Positions 1-64,000 of a stretch of DNA of 64,000 nucleotides are shown in pieces. This DNA is from a virus (taxonomy: Duplodnaviria > Caudoviricetes). The position numbers were made by a program, and so were the translations under genes. Location: IMG/VR virus record IMGVR_UViG_2615840722_000002, positions 3,936 through 67,935 of that record. One strand, 5' to 3'. How positions within the stretch are numbered: the stretch's first letter is position 1; each line of letters starts with the position of its first letter. The notes beneath the pieces were generated by a model that was given only the letters and a program-made list of their open reading frames with translations, made no database searches and had not been told where the DNA came from.

Positions 1-279
1 TTCCCCTCCTTTTACTTCAAATTGAAAAGTAAATGCTAATGTTTGTTCATCAGGCACATTAATATTTGCTTTTCTTTCGGTAATCAAACTACCTTGTTCG
101 TCCAATAGCTTGATAGAGGTAATCCTGCTTATGTTTTTTATTAATGCAGCTTGAACGAAGACATGATTTTCTATCCTCCACACATTTTGGATAGGAAGTG
201 TCTGTTCTCCGTTTAAAATGATAGTAGATGCACGAGTATATAAGTCGGCCGCTACTCGTTCAAGATAGGCTTTATCCAC
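1..279 (-). CDS. small baseplate/tail protein (PBSX/skin-like), runs off the window
   Basis: Hand-translated from GTG at 279: MDKAYLERVAADLYTRASTIILNGEQ...FQFEVKGGE, open to position 1; directly follows the XkdU-like gene. Confidence 0.7.
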   Translation of the reverse strand, partial: MDKAYLERVAADLYTRASTIILNGEQTLPIQNVWRIENHVFVQAALIKNISRITSIKLLDEQGSLITERKANINVPDEQTLAFTFQFEVKGGE

Positions 280-858
280 TTATAACACTTCCTCACTTTG
301 ATATTTCATTGGTTTCATGCCGACGCGAAACTCATGGACTTTATGGTAGCGCCGGATATTGACTGCTACACGTTCCTGAATCTCTATCGTCTCATTAGTC
401 GAAGGAGCAAGAAGGAATTCAAGGTGCGCAGGTTTTGCCTTCTCTACGGCTGCTACAATTTCGCGAAGTAGATGTAGTTCATCGCTCGGTATCTGTGCTT
501 CAAATGCATATTCATTTGGTATGTTATATACTTTAGCGTTCTTAGATGGAACAAAGGTGTTAATAATATCCCGCATCTTCCTAATAGTCATAGGTGCGTA
601 TAAAAGTATCTTTGCTTTTACACGCGCTCGCCTATCATCTAACGTATCATTAGCATGCGGTGTAACGTCCCAGATACGCTCATGTCGGTCAATTGTCCAT
701 GTTGCAGTCTCAATCCTACGCTGTGCATATACATCACGTATATCAGCAAATAATTCGTCTAATCGCCTGCCTTGCACTTCTAGAATGGCCTGCATCTCTG
801 GACTGTTCTCATAGTAATCCGACAACATAGGTTTCATCTCGTTGTAGTTATACTGCAT
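280..858 (-). CDS. xkdU: baseplate wedge/tail protein, DUF2313 (XkdU/YmfQ-like)
   Basis: ETATWTIDRHE, RRARVKAK and KPAHL motifs; downstream of baseplate J. Confidence 0.8.
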   Translation of the reverse strand: MQYNYNEMKPMLSDYYENSPEMQAILEVQGRRLDELFADIRDVYAQRRIETATWTIDRHERIWDVTPHANDTLDDRRARVKAKILLYAPMTIRKMRDIINTFVPSKNAKVYNIPNEYAFEAQIPSDELHLLREIVAAVEKAKPAHLEFLLAPSTNETIEIQERVAVNIRRYHKVHEFRVGMKPMKYQSEEVL

Positions 859-1918
859 TAAGCGTCACCGTCCCTAACGTGTGCACTTGTTCTTTGCTTA
901 GCGGAATATCCGACGTATCGCCATTCAACGTCAAATTACGGTAGTTATGCACACCATCGGTTTCGATAATAATGCTCCCCACCCTGTTATATGTGATTTC
1001 TCCACCCGAAACGAGTTTTAATTCACTAAAGTACGTCTTTAATTCATTAGTAACATCCTGTGTAATGTCGGTAATGTTACGTGTCCCATCAAGTTCTATA
1101 TTTGCTTCTACATCGACATTTACAGCAATCGCGGGTACAACCGTGACCGTTGCTCCGATTGGCGCTTTACCTTGCCCCTCTCCGTCTATCGGATCGATAT
1201 ATTGCTTCACATCTTCGCATAGTTTTTCGCTAGCTGGATTTCCATTACTATCAAGTATGACGAGTTTTACAGTTCCGCGTCCATTCCACAAAGGCAAGAC
1301 AATTACCCTGCCTACACCCGTTACTTCTAGTGTCCACTTTTCATAGTCGTCCACATTACCGGATCCGGGACTCTTCTTCGTCTCAATGAAGTAACGTGCC
1401 CGAAGTGATTCGTCATCCTCTGTATCTACTCCGTCCCTATTTTCTGCATGTGAAACAAGCGTAATTGTTTGAAGGCCATCAACTGTATCAACTACGATAA
1501 CAGGCTTTGTTTCATCCGGTATTATGGCTCCATATTCCAATGCTCTAATAGCGGTAATGCAAGGAACCGAAGCGTCTTCTACAAACTCAAAAAAGCGATC
1601 GTCAATCGTGAGCAGGCCACCTGCTCTGACTACCCCCGTCCCCGTCAATTGCACATGCCGTATCGTTTGTGTCGCAAGCTTTCGCGTTACACCTTCTTCC
1701 GCTACAATCTTATCCAGGTATTCACCTGTCGCTGTATCAGGAAAAAGGAGATCTGTCATATTGTCGAGTTCTACATATGCTTCTTCTAGCCGCATCGAAA
1801 ATGGAGCTATTGCATCGTAAACAATACTGCTTACGGGTCTTTTATCGATATCATCAGGTATTTCATCGAGCGATTGTTGTAATAGATTTTCGAATGTCTT
1901 ATCCTCATAACGAGACAT
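848..1918 (-). CDS. xkdT: baseplate J/gp47-family protein (XkdT-like)
   Basis: TATGEYLD, EDDESLRARY, GSGNVDDYEKW and LWNGRGTVKL motifs; start moved to MSRYE (GGTGGTG RBS). Confidence 0.9.
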   Translation of the reverse strand: MSRYEDKTFENLLQQSLDEIPDDIDKRPVSSIVYDAIAPFSMRLEEAYVELDNMTDLLFPDTATGEYLDKIVAEEGVTRKLATQTIRHVQLTGTGVVRAGGLLTIDDRFFEFVEDASVPCITAIRALEYGAIIPDETKPVIVVDTVDGLQTITLVSHAENRDGVDTEDDESLRARYFIETKKSPGSGNVDDYEKWTLEVTGVGRVIVLPLWNGRGTVKLVILDSNGNPASEKLCEDVKQYIDPIDGEGQGKAPIGATVTVVPAIAVNVDVEANIELDGTRNITDITQDVTNELKTYFSELKLVSGGEITYNRVGSIIIETDGVHNYRNLTLNGDTSDIPLSKEQVHTLGTVTLNAV

Positions 1919-1954
1919 TACATCACCACCTTTAGACAAAATAAAAAAGCGACC

Positions 1955-2368
1955 CTAATATCTGGCCCCTTGTATCGGTACAGAAATATTTAATGTTCCC
2001 TCCACTGTATCTACAGTAAAATCAACGTATACATTATCATCTTCACGACGATACTCAAATTCATATACATTATCAATCCGATCATCGTATATAATCGCCT
2101 CGGTTATGACTCGTGTGCATTCTGATTGAAATAATGGCCACGATAAGTCTTTTCCAATTAAGTCCTCTAACTCGCATCCTTCATCATCAGAATAGATGAT
2201 AAAACGAAAACGTGCTGTTCGTATTGCTTTTATAATAAATTGTTCGATTGCTTCACGCTCATCTATAAATCCAGATATACGACCTGTGGTGAAATCTAGT
2301 TTATAATTACGTGATGGCTGACGTTCTCCTTCTACAATATCCGGTATGGTAATGTCCGGTGTAATCAT
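1955..2368 (-). CDS. xkdS: DUF2634 baseplate protein (XkdS-like, gp25-like)
   Basis: EAIEQFIIKAIRTARFRFIIYS...RVITEAIIYDDRI; synteny. Confidence 0.85.
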   Translation of the reverse strand: MITPDITIPDIVEGERQPSRNYKLDFTTGRISGFIDEREAIEQFIIKAIRTARFRFIIYSDDEGCELEDLIGKDLSWPLFQSECTRVITEAIIYDDRIDNVYEFEYRREDDNVYVDFTVDTVEGTLNISVPIQGARY

Positions 2369-2865
2369 TGATCATCCCCTCCATAGGAAACTAGTTTACA
2401 AGCAATATGGAATTTCTGACCGCCATTATAGGTTTGCACAAGCACCTTATCACCTGCTTTTAACACATCTTCGAATTGAAGCTTGATGCACTCATACTTG
2501 AATGAAGATATATCGTTATGTGGCGCTTCACGCTCGTCAGTTTGTGTAAATATCTTCCCATCTCCTGTCACAAGGTCTTTACCTTCCCCGTCACCTAAAT
2601 TTCGTATTGTGGCTTCTATGTGTTCAAGTGTGACGATGCGCTCATGTCGTGTTAAATGTTCGGCAACTGTTAGAAGTTCTGGTAATAGAATCATTTTGTC
2701 ATTGTTTTGTACCTTAACAGTTAGATTAGGTGGAGGCGTCAACACTACACCTTCCATCTGTTGCATCCCGCTTTGTATAGCCGCTTCTGCTGTACCGTGT
2801 ATATGTTCTTTTTGTTGGTTTGCATATCGCTGTAACATTTGTTTGGTTTTTTCATTGAATGACAT
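2365..2865 (-). CDS. xkdR: DUF2577 protein (XkdR-like)
   Basis: GVVLTPPPNLTVKV and LKAGDKVLV...GGQKF; synteny. Confidence 0.75.
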   Translation of the reverse strand: MSFNEKTKQMLQRYANQQKEHIHGTAEAAIQSGMQQMEGVVLTPPPNLTVKVQNNDKMILLPELLTVAEHLTRHERIVTLEHIEATIRNLGDGEGKDLVTGDGKIFTQTDEREAPHNDISSFKYECIKLQFEDVLKAGDKVLVQTYNGGQKFHIACKLVSYGGDDQ

Positions 2866-2909
2866 GGTATCACCTACTTATATTTCACGAGATGTAGAAG
2901 TTATTTCTC

Positions 2910-4253
2910 TTACCAGTCGAGATGGACATGGTCAAAGTGTCCTTTTACACGCCATAACACATGGTTAAACAACCCTGATGCCCGTGCCGCTGCCGCAAAA
3001 GCGTCCATCTTTGCTACCGGCCCTGCTACATCGTAGGCTCGTCCTAATAGATGTTTGCTTGTTTTTGACCCGCCAACTTTATCATTATGCGCCTTAGTCC
3101 GTTTGGCTGATGTAACTTTTAAGCCGTACTTACCAACGTTATCACGGACCCACTTGGCTGCAGATGTGTTATACCCATCGCCTTTGTCGCTAACTCGACT
3201 TCCACTTTTATAGCTGGTACTGCCCTTTCTCCGCGTTTCTTTTCGTGGCTCGTAAGGCACAACCCCTTCGACCGGCGGAAGATCGTCAGTTTCTTCTAGT
3301 TTTAACGACATTGTATGTTTATTCCCTTGAAATGAGTGTGTGTCCTCATCAATGTAGTATCCTTTAGCGATACCTAGCTCTCCCACTATGACATAGCATG
3401 ATCCGCCGCTAATTGCATCGGGTATACCAATCGCGTCCATGTTAAAGATGACCTCTTCTTTGGCTTTGTTCTTAATCATTTGATTGGCTTTGGCCTGCAG
3501 TTGGGATTTGTTGAGTTTGTCTGGTACACGTTCGAAATGCTGAATCAATCCCCATTCTCCACGAGCGACTTTGTCTTCTGCAACTGCTATAATCGTTTCT
3601 TTTTCCTCTCCTGCCTGTAATTTCACTTTTGTAGCAAATCCATCATGATCAATTGAGCGTTCATATGTCCAATCCATGATATTCGTGCCGTTCTCTAATA
3701 TCCATTTATGCGGATTTTCTACACGCTTTATCAGATGGATTTTCCCGCCTTGCGAATAAAGATAATATTTAACTCCAGTGCGTTTGTGGGTTTCGATAAG
3801 ATACCGGACAATAGTGTCGTAATAAGAATCCCCATCCATCACATGAGAAGGCACAACAAACTTTGTATCTACAATGTTCCCGGTTGGTAATCCAAGCTCT
3901 GTACAAAAAGTCTTCACCACATCTGATGCTTTCTTTTTTGATATGATGCGAGAATCCTTACTTCTTAGTAGATAGATAAGTTTGTCATAAGCTACTACTT
4001 TCCCCATACCGCTACGCATGTCTTTATTACTGAATACTGTTCCTTGAAACAGTTCCTTCCCCTTCCACTTGAACACAATTCCTTCTCCGTTTTCAGGGAA
4101 GATTGTATCGAGATATCCGCGCCGGACCGTAGGTAGTACCACTTCAACCGAACGAGCTGCATTGAACTTGCTGCCTTTCCATGTCACAGACTCGACTGGA
4201 ATGTCATACATGCCTTGTTTGGTGACCAAAAATACATCGATCATGTTATCCAC
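2910..4253 (-). CDS. xkdQ: XkdQ-like tail hub protein with C-terminal M15 Zn-peptidase domain
   Basis: XkdQ core (AYDKLIYL, YYIDEDTHSF, HTMSLKL) plus TSAKRT.AHN..VGG...SKHLLGRAYD...HVHLDW. Confidence 0.8.
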   Translation of the reverse strand: MDNMIDVFLVTKQGMYDIPVESVTWKGSKFNAARSVEVVLPTVRRGYLDTIFPENGEGIVFKWKGKELFQGTVFSNKDMRSGMGKVVAYDKLIYLLRSKDSRIISKKKASDVVKTFCTELGLPTGNIVDTKFVVPSHVMDGDSYYDTIVRYLIETHKRTGVKYYLYSQGGKIHLIKRVENPHKWILENGTNIMDWTYERSIDHDGFATKVKLQAGEEKETIIAVAEDKVARGEWGLIQHFERVPDKLNKSQLQAKANQMIKNKAKEEVIFNMDAIGIPDAISGGSCYVIVGELGIAKGYYIDEDTHSFQGNKHTMSLKLEETDDLPPVEGVVPYEPRKETRRKGSTSYKSGSRVSDKGDGYNTSAAKWVRDNVGKYGLKVTSAKRTKAHNDKVGGSKTSKHLLGRAYDVAGPVAKMDAFAAAARASGLFNHVLWRVKGHFDHVHLDW

Positions 4254-4907
4254 CTACAGTTTTATTTTCTGACCGACTTTTATAATGTATGGCGGTTTTA
4301 TTCCGTTCTTTTTCGCGATCTCTCGCCAATTTTTGTTGTATTTACGCCCAATCTTAATGAGTGTATCTCCAGATTTTACGGTATGTGTGACTGGTGTAGT
4401 CTTTTGATTTGGACGTTGTGCTTTTGTGTTAACAGCTACAGTTGGTGTAGTATTCTTTTTATCTGTTGATACCGCCTTGGATTCAAGCTTTCGAGGTTTG
4501 ATAAAACGGTATTCTTTTAGGGATATTGTGTAATAAATAGTATTTACATCTCCAGCTCGTTCTTCATAATCAAATTGCTCAATCGTACAGGCGTAGTTGA
4601 GGTTTAGACTATCGCTAATGACGATAAAGCGCATGGGTTTTCCGCTGTCTTTCCACCGTTGAATGTTTTTCAGATATATTTCTGGCTTGTGTACGTTTGG
4701 ATGTGCCCATGTATAGTCCCTTGCTCCAGGGAAGTACGAAGAAAAGGTAAACGTCTTTAAATCAGGGTCTTGGATGATGGTGATATCACCCAAGCCACTA
4801 ATATATACAGTCTCGTTTTTGGAACCGCATGTTATTTTGATATCTGGAGGAAGTACCGGTAGTTGGTGTCGCTCGTTTAGGTTATTAAACGTTAGCCAGA
4901 TTTCCAT
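4254..4907 (-). CDS. xkdP: LysM tail protein (XkdP-like)
   Basis: QLPVLP, FSSYFP, YTISLKEYR; C-terminal LysM HTVKSGDTLIKIG...IKVGQKIKL. Confidence 0.9.
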   Translation of the reverse strand: MEIWLTFNNLNERHQLPVLPPDIKITCGSKNETVYISGLGDITIIQDPDLKTFTFSSYFPGARDYTWAHPNVHKPEIYLKNIQRWKDSGKPMRFIVISDSLNLNYACTIEQFDYEERAGDVNTIYYTISLKEYRFIKPRKLESKAVSTDKKNTTPTVAVNTKAQRPNQKTTPVTHTVKSGDTLIKIGRKYNKNWREIAKKNGIKPPYIIKVGQKIKL

Positions 4908-4965
4908 ACGTATACCTCCTTTCAGGCAAAATAAAAAGCTTCAGTCTATAGACCAAAGCATCGCG

Positions 4966-7932
4966 TTATGGTTGGGTAACCTGTGGTGTATTCACATTAT
5001 CAAAAGCATCGGACAAGAGTAAGAGTATTTCTTGCAAAAACGAATCTTTGTCCATGTCGTTCTGAATAATAATATTTCCGTTGATAAGACTGTTGAGTTT
5101 CAATATACGGCTTCCACCACTTACCGATGGTTTAGTCGATGCCATCGAACGCAATGTTTCTGCCTGTTCCTCTGATAATTTTCCGGTAACTCCGCCATTT
5201 GCATACTGATTCACTCCGAGATACTTACCTGTTTGTGCAAACAGGCTGAGTGCTCGTCTGCGTTTATTACGACTGAGCGGTATAACCATTTCAATTCCTG
5301 CTTCTCCTGCAATTCCAGTACCCCCACCAACAAGTGTAGGTTTGTTAACGAGTCCAGCTACACCGCCATTTGCAAATTCTTGTTTTGGCATCTCCATCCC
5401 TGTATTTGGTGCAGGAACCGCATCAATTCGACTGGCAAGGTTATTCAGTGCTTGTTTCACACTATTAACTGAATCATCAATTCCACTAAAGTGAGAAGCG
5501 ATCCTTCCAGCCATTAGACCAGATATAAACGAAAGAGAGCCGAAGTTTGTAGTAACAAGACGAGCTTTATTTTCCATCTCGCCCAAAAACGAGATCACTC
5601 TCCCTGCTCCTATACCAGCCATAAATGCAAGAGAGTGGAAGTTCGTAGCTATAAGCTGGGCCTTGGGTTCAATCGGACTTATCGCTCCCGCGAGTTTTCC
5701 TGCCATCAGACCTGCAGTAACAGCAAGAGCATTAAGATTCTGTTGGGCAAGTTTTGTGTCAAGGCCTGGTGACTGCGTTTGTGTAGATGGCGGCTGTTCT
5801 TGCGGTTTTGGCGCCGGCTCTTCTTGACCAATGCGTTTCCAGATTGGTTCGCGAGTGTCTGTCCAATACTCGATTGTTCCATCAAGCGAGGCATTTTTGT
5901 ATTGTCCTTCTTTATGACCAAACACCCAATCTCCCGCCATTTCCCCAAATTCCGCCGCGCTTGTGAGTGTTAGATACGTACCAAGTGGACCGAGTATTTT
6001 GCCTCCCTTTTTGAAAAAACCTTTGCCTCCTTTTTGGGGTTCAGGCGCTGGTTTAGGTGCGGGAGCTGGTTTAGGTTGTGGTACCGGCTTAGGTTTAGGA
6101 CTTGGTTTAGAAGGCGTGGGCTTTGGCTGCATCGGCGTTGGTGTCGGTTTTGGCTTTGGTTTGATTTTCTCTTTTATTTTACCACCGATTTTATATGCAC
6201 CTTTTGCTAGTGTAATTCCACCTTTTAGCAAAAGTCCGCCCCCCAATAAATATGCAAGCATTCCAGTGCCACCTGCAGTAGAGAAGTTTCCTTGCATAAG
6301 ATTGTTCATGGATGTTTCCATTAGTCTTTGCAGAACAGTAATCCAAGCATTGAATCCGATTTCTGCCATCTTAATGAAAACTGCTTCGAGCTTCTTTCCG
6401 CCCGGTCCTTCCAACCATTTCCCCATAGCTTCTGTGATTTTATTCATCGCGTGGTCGACCTTCTCCTCGAAATTCATGTTGTAAAGGTCAATTTTATCCT
6501 GCATTTCTTTGCGAAACTCAGGATCGATACGCATTTCATCCAACGTAGCTTTATCAATCTTTGGCTTTGTGAATGGCTGGAACGCCTCGTCTAATACTTT
6601 TGCGATTCTTTGTCCCAACGCTTCTACTTTCGTCATCGATCCTTCTGTAAAATTGGTCATAGCATCTGTTAGTTTTTGGATGATAGGAAGTGCGGCTTCT
6701 AAACCTTTGATCTTCATAGCTTCAAAGGCCCCTCGTAACTGCTCCAGACTACCAGCTACATTATCCATCATCGTTTTAGCCATCTTTTCCGCTTCCCCAT
6801 CTGAATTCACCATGTCATTTTGCATCTTGCGGAATGCCTCAGGTCCTTTTTCGATGAGTGTAATCCACGCCGGGGCAGCTTCTACCCCAAACAAACCCTT
6901 TGCCATATCTAATTTTTCAGCTTGGCTCAATTTTTTGAACTTGTTGTGGAGTATGTCAATCATTTCTGCCATAGATTTGAACTTACCTTTACTGTCTACG
7001 GCCGAGAAGCCCAGTTTATCCATCGCTTCACCTGCGGCTTTTGGCGGCGCGGCTAGCCGTAATAAACCCATACGTAAGGCTGTACCAGCTGTATCCGCTT
7101 TGATATTGGCATTTCCCAAGATAGCGATGGCCGCGGCGACGGATTCAAGTGATTGCCCAGCGGTAGCGGCTACAGGTGCTACATATTTCATTGAGTATCC
7201 GAAGTCCGTCATACTGATAGTAGATGCCAAAGCCGCTTTCGCCATAACGTCGCCAATATGAGGTAGGTCTTTAATCTCCATCCGCATACCGGACATTGTT
7301 CCGATCATCAAGTCGGAAGTTTGGGCAAAATCTTCCCCTGCAGCTGCAGCAGAATTTAACACAGCAGGCAAAGCGCCCATCATTTGAGTAGAGTTCAATC
7401 CAGCTTGTCCCAAGACCACCATCCCTTGAGCAACTTCACTTGATGAATACACCATTTCCTGACCAAGCTGGATAGCTAATTCATTCATTTTTTTAAATTC
7501 CTCTTGCGTTGGTTGCGACAAAGCTTTCACTTTACTCATGGTTTTTTCAAAGTCTACAGCCGTCCTGAATGTATCGCCTACGATAGCACCGGCACCTAAG
7601 CCTGCCGTAATTCCGATAGCTGTAGGCAGGCTTGTAAGTCTTCCGTGGATTTTATCTATAGCTTGTGTTGCTTTATCTGTGACATTTATTGTCGTGTTGT
7701 ATGCGCTTCCCGCTATACGTTTTAAACCATCATTAATACGTTGTATTTTACTAGTGGCTTGGTCGTTTACGCCAATAGTCGGCTGTCCTCTTTTGCGTCC
7801 AAGTTCATCCATTGCTTTACCAGTGTTACCAGCTTTCTTTCCCATATCATCAAGCGATTTTGTGATATTCTTTGCTTTTGAACTCATACGGTCCACCAAA
7901 TCAAAGACGGCGGTTAACTTTCGTTCTGCCAT
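4966..7932 (-). CDS. tape measure protein (TP901-family core)
   Basis: FEKTMSKVKA, YSSSEVAQGM, YSMKYVAPVA, AGTALR, GKFKSM; ~990 aa; start MAERK. Confidence 0.92.
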   Translation of the reverse strand: MAERKLTAVFDLVDRMSSKAKNITKSLDDMGKKAGNTGKAMDELGRKRGQPTIGVNDQATSKIQRINDGLKRIAGSAYNTTINVTDKATQAIDKIHGRLTSLPTAIGITAGLGAGAIVGDTFRTAVDFEKTMSKVKALSQPTQEEFKKMNELAIQLGQEMVYSSSEVAQGMVVLGQAGLNSTQMMGALPAVLNSAAAAGEDFAQTSDLMIGTMSGMRMEIKDLPHIGDVMAKAALASTISMTDFGYSMKYVAPVAATAGQSLESVAAAIAILGNANIKADTAGTALRMGLLRLAAPPKAAGEAMDKLGFSAVDSKGKFKSMAEMIDILHNKFKKLSQAEKLDMAKGLFGVEAAPAWITLIEKGPEAFRKMQNDMVNSDGEAEKMAKTMMDNVAGSLEQLRGAFEAMKIKGLEAALPIIQKLTDAMTNFTEGSMTKVEALGQRIAKVLDEAFQPFTKPKIDKATLDEMRIDPEFRKEMQDKIDLYNMNFEEKVDHAMNKITEAMGKWLEGPGGKKLEAVFIKMAEIGFNAWITVLQRLMETSMNNLMQGNFSTAGGTGMLAYLLGGGLLLKGGITLAKGAYKIGGKIKEKIKPKPKPTPTPMQPKPTPSKPSPKPKPVPQPKPAPAPKPAPEPQKGGKGFFKKGGKILGPLGTYLTLTSAAEFGEMAGDWVFGHKEGQYKNASLDGTIEYWTDTREPIWKRIGQEEPAPKPQEQPPSTQTQSPGLDTKLAQQNLNALAVTAGLMAGKLAGAISPIEPKAQLIATNFHSLAFMAGIGAGRVISFLGEMENKARLVTTNFGSLSFISGLMAGRIASHFSGIDDSVNSVKQALNNLASRIDAVPAPNTGMEMPKQEFANGGVAGLVNKPTLVGGGTGIAGEAGIEMVIPLSRNKRRRALSLFAQTGKYLGVNQYANGGVTGKLSEEQAETLRSMASTKPSVSGGSRILKLNSLINGNIIIQNDMDKDSFLQEILLLLSDAFDNVNTPQVTQP

Positions 7933-8101
7933 AGTTTCACCTCCTTTCAAAAGAAAAAGCCGCTCGGTGTGAGCGACTTTTTCTTTTGAATCTTATCAAG
8001 TCGTTATAGTTATTACATCATTTATCAGTACGTTTATATTAATTTCCTCTCATTGTGTATATACCATATAGAAAAGTCTATTTGGCATAGGGGAATAAGT
8101 T

Positions 8102-8452
8102 TTATTGGATATCCTTTGCCCATTCAAGGGCGCTTAGATTAGCTCCTAATCCGCAAAGTAAGCCTATAATACCAAGCACTACTGAAGCCCCCAGATTTTC
8201 GATAAAAAAAGCTCCAATTACATATCCGATTACACCCCAGGCAATGCCAAAACAGATACATAAACCAAAGGCAAGGGGCTTAAACAAAAGAGCTATAATA
8301 CAACCTAAGAAAATTCCACCAAAAACCCACCAAGATGAACTCCATATACCTAAAAATATTGCCAAAAAAACAATTTCACCGAATAGTATATTGCTATTTT
8401 CTTGATTAAATTTGGCGTTAGTTATGCCTTTTCTAACATCTTCACTACTCAA
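8102..8452 (-). CDS. multi-pass membrane protein (moron)
   Basis: About four hydrophobic segments; GGAGG RBS; AT-rich; flanked by hairpins. Confidence 0.7.
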   Translation of the reverse strand: MSSEDVRKGITNAKFNQENSNILFGEIVFLAIFLGIWSSSWWVFGGIFLGCIIALLFKPLAFGLCICFGIAWGVIGYVIGAFFIENLGASVVLGIIGLLCGLGANLSALEWAKDIQ

Positions 8453-8628
8453 TTAAACCCCTCCTTTTTCCCTACATTCTACATCATCCTTCCTATATAA
8501 TTAAAGATTTTTCCAATATATCACTTTTTAAAATTACATAAAATTATCATCTAATTCCCATTTTTCGCCTTGTTTTATTTTCAACATTGATTTTCCAAAA
8601 GAAAAAGAGCAACGCTATTCGCTGCTCT

Positions 8629-8868
8629 TTATTGATTCGTTATGGCCCGTTTGATTAATTTTACGTCAGTGGCCAAATCATCTACTTGTTTTTGTACATC
8701 TGCAACTGGAGAGTGTATCTCACTATTTGCTGCTGTTTGCTCTCTAATGACTTCTAATTTGTGATTTAGTTCAGTAAATCGTTCGTCTACGCTATCGAAT
8801 CGTTGATTCATTTCTTTTTTCATATCCTGCATTTCGGCAAGGATTTGCTTGAGTATTTCCTCCATCAT
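8629..8868 (-). CDS. small coiled-coil hypothetical protein
   Basis: GGAGG RBS; heptad pattern; terminator-like hairpin at 8602-8630. Confidence 0.7.
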   Translation of the reverse strand: MMEEILKQILAEMQDMKKEMNQRFDSVDERFTELNHKLEVIREQTAANSEIHSPVADVQKQVDDLATDVKLIKRAITNQ

Positions 8869-8960
8869 TTATCCTCCCGGCATATATATGAATGTATTAT
8901 ATCATGGTTGTTGCTCTGTATTCCCTATGCATTTTAGGGAAACCGTAGTATGCAGGCTAC

Positions 8961-9101
8961 CTATTTTGATTTTATCAATTGTTTGATTTTCTTAAGCGTG
9001 ATTTTTGCTATTTCATCATCGGCTTGACTCCGCTTCACTAATCCCTTGAAAATTAAGAGATCACCAACAGTAACAACTGTATCAACTTCCTTAGTGTACA
9101 T
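8961..9101 (-). CDS. 46-aa hypothetical protein (not in the ORF track)
   Basis: Hand-translated MYTKEVDTVVTVGDLLIFKGLVKRSQADDEIAKITLKKIKQLIKSK; GGAG RBS; overlaps the upstream stop. Confidence 0.55.
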   Translation of the reverse strand: MYTKEVDTVVTVGDLLIFKGLVKRSQADDEIAKITLKKIKQLIKSK

Positions 9102-9426
9102 GGCAATCTCCAAATACAGTATCTAGGAACATTTTTCGATATCCGTTACATAAAGAATGTAGATAGTTCGCAAAGAAGTCGCATACCTCTCGTTCGTCAT
9201 AACCAAATGTAGGTAGTTGTTCCAGGCAAAAAGTTAGAAGTTTTGCCGGATTTTCTGGATCATCCTGTTCTCTCCAGCGAAAATTTACAGCGGTGAATTT
9301 TCCTGTCATACTTTCTAATGATTGAAACGGGTATATTTCTAGCGCATCAACTATTTCTCTTGCTACTTCTTCAATGCTTGGATAATCCATGATTATTCCT
9401 CCATATTGATTGGAGGCAATACCCAC
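9091..9426 (-). CDS. hypothetical protein
   Basis: Open ORF with two RBS-backed starts (GTG 9426 or MDYPS). Confidence 0.6.
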   Translation of the reverse strand: MGIASNQYGGIIMDYPSIEEVAREIVDALEIYPFQSLESMTGKFTAVNFRWREQDDPENPAKLLTFCLEQLPTFGYDEREVCDFFANYLHSLCNGYRKMFLDTVFGDCHVH

Positions 9427-9552
9427 TTTTATTTCCCTCTTTTTTTAGGTATACTGAGGGTAGTCGAATTCTTGTGGGGTATTGCCCCACTTTTTTTATT
9501 TGTGTTTTTTAGCTTGTCACTTTCTTAACTGCGAATTAAGAAGGTGATTTTT

Positions 9553-10065
9553 TTATGCGCCGATTCTTGGCCGCCATGCCTCAATCATTCTCAATGCTTC
9601 ATCCATGTCTAGCCGACGAATGTCCTGGTAGCTGGTGACTGCAAAAGTATCTTTTACATCGCGCCAAATTTTTGGATACAACTTACGCTTGGCTTGATCT
9701 ATGTCTGGCTTTACTTCTCCCATATCATCGAATAGCAGTTGTTGTATGTCCTCTCTATGGGCTAGTTCCCGCACCCGTCGTTCTACCGCCTTTTTAACTT
9801 TTACCGCCTCATGGTAATCCAAGCGTTCGTTTTTCTTGACGGTCTCTACATCTTGCTTAAATTCCGTCATTTTTTGTTCAAACTCAGACAGCTTTATTTC
9901 TGTCTTTTTCTCTGCTACTACCTGACTTTGTTTGAGTACTTCCAATTCTCTTGATACTACATCGATTTGGCGTTGCACTAACGCAGCTTGCAGCATATTA
10001 ATTTGAGAATCATTTAATGTGCTAATGTCTACGCTTGTCCCATTTAATTGCACTACGTTATTCAT
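9553..10065 (-). CDS. ORF6C-domain protein (antirepressor-type C-terminus)
   Basis: RKLYPKIWRDVKDTFAVTSYQDI...EALRMIEAWRP; paralogous to the C-terminus of 33219..33956. Confidence 0.8.
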   Translation of the reverse strand: MNNVVQLNGTSVDISTLNDSQINMLQAALVQRQIDVVSRELEVLKQSQVVAEKKTEIKLSEFEQKMTEFKQDVETVKKNERLDYHEAVKVKKAVERRVRELAHREDIQQLLFDDMGEVKPDIDQAKRKLYPKIWRDVKDTFAVTSYQDIRRLDMDEALRMIEAWRPRIGA

Positions 10066-11140
10066 AAGGTATAGCCTCCAATTCAATATAATTTCCATTT
10101 GGTAGCAAGGAACGGATTTCTTTACACCAGTCTTCTACATTAGCGACAATATCTTCAATGTTTTTTAAAGCGACTTGGCTATCAAGTCTTTCAAAAGCTC
10201 TGGAATACTTAACAGGAGCTAGCTTGGTCTGTAGAAAGTGTTCAATCTCCACGACAAGGCCGGAAAGTGCGGTAGCTGACTCAATTTGACGATGCAAGTT
10301 ATCTCGTTGGGAAGAAAGAAATCGCAATTGCTCTTTCATCCGCCGATACTCTTCCGCATCCCTTTCTTGCATTTTCATGTAATCTTCTACTTTTCTTTTT
10401 TGAGCTTCGATTTTCTGTATTTCCGCCTCTTTAGCTTTTAGTTGTTGTTCCAACTCCTGCAATTTTCTTTCCACACTCTGTGGAGTTACTTCTCTTTCAA
10501 TGATTTTTGGCGGTTTTGACTGTTCTTTCTTTAATTCTTTCTGAAGCATCGCGGCTTGTTTTTCCGCTTTTTCTTTTTCCTGTTCCGACTTCTGCAATTT
10601 TTGTTTTAACTCTGTATACGCTTTGTGAATGCTAATTTTATCTTCATCAAGTCTACGTATCGTTTCGTCGTCAGCATTTTCAGTTATAAATTTTGCCTTT
10701 TCGTACTGTTTACCGCTACCGAACCCTGCTTGGTCAGCTACGATATCACGCACTTGTCCTTTTTGACCCTCAGGAAAATTTTCCTGACCCCCTGTTTCCA
10801 TCCTTTCTTTTGCTTTTAATCTTTCTATTTCTTCTAAACGTCTTGCCCATTCAACACGCTCAGAAAAAGTGAATTCTTTTCGGTTCTCATTTTCACTAAT
10901 CTCCATGCGGAGTTGATGCTCATAATCTCGAATTGTCATAACCCGAACTTCTATTTGTTGGTATTCAAGATGTTTGCATGCTCGTAACCTTCGTTCCCCG
11001 GCGATTAGTGTATAGTTAGGAGTAACAACCGGGGGGTTAATCAATCCGTTTTCTTTAATATCCTGCGCTAGTTCCTCAATGTTGCCAAAGTCTTTGCGGA
11101 TACGGTCATTCACCTTTATCTTGTTAATGTCTAATAACAT
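10058..11140 (-). CDS. ParB N-terminal domain protein with coiled coil
   Basis: IEELAQDIKENGLINPPVV, LIAGERRLRA, EISENENRKEFT. Confidence 0.85.
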   Translation of the reverse strand: MLLDINKIKVNDRIRKDFGNIEELAQDIKENGLINPPVVTPNYTLIAGERRLRACKHLEYQQIEVRVMTIRDYEHQLRMEISENENRKEFTFSERVEWARRLEEIERLKAKERMETGGQENFPEGQKGQVRDIVADQAGFGSGKQYEKAKFITENADDETIRRLDEDKISIHKAYTELKQKLQKSEQEKEKAEKQAAMLQKELKKEQSKPPKIIEREVTPQSVERKLQELEQQLKAKEAEIQKIEAQKRKVEDYMKMQERDAEEYRRMKEQLRFLSSQRDNLHRQIESATALSGLVVEIEHFLQTKLAPVKYSRAFERLDSQVALKNIEDIVANVEDWCKEIRSLLPNGNYIELEAIPYE

Positions 11141-11594
11141 CTGAAAGCAGCCCTTTCCGCTCTAACTCAAGTAATTTTTCCATCATCATTTCTTCAACTT
11201 GCTGATTAGTTAGCCTCACCGTTCTGATGCCGAGTTCATGGTAGAAGAAATAGTCCCGTATTTTGTCTTTCAAAATTTTAATTTCTGTTTTGTGATTATC
11301 GCCGTCTATTTCATAAATAATGTTATTTTCTTCGTCGTAGAAATCAGCTGTAAAACGTTTGGATAAGTATTCCTCTAACCCTCCTTTACCTGTGCCGAAA
11401 TGAACTTGTTGTTTCATGTGAGGATATAGCATAGAAAACATGTTTTCGTGAGTAGTTCTTCTTTTATCCCCTTGTCCGCCCACAAAATTAGAACTTTGAG
11501 AAGAGAAGAAAATATCAAATACTTCTCCAAAGTCACTAGGACAATTAGGATTGCATTGGTTTTTAATCATCTGAAAGACTTCTGTAGCATTCAA
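11124..11594 (-). CDS. DUF559-like PD-(D/E)XK endonuclease-domain protein
   Basis: FTADFYD...IYEIDGDNH...KDKIRD...GIRTVRLTNQQV. Confidence 0.7.
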   Translation of the reverse strand: MNATEVFQMIKNQCNPNCPSDFGEVFDIFFSSQSSNFVGGQGDKRRTTHENMFSMLYPHMKQQVHFGTGKGGLEEYLSKRFTADFYDEENNIIYEIDGDNHKTEIKILKDKIRDYFFYHELGIRTVRLTNQQVEEMMMEKLLELERKGLLSDVIRH

Positions 11595-11804
11595 TTAACT
11601 CACATCCTCTCGATACTCTAGAAGTTCGCCAATGGTACAGCCGAAATACTGGCATAGTTTGTCCAATGTATCGAACTGAACCCCCTTTCCTTTTCCATAA
11701 TACAAGCTAAAAAGTGTTGTTCGAGAAATTCCTGTTTCCTCTGATAGATGTTTTACTTTCAACAATCGTTCTGCCATTAATACCGGCAAGTTGGACTTAA
11801 TCAT
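11595..11804 (-). CDS. Cro/C1-type HTH regulator (HTH_26)
   Basis: LSEETGISRTTL...KGVQFDTLDKLCQYFGCTIGELL. Confidence 0.88.
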   Translation of the reverse strand: MIKSNLPVLMAERLLKVKHLSEETGISRTTLFSLYYGKGKGVQFDTLDKLCQYFGCTIGELLEYREDVS

Positions 11805-11844
11805 ATCTACACCTCCACCTCCTTTTTTGTATCGTATATACTTC

Positions 11845-11958
11845 TAAAAGTATCGTACTCGATACCTTTAGTTGATTAAAATTTACACTTTAAGGAACTT
11901 GTTGTCAATACCAAAAGTTTAATTTGTTGCTATAAAAGTATTTAGTATGATACTTTTA
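11845..11958. promoter_or_regulatory. two 26-bp palindromic operators between divergent HTH genes
   Basis: TAAAAGTATCGTACTCGATACCTTTA (11845-11870) and TAAAAGTATTTAGTATGATACTTTTA (11933-11958). Confidence 0.7.
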
Positions 11959-11978
11959 TGGTGAAAGGGTGAACTTGA

Positions 11979-12494
11979 ATGATAAAATGTAACCTTGCTG
12001 TACTACTAGTAGAACGTAATCTTAAAATGGCTGATGTAGTTCGGGATACTGGAATAGCTAAAACAACAATTCGAGCTCTTTATTACAACACAAGTAAAGG
12101 CGTTCAATTCGATACATTAAATACGCTATGCACTTATCTAAACGTGACACCTGGAGAATTAATGCTATATCATCCGTCTGAATACCAATTAATTGATGTT
12201 GATATGGCAAATATTGAAGACACCTTTGAGGCAGAATTCCTTTGGATATCCAAAGGAAAAAGAACAATCTACAATGTAAAAGCAGAAGTAAACGTAAATG
12301 GACGTGATGAAGAAGACGAAATAACTGATTTAAGAATAGAAATTATCTATCCTAGAAATTTGTATGATGAATTATTTGACCTTCCTCATATATTTTCAAA
12401 TGACATAGATAATGAAATTGTTAATAGCGTCTTAGAATACTATGTTTTAGCGGACAATCCCTCTATAAGCATATACATTGACAAATATGAATAA
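11979..12494 (+). CDS. HTH_26 repressor with C-terminal extension
   Basis: N-terminus paralogous to 11595..11804 (KGVQFDTL..LC); divergent. Confidence 0.85.
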   Translation: MIKCNLAVLLVERNLKMADVVRDTGIAKTTIRALYYNTSKGVQFDTLNTLCTYLNVTPGELMLYHPSEYQLIDVDMANIEDTFEAEFLWISKGKRTIYNVKAEVNVNGRDEEDEITDLRIEIIYPRNLYDELFDLPHIFSNDIDNEIVNSVLEYYVLADNPSISIYIDKYE

Positions 12495-12540
12495 GCTTTT
12501 TATTTATGGCTCAGACGATCCAAGTGTATATATGCCCACT

Positions 12541-12575
12541 AAAAAAGACGCCTTAGATTAAGGGCGTCTTTTATT
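12541..12575. terminator. bidirectional intrinsic terminator
   Basis: AAAAAAGACGCC-loop-GGCGTCTTTT between convergent genes. Confidence 0.8.
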
Positions 12576-12603
12576 GCTGAGTTAATTTTCCGTTAAATAT
12601 TTC

Positions 12604-12849
12604 TCATGATTTGGTTACTTCTTCAATAAGACGGTTAAGATTTTCGCTTACCTCTGAAGGAAAGTATGGGTGATCCCTATCTATAGATACTGCGTCACTT
12701 AAAGAACGGGTTTTACCTGTTTTACGCTCAAAGACGGTTCCTTTAACCTCCCGACCTTCTTTCCATACAGTGACTTTATGATTGCCGTCGCTACTTGTCC
12801 AGCTTTTTTCACCATATCTTCTCAAAAGAAATCTCCCCCTTTTCCTCAC
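12604..12849 (-). CDS. small hypothetical protein
   Basis: AGGGGGAG RBS suggests a TTG start near 12825. Confidence 0.55.
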   Translation of the reverse strand: MRKRGRFLLRRYGEKSWTSSDGNHKVTVWKEGREVKGTVFERKTGKTRSLSDAVSIDRDHPYFPSEVSENLNRLIEEVTKS

Positions 12850-13009
12850 ATTTTACCTTAATTCCTCAGAAAGGGGGCAGTTTTCCAAAATAAAAAGCAC
12901 TCGCATCCAAGCGTGCCTTAATATGGTATAATTTTGTCATTGCACAATTTGATACGGCTCCTCAAGGGTGGTCTACGGCTCACTCCCTGTAAGAAAGGGG
13001 GTGGAGTTT

Positions 13010-13093
13010 ATGACAGTATTCGAATCATTAATGTTGATGATTGCATTCGCAACACTAATTGTAGCTATACTGTCGTTTAACCAAAAGAAATAG
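13010..13093 (+). CDS. type I toxin, BsrG/BsrE/BsrH-like holin-like peptide (27 aa)
   Basis: MTVFESLMLMIAFATLIVAILSFNQKK; AAAGGGGGTG RBS; TGgTATAAT at 12924-12932; terminator 13184-13220. Confidence 0.88.
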   Translation: MTVFESLMLMIAFATLIVAILSFNQKK

Positions 13094-13243
13094 GCCCCCT
13101 TGAGTTTGGACGACCAGGGAACCTATTTCTATGACCTGTAATTAGTCTGAGCCGTCCCCCTAGAGGGAACGTTTATTGTGCATGACCGTTTGGTGTTACC
13201 AGCACCGAGCGGTCTTTTTTAGTATATTCATTGAGTAATGCTT
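13083..13243 (-). ncRNA. antisense antitoxin RNA (SR4/SR5/RatA-like layout)
   Basis: Minus-strand promoter TTGCAG(13278-73)-17bp-TATAAT(13255-50) with extended TG; terminator GAAATAGG...CCTATTTCTTTT overlapping the toxin stop. Confidence 0.75.
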
Positions 13244-13319
13244 GCATTCATTATATCAATGCTGAGATGTAGCTGCAAGCTACTATCCACGTGCTACCTT
13301 AGGTCAATACCAACTACCG

Positions 13320-13481
13320 CTACACTTTATCTCTCTCTAGTTGGTATAGAATACTCCCATATATAAACGCCTTTTCATGTGCATCTGGATTATTCCAAAT
13401 CACACGTGGCCTCATCTTCAAGCGATGCAAGGCATAGTGAGCAACTACCGCATCACGATAGCCGCCCTCAATTAGTTTTTT
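13320..13481 (-). CDS. -1 frameshift extension of the tail assembly chaperone (gpGT-like)
   Basis: Slippery A_AAA_AAC before the stop; -1 frame reads KLIEGGYRDAVVAHYALHRLKMRPRVIWNNPDAHEKAFIYGSILYQLERDKV*. Confidence 0.75.
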   Translation of the reverse strand, partial: KKLIEGGYRDAVVAHYALHRLKMRPRVIWNNPDAHEKAFIYGSILYQLERDKV

Positions 13482-13900
13482 GCATCTTCCACCAATTCTT
13501 CAAAGTCTTTTGTATAACCATTTACTTCGGTTGCAGCGGAAATCCAGTTCGCATATTCCCCTGGGATAGATAGAATCCGTTTGGCAAGGTCAATCGGATC
13601 TTGTTCCCCATAAGATGCTAACAACTCCGGATTTGTAAAGTCAGGAAACTTTGTAGATTTAACCGCGATTTCAGCATTAGCTCGGACTGCATCGTACTTT
13701 TCGTTACCTTCCCTGTCTGTACGTGTATGCTTTGCTCTGATTTCCTCTACATATGACTGCGGGATGGCTTTCATCACGAACGGAATTGGATTTCCTTTTT
13801 CATCAACATAGCGGTCGGAGATGTTCTGAAATTTACGCTCCTGCACAGGTTTTGCGTTCCCTTTCATAAATGCCTGCATCAATTTGTTCATATCACTCAT
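13472..13900 (-). CDS. xkdN: tail assembly chaperone (XkdN-like)
   Basis: SDRYVDEKGNPIPF, FPDF.NPELLASYG, ILSIPGEY, ends EDAKN; start MSDMN after GGAGG. Confidence 0.88.
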   Translation of the reverse strand: MSDMNKLMQAFMKGNAKPVQERKFQNISDRYVDEKGNPIPFVMKAIPQSYVEEIRAKHTRTDREGNEKYDAVRANAEIAVKSTKFPDFTNPELLASYGEQDPIDLAKRILSIPGEYANWISAATEVNGYTKDFEELVEDAKN

Positions 13901-13961
13901 TTGTATTCCTCCTTGTTTTTTGCATGAGAATAAAAAGAGAGTGGCATGCAGCCACCCTATA

Positions 13962-14414
13962 TTAGTCAAAGTCGTATCGTAACTTTTCCTGGACATCATA
14001 GTCAGAGTAGGAAAACGGAATTTCATTTTTTACGATATCGCCTTCTGAATCGAACATCATCAATTCCAATTCATCAATACTGCATTCTTTCACGACAATG
14101 CGCTCTGTACCTCGCTTGGCCGATACATCATCAAGTACACCCATCAACGTGAAATACACTTCTTCCCCGGTGTCTTTGTATTTTGTCATCATATCCAACC
14201 AGCGCGGGGTTGCCTTGTACTCTGTGATAGAACCTTTTGGCTGCTCAAGCCCGATGGTACGTTCTCCAATAATTCGCTTGCCCAAAATAGGTGCTTCCAC
14301 TTTCTTTTTCTTGATGCTAATGCTGAATTTAATACTGTTGACTAATTCTTCTCCGTCCAAGTATAGACGGCCTTCACGGGCCGAAATGGTATTCCGCTCA
14401 GAATAACGGGGCAT
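13962..14414 (-). CDS. xkdM: tail tube protein (XkdM-like)
   Basis: ISAREGRLYLDG...EIPFSYSDYD; follows the sheath gene. Confidence 0.88.
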   Translation of the reverse strand: MPRYSERNTISAREGRLYLDGEELVNSIKFSISIKKKKVEAPILGKRIIGERTIGLEQPKGSITEYKATPRWLDMMTKYKDTGEEVYFTLMGVLDDVSAKRGTERIVVKECSIDELELMMFDSEGDIVKNEIPFSYSDYDVQEKLRYDFD

Positions 14415-14432
14415 TCACTGCACCTCCCTTAG

Positions 14433-15761
14433 TTACCGTACTAGGATTGTGAAATAGAATTTCTCCATGCTGTCTACTGGTTGAACATAAATGGTCGCAT
14501 GTACTTCATCATCTACAGATAGCACAGGATCGATTACAAAGTCCGCGTCCTTGTCAAGGTTTTGAATGGCATTTGCATTTTGCAAGGTCTCAAGATAGCC
14601 GATTACGCTTGCTTTAAGAATCGCTTGACCGTCCGCATTATTGTTCATCTTTCCGATATAATTGCGTTCAATTTCGCGCTTAATATCGTTATGAATCGCA
14701 TCGAGCGTTCGCATCACACGGTTTTTCTTGAAGCGACTGTTTTTGTCTTGTCCTGTAGTCACCAGTGAGTTAATGTCGTACTCTACTTTGACTTGTTCAC
14801 CATCATTAACGAATACAAATTCACCTTTGTTAATCGCTTCGATGATTTCGCTGTTGGTATAACGCGGAATAGCATCTACTGCACCATCGTAGCGCTGGTA
14901 TGTGTTGGATTTTGTAATGCTTGCACCTGCATCGGCACCCGCTACCCATGCGACCGCCCGTTCTTTTGTTAATTCCGTTCCATCCAGTAGCTTCACGCTA
15001 TTTTTAACGTTGATAATTCCTTCATAGTCAGCTTCATAACCTGCTACGACACCTTTTACCTTACGCCCCTCATCCTCCCTCAGGCGGCGAATAAATCCAA
15101 CGAATGTCGTTTTAAGCGTGACGTCATCAGATAGGAATCCAATCGTATCGAAGAACTCGGTCTCGCACGCTGTCATGAAATCTGTATAATCGGCATTAAT
15201 CACTGTTCCATTCGTTCCACCTGTTAGGGTTGTACCTGCAGTAGCTTCGATTGCGCCGGTTCCGGAGAACGTTACCCATTCATTCGGTACAAGACTTTCA
15301 ATCTCCGCCTGTGTTTGTTTGTCTACCTGGCGTCCTTTTACGTAGGTAATTACGTCTTTTTTTGTTGTATCTAGTACATTAACTTGCGATACAATCGTAA
15401 TGTCATTTCCTCGTGTTCCATCGTTTATTGCTTCCACAGTACATATCGAAGTTGTGCCGAATGTTCCTTTTGCTTTCTCACCCTTATTCAATTTGTATAC
15501 TTTTACTTTTTTAGCTAACTTCCGAGCTTCCCGGATAAGTAACATCTCTGGATCGTTATAGTCATATCCGAGTTTGTCCATCGTGTCTTTTTCGACTTCA
15601 ATGGTAGTAAACTCTTTTGCCCTTCCCCAGTTAAGCGTCAACGGCAATATGACCGTGCCGCGTGGCGCTACTGCAATGCGGTCTTGTGCCGCAGAAATAA
15701 ATCGAGCGTAAAAACCAGGACGCACTTTCCTTTCGCCTGTTTGGAACGTTCCACCTGCCAT
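14433..15761 (-). CDS. xkdK: tail sheath protein (XkdK-like)
   Basis: MAGGTF..GERKVRPGFY, AWVAGA, KKNRVMRTLD, QPVDSMEKFY. Confidence 0.93.
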   Translation of the reverse strand: MAGGTFQTGERKVRPGFYARFISAAQDRIAVAPRGTVILPLTLNWGRAKEFTTIEVEKDTMDKLGYDYNDPEMLLIREARKLAKKVKVYKLNKGEKAKGTFGTTSICTVEAINDGTRGNDITIVSQVNVLDTTKKDVITYVKGRQVDKQTQAEIESLVPNEWVTFSGTGAIEATAGTTLTGGTNGTVINADYTDFMTACETEFFDTIGFLSDDVTLKTTFVGFIRRLREDEGRKVKGVVAGYEADYEGIINVKNSVKLLDGTELTKERAVAWVAGADAGASITKSNTYQRYDGAVDAIPRYTNSEIIEAINKGEFVFVNDGEQVKVEYDINSLVTTGQDKNSRFKKNRVMRTLDAIHNDIKREIERNYIGKMNNNADGQAILKASVIGYLETLQNANAIQNLDKDADFVIDPVLSVDDEVHATIYVQPVDSMEKFYFTILVR

Positions 15762-15765
15762 ATCC

Positions 15766-15963
15766 CTACTTCACTTCCTTTCGCAAAAATGAATCAATGC
15801 GTTTTTTCGCTTCTGATTTTGTAATTTTACCTGTACATGAAGAAAGGACCGCCATGATGATCTCTGGCTTTGTGCCAAACTCATCGGACAGTCCTTTTGC
15901 ATTCTCGATTAAGATTTGTACAGGGAAAGCAGGCTCTTTCACCCGCTCCTGTTTCTCTGCCAT
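15766..15963 (-). CDS. small conserved phage protein upstream of the sheath
   Basis: TKSEAKKRIDSFLRKEVK; PBSX-like synteny. Confidence 0.7.
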   Translation of the reverse strand: MAEKQERVKEPAFPVQILIENAKGLSDEFGTKPEIIMAVLSSCTGKITKSEAKKRIDSFLRKEVK

Positions 15964-15967
15964 GGTG

Positions 15968-16456
15968 TCACCCCTTTAGCTTTTGCGTTAAGAAGAGTTT
16001 ACCCATCTTCTCATATGTTGGTTGATCATATAGATAGCGACTTTCCCATTCGAGGTAGAGCTGCGCTACGCCGAATAGTGTATCTTCATGTAAAGGCTTG
16101 ATGTTACAACGTTTGATGCGTAGAAAATCACCTGTCAGGGTACCTGATTGATTTACAAGCGGCACAATATATTTACTCCCTTGTATTTTGCTTGAAATAG
16201 CTTTCACTGCATCATAAGCCTTCTGTTCATTGTTGTGAAATGATTTGATATACAAACGATGATTGATACGATAGGTTTTGGTTGTATCCCCTCTATCGTC
16301 CTCCTGCGGTACAGGGAAGTAGAGCGACGGTACTTTGAAGTTCTGCGGTATTCTCACAAAATACACTTGTTGCAGCCCGTCTTTTGGATCCGTAAACATT
16401 GGATAATAGTCATAACAAAACCTTGCTATCGAGCCGATTTCCTCGTTGCTAGTCAC
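15968..16456 (-). CDS. tail terminator/neck protein (XkdJ-like)
   Basis: IPQNFKVPSLYFP motif; synteny. Confidence 0.7.
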   Translation of the reverse strand: MTSNEEIGSIARFCYDYYPMFTDPKDGLQQVYFVRIPQNFKVPSLYFPVPQEDDRGDTTKTYRINHRLYIKSFHNNEQKAYDAVKAISSKIQGSKYIVPLVNQSGTLTGDFLRIKRCNIKPLHEDTLFGVAQLYLEWESRYLYDQPTYEKMGKLFLTQKLKG

Positions 16457-16950
16457 ATACGACCACCTACCAATCGTTCTATCCAATGATCGAGGTTACG
16501 TTCAAGCGATTTGCCAAATATCTCTTCGAAAATAGAAAGCGCATTGTCAAAGTAATGCCGTCCTTCAATCCATTTTGCTTTCAGCATCATACCTGTTTTT
16601 GCGTCTTTATCATATACAAAGCTTCCACCCTCCCATCGACCAGGGAGCCATCTGCGTGATTGCGCATGTCCTTCCTCAACAAAGCGTGCATAGTCTACGT
16701 TTGTTCCAATCTCAAGTGATAGCCCACCCTTTGTGATCTGCCAAACGTTCCCGCTATCCCCTTTTGTAAAAGAGGTGAGCAGACGACGCGTGTCCACTAC
16801 TTCAAGACGAATAATTTCACGCTGTATCTCTTCAAGGAATTGAAATCCAGTAGCTTCTAACCACACCGCCATATCTCGCTTCAACTCACCATCTGCTACT
16901 CGGTTAATTTGTTTGACAAACGAATCCAAGTCTTTAAGGAAATCTTTCAT
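16453..16950 (-). CDS. HK97 gp10-family neck protein (XkdI-like)
   Basis: VVDTRRLLTSF, IGTNVDYARFVEEGH, WIEGRHYFD. Confidence 0.85.
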   Translation of the reverse strand: MKDFLKDLDSFVKQINRVADGELKRDMAVWLEATGFQFLEEIQREIIRLEVVDTRRLLTSFTKGDSGNVWQITKGGLSLEIGTNVDYARFVEEGHAQSRRWLPGRWEGGSFVYDKDAKTGMMLKAKWIEGRHYFDNALSIFEEIFGKSLERNLDHWIERLVGGRM

Positions 16951-17309
16951 ATGCTCTCTTCCAATCGAACTGCTATTACTTCAATATGATGATTGTGTAT
17001 CGGCTCCGGCCTTGTTAGGCGGTACTCTACGCCATTGTACATTGCTTTATCATTAAGTCGTACATCTGTTTCAATAGGAAAATATACTGTGTATACTTCC
17101 TGCATTGCGGTGTAGGGTTCACGCAATATAAATCCATTTGATAGGTCACGGCGCTCCCAGTAACATTCTACCTGCGACAAGTCAGGGACAGCGCCATACA
17201 CATATTCATCTTGTATGTGATTCGTCGGGATACCAAATCCGCCACCTATCTCTTGTTCCTGTAGGTGGTAGATATCACAATGATGGATGAGAAGTGAGGC
17301 AAAGCTCAT
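16947..17309 (-). CDS. head-tail joining protein (XkdH/YqbH, DUF3599-like)
   Basis: LLIHHCDIYHL, DVRLNDK, HHIEVIA. Confidence 0.8.
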   Translation of the reverse strand: MSFASLLIHHCDIYHLQEQEIGGGFGIPTNHIQDEYVYGAVPDLSQVECYWERRDLSNGFILREPYTAMQEVYTVYFPIETDVRLNDKAMYNGVEYRLTRPEPIHNHHIEVIAVRLEESI

Positions 17310-17310
17310 A

Positions 17311-17700
17311 TTATAACCCCCTCATACGAAAATCAACTTTCCGCTTTGCCATTCCTGCCGTCTGAACATAAGCGGATAGCATAGAAATAAACGATGGCTT
17401 GTTCATAGGGTTGTCGCCTATCGAGTACGAGTATCCACCTATTTTTTCTGATTTGAATCCTTTTGCAAGGGATTCGTTGGCTGCAATCAAAGCATAATAT
17501 TCAGCAAGCAGAATGAATGCAAGCTTCACTTCCTCTGGAGGCCCGTTTGGATACTTTGTTGCATTATCAAACTTATGGCCGCAGTAAGCGAAGATTTCCG
17601 TCTCTGCACGGAGTATGTCTTTTTCAAGCTTTGGGTCAGGGCGGTTTTGTACCGCCCTAAACTCCGAGTATTCTTTTACATCTTTAGGAGTGATGTACAT
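17311..17700 (-). CDS. head-tail connector (YqbG/DUF3199-like)
   Basis: ITPKDVKEYS, LAFILLAEYYAL, KSEKIGGYSYS. Confidence 0.8.
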   Translation of the reverse strand: MYITPKDVKEYSEFRAVQNRPDPKLEKDILRAETEIFAYCGHKFDNATKYPNGPPEEVKLAFILLAEYYALIAANESLAKGFKSEKIGGYSYSIGDNPMNKPSFISMLSAYVQTAGMAKRKVDFRMRGL

Positions 17701-17879
17701 TAGTCCTCACTCTTTTCTTTACGTGTTCGTTTTTCTTCCCGAACCTCAAATTGAGGATTATCTTTCAAGTAATCAAAAAGCGCTTTATCAATCGGCTGTT
17801 CTTCACCGACTATAAAGCGCTTCTGTTGCTCACCAATAACAGTGTATGATTGTCCGATTATAAGCTTAGCAAAGTACAT
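17700..17879 (-). CDS. YqbF-like small head protein (59 aa, not in the ORF track)
   Basis: Hand-translated MYFAKLIIGQSYTV...FDYLKDNPQFEV; between capsid and connector. Confidence 0.7.
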   Translation of the reverse strand: MYFAKLIIGQSYTVIGEQQKRFIVGEEQPIDKALFDYLKDNPQFEVREEKRTRKEKSED

Positions 17880-17889
17880 CTCATACCAC

Positions 17890-18819
17890 CTACGACTGTA
17901 CCTTAATTACTTTTGCAGTTGCATCTTCCTCTTCAAACTTTGCATCTATTTTCGCTGTAATGACGATTGTCCAACCTTGTTCGCGAATGTTGCGTTCATA
18001 TTCTACCGTAATATCACGGCGGATACCGATAATGATATTTTTCGGATGCGTAAATAAAATGTCTGATACAGACTTTCCAGCGCCATCATCATACGGCTGC
18101 ATCATAGAAATCCCTTCGACATTTACGCCGTATGCGGTAGCTCCACCGCCCTCAAGCGCACGGTCCCCAAGTCCGGTTTGACGAGCAGCCACCTGGTCCA
18201 TCCATTCTAATGCAGCATGATGGGACGTGTAGAATCTCCAATCACGCGGATTACGGATATACTTCTGTGGTGTGGCTTTGTAGGCCTGTTTGAACACGTC
18301 GCGGGACAATGCTTCTGATTTAAAATCAACAACATGGGTATTTGCTTGTTTTAATACACCATCAATCAACGCAAGATATGGATCCGCAGAGGATTTATCA
18401 CCCTGGACTACCAACTCTTCCAAATCGAGCGCAGAACGTTCAGCAGCTAACCGCATGATGGTATCGAAGATGTTTTCACCTTCAATATTGTTGTCGATTA
18501 CTTCATCATCGAGAAAAACTTCAGCTTGCACTTTTTGCGGGTCCAATTTGATTCTTTCTGTCGTTGGTTTAGAACGTTCGCCATCCGCAAGCGCAACGCG
18601 TCCAGACGGAGCTGGATGTAAGATACGACTGTTGAATCCGATTTTGTTGATTTCTGTTTGCGCTTTCGCCATTGGCTCTACGCGAGCAGAATGTAGAATT
18701 GTGGGTGTATCTTGCATCATTTCAATGAATTTCGTGGCTTGTTCTGGTGTCATTTGTCCACCAGAAGCAAGGTCAGCAAGTGCCATATCGGCTTTTTGGA
18801 TGATTTCTTTGTTCGTCAT
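17890..18819 (-). CDS. xkdG: major capsid protein (XkdG-like)
   Basis: GGQMTPEQATKFI, DNNIEGEN, DLEELVVQGD, THPKNIIIGI. Confidence 0.9.
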   Translation of the reverse strand: MTNKEIIQKADMALADLASGGQMTPEQATKFIEMMQDTPTILHSARVEPMAKAQTEINKIGFNSRILHPAPSGRVALADGERSKPTTERIKLDPQKVQAEVFLDDEVIDNNIEGENIFDTIMRLAAERSALDLEELVVQGDKSSADPYLALIDGVLKQANTHVVDFKSEALSRDVFKQAYKATPQKYIRNPRDWRFYTSHHAALEWMDQVAARQTGLGDRALEGGGATAYGVNVEGISMMQPYDDGAGKSVSDILFTHPKNIIIGIRRDITVEYERNIREQGWTIVITAKIDAKFEEEDATAKVIKVQS

Positions 18820-18839
18820 ATTTTATATCCCCCTTTTAA

Positions 18840-20072
18840 TTAGCGATGCGAACGCATAAACAAGCTACCAAATGTAGATTTTTGCACCTGTTCTTCTGAA
18901 TGTTCATCATTGTCTGCTGCTTTCGTGATACCACGTGCCTTTTCTACGACTTCAAGACGTTCACCTTGTGTTTTTACAAGACTAGTCAGTTCCTCCAATT
19001 GTTTAGAAATAGTAGTAACAGCCTCTTCTTGTGCTTTTTCTACTTCCGTTGCTTTTTCGCCAGCTTCCTCGGCCTTTTTTTCAACTTCTTCTGTCTTCTC
19101 TGACCCCTTCTCTAACTCGGCTAATTTTTCTCCTTGTGCTTTTACAAGGACAGTCAGTTCGTCAATTGATTTTGTGATTTGCGCTGCTTCTTCTTTTGTC
19201 ACTTCTTCTTCCTCCTTTTGTACCTTATCCGGTGGTTCACCTATTGATTTCATGATGTTATCAGACAGCAAGACCTCATTTAGAATGGTTGTTAAATCAG
19301 TAATTGCCTCCCGTATGGTTTGCTCATCTTCAACAAATTCATATTTGTCTGTCTGCCAGTTGTAGCGACGTACTACGGTTTCGAATGCATGCATGGCGTT
19401 CCAGAATTGATCACGTTTCGTTTGTGCATTGTACGTGTCGGCTACCATACCCTTTGCTACTGATTCTCTGTTCAAGAAAAATTGCTTCACGACATTAAAA
19501 AAGCCCTTTACCTCATCATCTGACTTGGTAAGGACCTTCTCCTGCTCGATATTCTTTTTTTCCTTCTCCACTTTCTTTTCACCACCTTTCTGGATAATCG
19601 TAGCAGTTCCCGCAAGGCTGTATCCTGTATACTCGCCGTTTTTGATGCCATCCCATATTTCTTGTGTTGCTTTTGTGACCAGAACCCATGATCCTTTGCG
19701 TATGACTTCCCCGCTTACTTCAAAATCGGCCGGTGCGATATAGGACTCTACCACTTGTCCAGCTCCAGATGAAAAATCATGCTGTGTATCGATGTTTTGG
19801 GCCTTCATCATGAATCCATGTGCAGCCTTTTCAATCTCTTGTGCAGTCATGTATTCATCGTGTGTATCAAGAATCAATTCATCTTCTGAGCTTGGTTCAT
19901 ATACAACGCCATACACAAGCATTTGTTCATCATCCGCTTTTGTCAGTAACTTAACTTCCTTTTGCCATGTTGGTTGTTCTGCGGACTTTGTAAGAAAGAA
20001 CTTACGTTTATTTGCAGCAGAATCGACGTATGACACATGAGTAACATCTACATTTGTTAACTCCCTTGGCAT
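18840..20072 (-). CDS. xkdF: XkdF-like putative serine protease/scaffold
   Basis: VSYVDSAANKRKFF, VYGVVYEP, VVESYIAP, TGYSLAG; acidic C-terminal scaffold. Confidence 0.88.
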   Translation of the reverse strand: MPRELTNVDVTHVSYVDSAANKRKFFLTKSAEQPTWQKEVKLLTKADDEQMLVYGVVYEPSSEDELILDTHDEYMTAQEIEKAAHGFMMKAQNIDTQHDFSSGAGQVVESYIAPADFEVSGEVIRKGSWVLVTKATQEIWDGIKNGEYTGYSLAGTATIIQKGGEKKVEKEKKNIEQEKVLTKSDDEVKGFFNVVKQFFLNRESVAKGMVADTYNAQTKRDQFWNAMHAFETVVRRYNWQTDKYEFVEDEQTIREAITDLTTILNEVLLSDNIMKSIGEPPDKVQKEEEEVTKEEAAQITKSIDELTVLVKAQGEKLAELEKGSEKTEEVEKKAEEAGEKATEVEKAQEEAVTTISKQLEELTSLVKTQGERLEVVEKARGITKAADNDEHSEEQVQKSTFGSLFMRSHR

Positions 20073-20100
20073 ATTATCACCTCCTTCAATAGCATTTCAT

Positions 20101-21006
20101 TTATACAGCATACCCGCCCAATAGCGTGACTCTTTCTTCTCTTATTTTTTCTTTTTCTTCTTTACTAAGCTTTAGGATATCTTGATTTACACTTGGGACC
20201 ATAACACAATGACAGCGTACCCGATTACGTGCTGAAAACTCCATCGATCGCGGATACATACCAAACTCCCCGCCAACCTGGAATGGTTCCTCTACAGGAA
20301 CGGTTGTATTGCTATATGCTACATGAGCGGGCCTCGGCGTTATCCCCTTTCCACCTGAATGCAGCCATGTTTTGCCCTCGACGGATGGAGACTGACTGAA
20401 TGCTTCTTGAGAAGCGGCACTTGATGCAGCTAGTACCTCTGTGATGGCCGTAGTTTCTGCGCGTTTGCGGTCAAATTCCGGTAATACCTTTATACGATCG
20501 ACAATTTTATCAATCCCTTCTCCGTTTTCAATCCCGGTTCTTATTGCCTTTTCTACGGCTTCATGGCTCGTAAGCTTCATGATTTCACCTAGATATGGAC
20601 CTGTTTTCTCGATCCAATCGACTGTCTTTTGGCTCATAATACTAAATGATATGTCTTTATCAATGCTTGTCATAATATCGCTGGCAAGGTCGGGAATAGT
20701 CTTATATAGCATCTTTTTTGATGATTCGCCTATTTTATCGCCGAAGTCATCAGCAGCGAATAGATTTCCAACCACATAAGCCATAATAGACGCTATCGAT
20801 TCATCTTTAGCGATAAATTCCTTTATACCGTTGATAAAATGTCGCTTTTGTCGGCGCTGTAGCTTAGCGATATCTTTTTCATAATCTGTGATATGGTTTT
20901 TAAGCTTGTCAGCTGACGGAAAGTGTGAAATGTCCAGTTTGTCGTCTGATTTACATATCACGGCATGTATAGAAGAGAGTAGAACTTCGATTTTGTTTGG
21001 TTGCAC
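20101..21006 (-). CDS. minor head morphogenesis protein (Mu gpF/SPP1 gp7 family)
   Basis: RAETTAITE, KTWLHSG, RPAH, RVRCHC. Confidence 0.85.
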   Translation of the reverse strand: MQPNKIEVLLSSIHAVICKSDDKLDISHFPSADKLKNHITDYEKDIAKLQRRQKRHFINGIKEFIAKDESIASIMAYVVGNLFAADDFGDKIGESSKKMLYKTIPDLASDIMTSIDKDISFSIMSQKTVDWIEKTGPYLGEIMKLTSHEAVEKAIRTGIENGEGIDKIVDRIKVLPEFDRKRAETTAITEVLAASSAASQEAFSQSPSVEGKTWLHSGGKGITPRPAHVAYSNTTVPVEEPFQVGGEFGMYPRSMEFSARNRVRCHCVMVPSVNQDILKLSKEEKEKIREERVTLLGGYAV

Positions 21007-21046
21007 CTACACACACCCCCCTTATGGGCGAATAATAAGGTCCTGT

Positions 21047-21385
21047 CTAATCACCTTGTGATACAAAATAAAGATGAGCTTTGGCTAATATGATTTCAGA
21101 TGGTTTGACCTCGAATTCAATGTAGTTCGTCTGCCTTGGAACCCCGTAATCTTTTATCAAATCATCCCATAGAGCAAAATTTTCTTTCGTATCAAGACAT
21201 TGGATATGTGTTTCTCCTTGTAAATTTGCATCAAGGTGTTTTCCTTTAATAAATGAGTTTTGTTTTGGATCAGCATGAAGAACAATTTTAGCTTCAGAAA
21301 GCTGGTCGTTAAAAAACTTATAATGTTTCTGTAGTAACGGCCATATTTCATAACTAGCAAGGACTTGACTAGTGCTTAGAGCCAC
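21047..21385 (-). CDS. hypothetical protein between portal and minor head genes
   Basis: GTG start right after the portal stop. Confidence 0.6.
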   Translation of the reverse strand: MALSTSQVLASYEIWPLLQKHYKFFNDQLSEAKIVLHADPKQNSFIKGKHLDANLQGETHIQCLDTKENFALWDDLIKDYGVPRQTNYIEFEVKPSEIILAKAHLYFVSQGD

Positions 21386-21387
21386 TT

Positions 21388-22896
21388 TTATTCCCTCCCT
21401 TGAAAGTCCTCAAGTACATCGCACAAATCCTTTAGGATTCTAACAACGTCCTGGTTAGCAGCCTTTTGTAATTCGACAGGTTGACTGTTTTGTTGTTGTT
21501 TTTGTAGTGCAATTGGGATATCAGCTTCAGGGATAGCTAGGTTATCTAAATCCCTGTTAAATACCCTCTTGCCGATGTATGCACGTAAATCATTAGGCGT
21601 AATAGCTCCAGCTACATTACCCACACCGATCAAGCGAGTAGCATCCTGTGCATCGCTAATTTCCGGTCCATTAAAGACGACTTCCACATATCGAAAATCG
21701 TATTCAGCTAACAACTTATGATTGATGATAAAGGAAAGAGAGTCGCGTTCTGGCTGAAAGACTTGTTCTTCTGTAATTTGTCTAGCCATATCAGCAGTGG
21801 CGCGGTTAAAATCACGCGAACGACCGATATAGATATCAGGCAATCGAAAAGCGCTTTGTACCTTTTGCCGAGAGTTATCATCATATTCTTGAAATAACGC
21901 ATCTTGCTGCAGCATATCCGCAAGTGATTTTATCTCAATATCAACCTTTGGATTGCTTTCGCCAGGCATCGAACTTTCACTTTCATCTCCCTCCACTTCA
22001 AGTAAGAGAAACTTATGTGCATTGTCCACACCTTCTACACTTTCTGCATATTCTTTAAGAGCAGCTTCACTTTCATCTGATAGTAAGCCGTTCTTAATTA
22101 AGATAGCTAACGGTGTATGCCGGCCCTGTTCGAAATACTTCAGATTAAGTTCTTCGGCTTTTCTTGCACCAGTAATATGAGGTAAGTGTCCAATCCATCG
22201 CGGAATACCATAAGGCCCACTCCCAATTTTCAAGTGAATGATTTCATGAGCTTGATGTTCTTCTGGGGTATTAACGTCATATTCTCCAGTACGGCTGTCC
22301 ATAATTCGTGGATCACCGAATTCTTTAAACCATACTTTTTTTCCTTTTGTCTCCTGAATATATTTTCTGAATCTCTTCTTGATAGGGATAGTAGTTCCGT
22401 TTATGTTGATGGAGACGGCCTCCCCTTTTTTGGTCACTTTCATTGTTTCAGGATTGACATTCTCCAATCCAACTGGTTTATTTAGTCCATCGCGAATTAC
22501 TTCGATATATCCATTTCCGGTTTCTTCTCTATCGGCTATACCTTGTCCCCATATATCTTTATGAGGTTTGTCGAAGTTGAATTGCCTTAGTAATAGTCGC
22601 ATGGTTTCCCATTCTTTTTTCATTTCATCCGTTTCATCACCAACTGAGTCATCATCTCGATACACAGTAGATAGCCCGAATCCGCAAATATTTTGTTTAT
22701 ATGCGGTAATACATTGCTGAAGAATTGTGCTATTTTCAACAATAACCTTGAGTATTCGTGGTGGATATTTTGGCATAATAATTTCGGTATAAACACTATC
22801 CGCCTCATAGTCTGACAACTCTTGTTTGCTTACAACACTAGTTCCAATAGATTGTCCCGATTTTATTACTCTTGCCCTCACTGTTTTTTGTTTCAT
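21388..22896 (-). CDS. xkdE: portal protein, PBSX family (XkdE-like)
   Basis: TGNGYIEVIR, WFKEFGDPR, YGIPRW, DFNRATA. Confidence 0.92.
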   Translation of the reverse strand: MKQKTVRARVIKSGQSIGTSVVSKQELSDYEADSVYTEIIMPKYPPRILKVIVENSTILQQCITAYKQNICGFGLSTVYRDDDSVGDETDEMKKEWETMRLLLRQFNFDKPHKDIWGQGIADREETGNGYIEVIRDGLNKPVGLENVNPETMKVTKKGEAVSININGTTIPIKKRFRKYIQETKGKKVWFKEFGDPRIMDSRTGEYDVNTPEEHQAHEIIHLKIGSGPYGIPRWIGHLPHITGARKAEELNLKYFEQGRHTPLAILIKNGLLSDESEAALKEYAESVEGVDNAHKFLLLEVEGDESESSMPGESNPKVDIEIKSLADMLQQDALFQEYDDNSRQKVQSAFRLPDIYIGRSRDFNRATADMARQITEEQVFQPERDSLSFIINHKLLAEYDFRYVEVVFNGPEISDAQDATRLIGVGNVAGAITPNDLRAYIGKRVFNRDLDNLAIPEADIPIALQKQQQNSQPVELQKAANQDVVRILKDLCDVLEDFQGRE

Positions 22897-22911
22897 GCCT
22901 TCACCTCCAAT

Positions 22912-24357
22912 CTAATACAAATTTCTTCTTCCTTTTTTCTTTCTTTCTTCACGCGCTCTTGCTTTTCTTTGACGATGGTAGTCATTATATAAAGCATAAC
23001 GCTTCGAATCCTGGGTATGGTTTTCTTTGTCTTCTGGCTCTTCTTTACTTCCACCATCCTTGTTATCTTTGTACCGATAGTTCTCAGTTTCTTTGATGGT
23101 GTTGCGTAAAGAACGGGAAATATAAAGATTAGGGCGTTTCGTGTCCTCCTTCACTTTGTATAAACTGCTTACATGTCTGATACCAGGACCAATTGTGTTA
23201 TCTGCTGGAATTACAGGCAATCCGTATCTTCGGTAGGTAGCGATATATTCTGTTCCAGACGGGTCTGCCCAAATTTCATTCATAGGGTACTTTTCATGGA
23301 GCTCTTTATACCGCTTGACTAAGCAATCCTCTAGATTCCCCGTATTATCTACTACAAGAACATTGATCTGTGACGCGTACCTTTCTTCAATAATGTAGTA
23401 ATCTTCATCTGTACAGCCAATAACGAGAAGGACAGCCGGGTCATTCCATCCGTGGTCCAATCCGCCGATATAGCGTTTGAACATCACTTCCCGGACAGTC
23501 CCATCCGGATAAGTAACCTGGAATAGCCTCCTCTTTAAATCGATGGGTTCAATGTCTACTAAATGAACATTACGGTCAAATTCTTCGTATACCTGACCAT
23601 GGAAAACGTTGAATTTAGCGTATATCTCACGTTTTACGTACCGTTCTGGATACGTTTCGATCATCCGCTTAATATTCTTCTGTAGTTCAGGAATTGGATT
23701 ATCAACGGAAGTCCAATAGAAGTTTCTCCATTCAGGGTCATTCTCATATCGGTCTTCTTCCAGTCCGGCATCGATAAACTGACCTTTCAGCACAATATCT
23801 TCTGCAAACCAGTTAATCCCCTCTGGCGTTGTCGTCCAGATGGTCCACCCGCCCTTATCTGCCAAAGCGTATGCCAAATAACCAGACCATGTTTCCGGCT
23901 TCATCTTAGAGGCCTCATCTAACCACACACCATCAAGGCCACGACCTACTAACTTTTTAGGATTGTCAGCAGACTTAAAGCGGATAAGAACGTACCCCTT
24001 GAGCCATATAAAGTTACCGGATGCATTCCAGTCCTCTATCATGTCTTCTGGAATGACAAGAGATAGCTCCTCTTGTTGAATCTCGGACATGTTGTAGTCA
24101 GGAGCTACACACCAATATTCGAGGCGTGCTTTCGGCTTTTTGATTTTCTTTCGATTTTTGGGCGGCTTATAGGGCAATCCTTTGCCACTTTCAATATCAG
24201 CAAGAATGTTGTCGAAGAATTTACGAGCGCCTACATTCGTTTTTCCTCCCCGGCGGCCACAATTCATGACGACATTTCTGGCGGTGCTCTCCATAACTTC
24301 AATTTGTTTAGCATGGGGATTCCAACCCTCAAAAGGATCAATGGCTAGACTTGTCAC
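22912..24357 (-). CDS. terL: terminase large subunit
   Basis: Walker A CGRRGGKT, Walker B VWLDEA, TTTPEG, DHGWNDP, DKENHTQDSKRY. Confidence 0.93.
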   Translation of the reverse strand: MTSLAIDPFEGWNPHAKQIEVMESTARNVVMNCGRRGGKTNVGARKFFDNILADIESGKGLPYKPPKNRKKIKKPKARLEYWCVAPDYNMSEIQQEELSLVIPEDMIEDWNASGNFIWLKGYVLIRFKSADNPKKLVGRGLDGVWLDEASKMKPETWSGYLAYALADKGGWTIWTTTPEGINWFAEDIVLKGQFIDAGLEEDRYENDPEWRNFYWTSVDNPIPELQKNIKRMIETYPERYVKREIYAKFNVFHGQVYEEFDRNVHLVDIEPIDLKRRLFQVTYPDGTVREVMFKRYIGGLDHGWNDPAVLLVIGCTDEDYYIIEERYASQINVLVVDNTGNLEDCLVKRYKELHEKYPMNEIWADPSGTEYIATYRRYGLPVIPADNTIGPGIRHVSSLYKVKEDTKRPNLYISRSLRNTIKETENYRYKDNKDGGSKEEPEDKENHTQDSKRYALYNDYHRQRKARAREERKKKGRRNLY

Positions 24358-25171
24358 ACGACCACCTCCGCACAACAAGTTCTGTAGGTATATCCTCTTT
24401 ATCTGGCTTTTTCATAAGTTCCAGCTTTTCTTTTTCGATTTGGAGCTTTTCTTGTTGTACTTTCATACTTTGCTCCATTTGAGCAAGCTGCAGACGGCGG
24501 TGATCATCTTCTCCACTCAATGTCATGTAATCTTTAATCAATCCGCGAAGTTCTGACATAGCCCGCGAATAGGCATTCATAGCACTTGCTTGCTTATCCC
24601 AAGCGTGTTGGTACTCCCACTGTTCTTCGTCCCCGAACTCACCGGGTTTCACTTTTGTAAGAACGCGTGTTTCATCGAACTTATCCTCTACAAAAAGAAT
24701 TTGTTGAGAACGGATAATATTCGTATGCTTGATTACGATCGCATCCCACAACATTTCTAGTGGGCCGCGTTCGTTAATAGCTTCCATCAGTTCGATAGTA
24801 TCTTCATCATCCGGAAGGAACTTACGGAAGAGGCCGTGGGTTACTGCATTAGAGTTTCGTTCTGGCGCTCCATGACCAGCAGCGTTCCGGTTCCCTAGGG
24901 GCGGTCCGCCTCGATTTCCCTTCGCATTTTGGTTTCCTTTTGGAGCACCCCCCTTATTGGAGCGTTCCTTTTTCTCAGATGGAGCGCTCCCTTTCGTATT
25001 GTGGAGCGTTCCATTTAATTGATCATCCCATTTATCCATTGATTTCCACTTACGAATTTTGGAATCGGACACTCCAAGCGCTTCAGCGATATCCTTTAAT
25101 TTCATTTTTCCATCGCTGTTACACCACATTTCAAACGCTCTGTCTCTGTCTGGACTTCTTGCTCTTGCCAC
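24338..25171 (-). CDS. terS: terminase small subunit (XtmA-like)
   Basis: MARARSPDRDRA HTH, GGAPKGNQNA, NAVTHGLF, QHAWDKQA. Confidence 0.9.
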   Translation of the reverse strand: MARARSPDRDRAFEMWCNSDGKMKLKDIAEALGVSDSKIRKWKSMDKWDDQLNGTLHNTKGSAPSEKKERSNKGGAPKGNQNAKGNRGGPPLGNRNAAGHGAPERNSNAVTHGLFRKFLPDDEDTIELMEAINERGPLEMLWDAIVIKHTNIIRSQQILFVEDKFDETRVLTKVKPGEFGDEEQWEYQHAWDKQASAMNAYSRAMSELRGLIKDYMTLSGEDDHRRLQLAQMEQSMKVQQEKLQIEKEKLELMKKPDKEDIPTELVVRRWSCDKSSH

Positions 25172-25551
25172 TACATCATCACCACCACCTGAAGTTGATT
25201 TTTTCCAATAGAAAAGGTCGCTCGAATGAGCGACCTAATATGCATATAACTTGTATGTCCGATAACCTGAATTATGTTAACAACCTTTATTCCCCTGCAT
25301 TTAATCGGCTTGGTTAGCCCGTGTTTATGCAGGATTTTATACATTCATGAAAAAGCCTGATTTCATCGTGTGTTTCATTTTTGATTGCAACAGTTTGAAT
25401 GCATAAAATCGTGCATAATGTTTTTGCGAAAATCTCGTTTATCTGCCCCTAACATATCATATTTTCATCCGAAAATACACAATGTAAAATAATGGGTTGA
25501 GTTATTTGTTTTGCAAAAGAGAAAAAGAAAAGCCACTCCAGAGAGAGTAGC

Positions 25552-26328
25552 TTATGCTTCTAATCCATTTACAAAGTTATTTTTTAAGTAGGTATGATAT
25601 GAAGATAGAGCAAACATATCAAAAGTTTCATCTTTATAACCAGATGGCATTATGAACCTTATTATTGAATCAAAATATCTTTTAAATGCAATATCAAACT
25701 CCATTAATTTACTTTTCCATTCATTTATATCCCATTCTTCTCTTGATAACATTTTTGGAGCAAAATTATCTACTGTTATTGAGAAGCGCTTTGAATTTCT
25801 TCCTAGACCTTCAAAATAGAATGTTCCCCGATGCTTTATATAGTTATACTTTTCCCTTATAAGTTTCGTTAAATGCATATCAAAAAAGCCGACTATATGA
25901 TCTCTTATTTTTATTTTACGGAGTAATGTTAATTCATAACTTAATTCTGGCAACTTACATCTGTTCATAGCTCTAAGAAACTCTTTCTCATCATTTATGA
26001 TTTCATATTTATCTTCTATATAATAAACCCATACTACTTGCCATGATAAATCAATACAGTAATTATAAAAAGCTAAGGCATCCATTAAAAACCTAGCCCT
26101 TATATATGTAAGATGCAGATCGTCATGTTTAGATATAAGCTGCCCATAGTTATCAACTTCCATATCCGATAAACAAGCTCTTCCATGGCAGAAGGCATGA
26201 TACACATCTACGATTTTAAATCCTGCAGCAATCTCTCCTGGTCTATACAGACAATAATGCATCTCATGCGGGTTGTATTTTATCCAGGTATGAACATCAT
26301 AATTTTCATACAGGTACTCTACATTCAT
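25552..26328 (-). CDS. HEPN-like protein (Cthe_2314-type), AT-rich moron
   Basis: ALAFYNYCIDLSWQ and IREKYNYIKHRG; own RBS and terminator. Confidence 0.55.
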   Translation of the reverse strand: MNVEYLYENYDVHTWIKYNPHEMHYCLYRPGEIAAGFKIVDVYHAFCHGRACLSDMEVDNYGQLISKHDDLHLTYIRARFLMDALAFYNYCIDLSWQVVWVYYIEDKYEIINDEKEFLRAMNRCKLPELSYELTLLRKIKIRDHIVGFFDMHLTKLIREKYNYIKHRGTFYFEGLGRNSKRFSITVDNFAPKMLSREEWDINEWKSKLMEFDIAFKRYFDSIIRFIMPSGYKDETFDMFALSSYHTYLKNNFVNGLEA

Positions 26329-26593
26329 CTATATCCCTCCCGCCCACTTATTCGACAGAAGAGATATATTTCCTCTTACCAATCCATCCTTTTATTCCGC
26401 CGCTCTCTACATTTTTCTTAACGCTCACCTGTTTTGGTGAACGTTACTGTATAATTTACTTAACAGGCTCAGTGACAGGGTCCCTGCTGTAGTCCGCAGG
26501 ATTATTCCCAATAAAAGTAAGCCTATGACCAACTTTTATAGGTAGGGGCAATTTGACCCACCCCTTTACCAGTCAATTTATTCAATAAGATAC

Positions 26594-26797
26594 TTATCTA
26601 TTTGCATTCCCTGGATTAATTCCATGAGCAATGACGATTTGTAATGCTTGCTGTGCATTAAAGCCTTTATCCATTAATGCTTTGTAATACTCAAACATGG
26701 ATTCTGATACTACCTGACACAATTTAATGTGATTACCCATATCTCTCTTAATTTTGTCGATCGCTAATTCAAATTCCATTTGCTCATGTGGTAACAT
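26594..26797 (-). CDS. small helical hypothetical protein
   Basis: EYYKALMDKGFNAQQALQIV; paralog of 27347..27577. Confidence 0.7.
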   Translation of the reverse strand: MLPHEQMEFELAIDKIKRDMGNHIKLCQVVSESMFEYYKALMDKGFNAQQALQIVIAHGINPGNANR

Positions 26798-26814
26798 GTT
26801 ATATCCCCTCTCCT

Positions 26815-27243
26815 TTAATCCTCGTTAATCAATATCCGCGCTGGTCCTTGTACTGCTGGAAATGGAGTCCATCTTCCATTCTCCTCCCATTTGGTCATTG
26901 GAAGTGACTCTTCAGGAGTAACGATGATTTCCCGCACGCCCTCACGCTTCACCAGCTCCGCATGTAGCTCGCATGTAGATACTTTTGATAAATCAATTGG
27001 CGTAGGTTCGATGATTTTACAGTTGTTGATCAACTGACCGAGAAATAACACCCTATGCAACAGAAAATCCTTTTCACGCTCTAAGGCTTCTTTTTCAAAC
27101 CCTTTCGCTTTTTGTATTTCCGCTCTTATATTCAGCAGTCTCTCTTTAAGGATACGTTCCCGTTCCTGCACAATCTTGCTGTATCCTTCTGGCGTTAACC
27201 TTACAGGATTCTTGTCACCGCGTTTCTTTTTACAATTCCTCAT
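26815..27243 (-). CDS. GreA N-terminal-like coiled coil fused to a BC1881-like domain
   Basis: LTPEGYSKIVQERE...IQKAKGF/E...RV..L...INNCKIIE plus STCELHAELVKREGV...GPARILIN. Confidence 0.65.
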   Translation of the reverse strand: MRNCKKKRGDKNPVRLTPEGYSKIVQERERILKERLLNIRAEIQKAKGFEKEALEREKDFLLHRVLFLGQLINNCKIIEPTPIDLSKVSTCELHAELVKREGVREIIVTPEESLPMTKWEENGRWTPFPAVQGPARILINED

Positions 27244-27346
27244 CTTCTTCATCCCTTTCTGTTTTTTCACACCTTGGGCAGAATTCAGTATCGCAACACG
27301 GACATTTAACAAAGAAGAGCTCCCTGCATTCTTCACAGTCGTACAT

Positions 27347-27577
27347 TTACAAATTACCTACCCGCGCTCCATGCGCCTTGATAATTTCTAAGGCTTCTAC
27401 TTCAGTAAACCCTTCCTTAATAAGCGCCTTTTTGTATTCGAACATCATTTGGGATAGAATGGCGCAGCGTTCAATATGATTTGGTAAATCATCTATTAGT
27501 GCTTTGATAACCATTTTAAAGTCCGTTTTTTCTCCTGGAGCTGCTAAACGTAAATTACGATTGTTCATCGGTTTCAC
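27347..27577 (-). CDS. small helical hypothetical protein
   Basis: EYKKALIKEGFTEVEALEII; paralog of 26594..26797. Confidence 0.65.
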   Translation of the reverse strand: MKPMNNRNLRLAAPGEKTDFKMVIKALIDDLPNHIERCAILSQMMFEYKKALIKEGFTEVEALEIIKAHGARVGNL

Positions 27578-27849
27578 CCTTTCATTAATCTATCGTTCAC
27601 ACCCCGAACCGCCTCTCAACCGGTATACTGTCTCCTATAGACCGGTACTGTGATCAGTTCCCACCTATGTCTTATTGCGACAGGAGAAGGACTCAGGATG
27701 CCAACGATAGAAGCAGAGGAAGGCGTCTCTGCTTATCGGTTGCGCTTTATGCAAATGTATCAAGTCCCGCGAGGAAACATTTGAAAGCAGAATAGGAGTT
27801 TTTGTTAAGGTGCTCCAACACCGTATAAACACAATATGTTGACTACTAC

Positions 27850-28176
27850 TTACTCAACGATCATCCAATCTTCTGCTAAAACGTCACTCGTACTTGGCGT
27901 CCACATAGCATGGGTACCGTCTGCACATCTTAATTGCAGATAAGGTCTGCATTTGAACAAATCCCCTTCGTTCATTCCCCATGTCTTTGCTGTTTGTGCA
28001 TTGCAAGGTATTCCGTCTGGGTATCCTTTTTGATATGCCGCAAACATTCCTTTACCATTCCATCCAGCACGAGTTACCTTGTACCCTTCTTTCATAAGGT
28101 CAACAGCTAACCCGATACCGAACTGCGCTTTAGTTTCGATCATTTGTTCTACAGTTACACCATTAAGATTTTCCAT
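27850..28176 (-). CDS. DUF2829 / Tad2-like protein
   Basis: KEGYKVTRAGWNGKGMF...PYLQLR..DG...WTPSTSDVLAEDW. Confidence 0.85.
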   Translation of the reverse strand: MENLNGVTVEQMIETKAQFGIGLAVDLMKEGYKVTRAGWNGKGMFAAYQKGYPDGIPCNAQTAKTWGMNEGDLFKCRPYLQLRCADGTHAMWTPSTSDVLAEDWMIVE

Positions 28177-28653
28177 TGTTTTCACCTGCCTTTCTTGTTT
28201 ATGCGTCTGCATCCCGCCTGCATTTATCAACGCATTTTCCCTCCCAATAAAAAAACACTGTTTTACGGGGACAGTAGCCGAACCCTTTGTAGGCGACAAA
28301 CTATAAGTAAATCGCAAAATAAAAAGCCGCCTGTTGGCGACGATTATTACTTCCTTATTTGTTCATAGTCGTTCAGCATATTTTTGAGACTCCGCTCTAC
28401 TTCCTCTAATGATGCGTACTCACGATTGGTTTCTATATGCCACAGGATATTTTTAATCCCATTCATTACAGATGTTAAGTAGTCCATATAAAGAACCGCC
28501 TTAAAAGCTAACTATATCCGCGTATTTATCCGCTAACCAATCAAAAAGCGACCTATCATATTGAATGGGTACGCAATACAACGCAACAAGATATACGGGA
28601 TTAAGAGGAGAAGTACCAGGACTCCAATTCCTTCAAAGGGATTGAACATGTCA

Positions 28654-28851
28654 TCACTTCCTTTTACCTTTCTTCATATTCCGTTTCTTCCGCTCCCACC
28701 GCAGCCGTTCCCGCTCCCGATGAGCATTCACGCATTCTTCCCATTCCGCTTTTGGATGAGGCATTGTAATAACTAGATGCCGTACAGACGGTTGTTTTTG
28801 CTCCATAGAATATTCCTCCACATTTCCTCCATAGCCATATGTCATTTTCAT
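28654..28851 (-). CDS. small basic hypothetical protein
   Basis: Overlaps 28664..28981; one or both may be real. Confidence 0.4.
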   Translation of the reverse strand: MKMTYGYGGNVEEYSMEQKQPSVRHLVITMPHPKAEWEECVNAHRERERLRWERKKRNMKKGKRK

Positions 28852-28981
28852 TCTCGTATTGGGTCTGGCGTCTCTCTTCGTATATTGCTTCCCATCTATC
28901 TGCCAGTTCCCGAAGCTTCTTTCTAATCGTATCCAGGTCAGCCAGTGAAAGGATTGCTATAACTACATCTTTAAGCCCCAA
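28664..28981 (-). CDS. hypothetical protein
   Basis: GGAGG upstream; C-terminal half uncertain. Confidence 0.45.
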   Translation of the reverse strand: MGLKDVVIAILSLADLDTIRKKLRELADRWEAIYEERRQTQYENENDIWLWRKCGGIFYGAKTTVCTASSYYNASSKSGMGRMRECSSGAGTAAVGAEETEYEER

Positions 28982-29085
28982 ACATATCCGCCTCCCTTGT
29001 TTTATACCAACAAAAAAAGCACAGGCAAGTTGTCTTGACTGTAATTCGATAATCTCGTCAATACTGGTTAAAAAAAGAATCGAAG

Positions 29086-29373
29086 GTGATACTTATGCAT
29101 GATATTCCCTATGAGGTAGAGGATTGTATTGTTTCAGGGTTTGTTGCACAACTTAATGCGTTAAAAGGACTTTTAGAACTGGATGAAAAACATTTAAAAG
29201 ATTTAGGACGCGATTTATTTATTTCTAAATTAAGAGATCTTGAAGCGACCCTTTCTTGGTATGAACAAAATATAAAGCATCCCTTGAATAGATCGGACGA
29301 TATGAAAGAATTGCTGAAACAAGTGAATCTATTATTTGAAAAGAGAGCTGCTCAGTTATCCCCTGCAAGTTAG
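29086..29373 (+). CDS. counter-oriented hypothetical protein (moron)
   Basis: GAAGGTG RBS; TTGACT at 29035 followed by a -10-like site. Confidence 0.6.
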   Translation: MILMHDIPYEVEDCIVSGFVAQLNALKGLLELDEKHLKDLGRDLFISKLRDLEATLSWYEQNIKHPLNRSDDMKELLKQVNLLFEKRAAQLSPAS

Positions 29374-29632
29374 TCGCTCTTTTTTCTAACGTCTTGTCTG
29401 TATCCTGGTTTACTGCGGCACCAGGAGGGCCGCCGCGATTCACTCCTTACCCGCATGCGGTCAACGGGCTTCTTGTCGGTAATCAGCCGGCAGGAGGTGG
29501 TTCGTTCGACTTCATTGCATTTACCCCTGCAATAAGCGTATGTCGCGAACGATAAGGGAAGAGTGACGTATCAAGGTATAAGAAAAGCCGCCTCCAAAGA
29601 GAAGCGGCTATCTGATTTATTCGGTTGCCCTC

Positions 29633-29717
29633 AGTTTATCATGCCGGAATCTAGACAAGCAAAAAGTGTCGGAGGTGTCGGAAGTGTCGATAGTGTCGGA
29701 GATGTCGGAAGTGTCGG
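29633..29717 (-). promoter_or_regulatory. late promoter with six tandem 9-bp activator-binding repeats
   Basis: AAGTGTCGG-type x6 at 29664-29717, then TTGCTT and TGaTAAACT on the minus strand. Confidence 0.65.
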
Positions 29718-29754
29718 TTTTTAACACCCGTTGCAAGAAAACAAGGCGTTCTCA

Positions 29755-30435
29755 CTAAGAGAGCGCCTTTTCTTTTTTCTTTTCTTCATCATAGATAGCC
29801 CAAGCTAAGTCATTTACAACCTTATTTTTTAATTCCTGTGCTCTTGTACGAGATACTCCAATTTCTTTTGCAATATCCTTCATCTTTTGGCCATCCATGA
29901 TGCCCTCAAGAACAATCTGTTCCTTTTCAGATAGGTTATTCTTTTCCGCAAACGCATCAACCCGCTTCACCTTGTCTTCAAAACGTTTTACTCGTCTATT
30001 TAGCCGCTCCCATGCTTGCAGGTTATTACGCGCTTCTCTAAACACCGGATCGCTATTCCTGCCCCTTGCTTTGGGTAATGTTGCTTCAATACCATACTGG
30101 GCTGTACCAGCTGCCACATCGTCGTTACTTCCTAATCCGGATTGAATCTTACTTCGTAACTTTTCAATTTGTTGTGTCATCCAGTAATACCCGTCTAATT
30201 GGTCTTGAGCAACATGGAGCAATTCGAGTACTGGTTCCAAGTTGGTAAGAGCAAGTTGGCCATCATCGTCTATCCACTGTTCTGCTTCTTTATCATCCCA
30301 TTGCTGACATGAAGAGATTTTTCCGATGTGCATATCATGGATCCGGCACTTAGCACTTTTCCCCCAGTGGGTTCCTGGACACTTACTGCATACTGATTCG
30401 ATATATTTGTGATTTGGGTTGATTGTGGTTTGCAT
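29755..30435 (-). CDS. late transcription regulator (sigma-70 region 4/RinA-ArpU-like HTH, N-terminal Cys cluster)
   Basis: TAQYGIEATLPKA, LSEKEQIVLEGIMDGQKMKDIAKEIGVSRTR; last gene of the early operon. Confidence 0.75.
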   Translation of the reverse strand: MQTTINPNHKYIESVCSKCPGTHWGKSAKCRIHDMHIGKISSCQQWDDKEAEQWIDDDGQLALTNLEPVLELLHVAQDQLDGYYWMTQQIEKLRSKIQSGLGSNDDVAAGTAQYGIEATLPKARGRNSDPVFREARNNLQAWERLNRRVKRFEDKVKRVDAFAEKNNLSEKEQIVLEGIMDGQKMKDIAKEIGVSRTRAQELKNKVVNDLAWAIYDEEKKKEKALS

Positions 30436-30485
30436 AAAACCGCCTCCTGAGTATTTTTTGTTAAGCTAGTGGTTATCTATCTCCG

Positions 30486-30797
30486 TTACCGCCTCGTTTG
30501 CTTCATTGCTCCGCCTACACGCTTCCAAGTCGGATGATGCATCATCTGCTCTGTCTTCCTGAATTCCCTTTCGTCCCTTTCATCTTTCCGTGGGTATACC
30601 ATCTTGCCATCCAATATGTGTACACGTCGATTCATCCGCCTTCCTAATGTGATGGTGTATACCCCATCCTTTAACTTGTGATCGACGTCCTTTATAAGCT
30701 GCTCATTTATCCTTACTGCACCTTGGTATACCATTCGTCGCGCTTCTCCATTAGCCGCACATATCCCTGAATGAGTTAAAACAGCAAGAATGTTCAT
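30486..30797 (-). CDS. S4 RNA-binding domain protein (TyrRS-C-like)
   Basis: SGICAANGEARRMVYQGAVRINEQLIKD...ITLGRR. Confidence 0.7.
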   Translation of the reverse strand: MNILAVLTHSGICAANGEARRMVYQGAVRINEQLIKDVDHKLKDGVYTITLGRRMNRRVHILDGKMVYPRKDERDEREFRKTEQMMHHPTWKRVGGAMKQTRR

Positions 30798-30947
30798 CTT
30801 TTTATCCCCCTTTTCAAATAAAAAGAGGACACCGCCTTTAATAAGCCTGTAGCAAGGCATATAACCCCGCTTGAGCTTAGTAAAAGTGGTGTCCTCCAAT
30901 GTTTGGTCAGACGTATATTTTTATGGGTTATCGGATTAAGTCGTTCA

Positions 30948-31160
30948 TCAAGCTAACCACTCAGTAAGATAGTCCATTTTACATTCACCACAGTAATGCA
31001 CATTCTGATTTTCGTTATGTTTATTGCGTTTAGCAGGTACAAAATCTTCATCACTAAACAATGCTCGTATATATGGTTGCTTTACTTCAATTGCTTCAAT
31101 GTCTTCAGAATCAATAACTTTCTTACAATGGTCACAACAATAAGCCATCATTTCTACCAA
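30948..31160 (-). CDS. small Zn-finger-like protein
   Basis: CCDHC...HYCGEC; AAGGAG RBS. Confidence 0.65.
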   Translation of the reverse strand: MVEMMAYCCDHCKKVIDSEDIEAIEVKQPYIRALFSDEDFVPAKRNKHNENQNVHYCGECKMDYLTEWLA

Positions 31161-31199
31161 CTCCTTTTATGCTTTCTTATACAGTCCGAATAGCTATTT

Positions 31200-31346
31200 T
31201 TATATGAACAAGAAAACAATCGCTAATAAGAAAAATACAAAAGTCAAAGAGCCTGCAGCAGCAAAAATTTCAAAGTCATCTTGTCCTGCTCCTGTTAACG
31301 AAACAAAGCAACAATAGACAGAAACAAGAATACAAAATGCGCTCAT
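31200..31346 (-). CDS. small two-TM membrane protein
   Basis: Two hydrophobic stretches; start MSAF. Confidence 0.55.
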   Translation of the reverse strand: MSAFCILVSVYCCFVSLTGAGQDDFEIFAAAGSLTFVFFLLAIVFLFI

Positions 31347-31347
31347 T

Positions 31348-31677
31348 CTACCACCGCCGATACCTAAATCCTTGGAAGCCACGCATTTCCGGTCCTTGTT
31401 CTTCTCTTAGGTCATCCCCGAATACTTGGCATCTACCGCCCCATGTCCGGCCTGTTGTCTCACATTTGATTGCCGAGTCCTTTTTTATATTGGTAACTCG
31501 GACGGAATAAGCGACACGGCCATCATAAACAAAGTACATCCGGCTACCTAGTTTCAATTCTTTCGGTATGCGTGATAGCGTCCAAACCTTTTGTAATTCC
31601 GGATCCTGTTTTATCTCTTCGACTTCTTTGGCAAAGTTCTCATATTCGCTCTTAGGTACCGCTACAACAATATCCAT
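31348..31677 (-). CDS. hypothetical protein, possibly PUA/ASCH-like
   Basis: LKLGSRMYFVYDG and terminal MRGFQGFRY. Confidence 0.6.
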   Translation of the reverse strand: MDIVVAVPKSEYENFAKEVEEIKQDPELQKVWTLSRIPKELKLGSRMYFVYDGRVAYSVRVTNIKKDSAIKCETTGRTWGGRCQVFGDDLREEQGPEMRGFQGFRYRRW

Positions 31678-31679
31678 CG

Positions 31680-31907
31680 CTACCTCTTTCTCCGGCTTCT
31701 GCCTGGAATACGTAGTGTCTCTTTGCTTACAATGTCTACGACTTCACCATCAACTATTACAAGCTCTACTGTTCCATAAAGGGGAGCCTTGACCTCATAT
31801 GCAGCTATCCCGGTTGTTAAATAAAGCTTGTCCTTACCTTCTGTATTTAAAGGGATTTTCGCCTCTTCTGTTTGGAGATTATTTGCGATTTCACGTAGCT
31901 CTGCCAT
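31680..31907 (-). CDS. XtrA/YqaO-like small phage protein
   Basis: APLYGTVELVIVDGEVVDI. Confidence 0.55.
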   Translation of the reverse strand: MAELREIANNLQTEEAKIPLNTEGKDKLYLTTGIAAYEVKAPLYGTVELVIVDGEVVDIVSKETLRIPGRSRRKR

Positions 31908-32196
31908 CTGTATTCCCCCGCTCTGTGATATAATGTAGGTAATAGTATGAGCAGGTGTTTTCCCCTCTTCGGTAGCCGCCGTTGAGGGGAATTTTTTTAT
32001 TTGAAACTTTTTCTATTTATGTCTCGTACTGTATATTGCGCCAGTATTTCTTTGTCTTGCTTCTGTGGCCCGCCAGCCACAGAAGATCCTCATGTTTAAA
32101 TTCTCTCGTGCAGGGGAATATATTGTGTAGGTAATAGCATCATGATTTACTCCCCTAACTCTTGCCCCTTCAAATGAAGGGGCTTATTTTTTACTC

Positions 32197-32364
32197 CTAA
32201 AATTCCGGTTCATCAGACAGCTTCAGCTTGTCCCATATCGGGTCAATTTGCTTTTCGCAATCAATTACATCAATGTATCCTTTGCCCCCACAGGAAGGGC
32301 ATTCATGGCCTCCTGTACGTCCTTTCCCTTCGCATAAGCTGCATGTTTGTTCTTTGGTGTCCAT
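32197..32364 (-). CDS. 55-aa DnaJ-type Zn-finger protein (not in the ORF track)
   Basis: MDTKEQTCSLCEGKG...ECPSCGGKGY; GGAGG RBS. Confidence 0.7.
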   Translation of the reverse strand: MDTKEQTCSLCEGKGRTGGHECPSCGGKGYIDVIDCEKQIDPIWDKLKLSDEPEF

Positions 32365-32372
32365 GTTTCCTC

Positions 32373-32630
32373 CTATTTAATCTCTTTGATTCTCCAGGTA
32401 CGCAAGCAGCCGTATGACTTTGGATGCCTTACTTCCTGTCTCAAAACCTTTTGTTTCGCTGTCTCCATGTCGGGAGCTGGTACCGTTATACGAAAGAAGC
32501 AATCTTTATAATCGTAGTAACCGACAGAGTACAGTTTGTCTTGTGAGGCGACCTCCTGTGGCTGGCTTGGCTCTAGTTGGAATATATCCATTTGTTCAAT
32601 GTGTTCGTGTTCAGTTACTTGCATGAGCAT
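32373..32630 (-). CDS. hypothetical protein
   Basis: Tightly packed in the operon. Confidence 0.55.
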   Translation of the reverse strand: MLMQVTEHEHIEQMDIFQLEPSQPQEVASQDKLYSVGYYDYKDCFFRITVPAPDMETAKQKVLRQEVRHPKSYGCLRTWRIKEIK

Positions 32631-33072
32631 TCACCGCTTTCTTGTCTTTCCATTTCACTTCTTCTCCCATGGCCTTATGTCGCTTGATATGGCATTCTTG
32701 GCAGAGCATGACGAGATTATCTACATAGTTGCTACCGCCATCGATGCGAGGGACAATATGATGAGCATGTAAACTTTGATTAAACTTTTTTATGTGCTCT
32801 AGGTTTGTCATTCCACACTCCTGACAGGTTTTCTTATCACGCTCTAGCGCCTTCTTCCTTTGCCGTTGGAAGTCTTCAGGCCAGTAGATAACGTCTAACC
32901 ATTCGTCGCGGTGTTCTTGGCAGCAGAAACGTTTCCGTTTGTCGTTCAGCTCTACACCGCACCACCGGCAGTTGAGAAAGGTATCCTCATCACGCATACG
33001 CTCTTTCGGGAGCGGATAGGTTATATTGTTGACTCTCTTCTCAATGAATGAGGAGTCGCCTTTTCTTTTCAT
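32611..33072 (-). CDS. HNH endonuclease with N-terminal Zn ribbon
   Basis: CRWCG, RDKKTCQECG, HAHHIVP..GGSN..NLVMLCQECH. Confidence 0.88.
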   Translation of the reverse strand: MKRKGDSSFIEKRVNNITYPLPKERMRDEDTFLNCRWCGVELNDKRKRFCCQEHRDEWLDVIYWPEDFQRQRKKALERDKKTCQECGMTNLEHIKKFNQSLHAHHIVPRIDGGSNYVDNLVMLCQECHIKRHKAMGEEVKWKDKKAVNAHASN

Positions 33073-33218
33073 CCTTTGTTTCCCTTCCCATATGTTCTAT
33101 TTCATCCGTTCATAGGCTTGTGTTATATTCTTTAGGTGGGCGCTCCGGTGGGGGCCGGGACGCCCAATGTTGTTTTATAACGTTTCTTTTCTAGCCGGTC
33201 AATTTGGACCGGCACTTT

Positions 33219-33956
33219 TTATGCTGCCAAACGCGGACGCCAAGCTTGTACATACTTCATTGCTTCTTCAAAATCGCATCGGCGTATATCTCGATAACTG
33301 GCGACAGCGAAACAATCTTTGATGGAGCGGTGAATCTGGCTATATAGCTTCCTCTTTACTTTTCCAAGGTCTGGAGTAATACGATCTTGTTCATTAAATC
33401 CTAGTTGTTGAAATTCGACCCGTTCAGCTAAATCAAGTACCCGACGATTGATTGCTTTTTGTAGCGTATACTGCTCATGATGTTGTAGGGTGATTTGTTC
33501 TTCTACCTTACGGGTTACTTCTGTAAGTCGCTGCTCTACTGATTCAAGCCGTTCCTCATGTTCAAGTGCTGATTTTAGTAGCTCCATGCGTACCTGACGC
33601 TCATCGAGAGGGATGACGTTGTTCTTTACTTCTTTGGCCCGCCTTTCCATTTCAATGAAATATTTGCGTACTTGTCGCCCTCGTTCATTGTTTTCTACCA
33701 TTGATATTTCTTTGGCTGTATCCATAGTGAGAAGATATTCAACAGAAGGGCGGCCACCCTGACTTTTTCCCGGAATTGTGAAAAAGTCCTCACCAGCTTC
33801 GAATCCGTACTTTTCAATGCGTCGCTGAATCCATTGAGAAAACTTATCCTCTACTCCAAGGAATCCATGAAGCTCACGGCCATTGATTAATCGTTGGTTA
33901 TCTTCAGTTGCGTACACTGGGATTAGCTCGTTTGCAATTACGCGAAGGTTACTCAT
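33219..33956 (-). CDS. AntA/AntB antirepressor with ORF6C C-terminus
   Basis: INGRELHGFL, FSQWIQRRIEKYGF, GGRPSVEY, AKEISMVE, RKYFIEME. Confidence 0.9.
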   Translation of the reverse strand: MSNLRVIANELIPVYATEDNQRLINGRELHGFLGVEDKFSQWIQRRIEKYGFEAGEDFFTIPGKSQGGRPSVEYLLTMDTAKEISMVENNERGRQVRKYFIEMERRAKEVKNNVIPLDERQVRMELLKSALEHEERLESVEQRLTEVTRKVEEQITLQHHEQYTLQKAINRRVLDLAERVEFQQLGFNEQDRITPDLGKVKRKLYSQIHRSIKDCFAVASYRDIRRCDFEEAMKYVQAWRPRLAA

Positions 33957-34011
33957 TATATCCTCTCCTTTTCGTTTAAGGGTTGTTTTGCGTATACTTA
34001 AATCGACTTGT

Positions 34012-34197
34012 TTACGATAATCCGTACTTTTCTAACATCTTTAGTACTTTTTCATAGGCTAAAGCTTCACCATGAAGCATCTCTATCTTTTTAGTTTCAT
34101 CGTGATAATTTGCTCCACTCCTACGTTCTATACGTTTATCAATTACTGCAATTTTGGATTTTAATTCATTACGGATTTCTTCAACTACGTTTGACAT
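34012..34197 (-). CDS. small hypothetical protein
   Basis: GGAGGG RBS. Confidence 0.6.
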   Translation of the reverse strand: MSNVVEEIRNELKSKIAVIDKRIERRSGANYHDETKKIEMLHGEALAYEKVLKMLEKYGLS

Positions 34198-34238
34198 GGT
34201 TTATCCCTCCTTTTTCGCAATATGGGCTGAAGTGCGAA

Positions 34239-34490
34239 TTAATTTAGTGCTATGAACTGCTCCATTTCACTCTCGTACAGACAAACATCAACCTCATTGC
34301 CATCCTCTAAATAAAACATTAAATCGTAATATGGTTCTGGGTCCCTCGGTAGATACAACCCCATTGATTCGACTACACCCTTAGTGCCTTTTTTAATAAC
34401 TAAAGTGTCAATTATTTCACCATCGTCATCATACTCATAAATCTCAAAATCTTCTTTTACTTCAACATTTTCGAACTCATATCCAACCAT
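34239..34490 (-). CDS. acidic hypothetical protein
   Basis: GGAGGAG RBS before MVGYE. Confidence 0.6.
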   Translation of the reverse strand: MVGYEFENVEVKEDFEIYEYDDDGEIIDTLVIKKGTKGVVESMGLYLPRDPEPYYDLMFYLEDGNEVDVCLYESEMEQFIALN

Positions 34491-34538
34491 TATTTCTCCT
34501 CCGTTAGTGAGCAAATGACTTTTCGCTATATTGCCGAA

Positions 34539-34664
34539 TTAAGCTTCTAATTTACTCATGATAGATTCATACAAATGAATATCCTCATCTGCCACATCCG
34601 CTCCATCATTGAATGTGTCACGTAAAACAAGTGCGAGCCACTTCTTTTCTTCTGTCGTTAGCAT
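34539..34664 (-). CDS. 41-aa hypothetical protein (not in the ORF track)
   Basis: MLTTEEKKWLALVLRDTFNDG...SKLEA; AAGGAGG RBS. Confidence 0.6.
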   Translation of the reverse strand: MLTTEEKKWLALVLRDTFNDGADVADEDIHLYESIMSKLEA

Positions 34665-34712
34665 AGTTTCATTCCTCCTTATCGCAATATGGGCTAAAGT
34701 GTGAATACTGTG

Positions 34713-35810
34713 CTACAGGTTTAGAACTGCTTGAACGCTAGAAGTACGCTTTTGCGAAAGATTGATATATTTATCGTTCAAATCAATACCTGTAAACTCA
34801 CGATTGTACTTCATGGCCACTCTTCCAGTTGTTCCGGATCCGAAGAATGGGTCCAGCACCCTTCCGCCTTCAGGACAACCAGCTAAGATACATGGCTCAA
34901 TCAGTTTTTCCGGAAACGTCGCAAAATGACTTTCTGCTAATTGTGCTGTGGCCACTGTCCAAACCGAGCGCTTATTTCGCATTCCGGATTCGTTTGGCTG
35001 GTTACCATGGCTTTCTCGGATAACTGTATTTGAATTGTCGAAGCTTTGACCTTGCGTATATTGGCCACCACCACGAAAAGTTTTACTGTTGCCTTTTCGT
35101 CTTCTCGATTGTTGTGGACCAAATGCACCTTCTGATCCAGCTGGAGGACGAAAGTCGAATCCGACTGCAGGTTCTTTTATTGCTTCAGCATCGTAATAAT
35201 ACTTTTTGCTTTTACTCAGAAGGAACATGTATTCATGGGCCTTAGTTGGTCTGTCAACCACACTCTCAGGCATGCAATTTGGTTTGTGCCAGATGTTATC
35301 CATTCGCAAATACCATCCGTCCGCCTGTAGTGCGAATGCTACGCGCCACGGAATACCAACAAGATCCTTCTGTTTTAATCCGTCCGGCATATCTCGCCTT
35401 GGCCTTGTTCGTGCCGTCTCACCCTGCTTATCAGACAGATAGTGTTTACCGTGCCAGCGAGCATTAAATCCTTCATCCCTACGCGGATTACCAGCGTAGC
35501 TATCTCCAAAATTCAGCCAAAGCGTTCCGTCATCCCGCAGTGTGCGTCGTACTTCCCGGAACACCAGGACCATATGAGCGACGAACATTTCTGGCGTCGG
35601 CTCCAAGCCCAGGCATCCAGTCCATTCTGGAATATGAATATCCGGTAAGCCTGGCATCGGTGAGTATGTCATTGCTGGCCAGCTTGACGGTGGAATACCA
35701 TAGTCACGTAATCCCCAATACGGAGGAGAAGTAACGCAGCAATTAAAATATCCGTCCGGTTTTTGTTTTAAAACTTCTTTGCAATCTCCTTGTAAAATTT
35801 CGTTGGCCAC
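34713..35810 (-). CDS. N4-C/N6-A DNA methyltransferase (beta class), orphan
   Basis: VTSPPY before DPFFGSGTTG; HFATFP; no cognate restriction enzyme nearby. Confidence 0.92.
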   Translation of the reverse strand: MANEILQGDCKEVLKQKPDGYFNCCVTSPPYWGLRDYGIPPSSWPAMTYSPMPGLPDIHIPEWTGCLGLEPTPEMFVAHMVLVFREVRRTLRDDGTLWLNFGDSYAGNPRRDEGFNARWHGKHYLSDKQGETARTRPRRDMPDGLKQKDLVGIPWRVAFALQADGWYLRMDNIWHKPNCMPESVVDRPTKAHEYMFLLSKSKKYYYDAEAIKEPAVGFDFRPPAGSEGAFGPQQSRRRKGNSKTFRGGGQYTQGQSFDNSNTVIRESHGNQPNESGMRNKRSVWTVATAQLAESHFATFPEKLIEPCILAGCPEGGRVLDPFFGSGTTGRVAMKYNREFTGIDLNDKYINLSQKRTSSVQAVLNL

Positions 35811-35853
35811 AAATTTCTCATCCTTTCGCTTTTCGTCATATCGCCTTAGTGCG

Positions 35854-36135
35854 CTATACAGCTTGTCCGTATGCACCGCCAGCACGTTTCTTAATTCGTC
35901 CCTTTCTCGATTGATCCAAGGCCAATTCTTCTACGTCATAAAGTTCACGTCCTAACTCTGCCGCAATCTCATCTAAGGGCACATTCTCTTTCCAACGTTT
36001 CCGAAATAGTCGAACTTGCTTCATGGACCAGATAAAGTCAATATCAGCACCGGCTACATAAACTTCGTCTCGTTCTTCTTTCAGGTAACAACTTTCAATT
36101 TGTTTGGCTGCTTTCTTAGCAAGAGCAGGATTCAC
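35854..36135 (-). CDS. HTH-like hypothetical protein
   Basis: DFIWS...WKENVPLDEIAAELGR. Confidence 0.65.
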   Translation of the reverse strand: MNPALAKKAAKQIESCYLKEERDEVYVAGADIDFIWSMKQVRLFRKRWKENVPLDEIAAELGRELYDVEELALDQSRKGRIKKRAGGAYGQAV

Positions 36136-36136
36136 C

Positions 36137-36532
36137 TTACTTCACCCCTCTCTTATACCTCCCGGGTCTTGTGATAGCCTCTACAATGTCCATCCCTAAC
36201 TCTTTTAAACGGTAATGAACGGTTTGCTTGGATAATCCGTTTTTTCTGGCTATATCTAGCACCCATTTAGGCATTGCCTTTGCTCTTTCTTTAGTTGGCT
36301 TGATAGAAAGAACAACATAACCGTCTTTTTGTTCGTAATTTGTCATGTACATAATTTCAGCAGCTACTTCCCTATCTGTGTATGCTTGTTTTTCTGGGCA
36401 CCATTCTTTTAAGACCACCCAATCACCTACAGCAAAGTTCCGATCGTTCTTTCTAATTTCGAATGCTTTATTACCATCAAAAACCGCCTGGAAGTACTCT
36501 GGCCACGTTTTTAAAAAGTGTACATTTGCCAT
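36137..36532 (-). CDS. DUF3850/ASCH-domain protein with C-terminal HTH
   Basis: HFLKTWPEYFQAV..GNKAFEIRKNDRNFAVGD..LKEW. Confidence 0.85.
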   Translation of the reverse strand: MANVHFLKTWPEYFQAVFDGNKAFEIRKNDRNFAVGDWVVLKEWCPEKQAYTDREVAAEIMYMTNYEQKDGYVVLSIKPTKERAKAMPKWVLDIARKNGLSKQTVHYRLKELGMDIVEAITRPGRYKRGVK

Positions 36533-36903
36533 TAGTCCTTCATCCTTTCTTTCTTCCGCTTACACCCATGCCCTACACCTTCTTGTATACTTGCCGCCGT
36601 CTTCAGCCACCGTCCACACTCTTCACAGGGCTTCCACATCTGACGTGGCAATATCGTCTGTTGTGCAGCCTTTGACGCTCGTTTCCTTGGTCGCCTCTTA
36701 TAGTGACAGCAGGCGTTATCTGTTGCATTTACGGTCCAATACACCTTCCTGCAACGCTCTTTCTGTTTCCCTGAAAACGGGAAGTACTTGCATCCGCCGC
36801 AAAATAGTGGTTTTTCTTCCTTTGGCTTTTCTTTTGGTAGCCAAGGAAACAATTCATCGATTATTTCTTTTCGCTCCATGAATGACCACCACCGACTTTC
36901 CAA
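36532..36903 (-). CDS. Cys-rich protein with DUF6011-like C-terminal Zn finger
   Basis: CEECGRWLK..SIQEGVGHGC. Confidence 0.6.
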   Translation of the reverse strand: MESRWWSFMERKEIIDELFPWLPKEKPKEEKPLFCGGCKYFPFSGKQKERCRKVYWTVNATDNACCHYKRRPRKRASKAAQQTILPRQMWKPCEECGRWLKTAASIQEGVGHGCKRKKERMKD

Positions 36904-37018
36904 CTTTCAACCCGATAATTAGTCGTGCTTTGGTTAATCCAGTTCGAAACTTTGCGCGAGAGAATCACTGGGGCCGGACCGCGTTTTTTCTTCTGTTCTG
37001 CCATGTTTTTCACCCCGC

Positions 37019-37297
37019 CTATGAGCATTGCTCGAATTGATCAATCCGTTTAGTTACCTTCTGCCGAATCCGTTGCTTTCTTGTCCGTTCCACGATGCGC
37101 TGTAACCGTTGCAACTGCTTTTCCTTCACATTTACTACTGCATCCTTCTGAACTTCTTTAGCAGGCTTAGGCGGTATGTAGTCTTTAGCCTCCTGCGGTT
37201 TTAACCAATCGTTTAACGCATCCATAACAGGTCTTCCGCCAAAGTACAGTACGCCAGGATTAACCATTTCCATGTAAACAACCCCTTTTCGATTCAT
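37019..37297 (-). CDS. hypothetical protein
   Basis: RLQRIVERTRKQRIRQK motif seen in phage early genes. Confidence 0.55.
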   Translation of the reverse strand: MNRKGVVYMEMVNPGVLYFGGRPVMDALNDWLKPQEAKDYIPPKPAKEVQKDAVVNVKEKQLQRLQRIVERTRKQRIRQKVTKRIDQFEQCS

Positions 37298-37414
37298 AAC
37301 AATCCAGATGTTGCTTTATCATACGAATAGCCGTATTACCTAGCATGGTTATTCGCCTACTCTCTTTGCTTTTTAGGCGGGGAAGCATAAGCGCAAGCGC
37401 CTTGTCTGTGTTTG

Positions 37415-37960
37415 TCATGCTGTCTCGCCTTCTATCTCCCGGTCTACAAAGAGCAGATAGTCTATATTCGCCCGCAGAGTTACCGGTACTTCTGGACAGT
37501 GTTCCAGGAATTCGTTATATGCGATACTTTTGCGCCCGCCTTCCTTGGCCCGTTTCCGACATTTCTGAATGAACGAGAATGGAGCATAGAAGATGGTTCC
37601 TTTCTTTTCAAACCTGATCAGGACAAAACATAAGGCACCGTGTTTTTCTGCTGCCTCGAAGTGTTCCAACTGGTGCGCCTCTATGTTCGCAAGCGGAAAA
37701 CTTGTCTCACTTTGCGTATTCTTCGCTTCAAAGTAGAGCGCCTTACCGCGATATATTCCGTCATAATCGACCGTGCTTTTCTTTTCAAAGACTCCACTTA
37801 GTACGCGATTCCCTTGCGTTTTCAATGCCTTGATTGGCGTAGGGCGTTTGTGTATTAGCGCTACCTCGCCGTTTTTATATTGCAAATTGGTTGAGTCGAT
37901 AATGTCCTCAAATGCTTGCCCGGATGCTTCTGGACGCCGTTTATAAAATCGTCTAGCCAT
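37415..37960 (-). CDS. recU: Holliday junction resolvase RecU
   Basis: IHKRPTP, STVDYDGIYRG, FEAKNT, FPLANIEAHQ. Confidence 0.92.
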   Translation of the reverse strand: MARRFYKRRPEASGQAFEDIIDSTNLQYKNGEVALIHKRPTPIKALKTQGNRVLSGVFEKKSTVDYDGIYRGKALYFEAKNTQSETSFPLANIEAHQLEHFEAAEKHGALCFVLIRFEKKGTIFYAPFSFIQKCRKRAKEGGRKSIAYNEFLEHCPEVPVTLRANIDYLLFVDREIEGETA

Positions 37961-38339
37961 GTTGTTCCTCCAGTAGTTCCGGGTTTTGATAGATGTTTCC
38001 GATGATTTCGAGTTGATCCCAGTTAATACACGAATCAAAATAGCTAGGGTTATTCTTGAATTTCAAACCAAAACAACCATCTTGATAAGCTACATACATA
38101 GGCTCATCGCTACCATTTATATCTCCCTCGTAAATGTCACGTCCATTCCGATCCTTCAGCCCGGTGTATTGCATAAGTTCTGCTTCAATCCACAATCCTC
38201 TACCATTCATGTACGATGCTTTTATTAGTCCAGAGGATATTCCAGCGACTATATTTGTACCTAACAAGTTTATTTCTTCTAGTTCATACACCATTGTTTT
38301 TGTTTCTGGATTCCAAGCTCTAAACTTGATCTCTCGCAT
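37953..38339 (-). CDS. YopX family protein
   Basis: MREIKFRAW, LMQYTGLKD.NG.DIYEGD, EIIGNIYQNPELL. Confidence 0.92.
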   Translation of the reverse strand: MREIKFRAWNPETKTMVYELEEINLLGTNIVAGISSGLIKASYMNGRGLWIEAELMQYTGLKDRNGRDIYEGDINGSDEPMYVAYQDGCFGLKFKNNPSYFDSCINWDQLEIIGNIYQNPELLEEQHG

Positions 38340-38721
38340 ATTCTCCCTCCAGCAATTCCGGGTTTTGATAGATGTTTCCGATAATTTCTAGTCGGTCGTC
38401 TTGAAAATCAAATAGAGAATCAAAATCAAGTGGACTATCAGGATATTGAAGCAAGAAGCTGCCGGTTTCATAAATAATGACTGCTGTTTCATTATCTTCG
38501 TTGTTTACAAGGTCGCCCTCATAAATATCCTTACCGTTCTTATCTTTTAGCCCGGTGTATTGCATTAAGATAAAGTCATCATCTTCGTCATATTGGCTCT
38601 CCGAACAGCGCAACACACCATTAACAAATCCAGCAAAAAAAATCTCATTGTTATTCTCTGTATCTGGCATAAACATTTCTTTTTCTTGCTTATCCCAAGC
38701 CCTAAACTTAATCTCGCGCAT
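38320..38721 (-). CDS. YopX family protein (tandem paralog)
   Basis: Same YopX motifs. Confidence 0.92.
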   Translation of the reverse strand: MREIKFRAWDKQEKEMFMPDTENNNEIFFAGFVNGVLRCSESQYDEDDDFILMQYTGLKDKNGKDIYEGDLVNNEDNETAVIIYETGSFLLQYPDSPLDFDSLFDFQDDRLEIIGNIYQNPELLEGEYARDQV

Positions 38722-38843
38722 ATTCTCCCTCCAGTAGTTCCATGCTTTCATCCACTTTCCATGGATCGCCTACATAATCACCGCATTTTTGACTCCCGCA
38801 CAAATCAACGAATATGCATGTTTTACACACGTTATCTTCCTCC

Positions 38844-39272
38844 CTACGTAGATGACACCTTTTGCTTTGGCGGACGCCCGCGCCGTACATTTTTCAACTT
38901 CATTTTTCCATCACATTTTGTACAGGTACCGAATCCATCTTCTTTTTGTGGTCTATATGTTTCATGCTGACAATCTACACAACGAACCTTGTGTCTTTTT
39001 AATGAGGTTGCTGTAGGAGCTTTAATCATAGGTGCTTTAACTGGCTTCATCTTGCTAAAATTAACTTTTTTTCCTTCCGACATTGCGTTGTACATTTGTT
39101 GTATCCTAATTCCTACAGGGCATTGAGTATTGCAATATTGGATAAACTCTGCACTTTCGCTTCTTTTGTTTGTTGGAAACTGGCTTTTCTGGGCGCAGCG
39201 TCCGCATTGTGTATCTAGTAAGTAACCAATATGAACCCTAATTTGAGATTTTTTATGTTTCGTAAGAGACAT
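38844..39272 (-). CDS. zinc-finger protein (zf-C2HCIx2C-like)
   Basis: CGRC...CNTQCPVGIRI plus CVDC/CTKC. Confidence 0.7.
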   Translation of the reverse strand: MSLTKHKKSQIRVHIGYLLDTQCGRCAQKSQFPTNKRSESAEFIQYCNTQCPVGIRIQQMYNAMSEGKKVNFSKMKPVKAPMIKAPTATSLKRHKVRCVDCQHETYRPQKEDGFGTCTKCDGKMKLKNVRRGRPPKQKVSST

Positions 39273-39284
39273 GTCTACCCTCCC

Positions 39285-39506
39285 TTACACAACGGTTTCT
39301 TTTCCGCATAACTCATTTTTGCACTTGCGTATCCATAAGCTGTCACGTAGAAACGGTTTGAATTTTCCGCTCCCGCATTCACATACACCGGGGCGTGGTT
39401 TATTCGCTGTTGTTGACTGCACTACCCTTTCCGCTTTACCAGCTCCCTTGCTGGAACCGACCTGAACGCCTGTACTTTCGCCAAACAGGTTCAGTTGCTC
39501 ACTCAT
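39285..39506 (-). CDS. small Zn-ribbon protein
   Basis: CECGS...RKCKNELCG. Confidence 0.6.
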   Translation of the reverse strand: MSEQLNLFGESTGVQVGSSKGAGKAERVVQSTTANKPRPGVCECGSGKFKPFLRDSLWIRKCKNELCGKETVV

Positions 39507-40600
39507 GCTTTAACCTCTCCCATCTCCTTCAGCAATTCTTGTACACGACGTTTCTTTTCGTCGGTATCCTCGGCTGAAGCTTTTCCCTCGGATGGATTGA
39601 ATTCACCAGCAGCCATTCGCTGTTGTCGTTCTATTTGTTCGCGAATGAGTGGCGGTAATTCATCTTTACGCTGATTCTGATAGCCTCTTTTCCCGCCTAT
39701 ATGAGGTTTAGTGGAACCGGTTGGCTTTACTGATCCTTCATCTGGATTAAATCGCTCTACATCTCGTAGCGCCTTTTCCCGCTCTGTTTTCTCGTAGTGC
39801 ATTTGCCGAATGACCGTAGAGCAGTAAGAGAATGCCCTGATTTTGTCTCCTGAATATTTCGGTTCATAGGTATCAAATGCTCGGTCGATACCAGCAATAA
39901 TGGTTTCAGACGATATTCCTTCTTTCAAAATCTCTGTGATGGCCTTACTGTCTTTTCCGTTTAAGCAAAATCCTCCACGGCGCATGATATAATGCTGCTC
40001 AATCTTGTTAAACCGATCTGTCGGCGATATTTCTTCCTGGACGGCACCAGGAGCGGTAATCGGAATCCCGTCGCCTTTTGGTTTTGAAGTAGGTTCAAAA
40101 TCATCCTCTTGCGCGTGTTCTTGCTTACTATCAATCAATCTATCTTTCTCTGTAAAATCATTACTAAGTGATAAATCATTATTTAGTAGCGGTCGATTTT
40201 CCACAGGGTGGTTTTCCCACCCGCTGGTTTCCCCAGTGGGTGGATTTTTGACTTCTGGACGTTTATCATCCAGAGGCGGCTTTTCACCTTCTGGCGCTTG
40301 TGGTACTTCATAAACGAATGTGCCCCATTCTTTGACCTTTCCTTTTTCATCCCTAATGGGCTCCCGAACAACATATCCGCGTTCCTTTAGCTCTTTGATG
40401 GCTGATTTAATGACGCCGACCCCTTCAGGGGAATGCGTGGCCAACTCTTCATTATGGAACTTCCAGTTATCCGGCATTGAGAGCATGTAGGCCAGGAGCC
40501 CTTTTGCTTTCCATGAGAGCTGCTTGTCCTGCAACCCTGTTTTGTTCATTACGATAAAATTGGTGTCTTTCTTGACTCGATAAACGGTTTTATCATTCAT
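39503..40600 (-). CDS. phage replication initiator (N-terminal wHTH, DnaD-like C-terminal domain)
   Basis: LSWKAKGLLAYMLSMPDNW, IKELKERGY; IRAFSYC; internal repeats. Confidence 0.8.
   Translation of the reverse strand: MNDKTVYRVKKDTNFIVMNKTGLQDKQLSWKAKGLLAYMLSMPDNWKFHNEELATHSPEGVGVIKSAIKELKERGYVVREPIRDEKGKVKEWGTFVYEVPQAPEGEKPPLDDKRPEVKNPPTGETSGWENHPVENRPLLNNDLSLSNDFTEKDRLIDSKQEHAQEDDFEPTSKPKGDGIPITAPGAVQEEISPTDRFNKIEQHYIMRRGGFCLNGKDSKAITEILKEGISSETIIAGIDRAFDTYEPKYSGDKIRAFSYCSTVIRQMHYEKTEREKALRDVERFNPDEGSVKPTGSTKPHIGGKRGYQNQRKDELPPLIREQIERQQRMAAGEFNPSEGKASAEDTDEKKRRVQELLKEMGEVKA
40150..40296. repeat. degenerate ~15-bp repeats plus AT-rich tract inside the initiator gene (candidate lytic ori)
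   Basis: CGATTTTCCACAGGG/TGGTTTTCCCACCCG/CTGGTTTCCCCAGTG/GGTGGATTTTTGACT; adjacent AAATCATTA x2. Confidence 0.55.
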
Positions 40601-40611
40601 GCTTTCAGCCC

Positions 40612-41028
40612 CTATACTGGCGTTTCTTGCTGTCTTTTTAGTGCTTGATTTTCTTTTTGCAGACGCTTGACCTCTTTTATCAACTTCCGTACATCTTCTG
40701 GCGCATTAGCGATAGCCTGTGCATCAGGATGATTAATGTCTAGGCCGTATTTAGTCATATGAGATACACGAGGAATTGCAAAATCTTCTACCTTGTGCAT
40801 CCCTTCGCTGCCCCGCTCCGTTACAGGCCCCTCATACTTCTCGTATTTTTGAAACATAGGTTGAGCACCTTGCATGCCATATCGCCTAAATTGCATCACA
40901 TGATATCTTCCAGAATGGGTAGTTGATAGATGAACTAATTTATCTGTCTTGTTTACATCCCATCGCCACGGTCCAGGCGTTGCAGCTGCCCAACGATTCT
41001 GTATCTCTTGCAACTCTTGTTCGGTCAC
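40612..41028 (-). CDS. Ead/Ea22-like hypothetical protein
   Basis: AAATPGPWRW...DAQAIANAPEDVRKLIKEV. Confidence 0.65.
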   Translation of the reverse strand: MTEQELQEIQNRWAAATPGPWRWDVNKTDKLVHLSTTHSGRYHVMQFRRYGMQGAQPMFQKYEKYEGPVTERGSEGMHKVEDFAIPRVSHMTKYGLDINHPDAQAIANAPEDVRKLIKEVKRLQKENQALKRQQETPV

Positions 41029-41448
41029 TTTGTTTCCTTCCTTTCTAACTTGGAATTTAAGCCGAAAATCCTCTCATAGCACTTAGAGCAAATTTCTGTG
41101 ACATGTTCTAAACTTTCGACTGTGCAGGCATCATCCCAAGCTGTTTTTTCTTTGCAAGAAGAACATATGATTATCACTCTATCCCCTCCTTTTATCTATC
41201 CGTACTTCAAATCTCCACAACATAAGGTAGATAGTTCCGCGCCACTTTTTCTTTCCCATCTGAATTCCAAAGCAATACTCCCAACCGCCACCAAACCTAC
41301 CCATTGGAGCATCATCCGCTCTGCGTTCAACTTTTACTGTTCGTTTTCCAACTTTGAACCGTTTGATCCAACCTTGATTCGTCTTCTGGCTCATATAACT
41401 TTTCCTTTCTATGGGGCAGGAGCGGCATGGCCGCCCCCGCCGTATCAT

Positions 41449-42327
41449 TTAAAACTTTAGTTGTTCATCAAAATAGTCGAGTATCGTTTGGCAATCTGCG
41501 CATATCCAACCCTTAGGCTCTGGCTTACCAAGTACCAGTTCCCCTGCCTTTCGGATTTCCTGCCCTACTTTGTCTTCTGCATATCCGGCAACGATGGCGG
41601 ACGTCTTGATTCGGTTCATCATGTCTAGGAAGTAGCGTTTGCGTGCTACATCGTCCATCTGTGGCGGTTCTTCTTGTGACATGATTTCCGGTTCCGTCTG
41701 CAAAGGCGTATCATCCACGCGGTAGCTCTTTGTATGTGGCATTTCCTCTTTCGGAATGCTCATTTCTTCTTGTGTAACAAGGCCGGAGATGCCGAACTGA
41801 CGTTTTAAAACGAATACTTCGGCAACCTTTTGAATCATGGCAGAGGGATACTTTTTCCATACATCACTGTTCTTTTTGTACTCTTCGAATTCAACAAAAC
41901 AGACGGCGGGACGGCGGGTTTTATGGTAAGCAGCCGCCCACGCACCGATGATTTTTCCTCGTTTGGCTCCAAATTTGTGTATGACCGCATCGGTCTGGGC
42001 GTCGATTTCGAATATATCTCCCTCTCGAACAACAAAGGATTTTAAGCCTTCAAAGTTCTCGTTTTGCTGTGCGATTTTTAAGTATCCATCCCGGCTAGTC
42101 ATGATGATAGGAGAATCCTGGCTGTTTCCGTATTTGATGAACCATATTTCTTTTAGGAAAGGATCTAAGCTGTAACGCTGGCACAAATGGATGAACATCT
42201 GAAATTCATCATTCGTTGCACCTTTGGCCACTGTGTTTTTAATCACCTGAAGCTTTGTTTCATCGAATTGAAGTGTAGGTACCGATGACTGATTTACTAA
42301 CGATAGATTTCTTTCTGGAACGGCCAT
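41449..42327 (-). CDS. bet: Bet/RecT single-strand annealing protein
   Basis: LDPFLKEIWFIK, SRDGYLKIA, WKKYPSAMIQKVAE..LKRQFGISGL..EE. Confidence 0.9.
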   Translation of the reverse strand: MAVPERNLSLVNQSSVPTLQFDETKLQVIKNTVAKGATNDEFQMFIHLCQRYSLDPFLKEIWFIKYGNSQDSPIIMTSRDGYLKIAQQNENFEGLKSFVVREGDIFEIDAQTDAVIHKFGAKRGKIIGAWAAAYHKTRRPAVCFVEFEEYKKNSDVWKKYPSAMIQKVAEVFVLKRQFGISGLVTQEEMSIPKEEMPHTKSYRVDDTPLQTEPEIMSQEEPPQMDDVARKRYFLDMMNRIKTSAIVAGYAEDKVGQEIRKAGELVLGKPEPKGWICADCQTILDYFDEQLKF

Positions 42328-42584
42328 ATGTCATGCCTCCTTATTGAATTTGAAAGCCGCCCTGTGCTATAATTGGACTAACGATATTTTTTGAGCGACT
42401 TTTTTGAAACGACCTGTTCCCGCAGGTCGTTTTTTATTTCTCTTCCATTACCGGACCTTCTGAACACGCTGGTTCGAAGAAAAGCGGCTCTCCACTGTCG
42501 CCGTAGCAACCGTGAAGGCATTCGCATTGAGCGCAGTGCTCAAAGGCGAGCTTATGATAATCAGCGATCGGGCAAGTGTAGCCG

Positions 42585-42872
42585 TTATACAAAATGTTCA
42601 TCCTCCTCATGGGCCGTAATTACTCCAGTTTCGTGATTAATAACAATACGCAGATACTTATCTTCAACGCTCTTGGTGTTGTATGATGTTAGTTCTTCTT
42701 TGCAGTAAGGACAGTTGCTTAATTCGCTTTCTTCAAATTCATAAAATGATTTTTCGCATGTGGTGCACTGTGTCTTATTAACATCAATGAGTATGTTGCT
42801 GCTTTTCAATCCCTTCGCCTCCTTACTCTTTAGCGCATGAAGCACATTGAAATCTCCAGTGATCTTCTTCAT
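42585..42872 (-). CDS. Zn-ribbon hypothetical protein
   Basis: CTTC...CPYC. Confidence 0.55.
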   Translation of the reverse strand: MKKITGDFNVLHALKSKEAKGLKSSNILIDVNKTQCTTCEKSFYEFEESELSNCPYCKEELTSYNTKSVEDKYLRIVINHETGVITAHEEDEHFV

Positions 42873-43322
42873 CAGGAAAGTAATGTACAGCGGGTTTTCC
42901 GCAAGCGCAAAAGAGAAAATGAAGACGATCCCTTAACTGCAAACTTCCATCTTCCTTTTGATGTAATGTGGGGCTATTTGACTGTTCCACTAGCTTCCTC
43001 CTTCCATTTGATAGCGAGCTGGCGCCCCTACCTCTACGCCAGCAATACGGCTCCGATGGCCGCGCCTGTGTATTCGCTTAGATGAAAGTCAGGGGAAGTA
43101 CGTATGCGACGCAAGAAATGGAGGTTTTCAACTCCTTTCACTCCCCTGTGGTTGTGGTGGCCGTTACCGGGCTTGCACCGGACACAGGCTCGTCCTGTTG
43201 GCCATAGTCGGGCTTATAGCCCGATAAGATGTAGGATTTTCCATCCCCCTTGTCGAATGGTATCTTTCGGAGGAATCAATACTTTGGCGAGTTAGCATTC
43301 TTCCAAATCCATATCGAAAGGG

Positions 43323-43601
43323 GTGGAAATTATGGGTAAAGTCCATCAAATTAGAATGCGGACATTAACCGAAGAGCAAAAAACAAATCTGCAAAACGAG
43401 CTTGTAAACTCAGGTTGGGAAATTGTTGGACATGGCGGCGGAGTCCAATCACCTGAACTTGTTTCAGATGAAGTAAACTGGCTATTAGTTACATGTCCGG
43501 ATAGCGAAAAAGCTACATATCCTTCTGGCTATCAAGTACTTAATGATAAAGAATGTATTCATTGCGGCCTTCCCGTAACGGTTGATTTTTCCAAATGCTA
43601 A
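43323..43601 (+). CDS. counter-oriented hypothetical protein
   Basis: AAGGGGTG RBS; C..CIHCG. Confidence 0.6.
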   Translation: MEIMGKVHQIRMRTLTEEQKTNLQNELVNSGWEIVGHGGGVQSPELVSDEVNWLLVTCPDSEKATYPSGYQVLNDKECIHCGLPVTVDFSKC

Positions 43602-43612
43602 CAAGGGTAAAA

Positions 43613-43819
43613 TCAACTAAAATATTTGTTTAAAACTTTGTTAATAGCTACATGTAATTCAGTCTCAAGTTCTTCTGTTTTTTTAGGTGATAAATCAGGG
43701 AATTCATAGAAATCAATCCGAAGAAACATTTTAGGAACTTCATATTTACTTTGAGTCGCCGTTTGATTGGCGACTTCTTTTTTCAAACGAACAGCAATGT
43801 TTCTTTGAGGTTCATTCAT
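43613..43819 (-). CDS. small hypothetical protein
   Basis: GGAGAGG RBS. Confidence 0.6.
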   Translation of the reverse strand: MNEPQRNIAVRLKKEVANQTATQSKYEVPKMFLRIDFYEFPDLSPKKTEELETELHVAINKVLNKYFS

Positions 43820-43978
43820 TTATCCTCTCCCCCTTTCTAGCACTCTCAGGAGCGCTGTAGGACCTACAGACGATAAATCCCCGGGGTGGTAGAGAGTTGT
43901 CTGTAGGCTCTACAGCAAGCCACTGAGATAAAGCTTGCTGTTTTTCTGTATGCATGGTATATTGTGTACAACCAGTTG

Positions 43979-44203
43979 TTAGGCCGTTATCGAGTTCCCG
44001 CTCATGACGGCTATTTTTGTATAGAATTCCTTGTCTTCCTCGTACATTGTTTTGCTCATTTCGTAACCTTTCATAGCAAGGTCATAGGCCCATTCATTGC
44101 CTTCTTTTTTATATTGTTCCGCTTGCTGCTTAAACGTTTCTATTTCTTTCTTTGCCTCTTCTAACGCTTCAAGAAATCTCTCAATTCGACTCATGCGCCC
44201 CAT
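43979..44203 (-). CDS. small hypothetical protein
   Basis: Coupled within the early operon. Confidence 0.55.
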   Translation of the reverse strand: MGRMSRIERFLEALEEAKKEIETFKQQAEQYKKEGNEWAYDLAMKGYEMSKTMYEEDKEFYTKIAVMSGNSITA

Positions 44204-44427
44204 CCTTTCTGGAATTTTGCCTTTTCTGCTTCAAGCGCTATCCTATTCATCACTAATCGTTCCAGGTATGCCTCATTTTGTTCCGCATCCATAAGGCTCA
44301 TATCATAAAGCATTGTTCTTTCTAACACTTCCTGTATGTTTAAATTTTGTTCCAATATAGTAAGCGGACTTTTCTGTTCACGCGACTTGAGCCTGCTCAC
44401 GTTCTTTCCTCCACCTTTCTTGCACAT
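44191..44427 (-). CDS. small hypothetical protein
   Basis: GGAGG internal RBS suggests a GTG start near 44400. Confidence 0.5.
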   Translation of the reverse strand: MCKKGGGKNVSRLKSREQKSPLTILEQNLNIQEVLERTMLYDMSLMDAEQNEAYLERLVMNRIALEAEKAKFQKGWGA

Positions 44428-44496
44428 TTTTCAAAGCTTGTAGCATGCCTATCTTCTGGTGCTTAGGAAGAGACAGCCATAACCCAACTTTTATTT

Positions 44497-44838
44497 TCAT
44501 GCGCTTCGTCTCCCTTCGTATTCGTATTTAGCCTCCTGGACTACCTCAGATACTAGGTAAGCGAAATGATGCACTGCTTCTTTTCGTACTGGTCGTAATC
44601 CATTTAAGAAGTTGATAAGAAGATTACCGGTATAAACCATGTCCGATAGAATTTCGCCTACAGATGGGACATATCGCTTAGTCTGATAATGCACATGTAT
44701 GTATTGCTTAATGTCAGCGACCATTTCAGTAAACAAGTCATCACCTAGGTTCTTTTTCTCTTGAAGCTTGTCCAATTTGTTCACCTCACTTACTTGATAT
44801 ATCCTTTCGCCTTGAACTTTTGATAAATCCGAATCCAA
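44497..44838 (-). CDS. hypothetical protein
   Basis: Real start probably near 44783. Confidence 0.5.
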   Translation of the reverse strand: MDSDLSKVQGERIYQVSEVNKLDKLQEKKNLGDDLFTEMVADIKQYIHVHYQTKRYVPSVGEILSDMVYTGNLLINFLNGLRPVRKEAVHHFAYLVSEVVQEAKYEYEGRRSA

Positions 44839-45302
44839 ACCCGTCGCCAGGACTTTTTATATTCCCTGCAAATAACAGCGATGTAGTGAAGCAAGGCCAC
44901 TACAGCCTCGGCAGCTTCGTCAAGAACTTCGTCCAGTTTTGCGTTATCATACTCCGACATGCTTTTTGGATGATTGGCAAGACATACACTCCGTATCGCT
45001 TCCATTACTTCTTCTAGCTCTTCTTCCGTTTTGTCTTTTACGCTAGAACGATGAAGGTCTACCGCAGGACCGTTCAAGACTGGAATCCAGCTATATCCGA
45101 TCACCTCTTGCGCGGCTGCTATAGCGTATAATCCATCGTCCATAACTTCTACGCTTTTCCCTATCACTTCTTTAGGCATTTTCCTTCTGTTTTGCTCTAC
45201 CATCGAAACCGCGGACCGGCTGACATTAATCTCATCTGCGAAATCGGTTTGTGTAAGTCCAGCGGCTTCTCTGGCTTCTTTTTGATGTGTGCCAAAAGCC
45301 AT
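44790..45302 (-). CDS. XRE HTH regulator (cII-like position)
   Basis: GLTQTDFADEINVSRSAVSMVEQNRR; VDLHRSSV. Confidence 0.85.
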   Translation of the reverse strand: MAFGTHQKEAREAAGLTQTDFADEINVSRSAVSMVEQNRRKMPKEVIGKSVEVMDDGLYAIAAAQEVIGYSWIPVLNGPAVDLHRSSVKDKTEEELEEVMEAIRSVCLANHPKSMSEYDNAKLDEVLDEAAEAVVALLHYIAVICREYKKSWRRVWIRIYQKFKAKGYIK

Positions 45303-45651
45303 TTATATCACCTCGTTTTGTGTCATTGGATCACTTTTTTGCCACGATTGCCTATGCTACAATTTGTTTAACAGTAGTTGAGGCGTTCTTTGTCGTAGTA
45401 AATAAGGCTATTTAGATACCAAAAACAAAGAATAAAAATCTGAATAGTCAGATATAAAGGTGCGGATAAGCAGGCTGCATGTTCTTTTTTGGCGAAAAAA
45501 ACTACGCAGTATTAATATACATCAGCACATATGTTCCTATTGTTTCTACCACACCATTTCCCGCCTTGCTTACTACGCTAGTTTTAAACGGTGGTTTTAC
45601 TCATTGGAAACATTTTCAGATTATATTTTGCGTCATTTTGGATATAATTTA

Positions 45652-45879
45652 TTATGCCGTTATTTTATTTTGTTGCTTTTTGACGCATTTTTCATTAAAA
45701 AAAAGAGTCCATTCTACCTTTAAAACCTTAGCAATTTTTTTCGCCAACGGAACACTTGGTGTTCGGGTTCCGCCTATAATATGGGCGATATGCCCCCTTG
45801 AAACTTTCACTTTTTTCGCTAATTCACTTGTAGATATTTCAAGCTTCTGAAGAGAATCAATCATCCATTGTCGTTTCAT
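45652..45879 (-). CDS. cro: Cro-like HTH repressor
   Basis: ELAKKVKVSRGHIAHIIGGTRTPSVPLAKKIA..EWTLFF; start MKRQW. Confidence 0.85.
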   Translation of the reverse strand: MKRQWMIDSLQKLEISTSELAKKVKVSRGHIAHIIGGTRTPSVPLAKKIAKVLKVEWTLFFNEKCVKKQQNKITA

Positions 45880-45892
45880 ATCATCACCCCTT

Positions 45893-46008
45893 TGCGTCTC
45901 TATGACTACATTATAATGTGTCACTATGACATAGTCAATACCCCTTGCGTCTAATTGACAACATTTTTTTATGTGTCTTTTTGACGCATTATAAGTATAA
46001 TAAATAAT
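45893..46008. promoter_or_regulatory. genetic switch: four operators and divergent promoters
   Basis: TGYGTC-N5-GAC at 45893, 45917, 45946 and 45972; cro promoter TTGACT-17-TATAAT (45938-45910, minus). Confidence 0.75.
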
Positions 46009-46028
46009 GAAAGGAGATCGATTTTGCA

Positions 46029-46454
46029 ATGAATGAATTTCCCATTCGTCTTAAATCTTTAAGAAAATCAAGAAAGAAAACACAACAAGATATGGCCGAT
46101 CTTCTTAGCATCGCCAGGGGATCTTATGCACAGTATGAAATCGGAAGAAGAAATCCTGATTATGATACAATTCAAAAACTAGCTGATTTCTTCAGTGTAT
46201 CTATCGACTACCTTCTTGGAAGAACAGATAATCCCGCCACAAACGTTATTAAAAACAATAGCGCTTCTGAATTGGCTATAAACGATAATAAAAATAGTGA
46301 TGAAGATAGACCATTAACAAAAGAGGCTGTTGAAGAGTTATTCGCGGATGATCCAGAAGGAAAAGAGCTAATGCTTTTAATGATGGAACTACCACCCGAG
46401 AAAAAGAAAATTGTAAAAGAATTACTAAAGCAATTTAGGGAGACTGAAAAATAA
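46029..46454 (+). CDS. cI: CI/Xre-type immunity repressor (no S24 peptidase domain)
   Basis: TQQDMADLL..YEIGRRNPDYDT..LADFFSVSIDYLLGRTD; divergent from cro. Confidence 0.88.
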   Translation: MNEFPIRLKSLRKSRKKTQQDMADLLSIARGSYAQYEIGRRNPDYDTIQKLADFFSVSIDYLLGRTDNPATNVIKNNSASELAINDNKNSDEDRPLTKEAVEELFADDPEGKELMLLMMELPPEKKKIVKELLKQFRETEK

Positions 46455-46455
46455 G

Positions 46456-46492
46456 TAAAACGACCGCACTTTATAGGAACGGTCGTTTTTTA
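46456..46492. terminator. bidirectional terminator
   Basis: AAAACGACCG...CGGTCGTTTTTT. Confidence 0.8.
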
Positions 46493-46509
46493 CTTTACAT
46501 ATTCTTAAC

Positions 46510-47997
46510 TCAGCGAGTGGCAGCTACTTCAAGTTGAGTTTGATCTATCATGACGCTTTGTCTGTATTCTTGCGCTTCAGCTAATTTGGTGAATTCGACG
46601 ACTTTATTATGATTCTTTTTTACGATATCCTCTATTTCTTTTAAAGTCACATAGAAAAACTCTTTTCGATGGTTAACCTTATTGACGCTTTTCCTGCGGA
46701 AAGATTTATGTAGTGCATTTTCTAAACTTGGTGCATCTTCGCTAAAAATCATTGCATGTATATCAAAACCGAAAGGGACAGAAGCTCCGCTTAACTCCCT
46801 TATTCGTTCCGTTGGTTCTAACCTTCTGGTCATTCCGATTTTGTAGACATTCTCTCCAAATGAACCGATATTTGAAATAATATAAACATAACCGGCTCGT
46901 GTGTTTTGTTCCCGATTATATACATCCTCTTTGTCTTTTTCGATAAGTACAAGTTTTTCTTCTAGCTCTCTTATTTTTGTTTCTATTAATTCTTTCATAC
47001 TGCCTGTTGCTGTCTCTAATTTTTTCTTTAGTTTATCTATCTCTTGTTTAAAGTGAGTTTCCTCTTTCTCTAATTTCTCTTTAATTTTATTAATCTCTTG
47101 AAGAACACGTTGTTCCTCACGCATCTGCTCTTTTATGCGTCGTTGTTCTTCTCGTTCCTCTTCTTTTTTCTTTTCATACTCATATGCTAAATATAGCTCT
47201 TCTTTTTTTAACTTAAAGTATTCCTGTTTAATTTCAATCTTATTATGCTTATTTACTTTATTTAATGCGTCAAAGGCTTTCTCGATACGCTTTTCAATAG
47301 ATTGGATATTATTGAACTTAACTTTACTAATCGCCGCATCACATTCGTTGTTAAAGGAGCGAATCGTCAATTTTATGTTATTATTATTCATGGCTTTTCC
47401 TTTTTGTTTATTGCCGTCGAGTCGCCAATCATCCGAATGAATAGTAGCCTTGCGATTTTTGACCATTTCCTTTTGTTTGTTCCTGACTGATTCAAGCCTT
47501 TGTTTATACGCTTCGGAATTTTCTAAGTTATATTTTGGTGTATAAAAACCAAATGATTGATAAAGAACTTCATCCTCTAGGACAACTATTTCATTATGTA
47601 ATTCCTTCTTCTTTTGCTCAGCATTATGTACTTCCTTCGTTAACTCACTTATCTCATTCTTTAAATCCACTACCTCTTTCTTTGCATTATCAACTATTCC
47701 CTGCGCCACTTTCCGCAAATCATCTCCCTCTGTTTTAGCGCTTTCAATTATGCCTTTTGCTTCTTTTTCCGCATTACCAATTAGTTCCTGTACCTCTTTT
47801 TGTATTTTGTCTCTCCTTTCTTGTATTCTAACTAAATCACCAAAGCCGCTATCTTCCCACTCTTTTCTTACTATTTGATTTTCTTTATTTTGCCGAATCA
47901 AAAGGATAATACCGATAACTAGTGGAACAACTAAAAACCAAAACATAAACATCAATGCAATAAACCAGCTTGATAAATACCATTTTTGCTCTCTCAT
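46510..47997 (-). CDS. membrane-anchored DUF4041 + T5orf172 (GIY-YIG-like) protein
   Basis: N-terminal TM; RSFNNECD; RAGYVYIISNIGSFGENVYKIGMTRRLEP..RELSGASVPF. Confidence 0.9.
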   Translation of the reverse strand: MREQKWYLSSWFIALMFMFWFLVVPLVIGIILLIRQNKENQIVRKEWEDSGFGDLVRIQERRDKIQKEVQELIGNAEKEAKGIIESAKTEGDDLRKVAQGIVDNAKKEVVDLKNEISELTKEVHNAEQKKKELHNEIVVLEDEVLYQSFGFYTPKYNLENSEAYKQRLESVRNKQKEMVKNRKATIHSDDWRLDGNKQKGKAMNNNNIKLTIRSFNNECDAAISKVKFNNIQSIEKRIEKAFDALNKVNKHNKIEIKQEYFKLKKEELYLAYEYEKKKEEEREEQRRIKEQMREEQRVLQEINKIKEKLEKEETHFKQEIDKLKKKLETATGSMKELIETKIRELEEKLVLIEKDKEDVYNREQNTRAGYVYIISNIGSFGENVYKIGMTRRLEPTERIRELSGASVPFGFDIHAMIFSEDAPSLENALHKSFRRKSVNKVNHRKEFFYVTLKEIEDIVKKNHNKVVEFTKLAEAQEYRQSVMIDQTQLEVAATR

Positions 47998-48269
47998 TAT
48001 TCTCTCCCTTATCTTTTAATCTAATGCTAGTATACGATTATCTAATAAATTCTGGAAATAAAAAACCGAAAATAGCAATATGCCATCATTCGGTTTTTCG
48101 TAGTCGTATTCTGTTTTATTTCATAAGTACAATTTCTTGCAACTTTTTATAAACCTCTTTTGCATTTGGATTATTTTTAAGGCACTCTTTCTTTAGTTCC
48201 AACAAAGCATTACCATCCATGTATGTTAATTCTGTTTCTGTTTTATTCATTGAATGCCCCCTCCCTTTT

Positions 48270-48800
48270 CTATATACTCTCAGCCCCATCTTCAATCAAG
48301 CCTAATACCCCTATTACTTTCCCTATCACGTCGGCTTCACTGGTAACTATCGTTTCCTTTTCATCAGCTTCCAGCATTCTTTGTCTGCCATCGCTATATA
48401 ATCGCCGAATCATCTTACGGCCACCTAAATTAACTAAAGCTATATTCCCATCCTCTACGTTCCTCGTAGGGCGCACAATCACGGTATCTCCTTTCTTGAT
48501 TTTAGACTTTAACATTTCATCGTCCTCTACCAAAAAGTATAAAACCGGATCATGTTTTTTCGCAAAAAATGCACCACTGTTTTTTTCATCTTCAATAATT
48601 TCAATTGCGCGTGGGCTTTTTATATCGCCACGTTTAATATATCCGCGTCGTTCTAAGCGCTCCAAATGGCCATGAACAGTCGAACTGGAGGCTAACCCTA
48701 CTCCCTTTGCGATCTCTCTTGTCGACGGTGAATACCCCTTGTCCGCTTGATAGCACTTGATAAATTTAATAATCTCTTTTTGTCTAGATGAAATTTTCAT
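48270..48800 (-). CDS. LexA-like repressor with degenerate (non-autocleaving) C-terminal domain
   Basis: GYSPSTREIAKGVGLASSSTVHGHLERLE; DDEM in place of GDSM; MIRR in place of TVKR; no Ala-Gly loop. Confidence 0.85.
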   Translation of the reverse strand: MKISSRQKEIIKFIKCYQADKGYSPSTREIAKGVGLASSSTVHGHLERLERRGYIKRGDIKSPRAIEIIEDEKNSGAFFAKKHDPVLYFLVEDDEMLKSKIKKGDTVIVRPTRNVEDGNIALVNLGGRKMIRRLYSDGRQRMLEADEKETIVTSEADVIGKVIGVLGLIEDGAESI

Positions 48801-48852
48801 TTCTACTCCCCTATTTATATTCTTCTCTAAATTTTTTTAACCTCAAAACACA

Positions 48853-48864
48853 GAACACCTGTTC
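48853..48864. promoter_or_regulatory. SOS (Cheo) box
   Basis: GAACacctGTTC 52 bp upstream of the lexA-like gene. Confidence 0.7.
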
Positions 48865-49024
48865 CTAATTCATTTTAATTTTACTGGCGTACATGCAGGA
48901 AAGCAATACCAACTCGCAGTTTGTCACTACTTTCAAGGTACTCAGTCTAATGAAAATACCTAAAATTTATGGTGTTTTTTAAGCTATAATTAACAACGTT
49001 ACATCTTCATAGAGGAGGTTCCCC

Positions 49025-49282
49025 ATGCCTGTCCTCATACAGAGGAGTCGGCTCAAATCTCTTCTGCGCCAGATGGGGAAAACACAACGATGGCTAGCTA
49101 AAAAAATTCATTTTCCCTATCAACGCATTAACGATTATGCGAACGATCGCAGGACGATGCCTATCGAAATCGCGATCAACTGTGCGCGTGCGCTCGAATG
49201 TAGCGTTGAAGAACTTTTTGATTTAGAAGAGGTTTCCCCAGCTGAATGGCGAAGCTGGGTAGCGAGCCGACGTAAAGAGTAG
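49025..49282 (+). CDS. XRE HTH protein
   Basis: TQRWLAKK..RINDYANDRRTM..ARALECSVEELF; GAGGAGG RBS. Confidence 0.8.
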   Translation: MPVLIQRSRLKSLLRQMGKTQRWLAKKIHFPYQRINDYANDRRTMPIEIAINCARALECSVEELFDLEEVSPAEWRSWVASRRKE

Positions 49283-49591
49283 TAGTTGAGAAAACATCTC
49301 TCTCTACTCTCAGGTAGAAAATAGCCGTTATCGGCTACTCCTTATTTTGCCCCTTACTCAAAGGGTTCCTCCCCTTATCCCTTTCCTCTTACACTTTCTC
49401 TCACTCCTATATTCTTCTTTTTCCAATCAGCTTTCTTTTCCGGAAAATTTTTTAAGTGATAGGAATATTTTCTCTATATATACATCATACATGGGTGTGC
49501 AAGCCAAAACCGGAACATGATTGTTTAGTCTTAACTTCTTTTTGTTCCGCTTTTTCCACTTAATTGAAAAATTCTACATCATTCGACAAAA

Positions 49592-50107
49592 TTAGAACTG
49601 ATTTGTCGAACGATTTTCAGGCAATTCCCCAGTTATAACCGCTTTAATTATGAATAACCAGTCTTTTTCTTTAAGACTATCTGCCTGTTCAACGATATAT
49701 TTAATCATCCTATTGTTCACTTTGGTGGAGAGGAAGTCATACTTGAGGATTAGACAGATTCCTGTTAACTGGTAATTGTTGCTCATCTTTTTTTGACGAA
49801 TAACAGCGAAATAACAAGACATCACTTTTTTTGCATTTTGCTGATCACCAGCTTGAAAGTACATATCAGCAATTCGGAAGAGTCTAGATTCGCTTTTTAG
49901 TGATTGAATATATAACTGGCGCATTTCCTTAGGCTTGATGCGTAACACCTTGCATATAGCGTACAAAGTGGCAATTCCAGGGGAGTGCTCATTCTTTTCA
50001 ATTTTTCTATACCATCTTATAGAGATGTTGCATTTTTTGGCGACGTCCTCTTGTGTCATTTTTAACCATACTCTTCGCTTTCGAAAATGAGTTCCTAGCT
50101 CTCTCAA
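49592..50107 (-). CDS. XRE HTH regulator with helical C-terminus
   Basis: MTQEDVAKKCNISIRWYRKIEKNEHSPG. Confidence 0.75.
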   Translation of the reverse strand: MRELGTHFRKRRVWLKMTQEDVAKKCNISIRWYRKIEKNEHSPGIATLYAICKVLRIKPKEMRQLYIQSLKSESRLFRIADMYFQAGDQQNAKKVMSCYFAVIRQKKMSNNYQLTGICLILKYDFLSTKVNNRMIKYIVEQADSLKEKDWLFIIKAVITGELPENRSTNQF

Positions 50108-50251
50108 AACGGCACATCCCTTTTACAGAAAATTTGTCCATCTGTAGAATAGAGGGTTAAATATGTAAGATTCAATAGAAAAACTTTACATTTAGAACGG
50201 TTTGATTTTCTTTTCTTGGTATAAGCATCATTTTTGTTATAGGAGGAAGAC

Positions 50252-51298
50252 ATGAGTAAAGAAAAAAACATCGGGGTTCCAAAATGGGTGAAGGATTCTC
50301 TATCCAACTCATTTCAGCAAGACGGAAAAGAACTAGTGTACATTGTTCCGGTCAAGAAAACGGCTCTCGGTCGTTTTTTTGGCACTGTAAATCAGGATGG
50401 AATAGAAATTTTTGAAGCGACTAATAAGAAAGAATTGAATAAAGTGGACGAGTTGTTTTTTCGGGATTGGGAGTCCGCTTCTGCAGAACACTTCTTCATT
50501 AAGGCACAGTTTATATTTCAAAAGGATTTATTTTCTAAAGAACTGATTGTAGAGGACAAAGCAAAAGAAATCGAAGCAATTATTAGACAGCACGTACCCG
50601 TTCAAGTTACGCAACGTCCTTGGTGGAGGAAGGTAGTAGGGTTTCGTTCAAAAACTAAATGGAAAATGGTTGTGGCCAGTATTGCTTATCTCTATATTTT
50701 CGCGTTAGCTGCTGAATTTTTTAGTGAAAATAAAAAAGACAACGTCCAGACGGCAGCTTCTTCAGTACAACAAGAAGAAAATGCTCAGAATACGCGGGCT
50801 ATGGCGCAAGAAAAGAATGAAGAAACGCCTACTCCTCCCCCACCAGCACAAGAAAAGCAGGAAGAAGTCAAAGCACCGGCCTTGCTTACCCGCTCTGGGG
50901 GATTAGGCGATACATATCAAGCATTTGAAAAACAATATGGGGAGAATGCCGGTACTAAGGATATGGCCAGATTTTCAGGAGATTATATACTCCCTATGTT
51001 TGTTAACGATCGTGCCTGGAATGTACTTGTACAATTTGAAGCAACGGATAAGCCAAGAAGAACATTAGAAGATGCGAATAGCTATGTCCAAAATGTCATT
51101 CCTCTCGATTCTAAGAAAATTAAAAAGTGGAAGTTGGATGGGAACCGGGACGTTGTTATGTACCACAGCCCTTCTCTAGCAAATCTATTTGATCAACAGT
51201 GGTTTGGAGAAGAAAAGCCAGGGACCTTTATTGTTATTTTAAAGCATGATGAGAATGGAATATTCTCTTTCACTGTAGCAACTGGCAATAATCCATAA
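50252..51298 (+). CDS. membrane-anchored hypothetical protein (moron)
   Basis: AGGAGG RBS; GFRSKTKWKMVVAS + TM; Pro/Glu linker; extracellular C-terminal domain. Confidence 0.75.
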   Translation: MSKEKNIGVPKWVKDSLSNSFQQDGKELVYIVPVKKTALGRFFGTVNQDGIEIFEATNKKELNKVDELFFRDWESASAEHFFIKAQFIFQKDLFSKELIVEDKAKEIEAIIRQHVPVQVTQRPWWRKVVGFRSKTKWKMVVASIAYLYIFALAAEFFSENKKDNVQTAASSVQQEENAQNTRAMAQEKNEETPTPPPPAQEKQEEVKAPALLTRSGGLGDTYQAFEKQYGENAGTKDMARFSGDYILPMFVNDRAWNVLVQFEATDKPRRTLEDANSYVQNVIPLDSKKIKKWKLDGNRDVVMYHSPSLANLFDQQWFGEEKPGTFIVILKHDENGIFSFTVATGNNP

Positions 51299-51353
51299 AT
51301 TCAGTTGTTCAAGAAAGTTTATATAACCTAACAAATCTATCAAGGAGGACATT

Positions 51354-52031
51354 ATGAAAAAGATACTTGCACTCATGATCATGCTAGGACTGGTAGCAGC
51401 TCCGCTGTCCGCTTCTGCTCATCCCGGCCGCACCGACGCAAATGGAGGACACACATGCCGGACAAACTGTGCTAAATGGGGATTAAAAGACGGGGAATAT
51501 CACTACCATAACGGAGGCAGCACAAAAACAACGTCTGCCCCTACTACAAAAGCAACGCAACCAGCTCCCGCAAAGGCGACTACAACTAAACCAGCTCAAA
51601 ACAAGCTTCCTGGTACCTTGAAAGTAACAGTTACGAAGGTCGTTGACGGGGATACATTCAAAGCGAAGGTCAATGGCAAGGAAGAAAGCCTTCGTTTGAT
51701 TGGTGTTGATACGCCAGAAACGGTCCATCCAAACAAACCTGTACAACCATACGGCCCAGAAGCTTCCGCTTACACCAAGAAGCGCCTCAATGGACAAACA
51801 GTAACTTTAGAGTTTGACGTTCAACAGAGGGACAAATACGGGCGTCTATTGGCGTATGTATGGTTAGGCAACGCTAAGAATCCGAAAGCTGAAATGTTGA
51901 ATCAGACACTTGTCAAAGAAGGCTATGCCCAGGTTGCAACGTTCCCGCCGAACGTTAAATATACAGATAGCTTTGTAAAACTGCAGAAGCAGGCTCGGGA
52001 TGCTAAGAAAGGTCTATGGGCTGAAAAATAA
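51354..52031 (+). CDS. secreted YHYH-domain thermonuclease (SNase)
   Basis: Signal peptide; HPGRTDANGGH..EYHYH; VVDGDT, RLIGVDTPE, DKYGRLLAY. Confidence 0.92.
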   Translation: MKKILALMIMLGLVAAPLSASAHPGRTDANGGHTCRTNCAKWGLKDGEYHYHNGGSTKTTSAPTTKATQPAPAKATTTKPAQNKLPGTLKVTVTKVVDGDTFKAKVNGKEESLRLIGVDTPETVHPNKPVQPYGPEASAYTKKRLNGQTVTLEFDVQQRDKYGRLLAYVWLGNAKNPKAEMLNQTLVKEGYAQVATFPPNVKYTDSFVKLQKQARDAKKGLWAEK

Positions 52032-52140
52032 AGCAAACTAATAAAACTCCCTGGTATATATACTAGGGAGTTAATTATATACTATTGGCAAATATAAAAA
52101 ATTTGATACTATCCTCTTTAAAAGATACACCGCTCTTTTT

Positions 52141-52674
52141 TTATTTTGGCCACTTATCGTCAACTATCTCGATGCCAGCCCTTTGTATATAGTTGTCATA
52201 GTCATATGTGGAGCCTGACCCATTAATTAATTTAAAGAGTTCATATTTCTTTTTTGGTATTGAATATCTTGTAACCTCATATGTCTTATCATCAATCTCC
52301 CTATCTGGTAAAGGAATAGAGACTCGTCCGCCATCTACCGTCACATAAATATCCCTGTATACTAATGTCCCATTATAAAAGAAATCTATAAAACTACTTG
52401 TCGCCTTTGGATCAGGGAATTTATTTGCCCATTCCTCCATAAAATTATCTCTATGTTCCATTCCCCATGCTAGACTGATTGATAAATCTGTTTTTAATGA
52501 TGCTACTGTACTATGAGAATCGATGTCTAGGCTATGAAATTCATCATCCCCTGTTTTCCAGACCGTAATATTGTTGTAATATGACGGACCACTTCCTCCT
52601 CCCCAACAAACGTTAATTGTCCAATCTTCCTTTTGAGCAGTTAACACTTTGTCCATAAATTCAGTTAAATTCAT
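52141..52674 (-). CDS. hypothetical protein
   Basis: GAGGGG RBS; standalone and AT-rich. Confidence 0.7.
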   Translation of the reverse strand: MNLTEFMDKVLTAQKEDWTINVCWGGGSGPSYYNNITVWKTGDDEFHSLDIDSHSTVASLKTDLSISLAWGMEHRDNFMEEWANKFPDPKATSSFIDFFYNGTLVYRDIYVTVDGGRVSIPLPDREIDDKTYEVTRYSIPKKKYELFKLINGSGSTYDYDNYIQRAGIEIVDDKWPK

Positions 52675-52813
52675 AATTAAACCCCTCTCTAACTTAATTC
52701 AAGAACAAAACTACAAAATAATTCCATTCTCCTTCTAAGCAATTATAAAATGAATGGATAAAATTTACGACGACATTTTCTTGACGTTGTTTTAAATGTT
52801 TTACGATCTTTTG

Positions 52814-53108
52814 TTTTATATGTTTTATATGTTTTATATGTTTTCGGAAGCTTGAACCCCTTGATATTACTAGGTTTATAGAGTCTAACTATCACATAAA
52901 CAGGGTCAACTATCACAAATTCAGGGCGAACTATCACATAAACAGGGTCAACTATCACAAATTCAGGGTCTTAATTATCACAAATTCAGGGCGAACTATC
53001 ACATAAACAGGGTCAACTATCACAAATTCAGGGTGAATTATCACATAAACAGGGCGAACTATCGCAAAAACAGGGTCAACTATCACAAGTTTAAAATTTG
53101 TGATAGTT
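52814..53108. repeat. plasmid origin: AT-rich 9-mers plus 21-bp iterons
   Basis: TTTTATATG x3; AACTATCACA(T/A)A(AA/TT)CAGGG(TC/CG) x9 at 52887-53077; half-iteron with inverted copy at 53078-53108. Confidence 0.93.
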
Positions 53109-53162
53109 CGTCGATAATATATAGTATAATAGAGCAAAAAGATGGCGAAGATGAGGTGTGGC

Positions 53163-54272
53163 ATGAACGCTTTGGAGAAAATAGATGAGAAATTGATCGT
53201 CACCAAATCAAACGATCTGATTGAAGCATCATACCGATTAACCCTTCACGAACAACGCATCATCTGTATACTGGCTGCCAAAATACAGCCAGAAGATACT
53301 GTGTTCCGGACATGCAGAATTGAGGTAGGCGAATTTATCGACCTACTTGGTCTTAAAGGCAAAAGCATACATAACGATATTAAAAAAATCATAAAGGATT
53401 TCGTCTACAAGGGATTCGAGATTAAAAGCGAAGGCGTATATACGGTGAGTTCCTGGTTTGAGTGGGCCAAATATAAAGAGAAGGAAGGGTTCATGGAATT
53501 TAAGTTTTCGGAAGAGCTTATCCCCTTCTTACTGCAGCTCAAGGAACGTTTCACCAGCTACCGGCTAAACAACGTTATACCGCTACGCAGTAGCTACTCT
53601 ATTCGTATCTATGAACTGCTAAAACAATATGCGAATATCGGAGAACGCACCTTTGACTTGGAACATTTGAAGTCTATTCTCGGTATTGAACCAGATGAGT
53701 ACAAGCTATACGGGCATTTCAAGAGCCGAGTTCTTACTTCCGCTCAGAAGGAACTTGATGAAAAGACAGACTTATCTTTTGAGTTTGAAGAATTGAAAGC
53801 CTCTAGAAAAGTTGTTGGGGTCCGCTTTATCATTACCCGAGGAAGGTCAACAAAAGAGATTAACCACATAGAGCCTAAAATCGTTGAGGAAATAGCCATT
53901 GCTTCTCGTTTAAAAGCGTTCGGATTGACTCAAGCACAAATCGAGTACATCCTGAAGACTTATGATGAATCATACATACTGGAAAACCTACATATTGTCG
54001 AGAAAGACTATTTAGCCGGAAGAGTAAAGAATATAACTGGTTATGCTTATAAAGCTTTAGAGCAAGACTACCGGAAGAATAAACCGGAGATAGAAAAGCA
54101 ATTGGAAGGTCAGAAAAGCAATCCTGCTTATGAAGGGATTCCTGAACATATTTTAAGGCAAATGGAGAGACAGAAAGCATTAGAAGCTCAGAGTGGTTCA
54201 GGAAAAGAACCGTCTCGCGAAGAACAGCGTAAACGTGTAAAACAAATGCTCCTTGCGTTCGGAGAAAAGTAG
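53163..54272 (+). CDS. repB: plasmid replication initiator, Rep_3/RepB family
   Basis: KSNDLIEASYRLT..EQRI, FLLQLKERFT.Y, SSYSIRIYELLKQ, FKSRVL..A..EL; adjacent iterons. Confidence 0.93.
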   Translation: MNALEKIDEKLIVTKSNDLIEASYRLTLHEQRIICILAAKIQPEDTVFRTCRIEVGEFIDLLGLKGKSIHNDIKKIIKDFVYKGFEIKSEGVYTVSSWFEWAKYKEKEGFMEFKFSEELIPFLLQLKERFTSYRLNNVIPLRSSYSIRIYELLKQYANIGERTFDLEHLKSILGIEPDEYKLYGHFKSRVLTSAQKELDEKTDLSFEFEELKASRKVVGVRFIITRGRSTKEINHIEPKIVEEIAIASRLKAFGLTQAQIEYILKTYDESYILENLHIVEKDYLAGRVKNITGYAYKALEQDYRKNKPEIEKQLEGQKSNPAYEGIPEHILRQMERQKALEAQSGSGKEPSREEQRKRVKQMLLAFGEK

Positions 54273-54279
54273 GCATAAT

Positions 54280-54310
54280 AATAGCCGCCCTATCCTGGGC
54301 GGCTATTTTG
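54280..54310. terminator. bidirectional terminator
   Basis: AATAGCCGCCC...GGGCGGCTATT. Confidence 0.8.
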
Positions 54311-54332
54311 TTAAGTATTATAAGTTGTATTT

Positions 54333-54740
54333 TTATATAGGTGTTCCTGAAATAAATCCAATAGCCCGAGCTATAGCAATCCCAGCGGCCGAATCACGAA
54401 GCGTATTTGAAAAAAGTGTATACAATGTTTTTGCTCGATCAAGGTTTCCGTTTTTTACAGCTTCTTGAAGTTTTTGAGCGTCTCCTAATGCCTCGTTTCG
54501 TTCAGCTTCATTTGGCAATTTATGTATCTCTTGAATGAAATCCGCAAAAATATCGGGTGATATTCCGGTCTGATTTTTTTCAATTTTTACTTGTGTATTT
54601 TCATTCCCTTGAAAGTTAGTATTATCACCAAGCTGCGCATTTTTAAAAGCGTTACCTGCAAAGATTTGTTTGCCGTCCATTATTGTCATCTCCCCGTTTA
54701 CAACGTAGTAGAGTTTATCAATATTCACTCCAGATTTCAT
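54333..54740 (-). CDS. hypothetical protein: N/G/Q-rich N-terminus, helical C-terminus (cassette gene 3)
   Basis: Best RBS (GGGGAG) precedes MDGKQ at 54680; also in the -1 frame of gene 2. Confidence 0.7.
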   Translation of the reverse strand: MKSGVNIDKLYYVVNGEMTIMDGKQIFAGNAFKNAQLGDNTNFQGNENTQVKIEKNQTGISPDIFADFIQEIHKLPNEAERNEALGDAQKLQEAVKNGNLDRAKTLYTLFSNTLRDSAAGIAIARAIGFISGTPI

Positions 54741-54781
54741 TATATCGAGTACAGATGTTGGTTTTGCATTAACTGTATTAC

Positions 54782-55147
54782 TTACATTATTAGTTGGACT
54801 GATTTCTTTTTTTTTACATGTTTTAAATACCCCGGAAGAAAATTAAATACAATCCAAACTTTATCTAGGCTAGGAATGTATTTGATATCGCATATACTAC
54901 ATGTTCTTATTTCCTCTGTGATTTCTGATAAAGAGTCAACATCATAATCACTATCTCCGTTAGGGCATTCTACTTCGTAATATACTGTTAATTTCTTGCC
55001 TACTAAGTCCAACATATACTCGGTTACAGATTTCAAATCAGTAACACCAAGCCTAGCGCATACATAGTGAGGCGCAAAGTGGGAACGACCTTCAACAGCC
55101 ATTTGTTCCAATATATCTTCTATAAGGAAATATAGATCCTCATCCAC
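54782..55147 (-). CDS. wHTH/Zn-ribbon-like protein (cassette gene 2)
   Basis: YEVECPNG...CSIC; GAGGGGAGG RBS; ends at the A9G run. Confidence 0.75.
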   Translation of the reverse strand: MDEDLYFLIEDILEQMAVEGRSHFAPHYVCARLGVTDLKSVTEYMLDLVGKKLTVYYEVECPNGDSDYDVDSLSEITEEIRTCSICDIKYIPSLDKVWIVFNFLPGYLKHVKKKKSVQLIM

Positions 55148-55181
55148 CTTGAAGCCCTCCCCTCATACATAGAATCTTGGC

Positions 55182-56189
55182 CTACTCTAGAGAAACCTGT
55201 TCAGTAATTTCCTCTTGTTCTAATTCTATAGCGAGTTGTTGTTCTCCTGTTTCCTCTTCATCCAATATTTCTTCAGACTCATTATTTTGATTATATTTTA
55301 TATCAAGTATGTGATTCAAAACATACATAATTACTTCCTCACCAACATTTGAGCGAAACCAAAGTCCCTCGTCCGTTATTACATAGGATATTTCATCTTT
55401 AAATCCAAAAGAATATTCATAAGGAAAAATTAGTGTTTTCTTCTTCATGGGTTGATCGCCGAATTCCTTTTTGTATTCTTCGGTCGATTCAAGGTCTTCG
55501 ACTCTTGTATGTGCTGTAACTTCTTTTGTAGCATAAACACCCTCTGTCATTTTATGCTTCGCAGCCCTTAAACGAGCTTTCAATCTACGAGCTAGTTCAT
55601 TGGCTTGTTGATCTGTCAGTTTGGTAACTTTATCCCAAACAACCTCTTCTTTTATATCCATAATTTTTAGTACAGATTGTTTGAAACTTTCGTTTTGTGT
55701 TTGACTTGCTCTGATTTCTACCGAAAAAGGTGAAAAGTGTACCACTACATATTCAAGTAATTGTGGAGAACGAACTACTATTTGGTAGTCGTCTAAATAT
55801 CTTTTGGGGGTACCTAAATAAGAAAAAGCTAAAATGATTTTTCCGTTTAATTGACGAGCCTTAATTAGTTTCGGTTCATTTGTTAACTTTGGACGAATGC
55901 CTTTCCCAAACAATGAACCTGTATACTTTTGAATTAGATAATCTTTAAAGTATTCAATATCATGCCATTCGGGAGGGATACCGCTCATCATAACATGTAT
56001 ATTAACCGCGGTCGCTCCAGCGAATTGGAATTGGTCAGCTAATTCCCAACCAATGGTAGGGCTAGCAGAGGAAACGGCATCGGCCATATCTTCTGTGGAA
56101 TTCAGCTTAGCATCAAAACCTTCCCTTTTTATTATCTCTTTTAAAGCTCCGGTAGGCACTTGCATTATTAGTATATCCTTTAGACTCAT
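55182..56189 (-). CDS. uncharacterised 335-aa protein (cassette gene 1)
   Basis: Long ORF, AAAGGGG RBS, acidic tail; no family recognised. Confidence 0.8.
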   Translation of the reverse strand: MSLKDILIMQVPTGALKEIIKREGFDAKLNSTEDMADAVSSASPTIGWELADQFQFAGATAVNIHVMMSGIPPEWHDIEYFKDYLIQKYTGSLFGKGIRPKLTNEPKLIKARQLNGKIILAFSYLGTPKRYLDDYQIVVRSPQLLEYVVVHFSPFSVEIRASQTQNESFKQSVLKIMDIKEEVVWDKVTKLTDQQANELARRLKARLRAAKHKMTEGVYATKEVTAHTRVEDLESTEEYKKEFGDQPMKKKTLIFPYEYSFGFKDEISYVITDEGLWFRSNVGEEVIMYVLNHILDIKYNQNNESEEILDEEETGEQQLAIELEQEEITEQVSLE

Positions 56190-56321
56190 GTGACAACCCC
56201 TTTCCTCTTCCTTTTATTGGTATTGTAATCCTTTTTTCCTATATAATCCAGTCTTTTTTAATAGTATAATCCATACAAAAAATAAAGACCGTCCCTAAGG
56301 TCGGTCTATTCATTGATTTTA

Positions 56322-57671
56322 TTATTTAAAAGGATTGAATTTCTTTTCTAGCTTCTTCTCAGTCGTCTCCTTTTTTAAGGCTGTAAACGGATTCGCTGGT
56401 GCAGCGGCTTTCCCTGCTCTTGTCCGTGTACTGGTACGCCCTTGACGGCTGCTTAACTCTCCACCAATGTCAAAACCAGACTGCCGCTCTTCTCTCTCTC
56501 TTTGCTTTGCTAGCAGCTCCTCGGACTCTTGTTTCAAATTTCTGGCCCGTTCTGGTAATCCCCGCAAGCTACAAATTGTATATACCAGTGCATGTTTGCT
56601 ATCCCATGTGGAACGGCCATAATAAATCGGCACTCCTTCCAACTCTCCTTGCAGCTGGCGATTAATTTTTTCTAATGTGTCCCTGTTCAATAGCTTTTCT
56701 GTGTTTTTCGGCATCACGATATTAATGCCGAATGCAATCGCATCATTTTTATAGTCAAATCCATTAGCCAGGACATTTCTTTCCCGGTATGTAGCCACAA
56801 TTTCATTAATCAGGTCGTTTTCGCTTTTCAGATCCCCGCTCTGTAAATTGATTTTCTTCTTCGCAAATGTGAGCACACCGCCCGTAAACAGCAGTTTGTT
56901 CTTAAAGTCTTCCGCATCTAAGGTTTTGTCACTCTCTAATGTAGTAACGACGTTCCATTCATGTAGTATAGAAGCTACCTTATAGTTTGAGTAACGGTCC
57001 CAAGATAAATTTGTAACTTCCGCGCTCCCCTGCTCCACAGCCTCTATATGCTCTTCAATAATTTTTTTGTTGTCTAGGATTACGATGTTCTCTAGAACGC
57101 GATACGAGCCGCCCTGTTCGTCCTCCTGGTACTCTTCTAATTTGGGTACCAACTCTTTCAACGCTTCGTATGCATTCACGTTTTCATCAACATGAGGGTT
57201 CGGGAGACTTACGATAGCCATAACTGGCTTTCCTAAGTAATCCGCACATACGTCAATGACCATGTTAATGGAGCCGGTTCCAGTACCTCCGCCCAGCGAC
57301 GCCACAACAACAATGGCTTCAGTATCGTGCATTACACGGTTGAGAGTTTCGAATACAATCTCCCCATTCGCCGCCATAGCTTGCTTACCCTTTTCAGGGT
57401 CCATACCAGCCCCTTTTTCAAACTCTGCACCTTTTAACTGGAGACGGTTAGCTCTATCGACGTTTTGAAGGTTTTGGATATCCCCCATATTTGTATTGAT
57501 GCATAGCACTGGATATTGGGCGTTCCCGTTCGCGTTCCGGATGCCAGCGAATGCATCAACGATTTTTCCTCCCCCCTGTCCCAACCCAACAAATCCAAGC
57601 TTTGTACCAACAGTCGCTCCTTTTTGCTTCACGAAACTTTCTAATTGCCATACATTGTCGATAGTTAACAT
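56322..57671 (-). CDS. tubZ: tubulin/FtsZ-family GTPase, TubZ-like partition motor
   Basis: GLGQGGGKI, INTN..D, GAG.DP..G, SLGGGTGTG, LDN, LDAEDF; basic C-terminal tail. Confidence 0.85.
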   Translation of the reverse strand: MLTIDNVWQLESFVKQKGATVGTKLGFVGLGQGGGKIVDAFAGIRNANGNAQYPVLCINTNMGDIQNLQNVDRANRLQLKGAEFEKGAGMDPEKGKQAMAANGEIVFETLNRVMHDTEAIVVVASLGGGTGTGSINMVIDVCADYLGKPVMAIVSLPNPHVDENVNAYEALKELVPKLEEYQEDEQGGSYRVLENIVILDNKKIIEEHIEAVEQGSAEVTNLSWDRYSNYKVASILHEWNVVTTLESDKTLDAEDFKNKLLFTGGVLTFAKKKINLQSGDLKSENDLINEIVATYRERNVLANGFDYKNDAIAFGINIVMPKNTEKLLNRDTLEKINRQLQGELEGVPIYYGRSTWDSKHALVYTICSLRGLPERARNLKQESEELLAKQREREERQSGFDIGGELSSRQGRTSTRTRAGKAAAPANPFTALKKETTEKKLEKKFNPFK

Positions 57672-57672
57672 T

Positions 57673-58056
57673 TTATACGTTCTCCCCTTTCGGCATGATT
57701 TTGCAGGCTTTTAGTAGCTCTGGATTCCGTTCTAAGAAATCACCCATATATTCTGTTGCCTTCTTGCCATTTTCAGTAAGAAAATACATGTCTGCCGGTT
57801 TTTTACGATAAGAACTAATGAATGTAGTACCTATCATTGTGGCGATCGCTTCATCAATCGCAAAACGAAATTTTTGTGTACCAGGATCAACATTACAAGC
57901 CGCTTGATACTCTCTCAAAATATCAATTTTAGATATACCCTCATCTGAACGTGTTATAAGGTACAAAACATCCAGCAATATTGATTCTTTAATTACTTTT
58001 TCGCAGATAAAAGCTACAGTTCTGTCATCAAATGCGACTACTTTTTCTTCTTGCAA
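57673..58056 (-). CDS. tubR: wHTH protein, putative TubR adaptor
   Basis: Directly upstream of tubZ; YFLTENG wing motif. Confidence 0.6.
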   Translation of the reverse strand: MQEEKVVAFDDRTVAFICEKVIKESILLDVLYLITRSDEGISKIDILREYQAACNVDPGTQKFRFAIDEAIATMIGTTFISSYRKKPADMYFLTENGKKATEYMGDFLERNPELLKACKIMPKGENV

Positions 58057-58083
58057 GGAGCTCTTCCCTCCAATTTATATAAG

Positions 58084-58161
58084 GTTACATTATGTTATAG
58101 TTACTTTATGTTTTGTTATGTAACATAAGGTAACGATACCATGTTGTTTTCGATTTGACAA
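58084..58161 (-). promoter_or_regulatory. tubRZ promoter and candidate tubC repeats
   Basis: TTGTCA-17-TATCGT with extended TG; ~10-bp GTTAC(A/C/T)TTAT-type repeats at 58084-58134. Confidence 0.55.
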
Positions 58162-58193
58162 TGGACTCCGTCAGGCTTTCAATAGATTTATCG

Positions 58194-58349
58194 GTGAGTA
58201 ACATGTGATAAGTGAATCACTAGTAAGTCATTTAATATGAGTCATATATAATGGGTGAATCACATGTGTGTTACTTGATTTGGGGAAATTTTTGCTGATT
58301 CTATTTAAAAAATGATTCATATGTGATATATGAATAACAAGTGAATCCT
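58194..58349. repeat. eight RTGARTCAY-like pseudo-palindromes
   Basis: At 58194, 58212, 58223, 58237, 58255, 58312, 58330 and 58341. Confidence 0.65.
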
Positions 58350-58383
58350 ATTGTGCGTATCTTTTTGAGAGAAAGGTGGGAGT

Positions 58384-59013
58384 ATGAAAGATTATTGGAA
58401 GATTATTGATTTCTCAAAAGAAGTCGGTAAACACTACAACACTGTAGACTCTTGGTTTAAACGACTTGAAGAACGTAAATTGCATTATGTAAACCGTGTT
58501 GGCGAAAGTCAGGAGAAGATTTACGATAACCTAGATTTAGAGATTGCCCATTTCATTGTTAAAAAGCGTGATCAAAAGTGGGCTCTAGACGCGATATTCG
58601 ATCAACTTGTTGATGAGTTTGAACTTAGACCGTTTCCAATTGATGAACAGGATAATTCGCCTGGAAAGATTGATATTGAAGCCATCACGCAAACCATTGA
58701 GCGTATCTATGAGCAAAAAACAGCCGCCAAGATAGAAGAAATGAAGAAAGAACTGCTTAATTCTTTACCGAAGCCTGTAGACCCTTTAGAAGAACGGCAA
58801 AACAGAGTCACAGACATGATTACGCAGAAACGTGTTGAATATATTCTCAGAGAAGAGGCGCGGAATCTATGGTCGCAAAAGCCAGAGTCTGAGAGGATGA
58901 AAAAAGTAGGGTGGTTTAGGAAAGAAGAAGACTTCGACAAACGTGAGCAATTTATCCGAGAATACATTCATCAACATTTTGAGGAACGTTTAAAGAAAGA
59001 GTATGAATTATAG
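58384..59013 (+). CDS. MerR-like HTH + coiled-coil protein (TubY/RacA-like)
   Basis: FSKEVGKHYNTVDSWFKRLE; C-terminal KKVGWF; divergent from tubRZ. Confidence 0.65.
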   Translation: MKDYWKIIDFSKEVGKHYNTVDSWFKRLEERKLHYVNRVGESQEKIYDNLDLEIAHFIVKKRDQKWALDAIFDQLVDEFELRPFPIDEQDNSPGKIDIEAITQTIERIYEQKTAAKIEEMKKELLNSLPKPVDPLEERQNRVTDMITQKRVEYILREEARNLWSQKPESERMKKVGWFRKEEDFDKREQFIREYIHQHFEERLKKEYEL

Positions 59014-59075
59014 GGTAGGGCAAACGGTGATTTATAGTAGGTTAAAAAGCACAAGCGGACACTTGTGCTTTTTAT

Positions 59076-59498
59076 TTATAAGCTTTTTCCGACTTGTTCA
59101 AGTACTCTTATAAACAGTGGAGAAAGCTGGATTAAGATATAGCCCAATCCTGCGTGTTGTATCGTATTCCAAGCCTTTTCAGAGTTACCAAACATGAAAA
59201 AGAAACAGCCTCCAATCATAACAACTGAAGCGACAGGCAGACTGATTGCAACAAGTATTTGAACAATTGGATCAAGAGCATGAGCAAGGATAGATAGCGA
59301 AGTAGAAGCAACAGCCTTGGTTGCCGCTTCGCCAGCTCCTTCAGCAAAGACCGCCGTCGGAGATAGGGCAAGGGGAACCATACAACCGGCCTTAATAAGT
59401 GTGCTCGTAAGCTTCTTTAGGTCTTTGTTGCTTATTTTTGGCGTCTTCCATGAGCCATCCATAAACTCAGTAAATCCGATCGTTTGAACCTTTGCCAT
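59076..59498 (-). CDS. pilin/VirB2-like membrane protein
   Basis: AVFA processing-like site followed by two TM helices. Confidence 0.55.
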   Translation of the reverse strand: MAKVQTIGFTEFMDGSWKTPKISNKDLKKLTSTLIKAGCMVPLALSPTAVFAEGAGEAATKAVASTSLSILAHALDPIVQILVAISLPVASVVMIGGCFFFMFGNSEKAWNTIQHAGLGYILIQLSPLFIRVLEQVGKSL

Positions 59499-59511
59499 TC
59501 TAAACACTCCC

Positions 59512-60123
59512 TTATTTAATCTCGTCAATCAAATACACCTGAAAGGGTAGGCCGTCGCATATCTCCCTAAAGCGTTTCATTCTGCTTTTGTTGACTGTTA
59601 CGATATGTAAAGTAGGAAAATAGCCGAAATTTTTATCATTTTGAAAGACACCTGACTCAAACATCTTTCTGTACTTGTGTACTTTTGCTTTGTTTTCAGC
59701 CATTGTTTGCCGATTATCCACTTCTAAAAAGTTGTACTGTTTATCCTTGAAGAAGAGGGCATCAGGGATAACACAAACCTTTCCTCCGATTTCTACCTTT
59801 CGTTCGTTAAACCAATGAGGAGGGCAGCCCATATGAAAGAAGAAGTCAACACGCATTAAGTTATGAGTAGTTTGCAGCGTCCGTTTTACTTGCTTTTTAG
59901 CCCCAATCATCTCCCGGCCTGACTTGTTTAGATAATATACCGTGTCATAGCCCTCTCGGAAGCTGTGTAGGTACGCTTCCATCTGCCGCAATACCTTTTG
60001 TGCGTTCCTGTCGCCTCCAAGCCTGTGAAGACGCTGTATGTGGCTCCTAGTCAAGAAATTGAATCTTTCCAGACTGAGCAATATCTGTTCTTGTCTCTCC
60101 ATCCGGCTTATTTTTGACCTCAT
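59512..60123 (-). CDS. replication-relaxation (Replic_Relax) family protein
   Basis: FLTRSHIQRLH, YYLNKSG, HNLMR, IPDALF, FLEVDN. Confidence 0.85.
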   Translation of the reverse strand: MRSKISRMERQEQILLSLERFNFLTRSHIQRLHRLGGDRNAQKVLRQMEAYLHSFREGYDTVYYLNKSGREMIGAKKQVKRTLQTTHNLMRVDFFFHMGCPPHWFNERKVEIGGKVCVIPDALFFKDKQYNFLEVDNRQTMAENKAKVHKYRKMFESGVFQNDKNFGYFPTLHIVTVNKSRMKRFREICDGLPFQVYLIDEIK

Positions 60124-61384
60124 TGACGGGCTCCTTTCTCGCTTTAATAACGATATGAGGCATAATGGCCTGATGAATGATCTTTGTTTCGATCATAGGT
60201 GTTTGCAGGATTCGTCTCCGGTCCGCCGTTTGATAAATTGCACGGCCTTTTACCTCTGGTAGTTCTTCAGCTCCCGTTTCATCAAGTACAACACGGCTGG
60301 CCGTTCCATTCTGAACCCTGAAGCAAAGCTTTGCATCTGAATTTTGTTTACACTGACGGGGAATCACGTCGCCCGTAGGGTACTGTGTGGCAAGAATCTG
60401 CCGATACCCAAGGCCGGCACCTAGCCGGGCAATTTGGCTCATGTATGTTTGGCAGCTCTCCTTCAATGCCCGTTCCTCTTTAGTAATGGCTTCAGACGGA
60501 TTTAGTTCTCCGACTTCATCAATGATGATGAAATGACGAGTAGGGTCCTTTGCCTCCTGTACATTCTTTACCGAGCGATGCTTAAATTGCTGTTGTTTCT
60601 CACGCATTTCTTTTACGACGGATCTGAGGGCTTTCTCGGCCTCTTCTGGCTCTTCGGCGTAGTTTACGACCTGTTCTATATCCTGGTAGTCTGAAAACTC
60701 TACACCGCCTTTTAAATCAATAAGGGTGAATTGAACGTTATCCGGCTGCAGGAGTAGGAGAGTGGTAATGAGCATATTGAGGAAATTTGATTTCCCATAC
60801 CGTGTGGCGCCGCCAATGACCATGTGAGGGATTTTTTCAAAGTCATGTAGAATGAGTTGGTTTCCTTCTCGAATTTGTCCTACGGTCACTTTCCAGCCGT
60901 CTCCGACTAGGCTTATGTCTGTGTAGTGGAGTAGGGTAGGTAGTGGCTCGTTATAGACCTTTATCTTGAGTAGGCCATCGTAAGACAGCTCTATCTCCTT
61001 TCTGGTGGCTTTTTTCTTCTTCAACAACTCTTTTATCTGGTGAATGAGGTTTTGCTTCAAATTAAGGCTTTTTAGGTCTGTTAGAGTGAAGTGGAGTAGG
61101 GTCTTCCTGTTATTAAGTCCATCCTGGATGTGATTGAATTTTGCTTTATAATCTTCAAAGCTTCTTCCCAATGGAATCCTATATCGGTACTCAACGCCCC
61201 AGGGATATATCTTTCTTTTGACAAGCTGCGTAGTGAATGTTCTTTTCCCGTCTCGAATGTTCAGACCTGAATTAGTAAAAATTTGATTCAATTTATCGCT
61301 GTCATTTGTTGCGCCCGTTTTTTTGAATTGGGCATAAAGGGCGATCGAACCCATCACAACTGAAGAGATAATCTCAAGCATCAA
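60047..61384 (-). CDS. FtsK/SpoIIIE-domain ATPase
   Basis: PHMVIGGATRYGKS, LIDLKGG, IIIDE, ATQYP, GAEELP..GRAIY. Confidence 0.92.
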   Translation of the reverse strand: MMLEIISSVVMGSIALYAQFKKTGATNDSDKLNQIFTNSGLNIRDGKRTFTTQLVKRKIYPWGVEYRYRIPLGRSFEDYKAKFNHIQDGLNNRKTLLHFTLTDLKSLNLKQNLIHQIKELLKKKKATRKEIELSYDGLLKIKVYNEPLPTLLHYTDISLVGDGWKVTVGQIREGNQLILHDFEKIPHMVIGGATRYGKSNFLNMLITTLLLLQPDNVQFTLIDLKGGVEFSDYQDIEQVVNYAEEPEEAEKALRSVVKEMREKQQQFKHRSVKNVQEAKDPTRHFIIIDEVGELNPSEAITKEERALKESCQTYMSQIARLGAGLGYRQILATQYPTGDVIPRQCKQNSDAKLCFRVQNGTASRVVLDETGAEELPEVKGRAIYQTADRRRILQTPMIETKIIHQAIMPHIVIKARKEPVNEVKNKPDGETRTDIAQSGKIQFLD

Positions 61385-61682
61385 TTTGTATCAACTCCTT
61401 TTTGAACAACGCCACCTCATTTTTATTTCTGTAAGAAATAGTTGGGGAGAAAGCGAACGACAAGAAGCAAGCTGTTTCATGCGAGAATATTGAGTTTTCA
61501 AGGTTCGTTTTTTCGTTCGCGCATCTCTCGTGCTGAACGCACTTGATTATGAACTCGACCGCGAACGGTGTGATTTGTTAAATGATATGGGAGTCCGCTT
61601 GTCCAAAATGCAAATTTTTTTTGGATGAAACGATAATTTTTCTTTGCAAATTGGACAGACTAAGTTCCAAGGAGTGATTTAG

Positions 61683-61907
61683 ATGTTTGGCCTTGGAAAG
61701 AAAAGAAGTAAATTTGGTAAATGGATTGATAAACGGGGAATTAGTCAACAATGGGTTGCGGCTAAGTCTGGAGTGAACCGGAATACCGTGGGGAAAATAG
61801 CGTCCGATCCGGATTATATACCGACTGGAACGACGATAAAGAAGATACTGTCGGCAGTACGCGCTGTCGATAAAAGCGTGAGAGCTGAAGACTTCTGGAG
61901 CATGTGA
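61683..61907 (+). CDS. XRE HTH regulator
   Basis: RSKFGKWIDKRGISQ..SGVNRNTV..DFW; AAGGAG RBS. Confidence 0.85.
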   Translation: MFGLGKKRSKFGKWIDKRGISQQWVAAKSGVNRNTVGKIASDPDYIPTGTTIKKILSAVRAVDKSVRAEDFWSM

Positions 61908-62093
61908 TGCCATTACATATCATGCCGTCTATAACCAAAAATAAAGCCTCCTGCCGGTTAAGGTAGGAGGCCATAGGTATGCTATTAAGCTGTATTGCTT
62001 CGCGCTTACTATCGCTATACGCTTACGCAATAAAGCATATGAACAATATTTTAAAAAAAGAACTATTTTCACAAAAAAATATTATTAAACATT

Positions 62094-62966
62094 TTATCTT
62101 TTTTCATTAAGTAATTCATACCAATTTTCTGGAAAACCAATAAGATGCAATTTTATCTGGTCTTCATACTGACTAACCAGTGCATATAAGTTAGAAATGA
62201 AAAAGTCCCAAACGCTTTTATCCAGACATAATCTGCTCATTATATATATAGCTGCAAATGGGCTTTTTTCTTGTATACCTCGTTTTTTATCATCATCAAA
62301 TAATTTTGGTGAAAGAACTAATCGTTTCCCGTACAGTCGTCCGTAGTGAGCACATACATTCCTTACATACGCCAGCGTTCTAAGCCAGCTTTCTATATAG
62401 AACGGGGTGGTCCCGTAAGTTTCACCTGCAATTTTCTTTTGATCATCTTTCTTCATGTTCTTAAATAACATGGATAGTGCACCAAAGGTTATAAGTTCAA
62501 CCACTGCCCATATCGGAAATTGACCATCATACTTTTGTTGATAATGCTGAACAAAGAGTTCTTTTCCCCTCGAAGTTTCTTTTTTAACTTCCAATAAAAA
62601 ATTAGCATGATGTAATTCGCTTTTGAAATATTCTTTATTTTTATATCCTAAAGGACCATATTTATGAGCTAATACATAGGCAATTTCAGTTCGAAAAGCG
62701 ATTTCTATATTTTCTAACATTGGAAGCAATATATTTCGTAGTTTCTGATCGAACTGATACAAGGTATATACATGTTCAAAGGTTATTCCATCAAAAAATC
62801 TGTCGTTTTTTTCTAATGACAATGTGTATCCGCGAAGTCTGTAGTAATTCACTCTTTTTAGAATTTCCAACGCAAAGTACTCATTTTTTATTATTAAATT
62901 TCTATTTTTCAACAAATTTAATTGCTCTTCATGTGTAAGTGCAGGTTTCATTTGGTTTTCCTCCAT
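62094..62966 (-). CDS. abiF: AbiD/AbiF (Abi_2) HEPN RNase
   Basis: VNYYRLRGY, LYQFDQKLR, PIWAVVELITFG, VRNVCAHYGRL (RxxxxH). Confidence 0.93.
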   Translation of the reverse strand: MEENQMKPALTHEEQLNLLKNRNLIIKNEYFALEILKRVNYYRLRGYTLSLEKNDRFFDGITFEHVYTLYQFDQKLRNILLPMLENIEIAFRTEIAYVLAHKYGPLGYKNKEYFKSELHHANFLLEVKKETSRGKELFVQHYQQKYDGQFPIWAVVELITFGALSMLFKNMKKDDQKKIAGETYGTTPFYIESWLRTLAYVRNVCAHYGRLYGKRLVLSPKLFDDDKKRGIQEKSPFAAIYIMSRLCLDKSVWDFFISNLYALVSQYEDQIKLHLIGFPENWYELLNEKR

Positions 62967-62981
62967 GAGAATAACCCCTAT

Positions 62982-63036
62982 AAATAAAAATGACTCACCC
63001 TGGTCCGCATTGTTAAGAGGCGTGGTGAGTTCTGTT
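62982..63036 (-). ncRNA. abiF-associated ncRNA/leader
   Basis: Minus strand: ACTCACC ACGCCTCTTAACAATGCGGACCAG GGTGAGT + T-tract; promoter TTGCCA-17-TATAAT (63071-63043). Confidence 0.7.
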
Positions 63037-63325
63037 ATCCATATTATAACTTAAACTTTCCAAAATGGCAATAAAAATGGACAAAGTGGCAACAATCATT
63101 TATAGATTACCAATTACAAGGTTACTGCTTCTTGATTGATTAAAGGTTGGTCGCAGTTTTGTTATTGTAAAGGACTTTATAGTCCGATTTATTATAGCGT
63201 TTGCTCTTGTTTTTGCTTACAAGTAAACATTTTCTTTCATTCTGCATCAAAACTTTATAAAAACAGATGCAGTAGTTAAGTATGGGTCTATGCGAATACA
63301 GAGTTAGACAGTAATTGCATGATAC

Positions 63326-63362
63326 AAAAAAAGCCCCGCCATCCATACGGACAGCGGGGCTT
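63326..63362 (-). terminator. lysis operon terminator
   Basis: AAGCCCCGC...GCGGGGCTTTTTT. Confidence 0.8.
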
Positions 63363-63369
63363 AATCATC

Positions 63370-63555
63370 TTACTCTTTCTTCGCTTTCCCGGTATACCCG
63401 GATACTACACCAACACCAATGCAAGCATAACTGATAAGGTCTAATCCTAAATCCCATAGACCTTGGGGAACAATAAATCCTCTTGCGTTTAAAACTTGAT
63501 ACAACAATCCACCAACGCCAGCCCACAGAAACGGGTCTTTCAGTCTCTCCTTCAT
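63370..63555 (-). CDS. holin
   Basis: RLKDPFLWAG, two TM helices, basic C-terminus; follows the amidase. Confidence 0.8.
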   Translation of the reverse strand: MKERLKDPFLWAGVGGLLYQVLNARGFIVPQGLWDLGLDLISYACIGVGVVSGYTGKAKKE

Positions 63556-64000
63556 TAGCCATTCACCTTCTTCATTCCGGCAGCTACACGCACCTCATCG
63601 GCAAGCCGACCAACTTCTTTTTTCTCATCCTGGCATGTTGAAGCGTTCCATCTGTCCTGTAAGATACGAATGATTTTGTTTGCATCTTCTGTTTTCATGA
63701 GTTTCTTTTCCTCCTTAGGTTGAGTAGGTTGTGGTGTTTCTGGCTTCTTTACTGGCACATAGGCAATACCGATAGCAACTAGCACACCTTGTCCGATGGC
63801 TTCCGCTAATTCAAGCAAAAAAGCAGCGTCTTTCATCAACGCCGCTTCCTTCGGATTCGATATGAAAAAGCATTCTAATAAAGCTGCTTTTGCCTTGACC
63901 TTTAATACAGCCAGATTTGTTCGTATCTTGATGCCACGGTCTTTTAATCCATGTCGTTGCAGGAACGCTTTAATAGCAGCGTGTAGGGCTTCAATTTGCC
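63555..64000 (-). CDS. N-acetylmuramoyl-L-alanine amidase endolysin (5' part outside the window)
   Basis: Frame reads GLKDRGIK...LAVLK...AALLECFFISNPKEA (Amidase_3) with C-terminal DANKII..LADEVRVAAG. Confidence 0.88.
   Translation of the reverse strand, partial: QIEALHAAIKAFLQRHGLKDRGIKIRTNLAVLKVKAKAALLECFFISNPKEAALMKDAAFLLELAEAIGQGVLVAIGIAYVPVKKPETPQPTQPKEEKKLMKTEDANKIIRILQDRWNASTCQDEKKEVGRLADEVRVAAGMKKVNG

Follow-up and report, generated by a model that had tools for sequence, protein, structure and literature searches.

General features of the element and gene neighbourhood

The window, by which we mean the whole stretch of 64,000 nucleotides analysed, makes up nearly all of a separate contig of 64,472 bp, with a G+C content of 40.9% against 42.9-45.2% in the other contigs larger than 30 kb. 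Regarding phage functions, the element has myovirus-type genes for tape measure, tail sheath, portal, large terminase, head protease and baseplate proteins, and it also encodes a RecT-type annealing protein. The plasmid functions comprise a Rep3 initiator, TubZ, an FtsK/SpoIIIE protein with Replic_Relax and an Abi_2 protein. Because structural and packaging genes share one replicon with plasmid replication and partition genes, the element is, judging by its gene content, a myovirus-type phage-plasmid of roughly 64 kb. An integrated prophage was considered and rejected, as Rep3, TubZ and the phage genes lie together on a separate contig. A search for an overlap between the ends of the 64,472-bp contig found none.

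The element carries a gene for a LexA-like protein of 176 residues, and the features around it are given in Table 1. The nearest named relative of this gene (56% identity) is on pAT1, a plasmid of Aneurinibacillus thermoaerophilus that is circular and 69 kb in size. This plasmid encodes terminase, portal, baseplate, holin and ParM, and it has in addition an ordinary, cleavable lexA that has a box of its own. A scan of viral contigs identified one true relative, at the locus L085. The megablast search of positions 44000-56000 against plasmids returned a single match, of 415 nt.

Table 1. Coordinates of the LexA-like gene, its predicted control elements and the neighbouring genes in the window
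Feature	Coordinates	Strand	Basis and remarks
Cro-like HTH gene heading the early (minus-strand) genes	45652..46029	-	Pfam HTH_3, residues 61-108
CI-like Xre repressor gene of the lysis-lysogeny switch	46029..46454	+	Pfam HTH_3; phrog_8/3/4
DUF4041 + T5orf172/MUG113 gene, 495 aa	46510..47997	-	Pfam; phrog_1847, E 2.7e-165
Small ORF 3' of the LexA-like gene	48116..48250	-	44 aa from ATG 48250; 59 aa from TTG 48295
LexA-like gene, 176 aa	48270..48800	-	ORF list, Pfam, alignment with host LexA, AlphaFold2 model
LexA-type (Cheo-type) candidate operator GAACACCTGTTC	48853..48864		sole exact match in the window; conserved in three loci
Putative promoter of the LexA-like gene	48872..48906	-	conserved in pAT1 and L085
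Divergent Xre-type HTH gene, 85 aa	49025..49282	+	Pfam HTH_3, HTH_26
HTH + helical-domain protein, 171 aa	49592..50107	-	Pfam HTH_3; upstream of the LexA-like gene, same direction

The window, pAT1 and L085 share one gene order, in which the LexA-like gene and a small ORF are followed by a CI-like Xre gene in convergent orientation and by a Cro-like gene at the head of the early genes. In the window the small ORF has a strong ribosome-binding site (GGGAGGGGG) and no Pfam or PHROG match. The ORF at the corresponding place encodes 54 aa in pAT1 and 29 aa, acidic, in L085, and no similarity among the three products is evident when they are compared by eye. Between the window and L085, the CI-like proteins share 48% identity, and that of the window has, according to Pfam, an HTH domain only, without a peptidase domain. 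Between the CI-like and Cro-like genes are divergent promoters (TTGACG-16-AATAAT and TTGACT-17-TATAAT); the Cro-like gene has an 11/12 promoter match at 45938-45910, and its true start is probably internal to the ORF. The gene with DUF4041 and T5orf172 domains separates the LexA-like operon from the CI-like gene and is missing from this place in pAT1 and L085, being likely an inserted accessory gene. On the other side, the 85-aa HTH protein is 35% identical to a divergent 97-aa HTH protein beside the L085 homologue, and the 171-aa HTH protein has 39% identity over 168 residues to the ORF directly 5' of the pAT1 homologue.

The LexA-like protein

The LexA-like gene has the ribosome-binding site AGGGGAG, 5 nt 5' of its ATG. 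The protein is composed of a winged helix (residues ~1-68), a short disordered linker (~69-86), an S24-fold core (~87-166) and an acidic tail (167-176). Pfam assigned residues 2-62 to LexA_DNA_bind (PF01726, E 1.4e-19) and identified a Peptidase_S24 domain (E 2.5e-13) that covers profile positions 18-116 of 116. The match to the TIGR00498 LexA equivalog of NCBIfam is split in two stretches and reaches 102.7 bits, under the cut-off of 110.95. By sequence, the best matches in the PDB are LexA chains (3K2Z, E 2.5e-12).

The protein was aligned with the host's own LexA, from the same genome, and with four other Bacillales LexAs. A previous sequence-only reading had described the DNA-binding domain as near-identical to LexA; this holds for the recognition block GLASSSTVHGHL, which is identical in the host LexA, but it overstates the domain as a whole, since residues 2-73 are only 59% identical to the host protein. 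Its other statements about the protein agree with the alignment. The putative dimerisation strand GKVIGV is kept, within the C-terminal strand VIGKVIGV. The cleavage loop is deleted: around 30 columns, comprising the inter-domain linker and the host KVTAGMP cleavage strand, are gaps in the LexA-like protein. The catalytic Ser is replaced by Glu (DDEM opposite GESM of the host) and the catalytic Lys by Arg (IRR opposite VKR). Over the C-domain, identity to the host LexA is about 30-35%, estimated by eye.

Because the cleavage loop is gone and both residues of the dyad are replaced, the protein should be unable to cleave itself by the LexA mechanism; exclusion of this mechanism is supported by the alignment, and the sequence predicts no cleavage. 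The catalytic Ser and Lys that define an active Peptidase S24 are absent. Compared with a canonical LexA, the protein has the winged-helix DNA-binding domain and a predicted LexA box in its own promoter, and it lacks a TIGR00498 score above the cut-off, the Ala-Gly cleavage site between the domains and the Ser/Lys dyad.

An AlphaFold2 model based on an alignment of 52 sequences has a mean pLDDT of 81.4 and a pTM of 0.48; confidence is low in just two stretches, the short linker (71-81) and residues 170-176. When this model was compared with the PDB using Foldseek, full-length LexA ranked at the top (3K2Z, E 8.6e-13), and the modelled C-domain superposed on LexA C-domains and UmuD' cores with an rmsd of 1.4-2.2 A over 86-90 columns, the values for LexA being 1.4-2.1 A over 86-89 columns. 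The superposition suggests that the C-domain is an S24 core minus the mobile cleavage region.

Predicted promoter and operator

The sequence-only reading had also placed a GAAC-N4-GTTC box 52 bp upstream of the gene, and the candidate operator, which reads GGAACAGGTGTTCT on the gene strand, is indeed found 52 nt from the ATG. The exact motif occurs once within the 64-kb window, where chance alone would give a mean of 0.92 occurrences (at least one in 58 of 100 shuffles). Since a single occurrence is at chance level, the weight of the box rests on its position at a promoter and on its conservation in three loci. The putative promoter is formed by a -35 element TTGCTT (48906-48901), a 17-nt spacer and a -10 element TAAAAT (48883-48878), with a second TAAAAT at 48877-48872, and the box lies about 10-16 nt beyond TAAAAT on the gene strand. 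A box just 3' of the -10 is, from its predicted placement, in a repressing position.

The homologues of pAT1 and L085 have TTGCTT-17-TACAAT upstream, followed by a box in the same arrangement (AGAACATTTGTTCT in pAT1 and GGAACGTTTGTTCT in L085). In a three-way alignment of the regions upstream of these homologues, the proteins of which are 56-62% identical, conservation is confined to three blocks: -35, -10 and box. The TTGCTT promoter was not listed in a promoter consensus scan of the window, because its -35 matches the consensus at just 3/6 positions. Allowing one mismatch, 22 further boxes were identified in the window, none of which stands where regulation would be convincing, with the possible exception of GCACATATGTTC (45525), located in a gap that separates early genes.

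Regarding the host, boxes are present in the promoter region of lexA (AGAACGTTCGTTCT and AGAACAAACGTTCC) and at uvrB (CGAACCTACGTTCG). As the upstream regions of these two genes have the same type of motif, the box of the window is of the host SOS type. Genome-wide, GAAC-N4-GTTC is not enriched, as it occurs at 58 sites and the reversed control at 106, so that counts of the motif alone are uninformative.

Homologue family and selection

When 5.8 billion proteins were searched, 2268 of 2415 candidates matched at E <= 0.001, and 120 of these matches were listed. The best 11 of the 120 listed matches have 174-178 aa and are 56-90% identical to the LexA-like protein; the source name of two of these 11 is that of a LexA family protein from Aneurinibacillus aneurinilyticus. 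From the 12th on, the listed matches have 199-242 aa and at most 39% identity, and those named by their source are called LexA. The loop-less family, with the window copy included, is composed of 12 intact ORFs of 174-178 aa, and in the alignment the cleavage loop is absent from all 12. The position of the catalytic Ser is occupied by E, A, G and once by S, Glu being unique to the window copy, and this variability is what one would expect of a site that has lost its importance. At the Lys position the family has Arg without exception, and R132-R133 is found in 12/12. Overall, 53 positions are invariant in the 12 members, many of them within the C-domain. Seven residues (S38, S40, H43, H45, L46, R57 and R64) are invariant across all 52 aligned LexA-type sequences, that is, the family together with ordinary LexAs, and they sit in the recognition helix and the wing.

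As DNA, three independent coding sequences could be compared: those of the window, of pAT1/L204 and of L085. The number is limited to three because the coding sequence of L085 is identical to that of G001/L105. Among them pN is 0.22-0.30 and pS is 0.61-0.88 (Nei-Gojobori), and dN/dS over the C-domain taken separately is 0.13-0.27; in these comparisons dS has reached saturation. A comparison of dN/dS among homologues had been proposed in the sequence-only reading as a check for pseudogene-like decay; with pN far under pS and the ORFs intact, no such decay is seen. These sequences indicate that the gene is under purifying selection. A pseudogene was rejected on the basis of the intact 12-member family and of pN far below pS. 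In addition, among the contigs of four runs, one from a metagenome (X7), approximately 94% identical, spans positions 48100-49300, and its two deletions within the gene sum to 3 nt.

Scans of genome and metagenome DNA gave at least 80 loci each, and among the matches listed all were canonical LexA genes, at 29-44% identity. L069, from Tumebacillus, turned out to be an ordinary LexA. When 1.84 billion representatives were searched with a profile, 24 proteins matched at E <= 1e-30. From the best 150 profile matches, 12 were aligned with the window protein and the host LexA, and at least seven of these 12 have no AG segment (P0010, P0123, P0151, P0186, P0192, P0199 and P0239). Loop-less LexA relatives are therefore found in several lineages; Ser and Lys are still present in some of the proteins without the AG segment. 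Among the 17 sequencing runs listed, 15 contain the stretch or part of it, all as contigs; the one RNA run is a metatranscriptome, in which only a fraction of 0.05 of the sampled words occurs.

Taken together, the predicted loss of self-cleavage, the retention of the recognition residues, purifying selection and the conserved promoter box make control of the LexA-like gene by host LexA, by its own product or by both a well-founded prediction.

Comparison with known LexA-derived proteins

Non-cleavable LexA alleles are dominant and SOS-non-inducible. Laboratory LexA(Ind-) alleles of E. coli include G85D, S119A and K156A, and the structures 1JHF, 1JHH and 1JHE are among the PDB and Foldseek matches. 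Like these laboratory alleles, the LexA-like protein is a LexA-type repressor, by prediction, that has lost self-cleavage through changes at the cleavage site or the Ser/Lys dyad. In contrast to them, it is natural, conserved and located on a mobile element, and it has the entire loop deleted and both residues of the dyad replaced. A further difference is that the gene lies under a predicted LexA box and would therefore be made only when host LexA falls. A chromosomal LexA-related regulator of Synechocystis is reportedly without cleavage determinants; that protein is said to be a global regulator detached from DNA damage and not to accompany a cleavable LexA of the host as an additional copy.

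Phages provide another group for comparison. LexA paralogs consisting of the DNA-binding domain only occur in the Bacillus phages Wrath, 11143, BMBtp15 and PVJ1, with 46-53% identity over the N-domain. These are also uncleavable LexA-derived proteins on mobile elements, but they are without the S24-fold dimerisation core. For GIL01 gp6, PMC6182141 describes a truncated LexA homologue, with the DNA-binding domain only and an altered helix (K38), that recognises a different palindrome and activates a late promoter. Both gp6 and the LexA-like protein share their derivation from LexA, an extrachromosomal temperate phage of a Bacillales host and a circuit wired to SOS. The window protein differs from gp6 by a C-domain of 90 residues, a host-type recognition helix and a box in a repressing position; given its C-domain and host-type helix, it is not of the gp6 type, which is domain-only, with an altered helix and a non-SOS site.

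A second GIL01 protein, gp7, acts together with host LexA and, after damage, represses genes of the host as well as the induction of a prophage resident in the same cell (PMC9700832). The likeness lies in a phage factor that keeps LexA-type repression during DNA damage, which is what we propose for the window protein; gp7, however, is small, unrelated and works through host LexA, whereas the phage of the window would supply its own uncleavable LexA.

A protein of comparable architecture is RegB of the pCW3-like plasmids of C. perfringens, annotated as LexA in PMC3506638. It has ~176 aa, with a LexA winged helix and an S24-like core without the AG loop and Ser, and its gene is in a plasmid control region adjoining the replication and partition genes. 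The RegB copy on pJIR4150 has about 30-35% identity to the window protein, and its recognition helix (SPSTVYGYL) differs from the host-type helix of the latter. GAAC-N4-GTTC was absent from the 166 nt read upstream of this regB copy. Among open-access papers and preprints, judged by their main texts, we found none that describes a loop-less LexA of two domains, with a host-type helix and under a LexA box, on a phage or phage-plasmid.

Proposed role and alternative explanations

We lean, with some reserve, towards a reading of the LexA-like protein as an SOS-gated, self-limiting and uncleavable repressor of the LexA type. It would be a natural non-inducible LexA, that is, a dimeric winged-helix repressor that reads host-type GAAC-N4-GTTC boxes and is immune to RecA-stimulated self-cleavage. 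In an undamaged lysogen, host LexA would hold the gene low, with a contribution from the protein itself. Upon DNA damage, cleavage of host LexA would let the promoter of the LexA-like gene fire, and the uncleavable copy would build up until its own box is occupied again, giving a self-limiting replacement repressor that is insensitive to damage. Because the 64-kb element has no second exact box, the other targets would be the SOS boxes of the host, and the SOS response would be shortened or damped. Dimerisation, DNA binding, the occupant of the box, the timing of expression and the effects on host genes or other prophages are points that we infer. The annotation is at present well supported, and the mechanism, drawn from sequence, appears plausible and simple.

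A shut-off of host SOS or of rival prophages by the LexA-like protein is plausible, and the timing of an SOS-driven induction operon may be its role just as well. For the rival prophages, to which the sequence-only reading extended the shut-off, GIL01 gp7 provides a functional precedent. We put forward only tentatively the view that in phage-plasmids of Aneurinibacillus-type hosts the uncleavable copy seizes all GAAC-N4-GTTC operators after damage, acting as an off-timer that ends host SOS early and locks the SOS-controlled genes of competing mobile elements in the same cell. Several such genes are found on the host chromosome, including a serine recombinase with a box in front and LexA-domain paralogs. 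If SOS boxes are bound, the gene would be a naturally evolved dominant SOS-off allele on a mobile element, switched on by the very signal that it cancels. Such a simple circuit could explain how a plasmid-like prophage limits host SOS functions such as mutagenesis and division arrest, and it would also address limits on the induction of rival prophages and the timing of the element's own induction. It would represent a new route by which a mobile element takes over a global stress regulon, mimicking the regulator rather than binding it.

Some observations count against the SOS-gated repressor. The family is narrow, with a full-length homologue in 2 of the 11 species genomes of the host's family (G000 included). 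The spacer of the box in the window, AGGT, is more G+C-rich than TTTG of pAT1 and L085 and than that of most candidate host boxes. Also, with linker and loop deleted, the shortened tether between the domains could alter the geometry or affinity of operator binding.

The conserved neighbourhood, with its CI/Cro-like switch, small downstream ORF and upstream HTH genes, is as compatible with a local role in the phage as with one directed at the host, and a local role is the main rival of the SOS-gated repressor. Under a local role, the SOS-box promoter would drive the LexA-like gene together with the small ORF, a candidate antirepressor of the CI-like repressor, and the uncleavable copy would then shut the operon, producing a pulse or a requirement for sustained damage; the host SOS genes would not be the selected target. 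In the window, pAT1 and L085 the LexA-like gene adjoins the CI/Cro-like switch and the small ORF is directly 3' of it, and the sole exact LexA box of the element is at the promoter of the LexA-like gene. As the CI-like protein is HTH only, a link to SOS other than self-cleavage would be needed, and LexA-controlled antirepressor operons exist in other phages (Tum of 186, AntC of N15 and those of the Gifsy phages). This local timer is weakened by the small ORFs themselves, which have no evident similarity among the three loci and no family match, and by the 1.5-kb accessory gene that separates the operon from the switch in the window. We regard it as rather less likely than the SOS-gated repressor, with which it can coexist.

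Other explanations give less weight to repression at SOS boxes. One is that protein contacts and not DNA matter: the dead S24 core would enter mixed dimers with host LexA, or sit on activated RecA filaments, and so alter the cleavage of host LexA. RecA engages the cleavage loop of LexA, and this is the part deleted here. The protein retains the fold of the C-domain and its terminal strand GKVIGV, yet identity to the C-domain of the host is about 30-35% by eye, and the conserved DNA-recognition residues and the operator at the gene's own promoter would be left unexplained; we hold this to be improbable, even though GIL01 gp7 shows that phage proteins can act on LexA (PMC9700832). Slightly less credible still is a change of specificity or sign, after the manner of GIL01 gp6, in which the protein would regulate phage or plasmid genes at non-SOS sites and the upstream box would serve host LexA only. 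There are examples of such a change, since gp6, a LexA homologue, activates a late promoter at GaCACAnnTGTGaC (PMC6182141) and the regB product, LexA-like and without AG loop and Ser, belongs to the control region of a C. perfringens plasmid (PMC3506638). However, the recognition helices are altered in gp6 and RegB, while the loop-less family keeps the host-type helix, and a box 3' of the -10 is placed for repression. Finally, a decaying and functionless remnant of a captured lexA is very improbable: the catalytic parts are gone and the Ser position drifts among relatives, but 12 ORFs remain intact with their invariant positions, many in the C-domain, pN is far under pS, and promoter, box and synteny are conserved. 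Given that the recognition helix is conserved and given where the box lies, the gp6-like, protein-contact and remnant readings are less likely.

If the protein indeed acts at SOS boxes, this would also give a meaning to a wider set of unstudied LexA-derived proteins, including the domain-only copies of Bacillus prophages, RegB of C. perfringens and the short loop-less LexA-like proteins. On the host chromosome, the copy in L002, which is limited to LexA's DNA-binding domain, has a GAAC-N4-GTTC box 53 nt upstream.

Relatives of the LexA-like gene

The LexA-like regulator of pCW3-like plasmids corresponds to regB in the published account (PMC3506638), and its product, like the window protein, has neither the AG loop nor the catalytic Ser. 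The LexA-like query from the window matches 93 Clostridium plasmid records. The related phage-plasmid pAT1, a 69-kb plasmid of Aneurinibacillus thermoaerophilus, has a canonical lexA, preceded by a AGAACGAATGTTTG box, besides its loop-less LexA copy, so that a cleavable LexA and an uncleavable one are encoded on a single element. In both the window and pAT1, the gene immediately upstream of the LexA-like one encodes a conserved protein of 171-174 amino acids (39% identity between the two) that has an HTH at its N terminus and a helical domain at its C terminus. On the host chromosome, a LexA-domain-only gene has AGAACTAATGTTCT exactly 53 nt upstream, a spacing identical to that in the window; a 68-aa ORF comes after this gene, and an integrase-like gene is nearby. 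At a second host locus, the same box stands ahead of an ORF that resembles a disrupted form of the 76-aa/68-aa pair.

Features of the window and of related loci (C27, host-genome contig; L002, host-chromosome locus; L204 and L206, pAT1 loci; L205, plasmid locus)
Feature	Location	Strand	Details
ParB-like partition nuclease	10058-11140	-	phrog_12047, E 7.2e-91
DUF4041 + T5orf172/MUG113 gene	46510-47997	-	495 aa; phrog_1847, E 2.7e-165
HTH + helical-domain protein	49592-50107	-	
Rep3-type replication initiator	53142-54272	+	
TubZ tubulin-like partition GTPase and small gene just upstream	56322-58056	-	127 aa (small gene)
FtsK/SpoIIIE ATPase, Replic_Relax protein, weak T4SS-pilin-like match, adjoining	59076-61384	-	
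Abi_2 protein, abortive-infection-like	62094-62966	-	
HTH + helical-domain protein, pAT1	L204 8227-8751		
Canonical lexA, full, pAT1	L206 33575-34198		VTAG, GESM, VKR all present
LexA-like "transcriptional regulator", C. perfringens pJIR4150	L205 540-1070		176 aa
LexA DNA-binding-domain-only gene, host	G000:C27:1806949-1807240 (L002 1501-1934)		76 aa
Second host locus, box and ORF	C27:2104044		

Plasmid-type and accessory genes

The Rep3-type initiator and TubZ with its small neighbor, which is possibly TubR, form a plasmid maintenance module on a tailed phage, and the FtsK/SpoIIIE ATPase, the Replic_Relax protein and the pilin-like match make up a conjugation-like trio on this phage-plasmid. 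The gene for the ParB-like nuclease is located within the tail-gene region. An Abi family protein is also encoded on pAT1, near the plasmid module of that element. In the window, the DUF4041 gene separates the LexA-like operon from the CI-like repressor gene; its product combines a coiled-coil region with DUF4041 and, at the C terminus, a T5orf172/MUG113 domain. The gene is absent from the corresponding position in pAT1 and in the related viral contig L085, and is likely an accessory or defence-type insertion.

Ends of the window

Contig C1 (64,472 bp) runs 490 bp past the first base of the window. The last 18 bases (63983-64000) are foreign to C1 and match contig C24 instead, so the window ends in a join of two contigs.

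What the first reader, a model, noticed from the sequence alone, without database searches (positions are those of the whole stretch)
54741..54816. A9G slippery site fuses cassette genes 2 and 3
Seen (minus strand): GTA AAA AAA AAG AAA TCA... stops after KKKKSVQLIM. The -1 frame reads EISPTNNVSNTVNAKPTSVLDI-MKSG..., 22 stop-free codons running in frame into gene 3. ATG 54740 lacks an RBS, whereas MDGKQ (54680) has one. Known: A_AAA_AAG is the dnaX-type -1 site and A9 runs allow transcriptional slippage. Inference: recoding yields three products (short, fusion, stand-alone) at a set ratio.
Basis: partly seen in the sequence, partly recalled or inferred. Interest (0 to 1): 0.75.

Follow-up and report, generated by a model that had tools for sequence, protein, structure and literature searches.

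The report
Conserved A9 slippage site joins genes
Two small neighbouring genes on a phage-plasmid are really one recoded gene: a run of nine A's, kept in many distant relatives, most likely lets a share of messages or ribosomes slip one base and make a fusion protein beside the short one.

Summary
On the minus strand GTA AAA AAA AAG (A9 = 54807-54815) ends gene 2 (121 aa, stop 7 codons later). The -1 frame is open from 9 codons before the run to the end of gene 3.

It is not an assembly error or a one-off mutation. I examined 14 distinct DNA lineages that carry the gene 2 domain.
- 10 keep the split, an A run (A9 in 9, A10 in 1) and gene 3 in the -1 frame.
- 2 have A11 or A8 with the downstream frame at +1.
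- 2 are plain fusions, one of which still has A9.

Run length 9 is held whatever the codon phase: xxA AAA AAA AAG seven times, xxY AAA AAA AAA twice. The linkers hold 0 stops in 403 codons in the -1 frame, against 44 and 48 in the other two frames. No RNA structure flanks the run.

A Shine-Dalgarno-like sequence plus ATG/TTG/GTG is conserved at the MDGKQ position in 10 of 10 lineages examined.

Best reading: programmed slippage, mainly transcriptional (A9 to A10), giving products of 121, 271 and 115 aa. This is a new member of a known kind of recoding. No RNA or protein data exist.

The parts
55182..56189 (-). Gene 1 (335 aa). It lies directly upstream of the gene 2-type ORF in every locus that holds a homolog (67-37% identity). 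The predicted fold is RdgC/CENP-N-like and the function is unknown.
   Evidence: linkage and identity. No Pfam, NCBIfam or PADLOC family. AF2 pLDDT 78.9. Foldseek: CENP-N E 4.5e-4, RdgC E 1.1e-3, TM 0.3-0.4. Atlas: RdgC cluster TM 0.52.
54782..55147 (-). Gene 2, the zero-frame product (121 aa, GTG start preceded by GAGGGGAGGG). It is the N domain, a winged-helix-like fold plus a Cys-rich ribbon, ending ...HVKKK followed by an unconserved 7-residue tail.
   Evidence: The alignment of 9 lineages is conserved up to KKK, after which tails of 7-17 residues (35 in L013) are unalike. In the AF2 model of the fused homolog P0022, residues 1-117 have pLDDT >90. Best Foldseek rows are MarR/ArsR/TFE-alpha types, all with E > 0.1.
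54807..54815 (-). The A9 run, the slippage site. With G 54806 it forms A_AAA_AAG (54812-54806) in the zero-frame phase.
   Evidence: A9 occurs in 9 split lineages and in the fused L001. Other lengths are A10 in L028, A11 in L013 and A8 in L007. The third Lys codon is AAG when the preceding codon ends in A (7 of 7 A9 lineages) and AAA when it ends in C or T (2 of 2).
54681..54806 (-). Linker, read only in the -1 frame (42 codons: EISPTNN...VVNGEMTI). It holds the conserved motif [ST]-[LV]-x-[DE]-[LI]-x-x-x-G-[IVL]-x-I, which straddles ATG 54740.
   Evidence: motif in the alignments; 0 stops in the -1 frame against 6 and 6 in the other frames for the window, and 0/44/48 over 403 codons in 9 lineages.
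54690..54695 (-). GGGGAG, a Shine-Dalgarno-like sequence 9 nt before ATG 54680.
   Evidence: An equivalent GGAGG-like sequence lies 6-9 nt before ATG, TTG or GTG in 10 of 10 lineages examined.
54333..54680 (-). C-domain ORF (115 aa, MDGKQ...GTPI), made alone from the internal start. It is also the C-terminal part of the 271-aa fusion.
   Evidence: Gene callers elsewhere chose this start: P0003, 115 aa, seen on 8 contigs. The domain was found in 48 protein clusters. In the P0022 model it forms a four-helix bundle with pLDDT >90.

Best explanation
Genes 2 and 3 are one recoded gene of a small module (gene 1 plus gene 2/3) that travels in phages and phage-plasmids of Bacilli.

- Standard decoding gives the 121-aa N-domain protein.
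- At the A9 run, RNA polymerase adds one A to a share of transcripts (A9 to A10). Ordinary translation of those transcripts then runs through the 42-codon linker into the C domain. The result is a 271-aa fusion (residues 1-114, ...HVKKK, then EISPT...).
- A -1 ribosomal slip on A_AAA_AAG would give the identical protein and may contribute.
- A conserved internal Shine-Dalgarno sequence plus start (ATG 54680) gives the 115-aa C domain alone.

The three products share domains, as OrfA, OrfAB and OrfB do in IS3-type elements.

Shown: the anatomy, its conservation and the selection on run length. Inferred: that slippage happens, its level, and that it is mainly transcriptional. I put about 0.8 on recoding of either kind, and the confidence below on the mainly transcriptional version.
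For: 1. Of 14 distinct lineages with the N domain, 10 keep the split, an A run (A9 nine times, A10 once) and the C domain in the -1 frame, open from the run.
2. The run is exactly 9 whatever the phase. Seven lineages have xxA AAA AAA AAG and two have xxC/T AAA AAA AAA, with covariation between the preceding codon's last base and the third Lys codon. The flanking codons vary freely.
3. Linkers: 403 codons in 9 lineages have 0 stops in the -1 frame against 44 and 48 in the others. P(open) after shuffling is 0.009-0.062 per lineage. In L005 and L018 no ATG, GTG or TTG lies between the run and the internal start, so their conserved linker motif can be read only by ribosomes coming from gene 2.
4. 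Natural in-frame fusions exist: L001/P0002 (292 aa), P0015 and P0022. L001 keeps A9 in frame, so there slippage would yield the short form.
5. In L011 a -1-frame TAA overlaps the start of the run and the zero-frame stop follows 9 codons after it, which confines the shift to the run.
6. L013=L014 has A11 with the downstream ORF in +1 and no start for 58 codons. One A fewer or two more reaches that frame. A -1 ribosomal slip does not.
7. No stable structure lies 3' (z -1.15 to +1.22, 11 loci) or 5' (z -1.26 to +1.44, 9 loci) of the run.
8. A9 was recovered identically in 3 assemblies of one element and 2 of another, A11 in 2 assemblies, and A9 in run X5 for the window.
9. Literature, passages read. 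Runs of 9 A or T slip efficiently in vivo, and T. thermophilus dnaX uses a run of nine (PMC5009743, PMC1088944). In E. coli reporter cassettes from three magnesium chelatase genes, those with runs of 11, 9 and 7 A's gave 63, 40 and 10% frameshift product (PMC3711429).
10. Internal start: an SD-like sequence plus a start codon in 10 of 10 lineages. Where the residue is Leu the codon is TTG (3 of 3), and where it is Val the codon is GTG (4 of 4).
Against: - There are no RNA or protein data. No RNA run of this organism is listed, so heterogeneous run length in mRNA, the fusion protein and the ratio are all unobserved.
- A_AAA_AAG or A_AAA_AAA is in phase in all 10 -1 lineages. The host has only tRNA-Lys(UUU), 5 genes and no CUU. 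Ribosomal -1 frameshifting therefore cannot be separated from transcriptional slippage by sequence alone.
- The lineages share ancestry, so the counts are not independent trials.
- The C domain has its own start, so its intact ORF alone does not prove a fusion. Only the linker does.
- Gene 1 of L009 carries an in-frame stop, so at least one copy may be decaying.
- The read evidence is from contigs, which drop minority variants.
Confidence: 0.62

Rival explanations
1. The products are the same, but the shift is ribosomal: dnaX-type -1 programmed frameshifting on A_AAA_AAG, with the run length incidental.
For: The heptamer is in the correct phase in 7 of 10 -1 lineages, and A_AAA_AAA is in phase in the other 3. 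The host has only tRNA-Lys(UUU), the condition under which A_AAA_AAG is highly shift-prone in E. coli (PMC5009743, passage read).
Against: - Neither a 3' nor a 5' stimulatory structure was found, and no Shine-Dalgarno-like element is conserved upstream (sequences read by eye).
- Seven bases would be enough for a ribosomal slip, yet nine are kept through two different codon phasings.
- The A11 lineage needs the +1 frame, which a -1 slip cannot reach.
Confidence: 0.17
2. This is a DNA-level phase-variable locus. Replication slippage switches A9 (off, split) to A10 (on, fused) in subpopulations, with no recoding.
For: Homopolymer runs are also slippery for DNA polymerase (PMC1088944, PMC3711429, passages read). 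Run lengths of 8, 9, 10 and 11 occur among relatives.
Against: - None of the 10 -1 lineages was caught in the fused state at consensus level.
- There is no length difference within 3 sets of 100%-identical copies from different assemblies, nor between the window and run X5.
- The exact length of 9 is held by compensating substitutions, which an on/off tract does not need.
- Minority variants cannot be seen in contigs.
Confidence: 0.08
3. No fusion is made. An old frameshift became fixed, and gene 2, a linker-plus-C protein and the C domain are translated independently.
For: Most database relatives of gene 3 are called as stand-alone proteins of 76-180 aa: 43 of the 48 listed. In 7 of 9 lineages an ATG, GTG or TTG lies in the linker.
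Against: - The 15-50 codons between the run and the first start hold no stop in the -1 frame in any of the 9 lineages.
- L005 and L018 have no start in the linker, yet they keep the linker motif.
- ATG 54740 has no Shine-Dalgarno sequence.
- This reading would leave the conserved run length unexplained.
Confidence: 0.08
4. Assembly or sequencing error: the true run is A10 and the gene is a plain fusion.
For: Homopolymers are error-prone in some sequencing chemistries. Only one run's contig spans the site.
Against: The same split with A9 occurs in 8 other lineages from isolate genomes, viral contigs and metagenomes, and was recovered identically in independent assemblies. X5 supports A9 at depth 692, and Nextera-type adapter ends point to Illumina data.
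Confidence: 0.02

Closest known systems
Thermus thermophilus dnaX (tau/gamma) and other programmed transcriptional realignment at A9/T9 runs (Baranov et al. 2005, PMC1088944; Atkins et al. 2016, PMC5009743; Antonov et al. 2013, PMC3711429)
   Same: A run of nine A's in the sense strand sits inside a coding region. Two products share an N terminus. No stimulatory structure is needed. The run is conserved among homologs.
   Different: In dnaX the templated frame gives the long product and slippage gives the short one. Here, in 10 lineages, it is the reverse, and only the Aneurinibacillus copy (L001) has the dnaX polarity. The protein family is unrelated and of unknown function. Slippage has not been measured.
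E. coli dnaX -1 programmed ribosomal frameshifting on A_AAA_AAG
   Same: The same heptamer in the same phase. The host has a single tRNA-Lys(UUU).
   Different: The upstream Shine-Dalgarno-like and downstream stem-loop stimulators of dnaX were not found here. The run is longer than the heptamer, and its length is what is conserved.
IS3-family insertion sequences (IS911 type): OrfA, OrfB and the OrfAB fusion (recalled knowledge, plus passages of PMC5009743 on IS recoding)
   Same: A small DNA-binding-like N-terminal ORF is followed by a -1 overlapping ORF, with an A-rich slippery site at the overlap. There are three products: N alone, the fusion, and C alone from an internal start.
   Different: No transposase or DDE domain was found. 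The C part is a 115-aa helical bundle. The module sits beside a conserved 335-aa gene in phage and plasmid DNA and is not flanked by known IS features (flanks not tested for inverted repeats).
TubY, third protein of type III (TubZRC) partition systems (Hayashi 2020, PMC7762940; abstract and outline read)
   Same: An N-terminal DNA-binding-type domain, a lysine cluster and a C-terminal helical oligomer-type domain, encoded next to tubRZ in this window.
   Different: There is no MerR-like match and no sequence match to solved structures. The linkage to tubRZ is seen only in the window. This is a resemblance, not homology.

Membership tests
Programmed transcriptional slippage site (A9/T9 type) | Homopolymeric A or T run of about 9 or more in the coding strand, exactly at the frame junction | tested here: met
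   A9 at 54807-54815. Both frames are open only between 9 codons before and 7 codons after the run. It is the only run of 9 or more on the contig.
Programmed transcriptional slippage site (A9/T9 type) | The run and its length are conserved among diverged homologs independently of codon phase | tested here: met
   A9 in 9 split lineages with two phasings and compensating codon choices, plus A9 in the fused L001. Variants are A10, A11 and A8.
Programmed transcriptional slippage site (A9/T9 type) | The downstream ORF lies in the frame reached by adding or removing one base, and is under selection there | tested here: met
   The -1 frame in 10 of 10 A9/A10 lineages and the +1 frame for A11. 0 stops in 403 linker codons against 44 and 48 in the other frames.
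Programmed transcriptional slippage site (A9/T9 type) | mRNA population with heterogeneous run length exceeding that of the DNA | not testable with these tools
   No RNA run is listed for this sequence, and only contigs of DNA runs are available.
dnaX-type -1 programmed ribosomal frameshift | X_XXY_YYZ heptamer in the zero-frame phase | tested here: met
   A_AAA_AAG in 7 and A_AAA_AAA in 3 of the 10 -1 lineages. Only tRNA-Lys(UUU) is present in the genome.
dnaX-type -1 programmed ribosomal frameshift | 3' stem-loop or pseudoknot stimulator a few bases after the heptamer | tested here: not met
   The 70 nt after the run were folded in 11 loci. z ranged from -1.15 to +1.22. The window gave -2.9 kcal/mol, weaker than its shuffles.
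dnaX-type -1 programmed ribosomal frameshift | 5' Shine-Dalgarno-like stimulator about 10 nt upstream | tested here: not met
   The twelve codons upstream vary among lineages and share no GGAGG-like element (read by eye). No upstream structure was found either.
IS3-family insertion sequence (OrfA/OrfAB) | DDE transposase domain in the downstream ORF | tested here: not met
   No Pfam or NCBIfam family for gene 3, P0001, P0022 or P0015.
Phase-variable contingency locus (slipped-strand mispairing) | Tract length differs among near-identical copies or within a population | tested here: not met
   Three sets of 100%-identical copies from different assemblies have the same length, and X5 equals the window. 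Minority variants within a population could not be examined.
TubZRC partition accessory (TubY) | Conserved linkage to tubR-tubZ and a MerR-like N-terminal domain | tested here: not met
   TubZ and TubR matched none of the homologous loci from other lineages at E <= 1e-5 (upstream flanks 1.4-4 kb). No MerR match.

The most novel reading that the evidence does not exclude
The A run is a tunable dial on a phage-borne sensor-effector module.

The same winged-helix/zinc-ribbon N domain is joined, through an A8-A11 run in a shifted frame, to exchangeable C-terminal modules. These are a helical bundle with a hydrophobic tail, an Mrr-like nuclease (L007, in frame in L027) and a third type (L013). That kind of exchange is typical of anti-phage defence effectors.

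RNA polymerase slippage depends on nucleotide supply and elongation rate. The share of fusion made could therefore rise when infection or stress disturbs transcription. Recoding itself would then be the trigger that arms the effector, rather than a fixed-ratio device.
Probability: 0.1. Interest if true: 0.85.

Novelty: new member of a known kind. Interest (0 to 1): 0.6.

Why it matters
Gene callers split this gene and miss the fusion. The database entries are 115-180-aa 'hypothetical proteins'. The family gives a clean comparative case of selection on homopolymer length itself, through compensating codon changes. That points to transcriptional rather than ribosomal slippage, and it occurs in Bacilli, where few non-IS examples are described. 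It also shows both polarities: short by default in 10 lineages and long by default in one. Together with a conserved internal start, this makes a three-product design known mainly from insertion sequences. Finally, it marks an uncharacterised two-gene module (an RdgC/CENP-N-like protein plus this recoded protein) that sits in different contexts in phages and phage-plasmids.

Tried and rejected
- Near-identical DNA: none in plasmids and none in 60 related genomes.
- tblastn with gene 1 against phages and plasmids: no match.
- Fused forms by word-indexed search: 'longer' searches with P0001 and with the gene 2 profile gave nothing. The tool itself calls this weak evidence, and P0022 at 264 aa fell outside both length bands.
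- DNA of the nearest relative P0004 (81% identity): not found in metagenome contigs.
- The profile of 37 sequences was too diverse for pattern scanning. A 10-sequence profile found only Brevibacillus fulvus among genome contigs.
- A class-wide scan of 401 genomes gave 4 with the N domain, one of them the window itself and one the B. fulvus copy again.
- RNA evidence: no RNA holder is listed.
A part without cover proves nothing.
- Function by sequence: Pfam, NCBIfam and PADLOC gave only sub-threshold rows. The PDB sequence search gave only designed helical repeats.
- Foldseek on the fused homolog: no match at E <= 0.001.
- Earlier findings of this scan: none for this place or sequence.
- An idea that A10 is always the in-frame length was dropped, because L028 has A10 with the C domain still in the -1 frame.
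- Papers: four full-text searches found the general recoding literature but nothing on this gene family. Supplementary tables of PMC3711429, which list 146 candidate clusters, could not be seen and might include it.

Full report
**The observation**

On the minus strand the window reads CAT GTA AAA AAA AAG AAA TCA GTC CAA CTA ATA ATG TAA. The A9 run is 54807-54815. Gene 2 (GTG 55147 to stop 54782, 121 aa) ends ...HVKKKKSVQLIM*.

The -1 frame is open from 9 codons before the run. It reads KKK-EISPTNNVSNTVNAKPTSVLDI-MKSG... through to the gene 3 stop at 54333. ATG 54740 has no Shine-Dalgarno sequence. ATG 54680 (MDGKQ) has GGGGAG 9 nt upstream.

**Chance and error**

The genome (6.35 Mb) has 73 A/T runs of 9 or more. 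The 64.5-kb contig has one, and it sits in the roughly 17-codon stretch where both frames are open.

Five sequencing runs from two studies hold the stretch. Four were laid:
- One contig of X5 (depth 692) spans the run with no difference.
- X4 stops at 54802, where an adapter-containing piece also ends.
- X1 and X2 gave nothing.

These are contigs, so minority variants are invisible.

**Context**

The window is a phage-plasmid. It has terminase, portal, capsid, sheath, tube, tape measure and baseplate genes. It also has a Rep3 initiator behind 9.5 copies of a 21-bp iteron and tubR-tubZ.

Gene 1 (335 aa), gene 2 and gene 3 follow tubZ. tblastn with TubZ and TubR matched none of the homologous loci from other lineages. 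In Brevibacillus fulvus the module lies downstream of an amidase-like ORF. So gene 1 plus gene 2/3 is a module of its own, not part of the partition cassette.

**Relatives**

Gene 3 searched against 1.84 billion representative proteins gave 48 proteins at E <= 0.001.
- 43 are 76-180 aa.
- Three long ones (P0002 292 aa, P0015 287 aa, P0022 264 aa) carry a gene 2-type N domain in frame.
- P0038 has another N terminus, and P0032 is a repetitive artefact.
- P0008 and P0016 begin upstream of a KKK(K) stretch, as a -1-frame ORF that reaches back through such a run would. Their DNA could not be fetched.

To sample junctions without bias I used gene 1 as the anchor, then the gene 2 profile.

**Lineage table**

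Collapsing copies that come from the same contig or are 100% identical leaves 14 distinct DNA lineages.

| Class | Lineages | Run | Frame of downstream ORF |
|---|---|---|---|
| Split | window, L003, L005, L009, L012, L018, L019 | xxA AAA AAA AAG (A9) | -1 |
| Split | L010, L011 | xxC/T AAA AAA AAA (A9) | -1 |
| Split | L028 | A10 | -1 |
| Split | L013=L014 | A11 | +1, no start codon for 58 codons |
| Split | L007 | A8 | +1, ORF is a different, Mrr-like domain |
| In-frame fusion | L001 (Aneurinibacillus pAT1) | A9 kept | 0 |
| In-frame fusion | L027 | no run | 0, Mrr-like domain homologous to that of L007 (E 4e-6) |

**Selection on the run**

- Among the ten -1 lineages the first two Lys codons are AAA in 20 of 20 cases.
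- The third Lys codon is AAG whenever the preceding codon ends in A (7 of 7 A9 lineages). It is AAA when the preceding codon ends in C or T (2 of 2). The length therefore stays 9, while the neighbouring codons differ freely.
- The zero-frame tails after KKK are unalike. They run 7-17 residues in the nine A9 lineages, and 35 in L013.

**Selection on the linker**

- Between the run and the internal start, 403 codons in 9 lineages hold 0 stops in the -1 frame. The other two frames hold 44 and 48.
- After shuffling, each linker stays open with probability 0.009-0.062.
- A motif, [ST]-[LV]-x-[DE]-[LI]-x-x-x-G-[IVL]-x-I, is shared with the fused proteins and many database relatives.
- In L005 and L018 no ATG, GTG or TTG precedes it.
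- In L011 a -1-frame TAA overlaps the first bases of the run, so the shift can occur only inside the run.

**Internal start**

In 10 of 10 lineages examined (L028 and L013 were not examined), the conserved G-G-[ED] residues are encoded as GGAGG-like sequences. A start codon follows 6-9 nt later:
- ATG in 3 lineages.
- TTG for every Leu (3 of 3).
- GTG for every Val (4 of 4).

Gene callers elsewhere start there (P0003, P0011, P0013, P0024). This holds in the fused L001 too.

**Mechanism**

No structure stands out 3' of the run (11 loci, z -1.15 to +1.22) or 5' of it (9 loci, z -1.26 to +1.44). No upstream Shine-Dalgarno-like element is shared.

The host has only tRNA-Lys(UUU). A -1 slip on A_AAA_AAG is therefore possible, and it would give the same 271-aa protein. 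Three things fit RNA polymerase realignment better:
- Nine bases are conserved rather than seven.
- They are conserved in two different codon phasings.
- The A11/+1 lineage cannot use a -1 ribosomal slip.

Passages I read state the following.
- Runs of 9 A or T slip efficiently in vivo.
- The RNA-DNA hybrid of T. thermophilus RNA polymerase is 9-10 bp.
- T. thermophilus dnaX uses such a run (PMC5009743, PMC1088944).
- In E. coli reporter cassettes from three magnesium chelatase genes, those with runs of 11, 9 and 7 A's gave 63, 40 and 10% frameshift product (PMC3711429).

A substantial fusion fraction is therefore plausible, but it is unmeasured.

**What the proteins are**

An AF2 model of the natural fusion P0022 has pLDDT 84.2 and pTM 0.46.
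- Residues 1-117 form a confident N domain. Its best Foldseek rows are winged-helix regulators and TFE-alpha, all with E > 0.1.
- Residues 118-190 are low-confidence.
- Residues 193-263 form a four-helix bundle.

Gene 1 models with pLDDT 78.9. It resembles CENP-N and RdgC (E 4.5e-4 to 1.8e-3, TM 0.3-0.4; Atlas RdgC cluster TM 0.52). One Atlas cluster carries GAPS4b_N on 11% of its members, which is a lead only. No family or defence-system model matches. The function remains unknown.

**Verdict**

Two corrections apply: the shift is probably transcriptional, and the genes are not TubZ-specific.

This is a new member of the known class of poly-A recoding sites, with a three-product layout like IS3 OrfA/OrfAB/OrfB. 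What is missing is any RNA or protein measurement.

Noticed in passing
window 52887-53088: 9.5 tandem copies of a 21-bp unit (AACTATCACAAAAACAGGGTC) lie just upstream of the Rep3-type initiator gene (53142-54272, + strand). This is an iteron-type replication origin.
   Followed up: partly
window 280-25171 (minus strand): A full contractile-tail phage morphogenesis block: small and large terminase, portal, Mu F-like protein, XkdF protease, capsid, sheath, tube, XkdN-type tail chaperone, tape measure and baseplate J. With Rep3 and tubRZ on the same 64-kb contig, the element looks like a phage-plasmid.
   Followed up: partly
window 8102-13472: Non-tail genes (ParB_N-domain protein 10058-11140, ORF6C-domain protein 9553-10098, HTH_26 protein 11979-12494) lie between the XkdN-type tail chaperone (13472-14026) and the tape measure gene (4966-7950). 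The usual chaperone -1 frameshift site was not looked for.
   Followed up: no
window 27850-28317, 46510-47997, 62094-62966, 51354-52031: Accessory genes: a Tad2-like (anti-Thoeris) domain protein, a DUF4041 plus T5orf172 protein, an Abi_2 abortive-infection-like protein and a secreted-type SNase nuclease.
   Followed up: no
L009 1557-2507: The gene 1 homolog on this metagenome contig has an in-frame TAA-type stop (ANQS*NEVFK) where relatives have Gln. This copy of the module may be decaying or misassembled, although its A9 run and open -1 linker are intact.
   Followed up: partly
L007 5383-6081 and L027 96-1190 (minus): The gene 2-type N domain is also paired with a different, weakly Mrr-like nuclease domain. 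In L027 it is in frame (365 aa). In L007 it is in the +1 frame behind an A8 run. So the C-terminal module has been exchanged around the same junction.
   Followed up: partly
L013 5328-5819: A third kind of C-terminal module (164 aa, no family) lies behind an A11 run in the +1 frame. It shares only the linker motif (ISLADIQQLLGHGNINI) with gene 3. The sequence is identical in two metagenome assemblies.
   Followed up: partly
window 52141-52674 (minus): A 177-aa ORF next to the origin has a weak match to the PADLOC candidate defence model PDC-S50 (E 1.1e-4).
   Followed up: no
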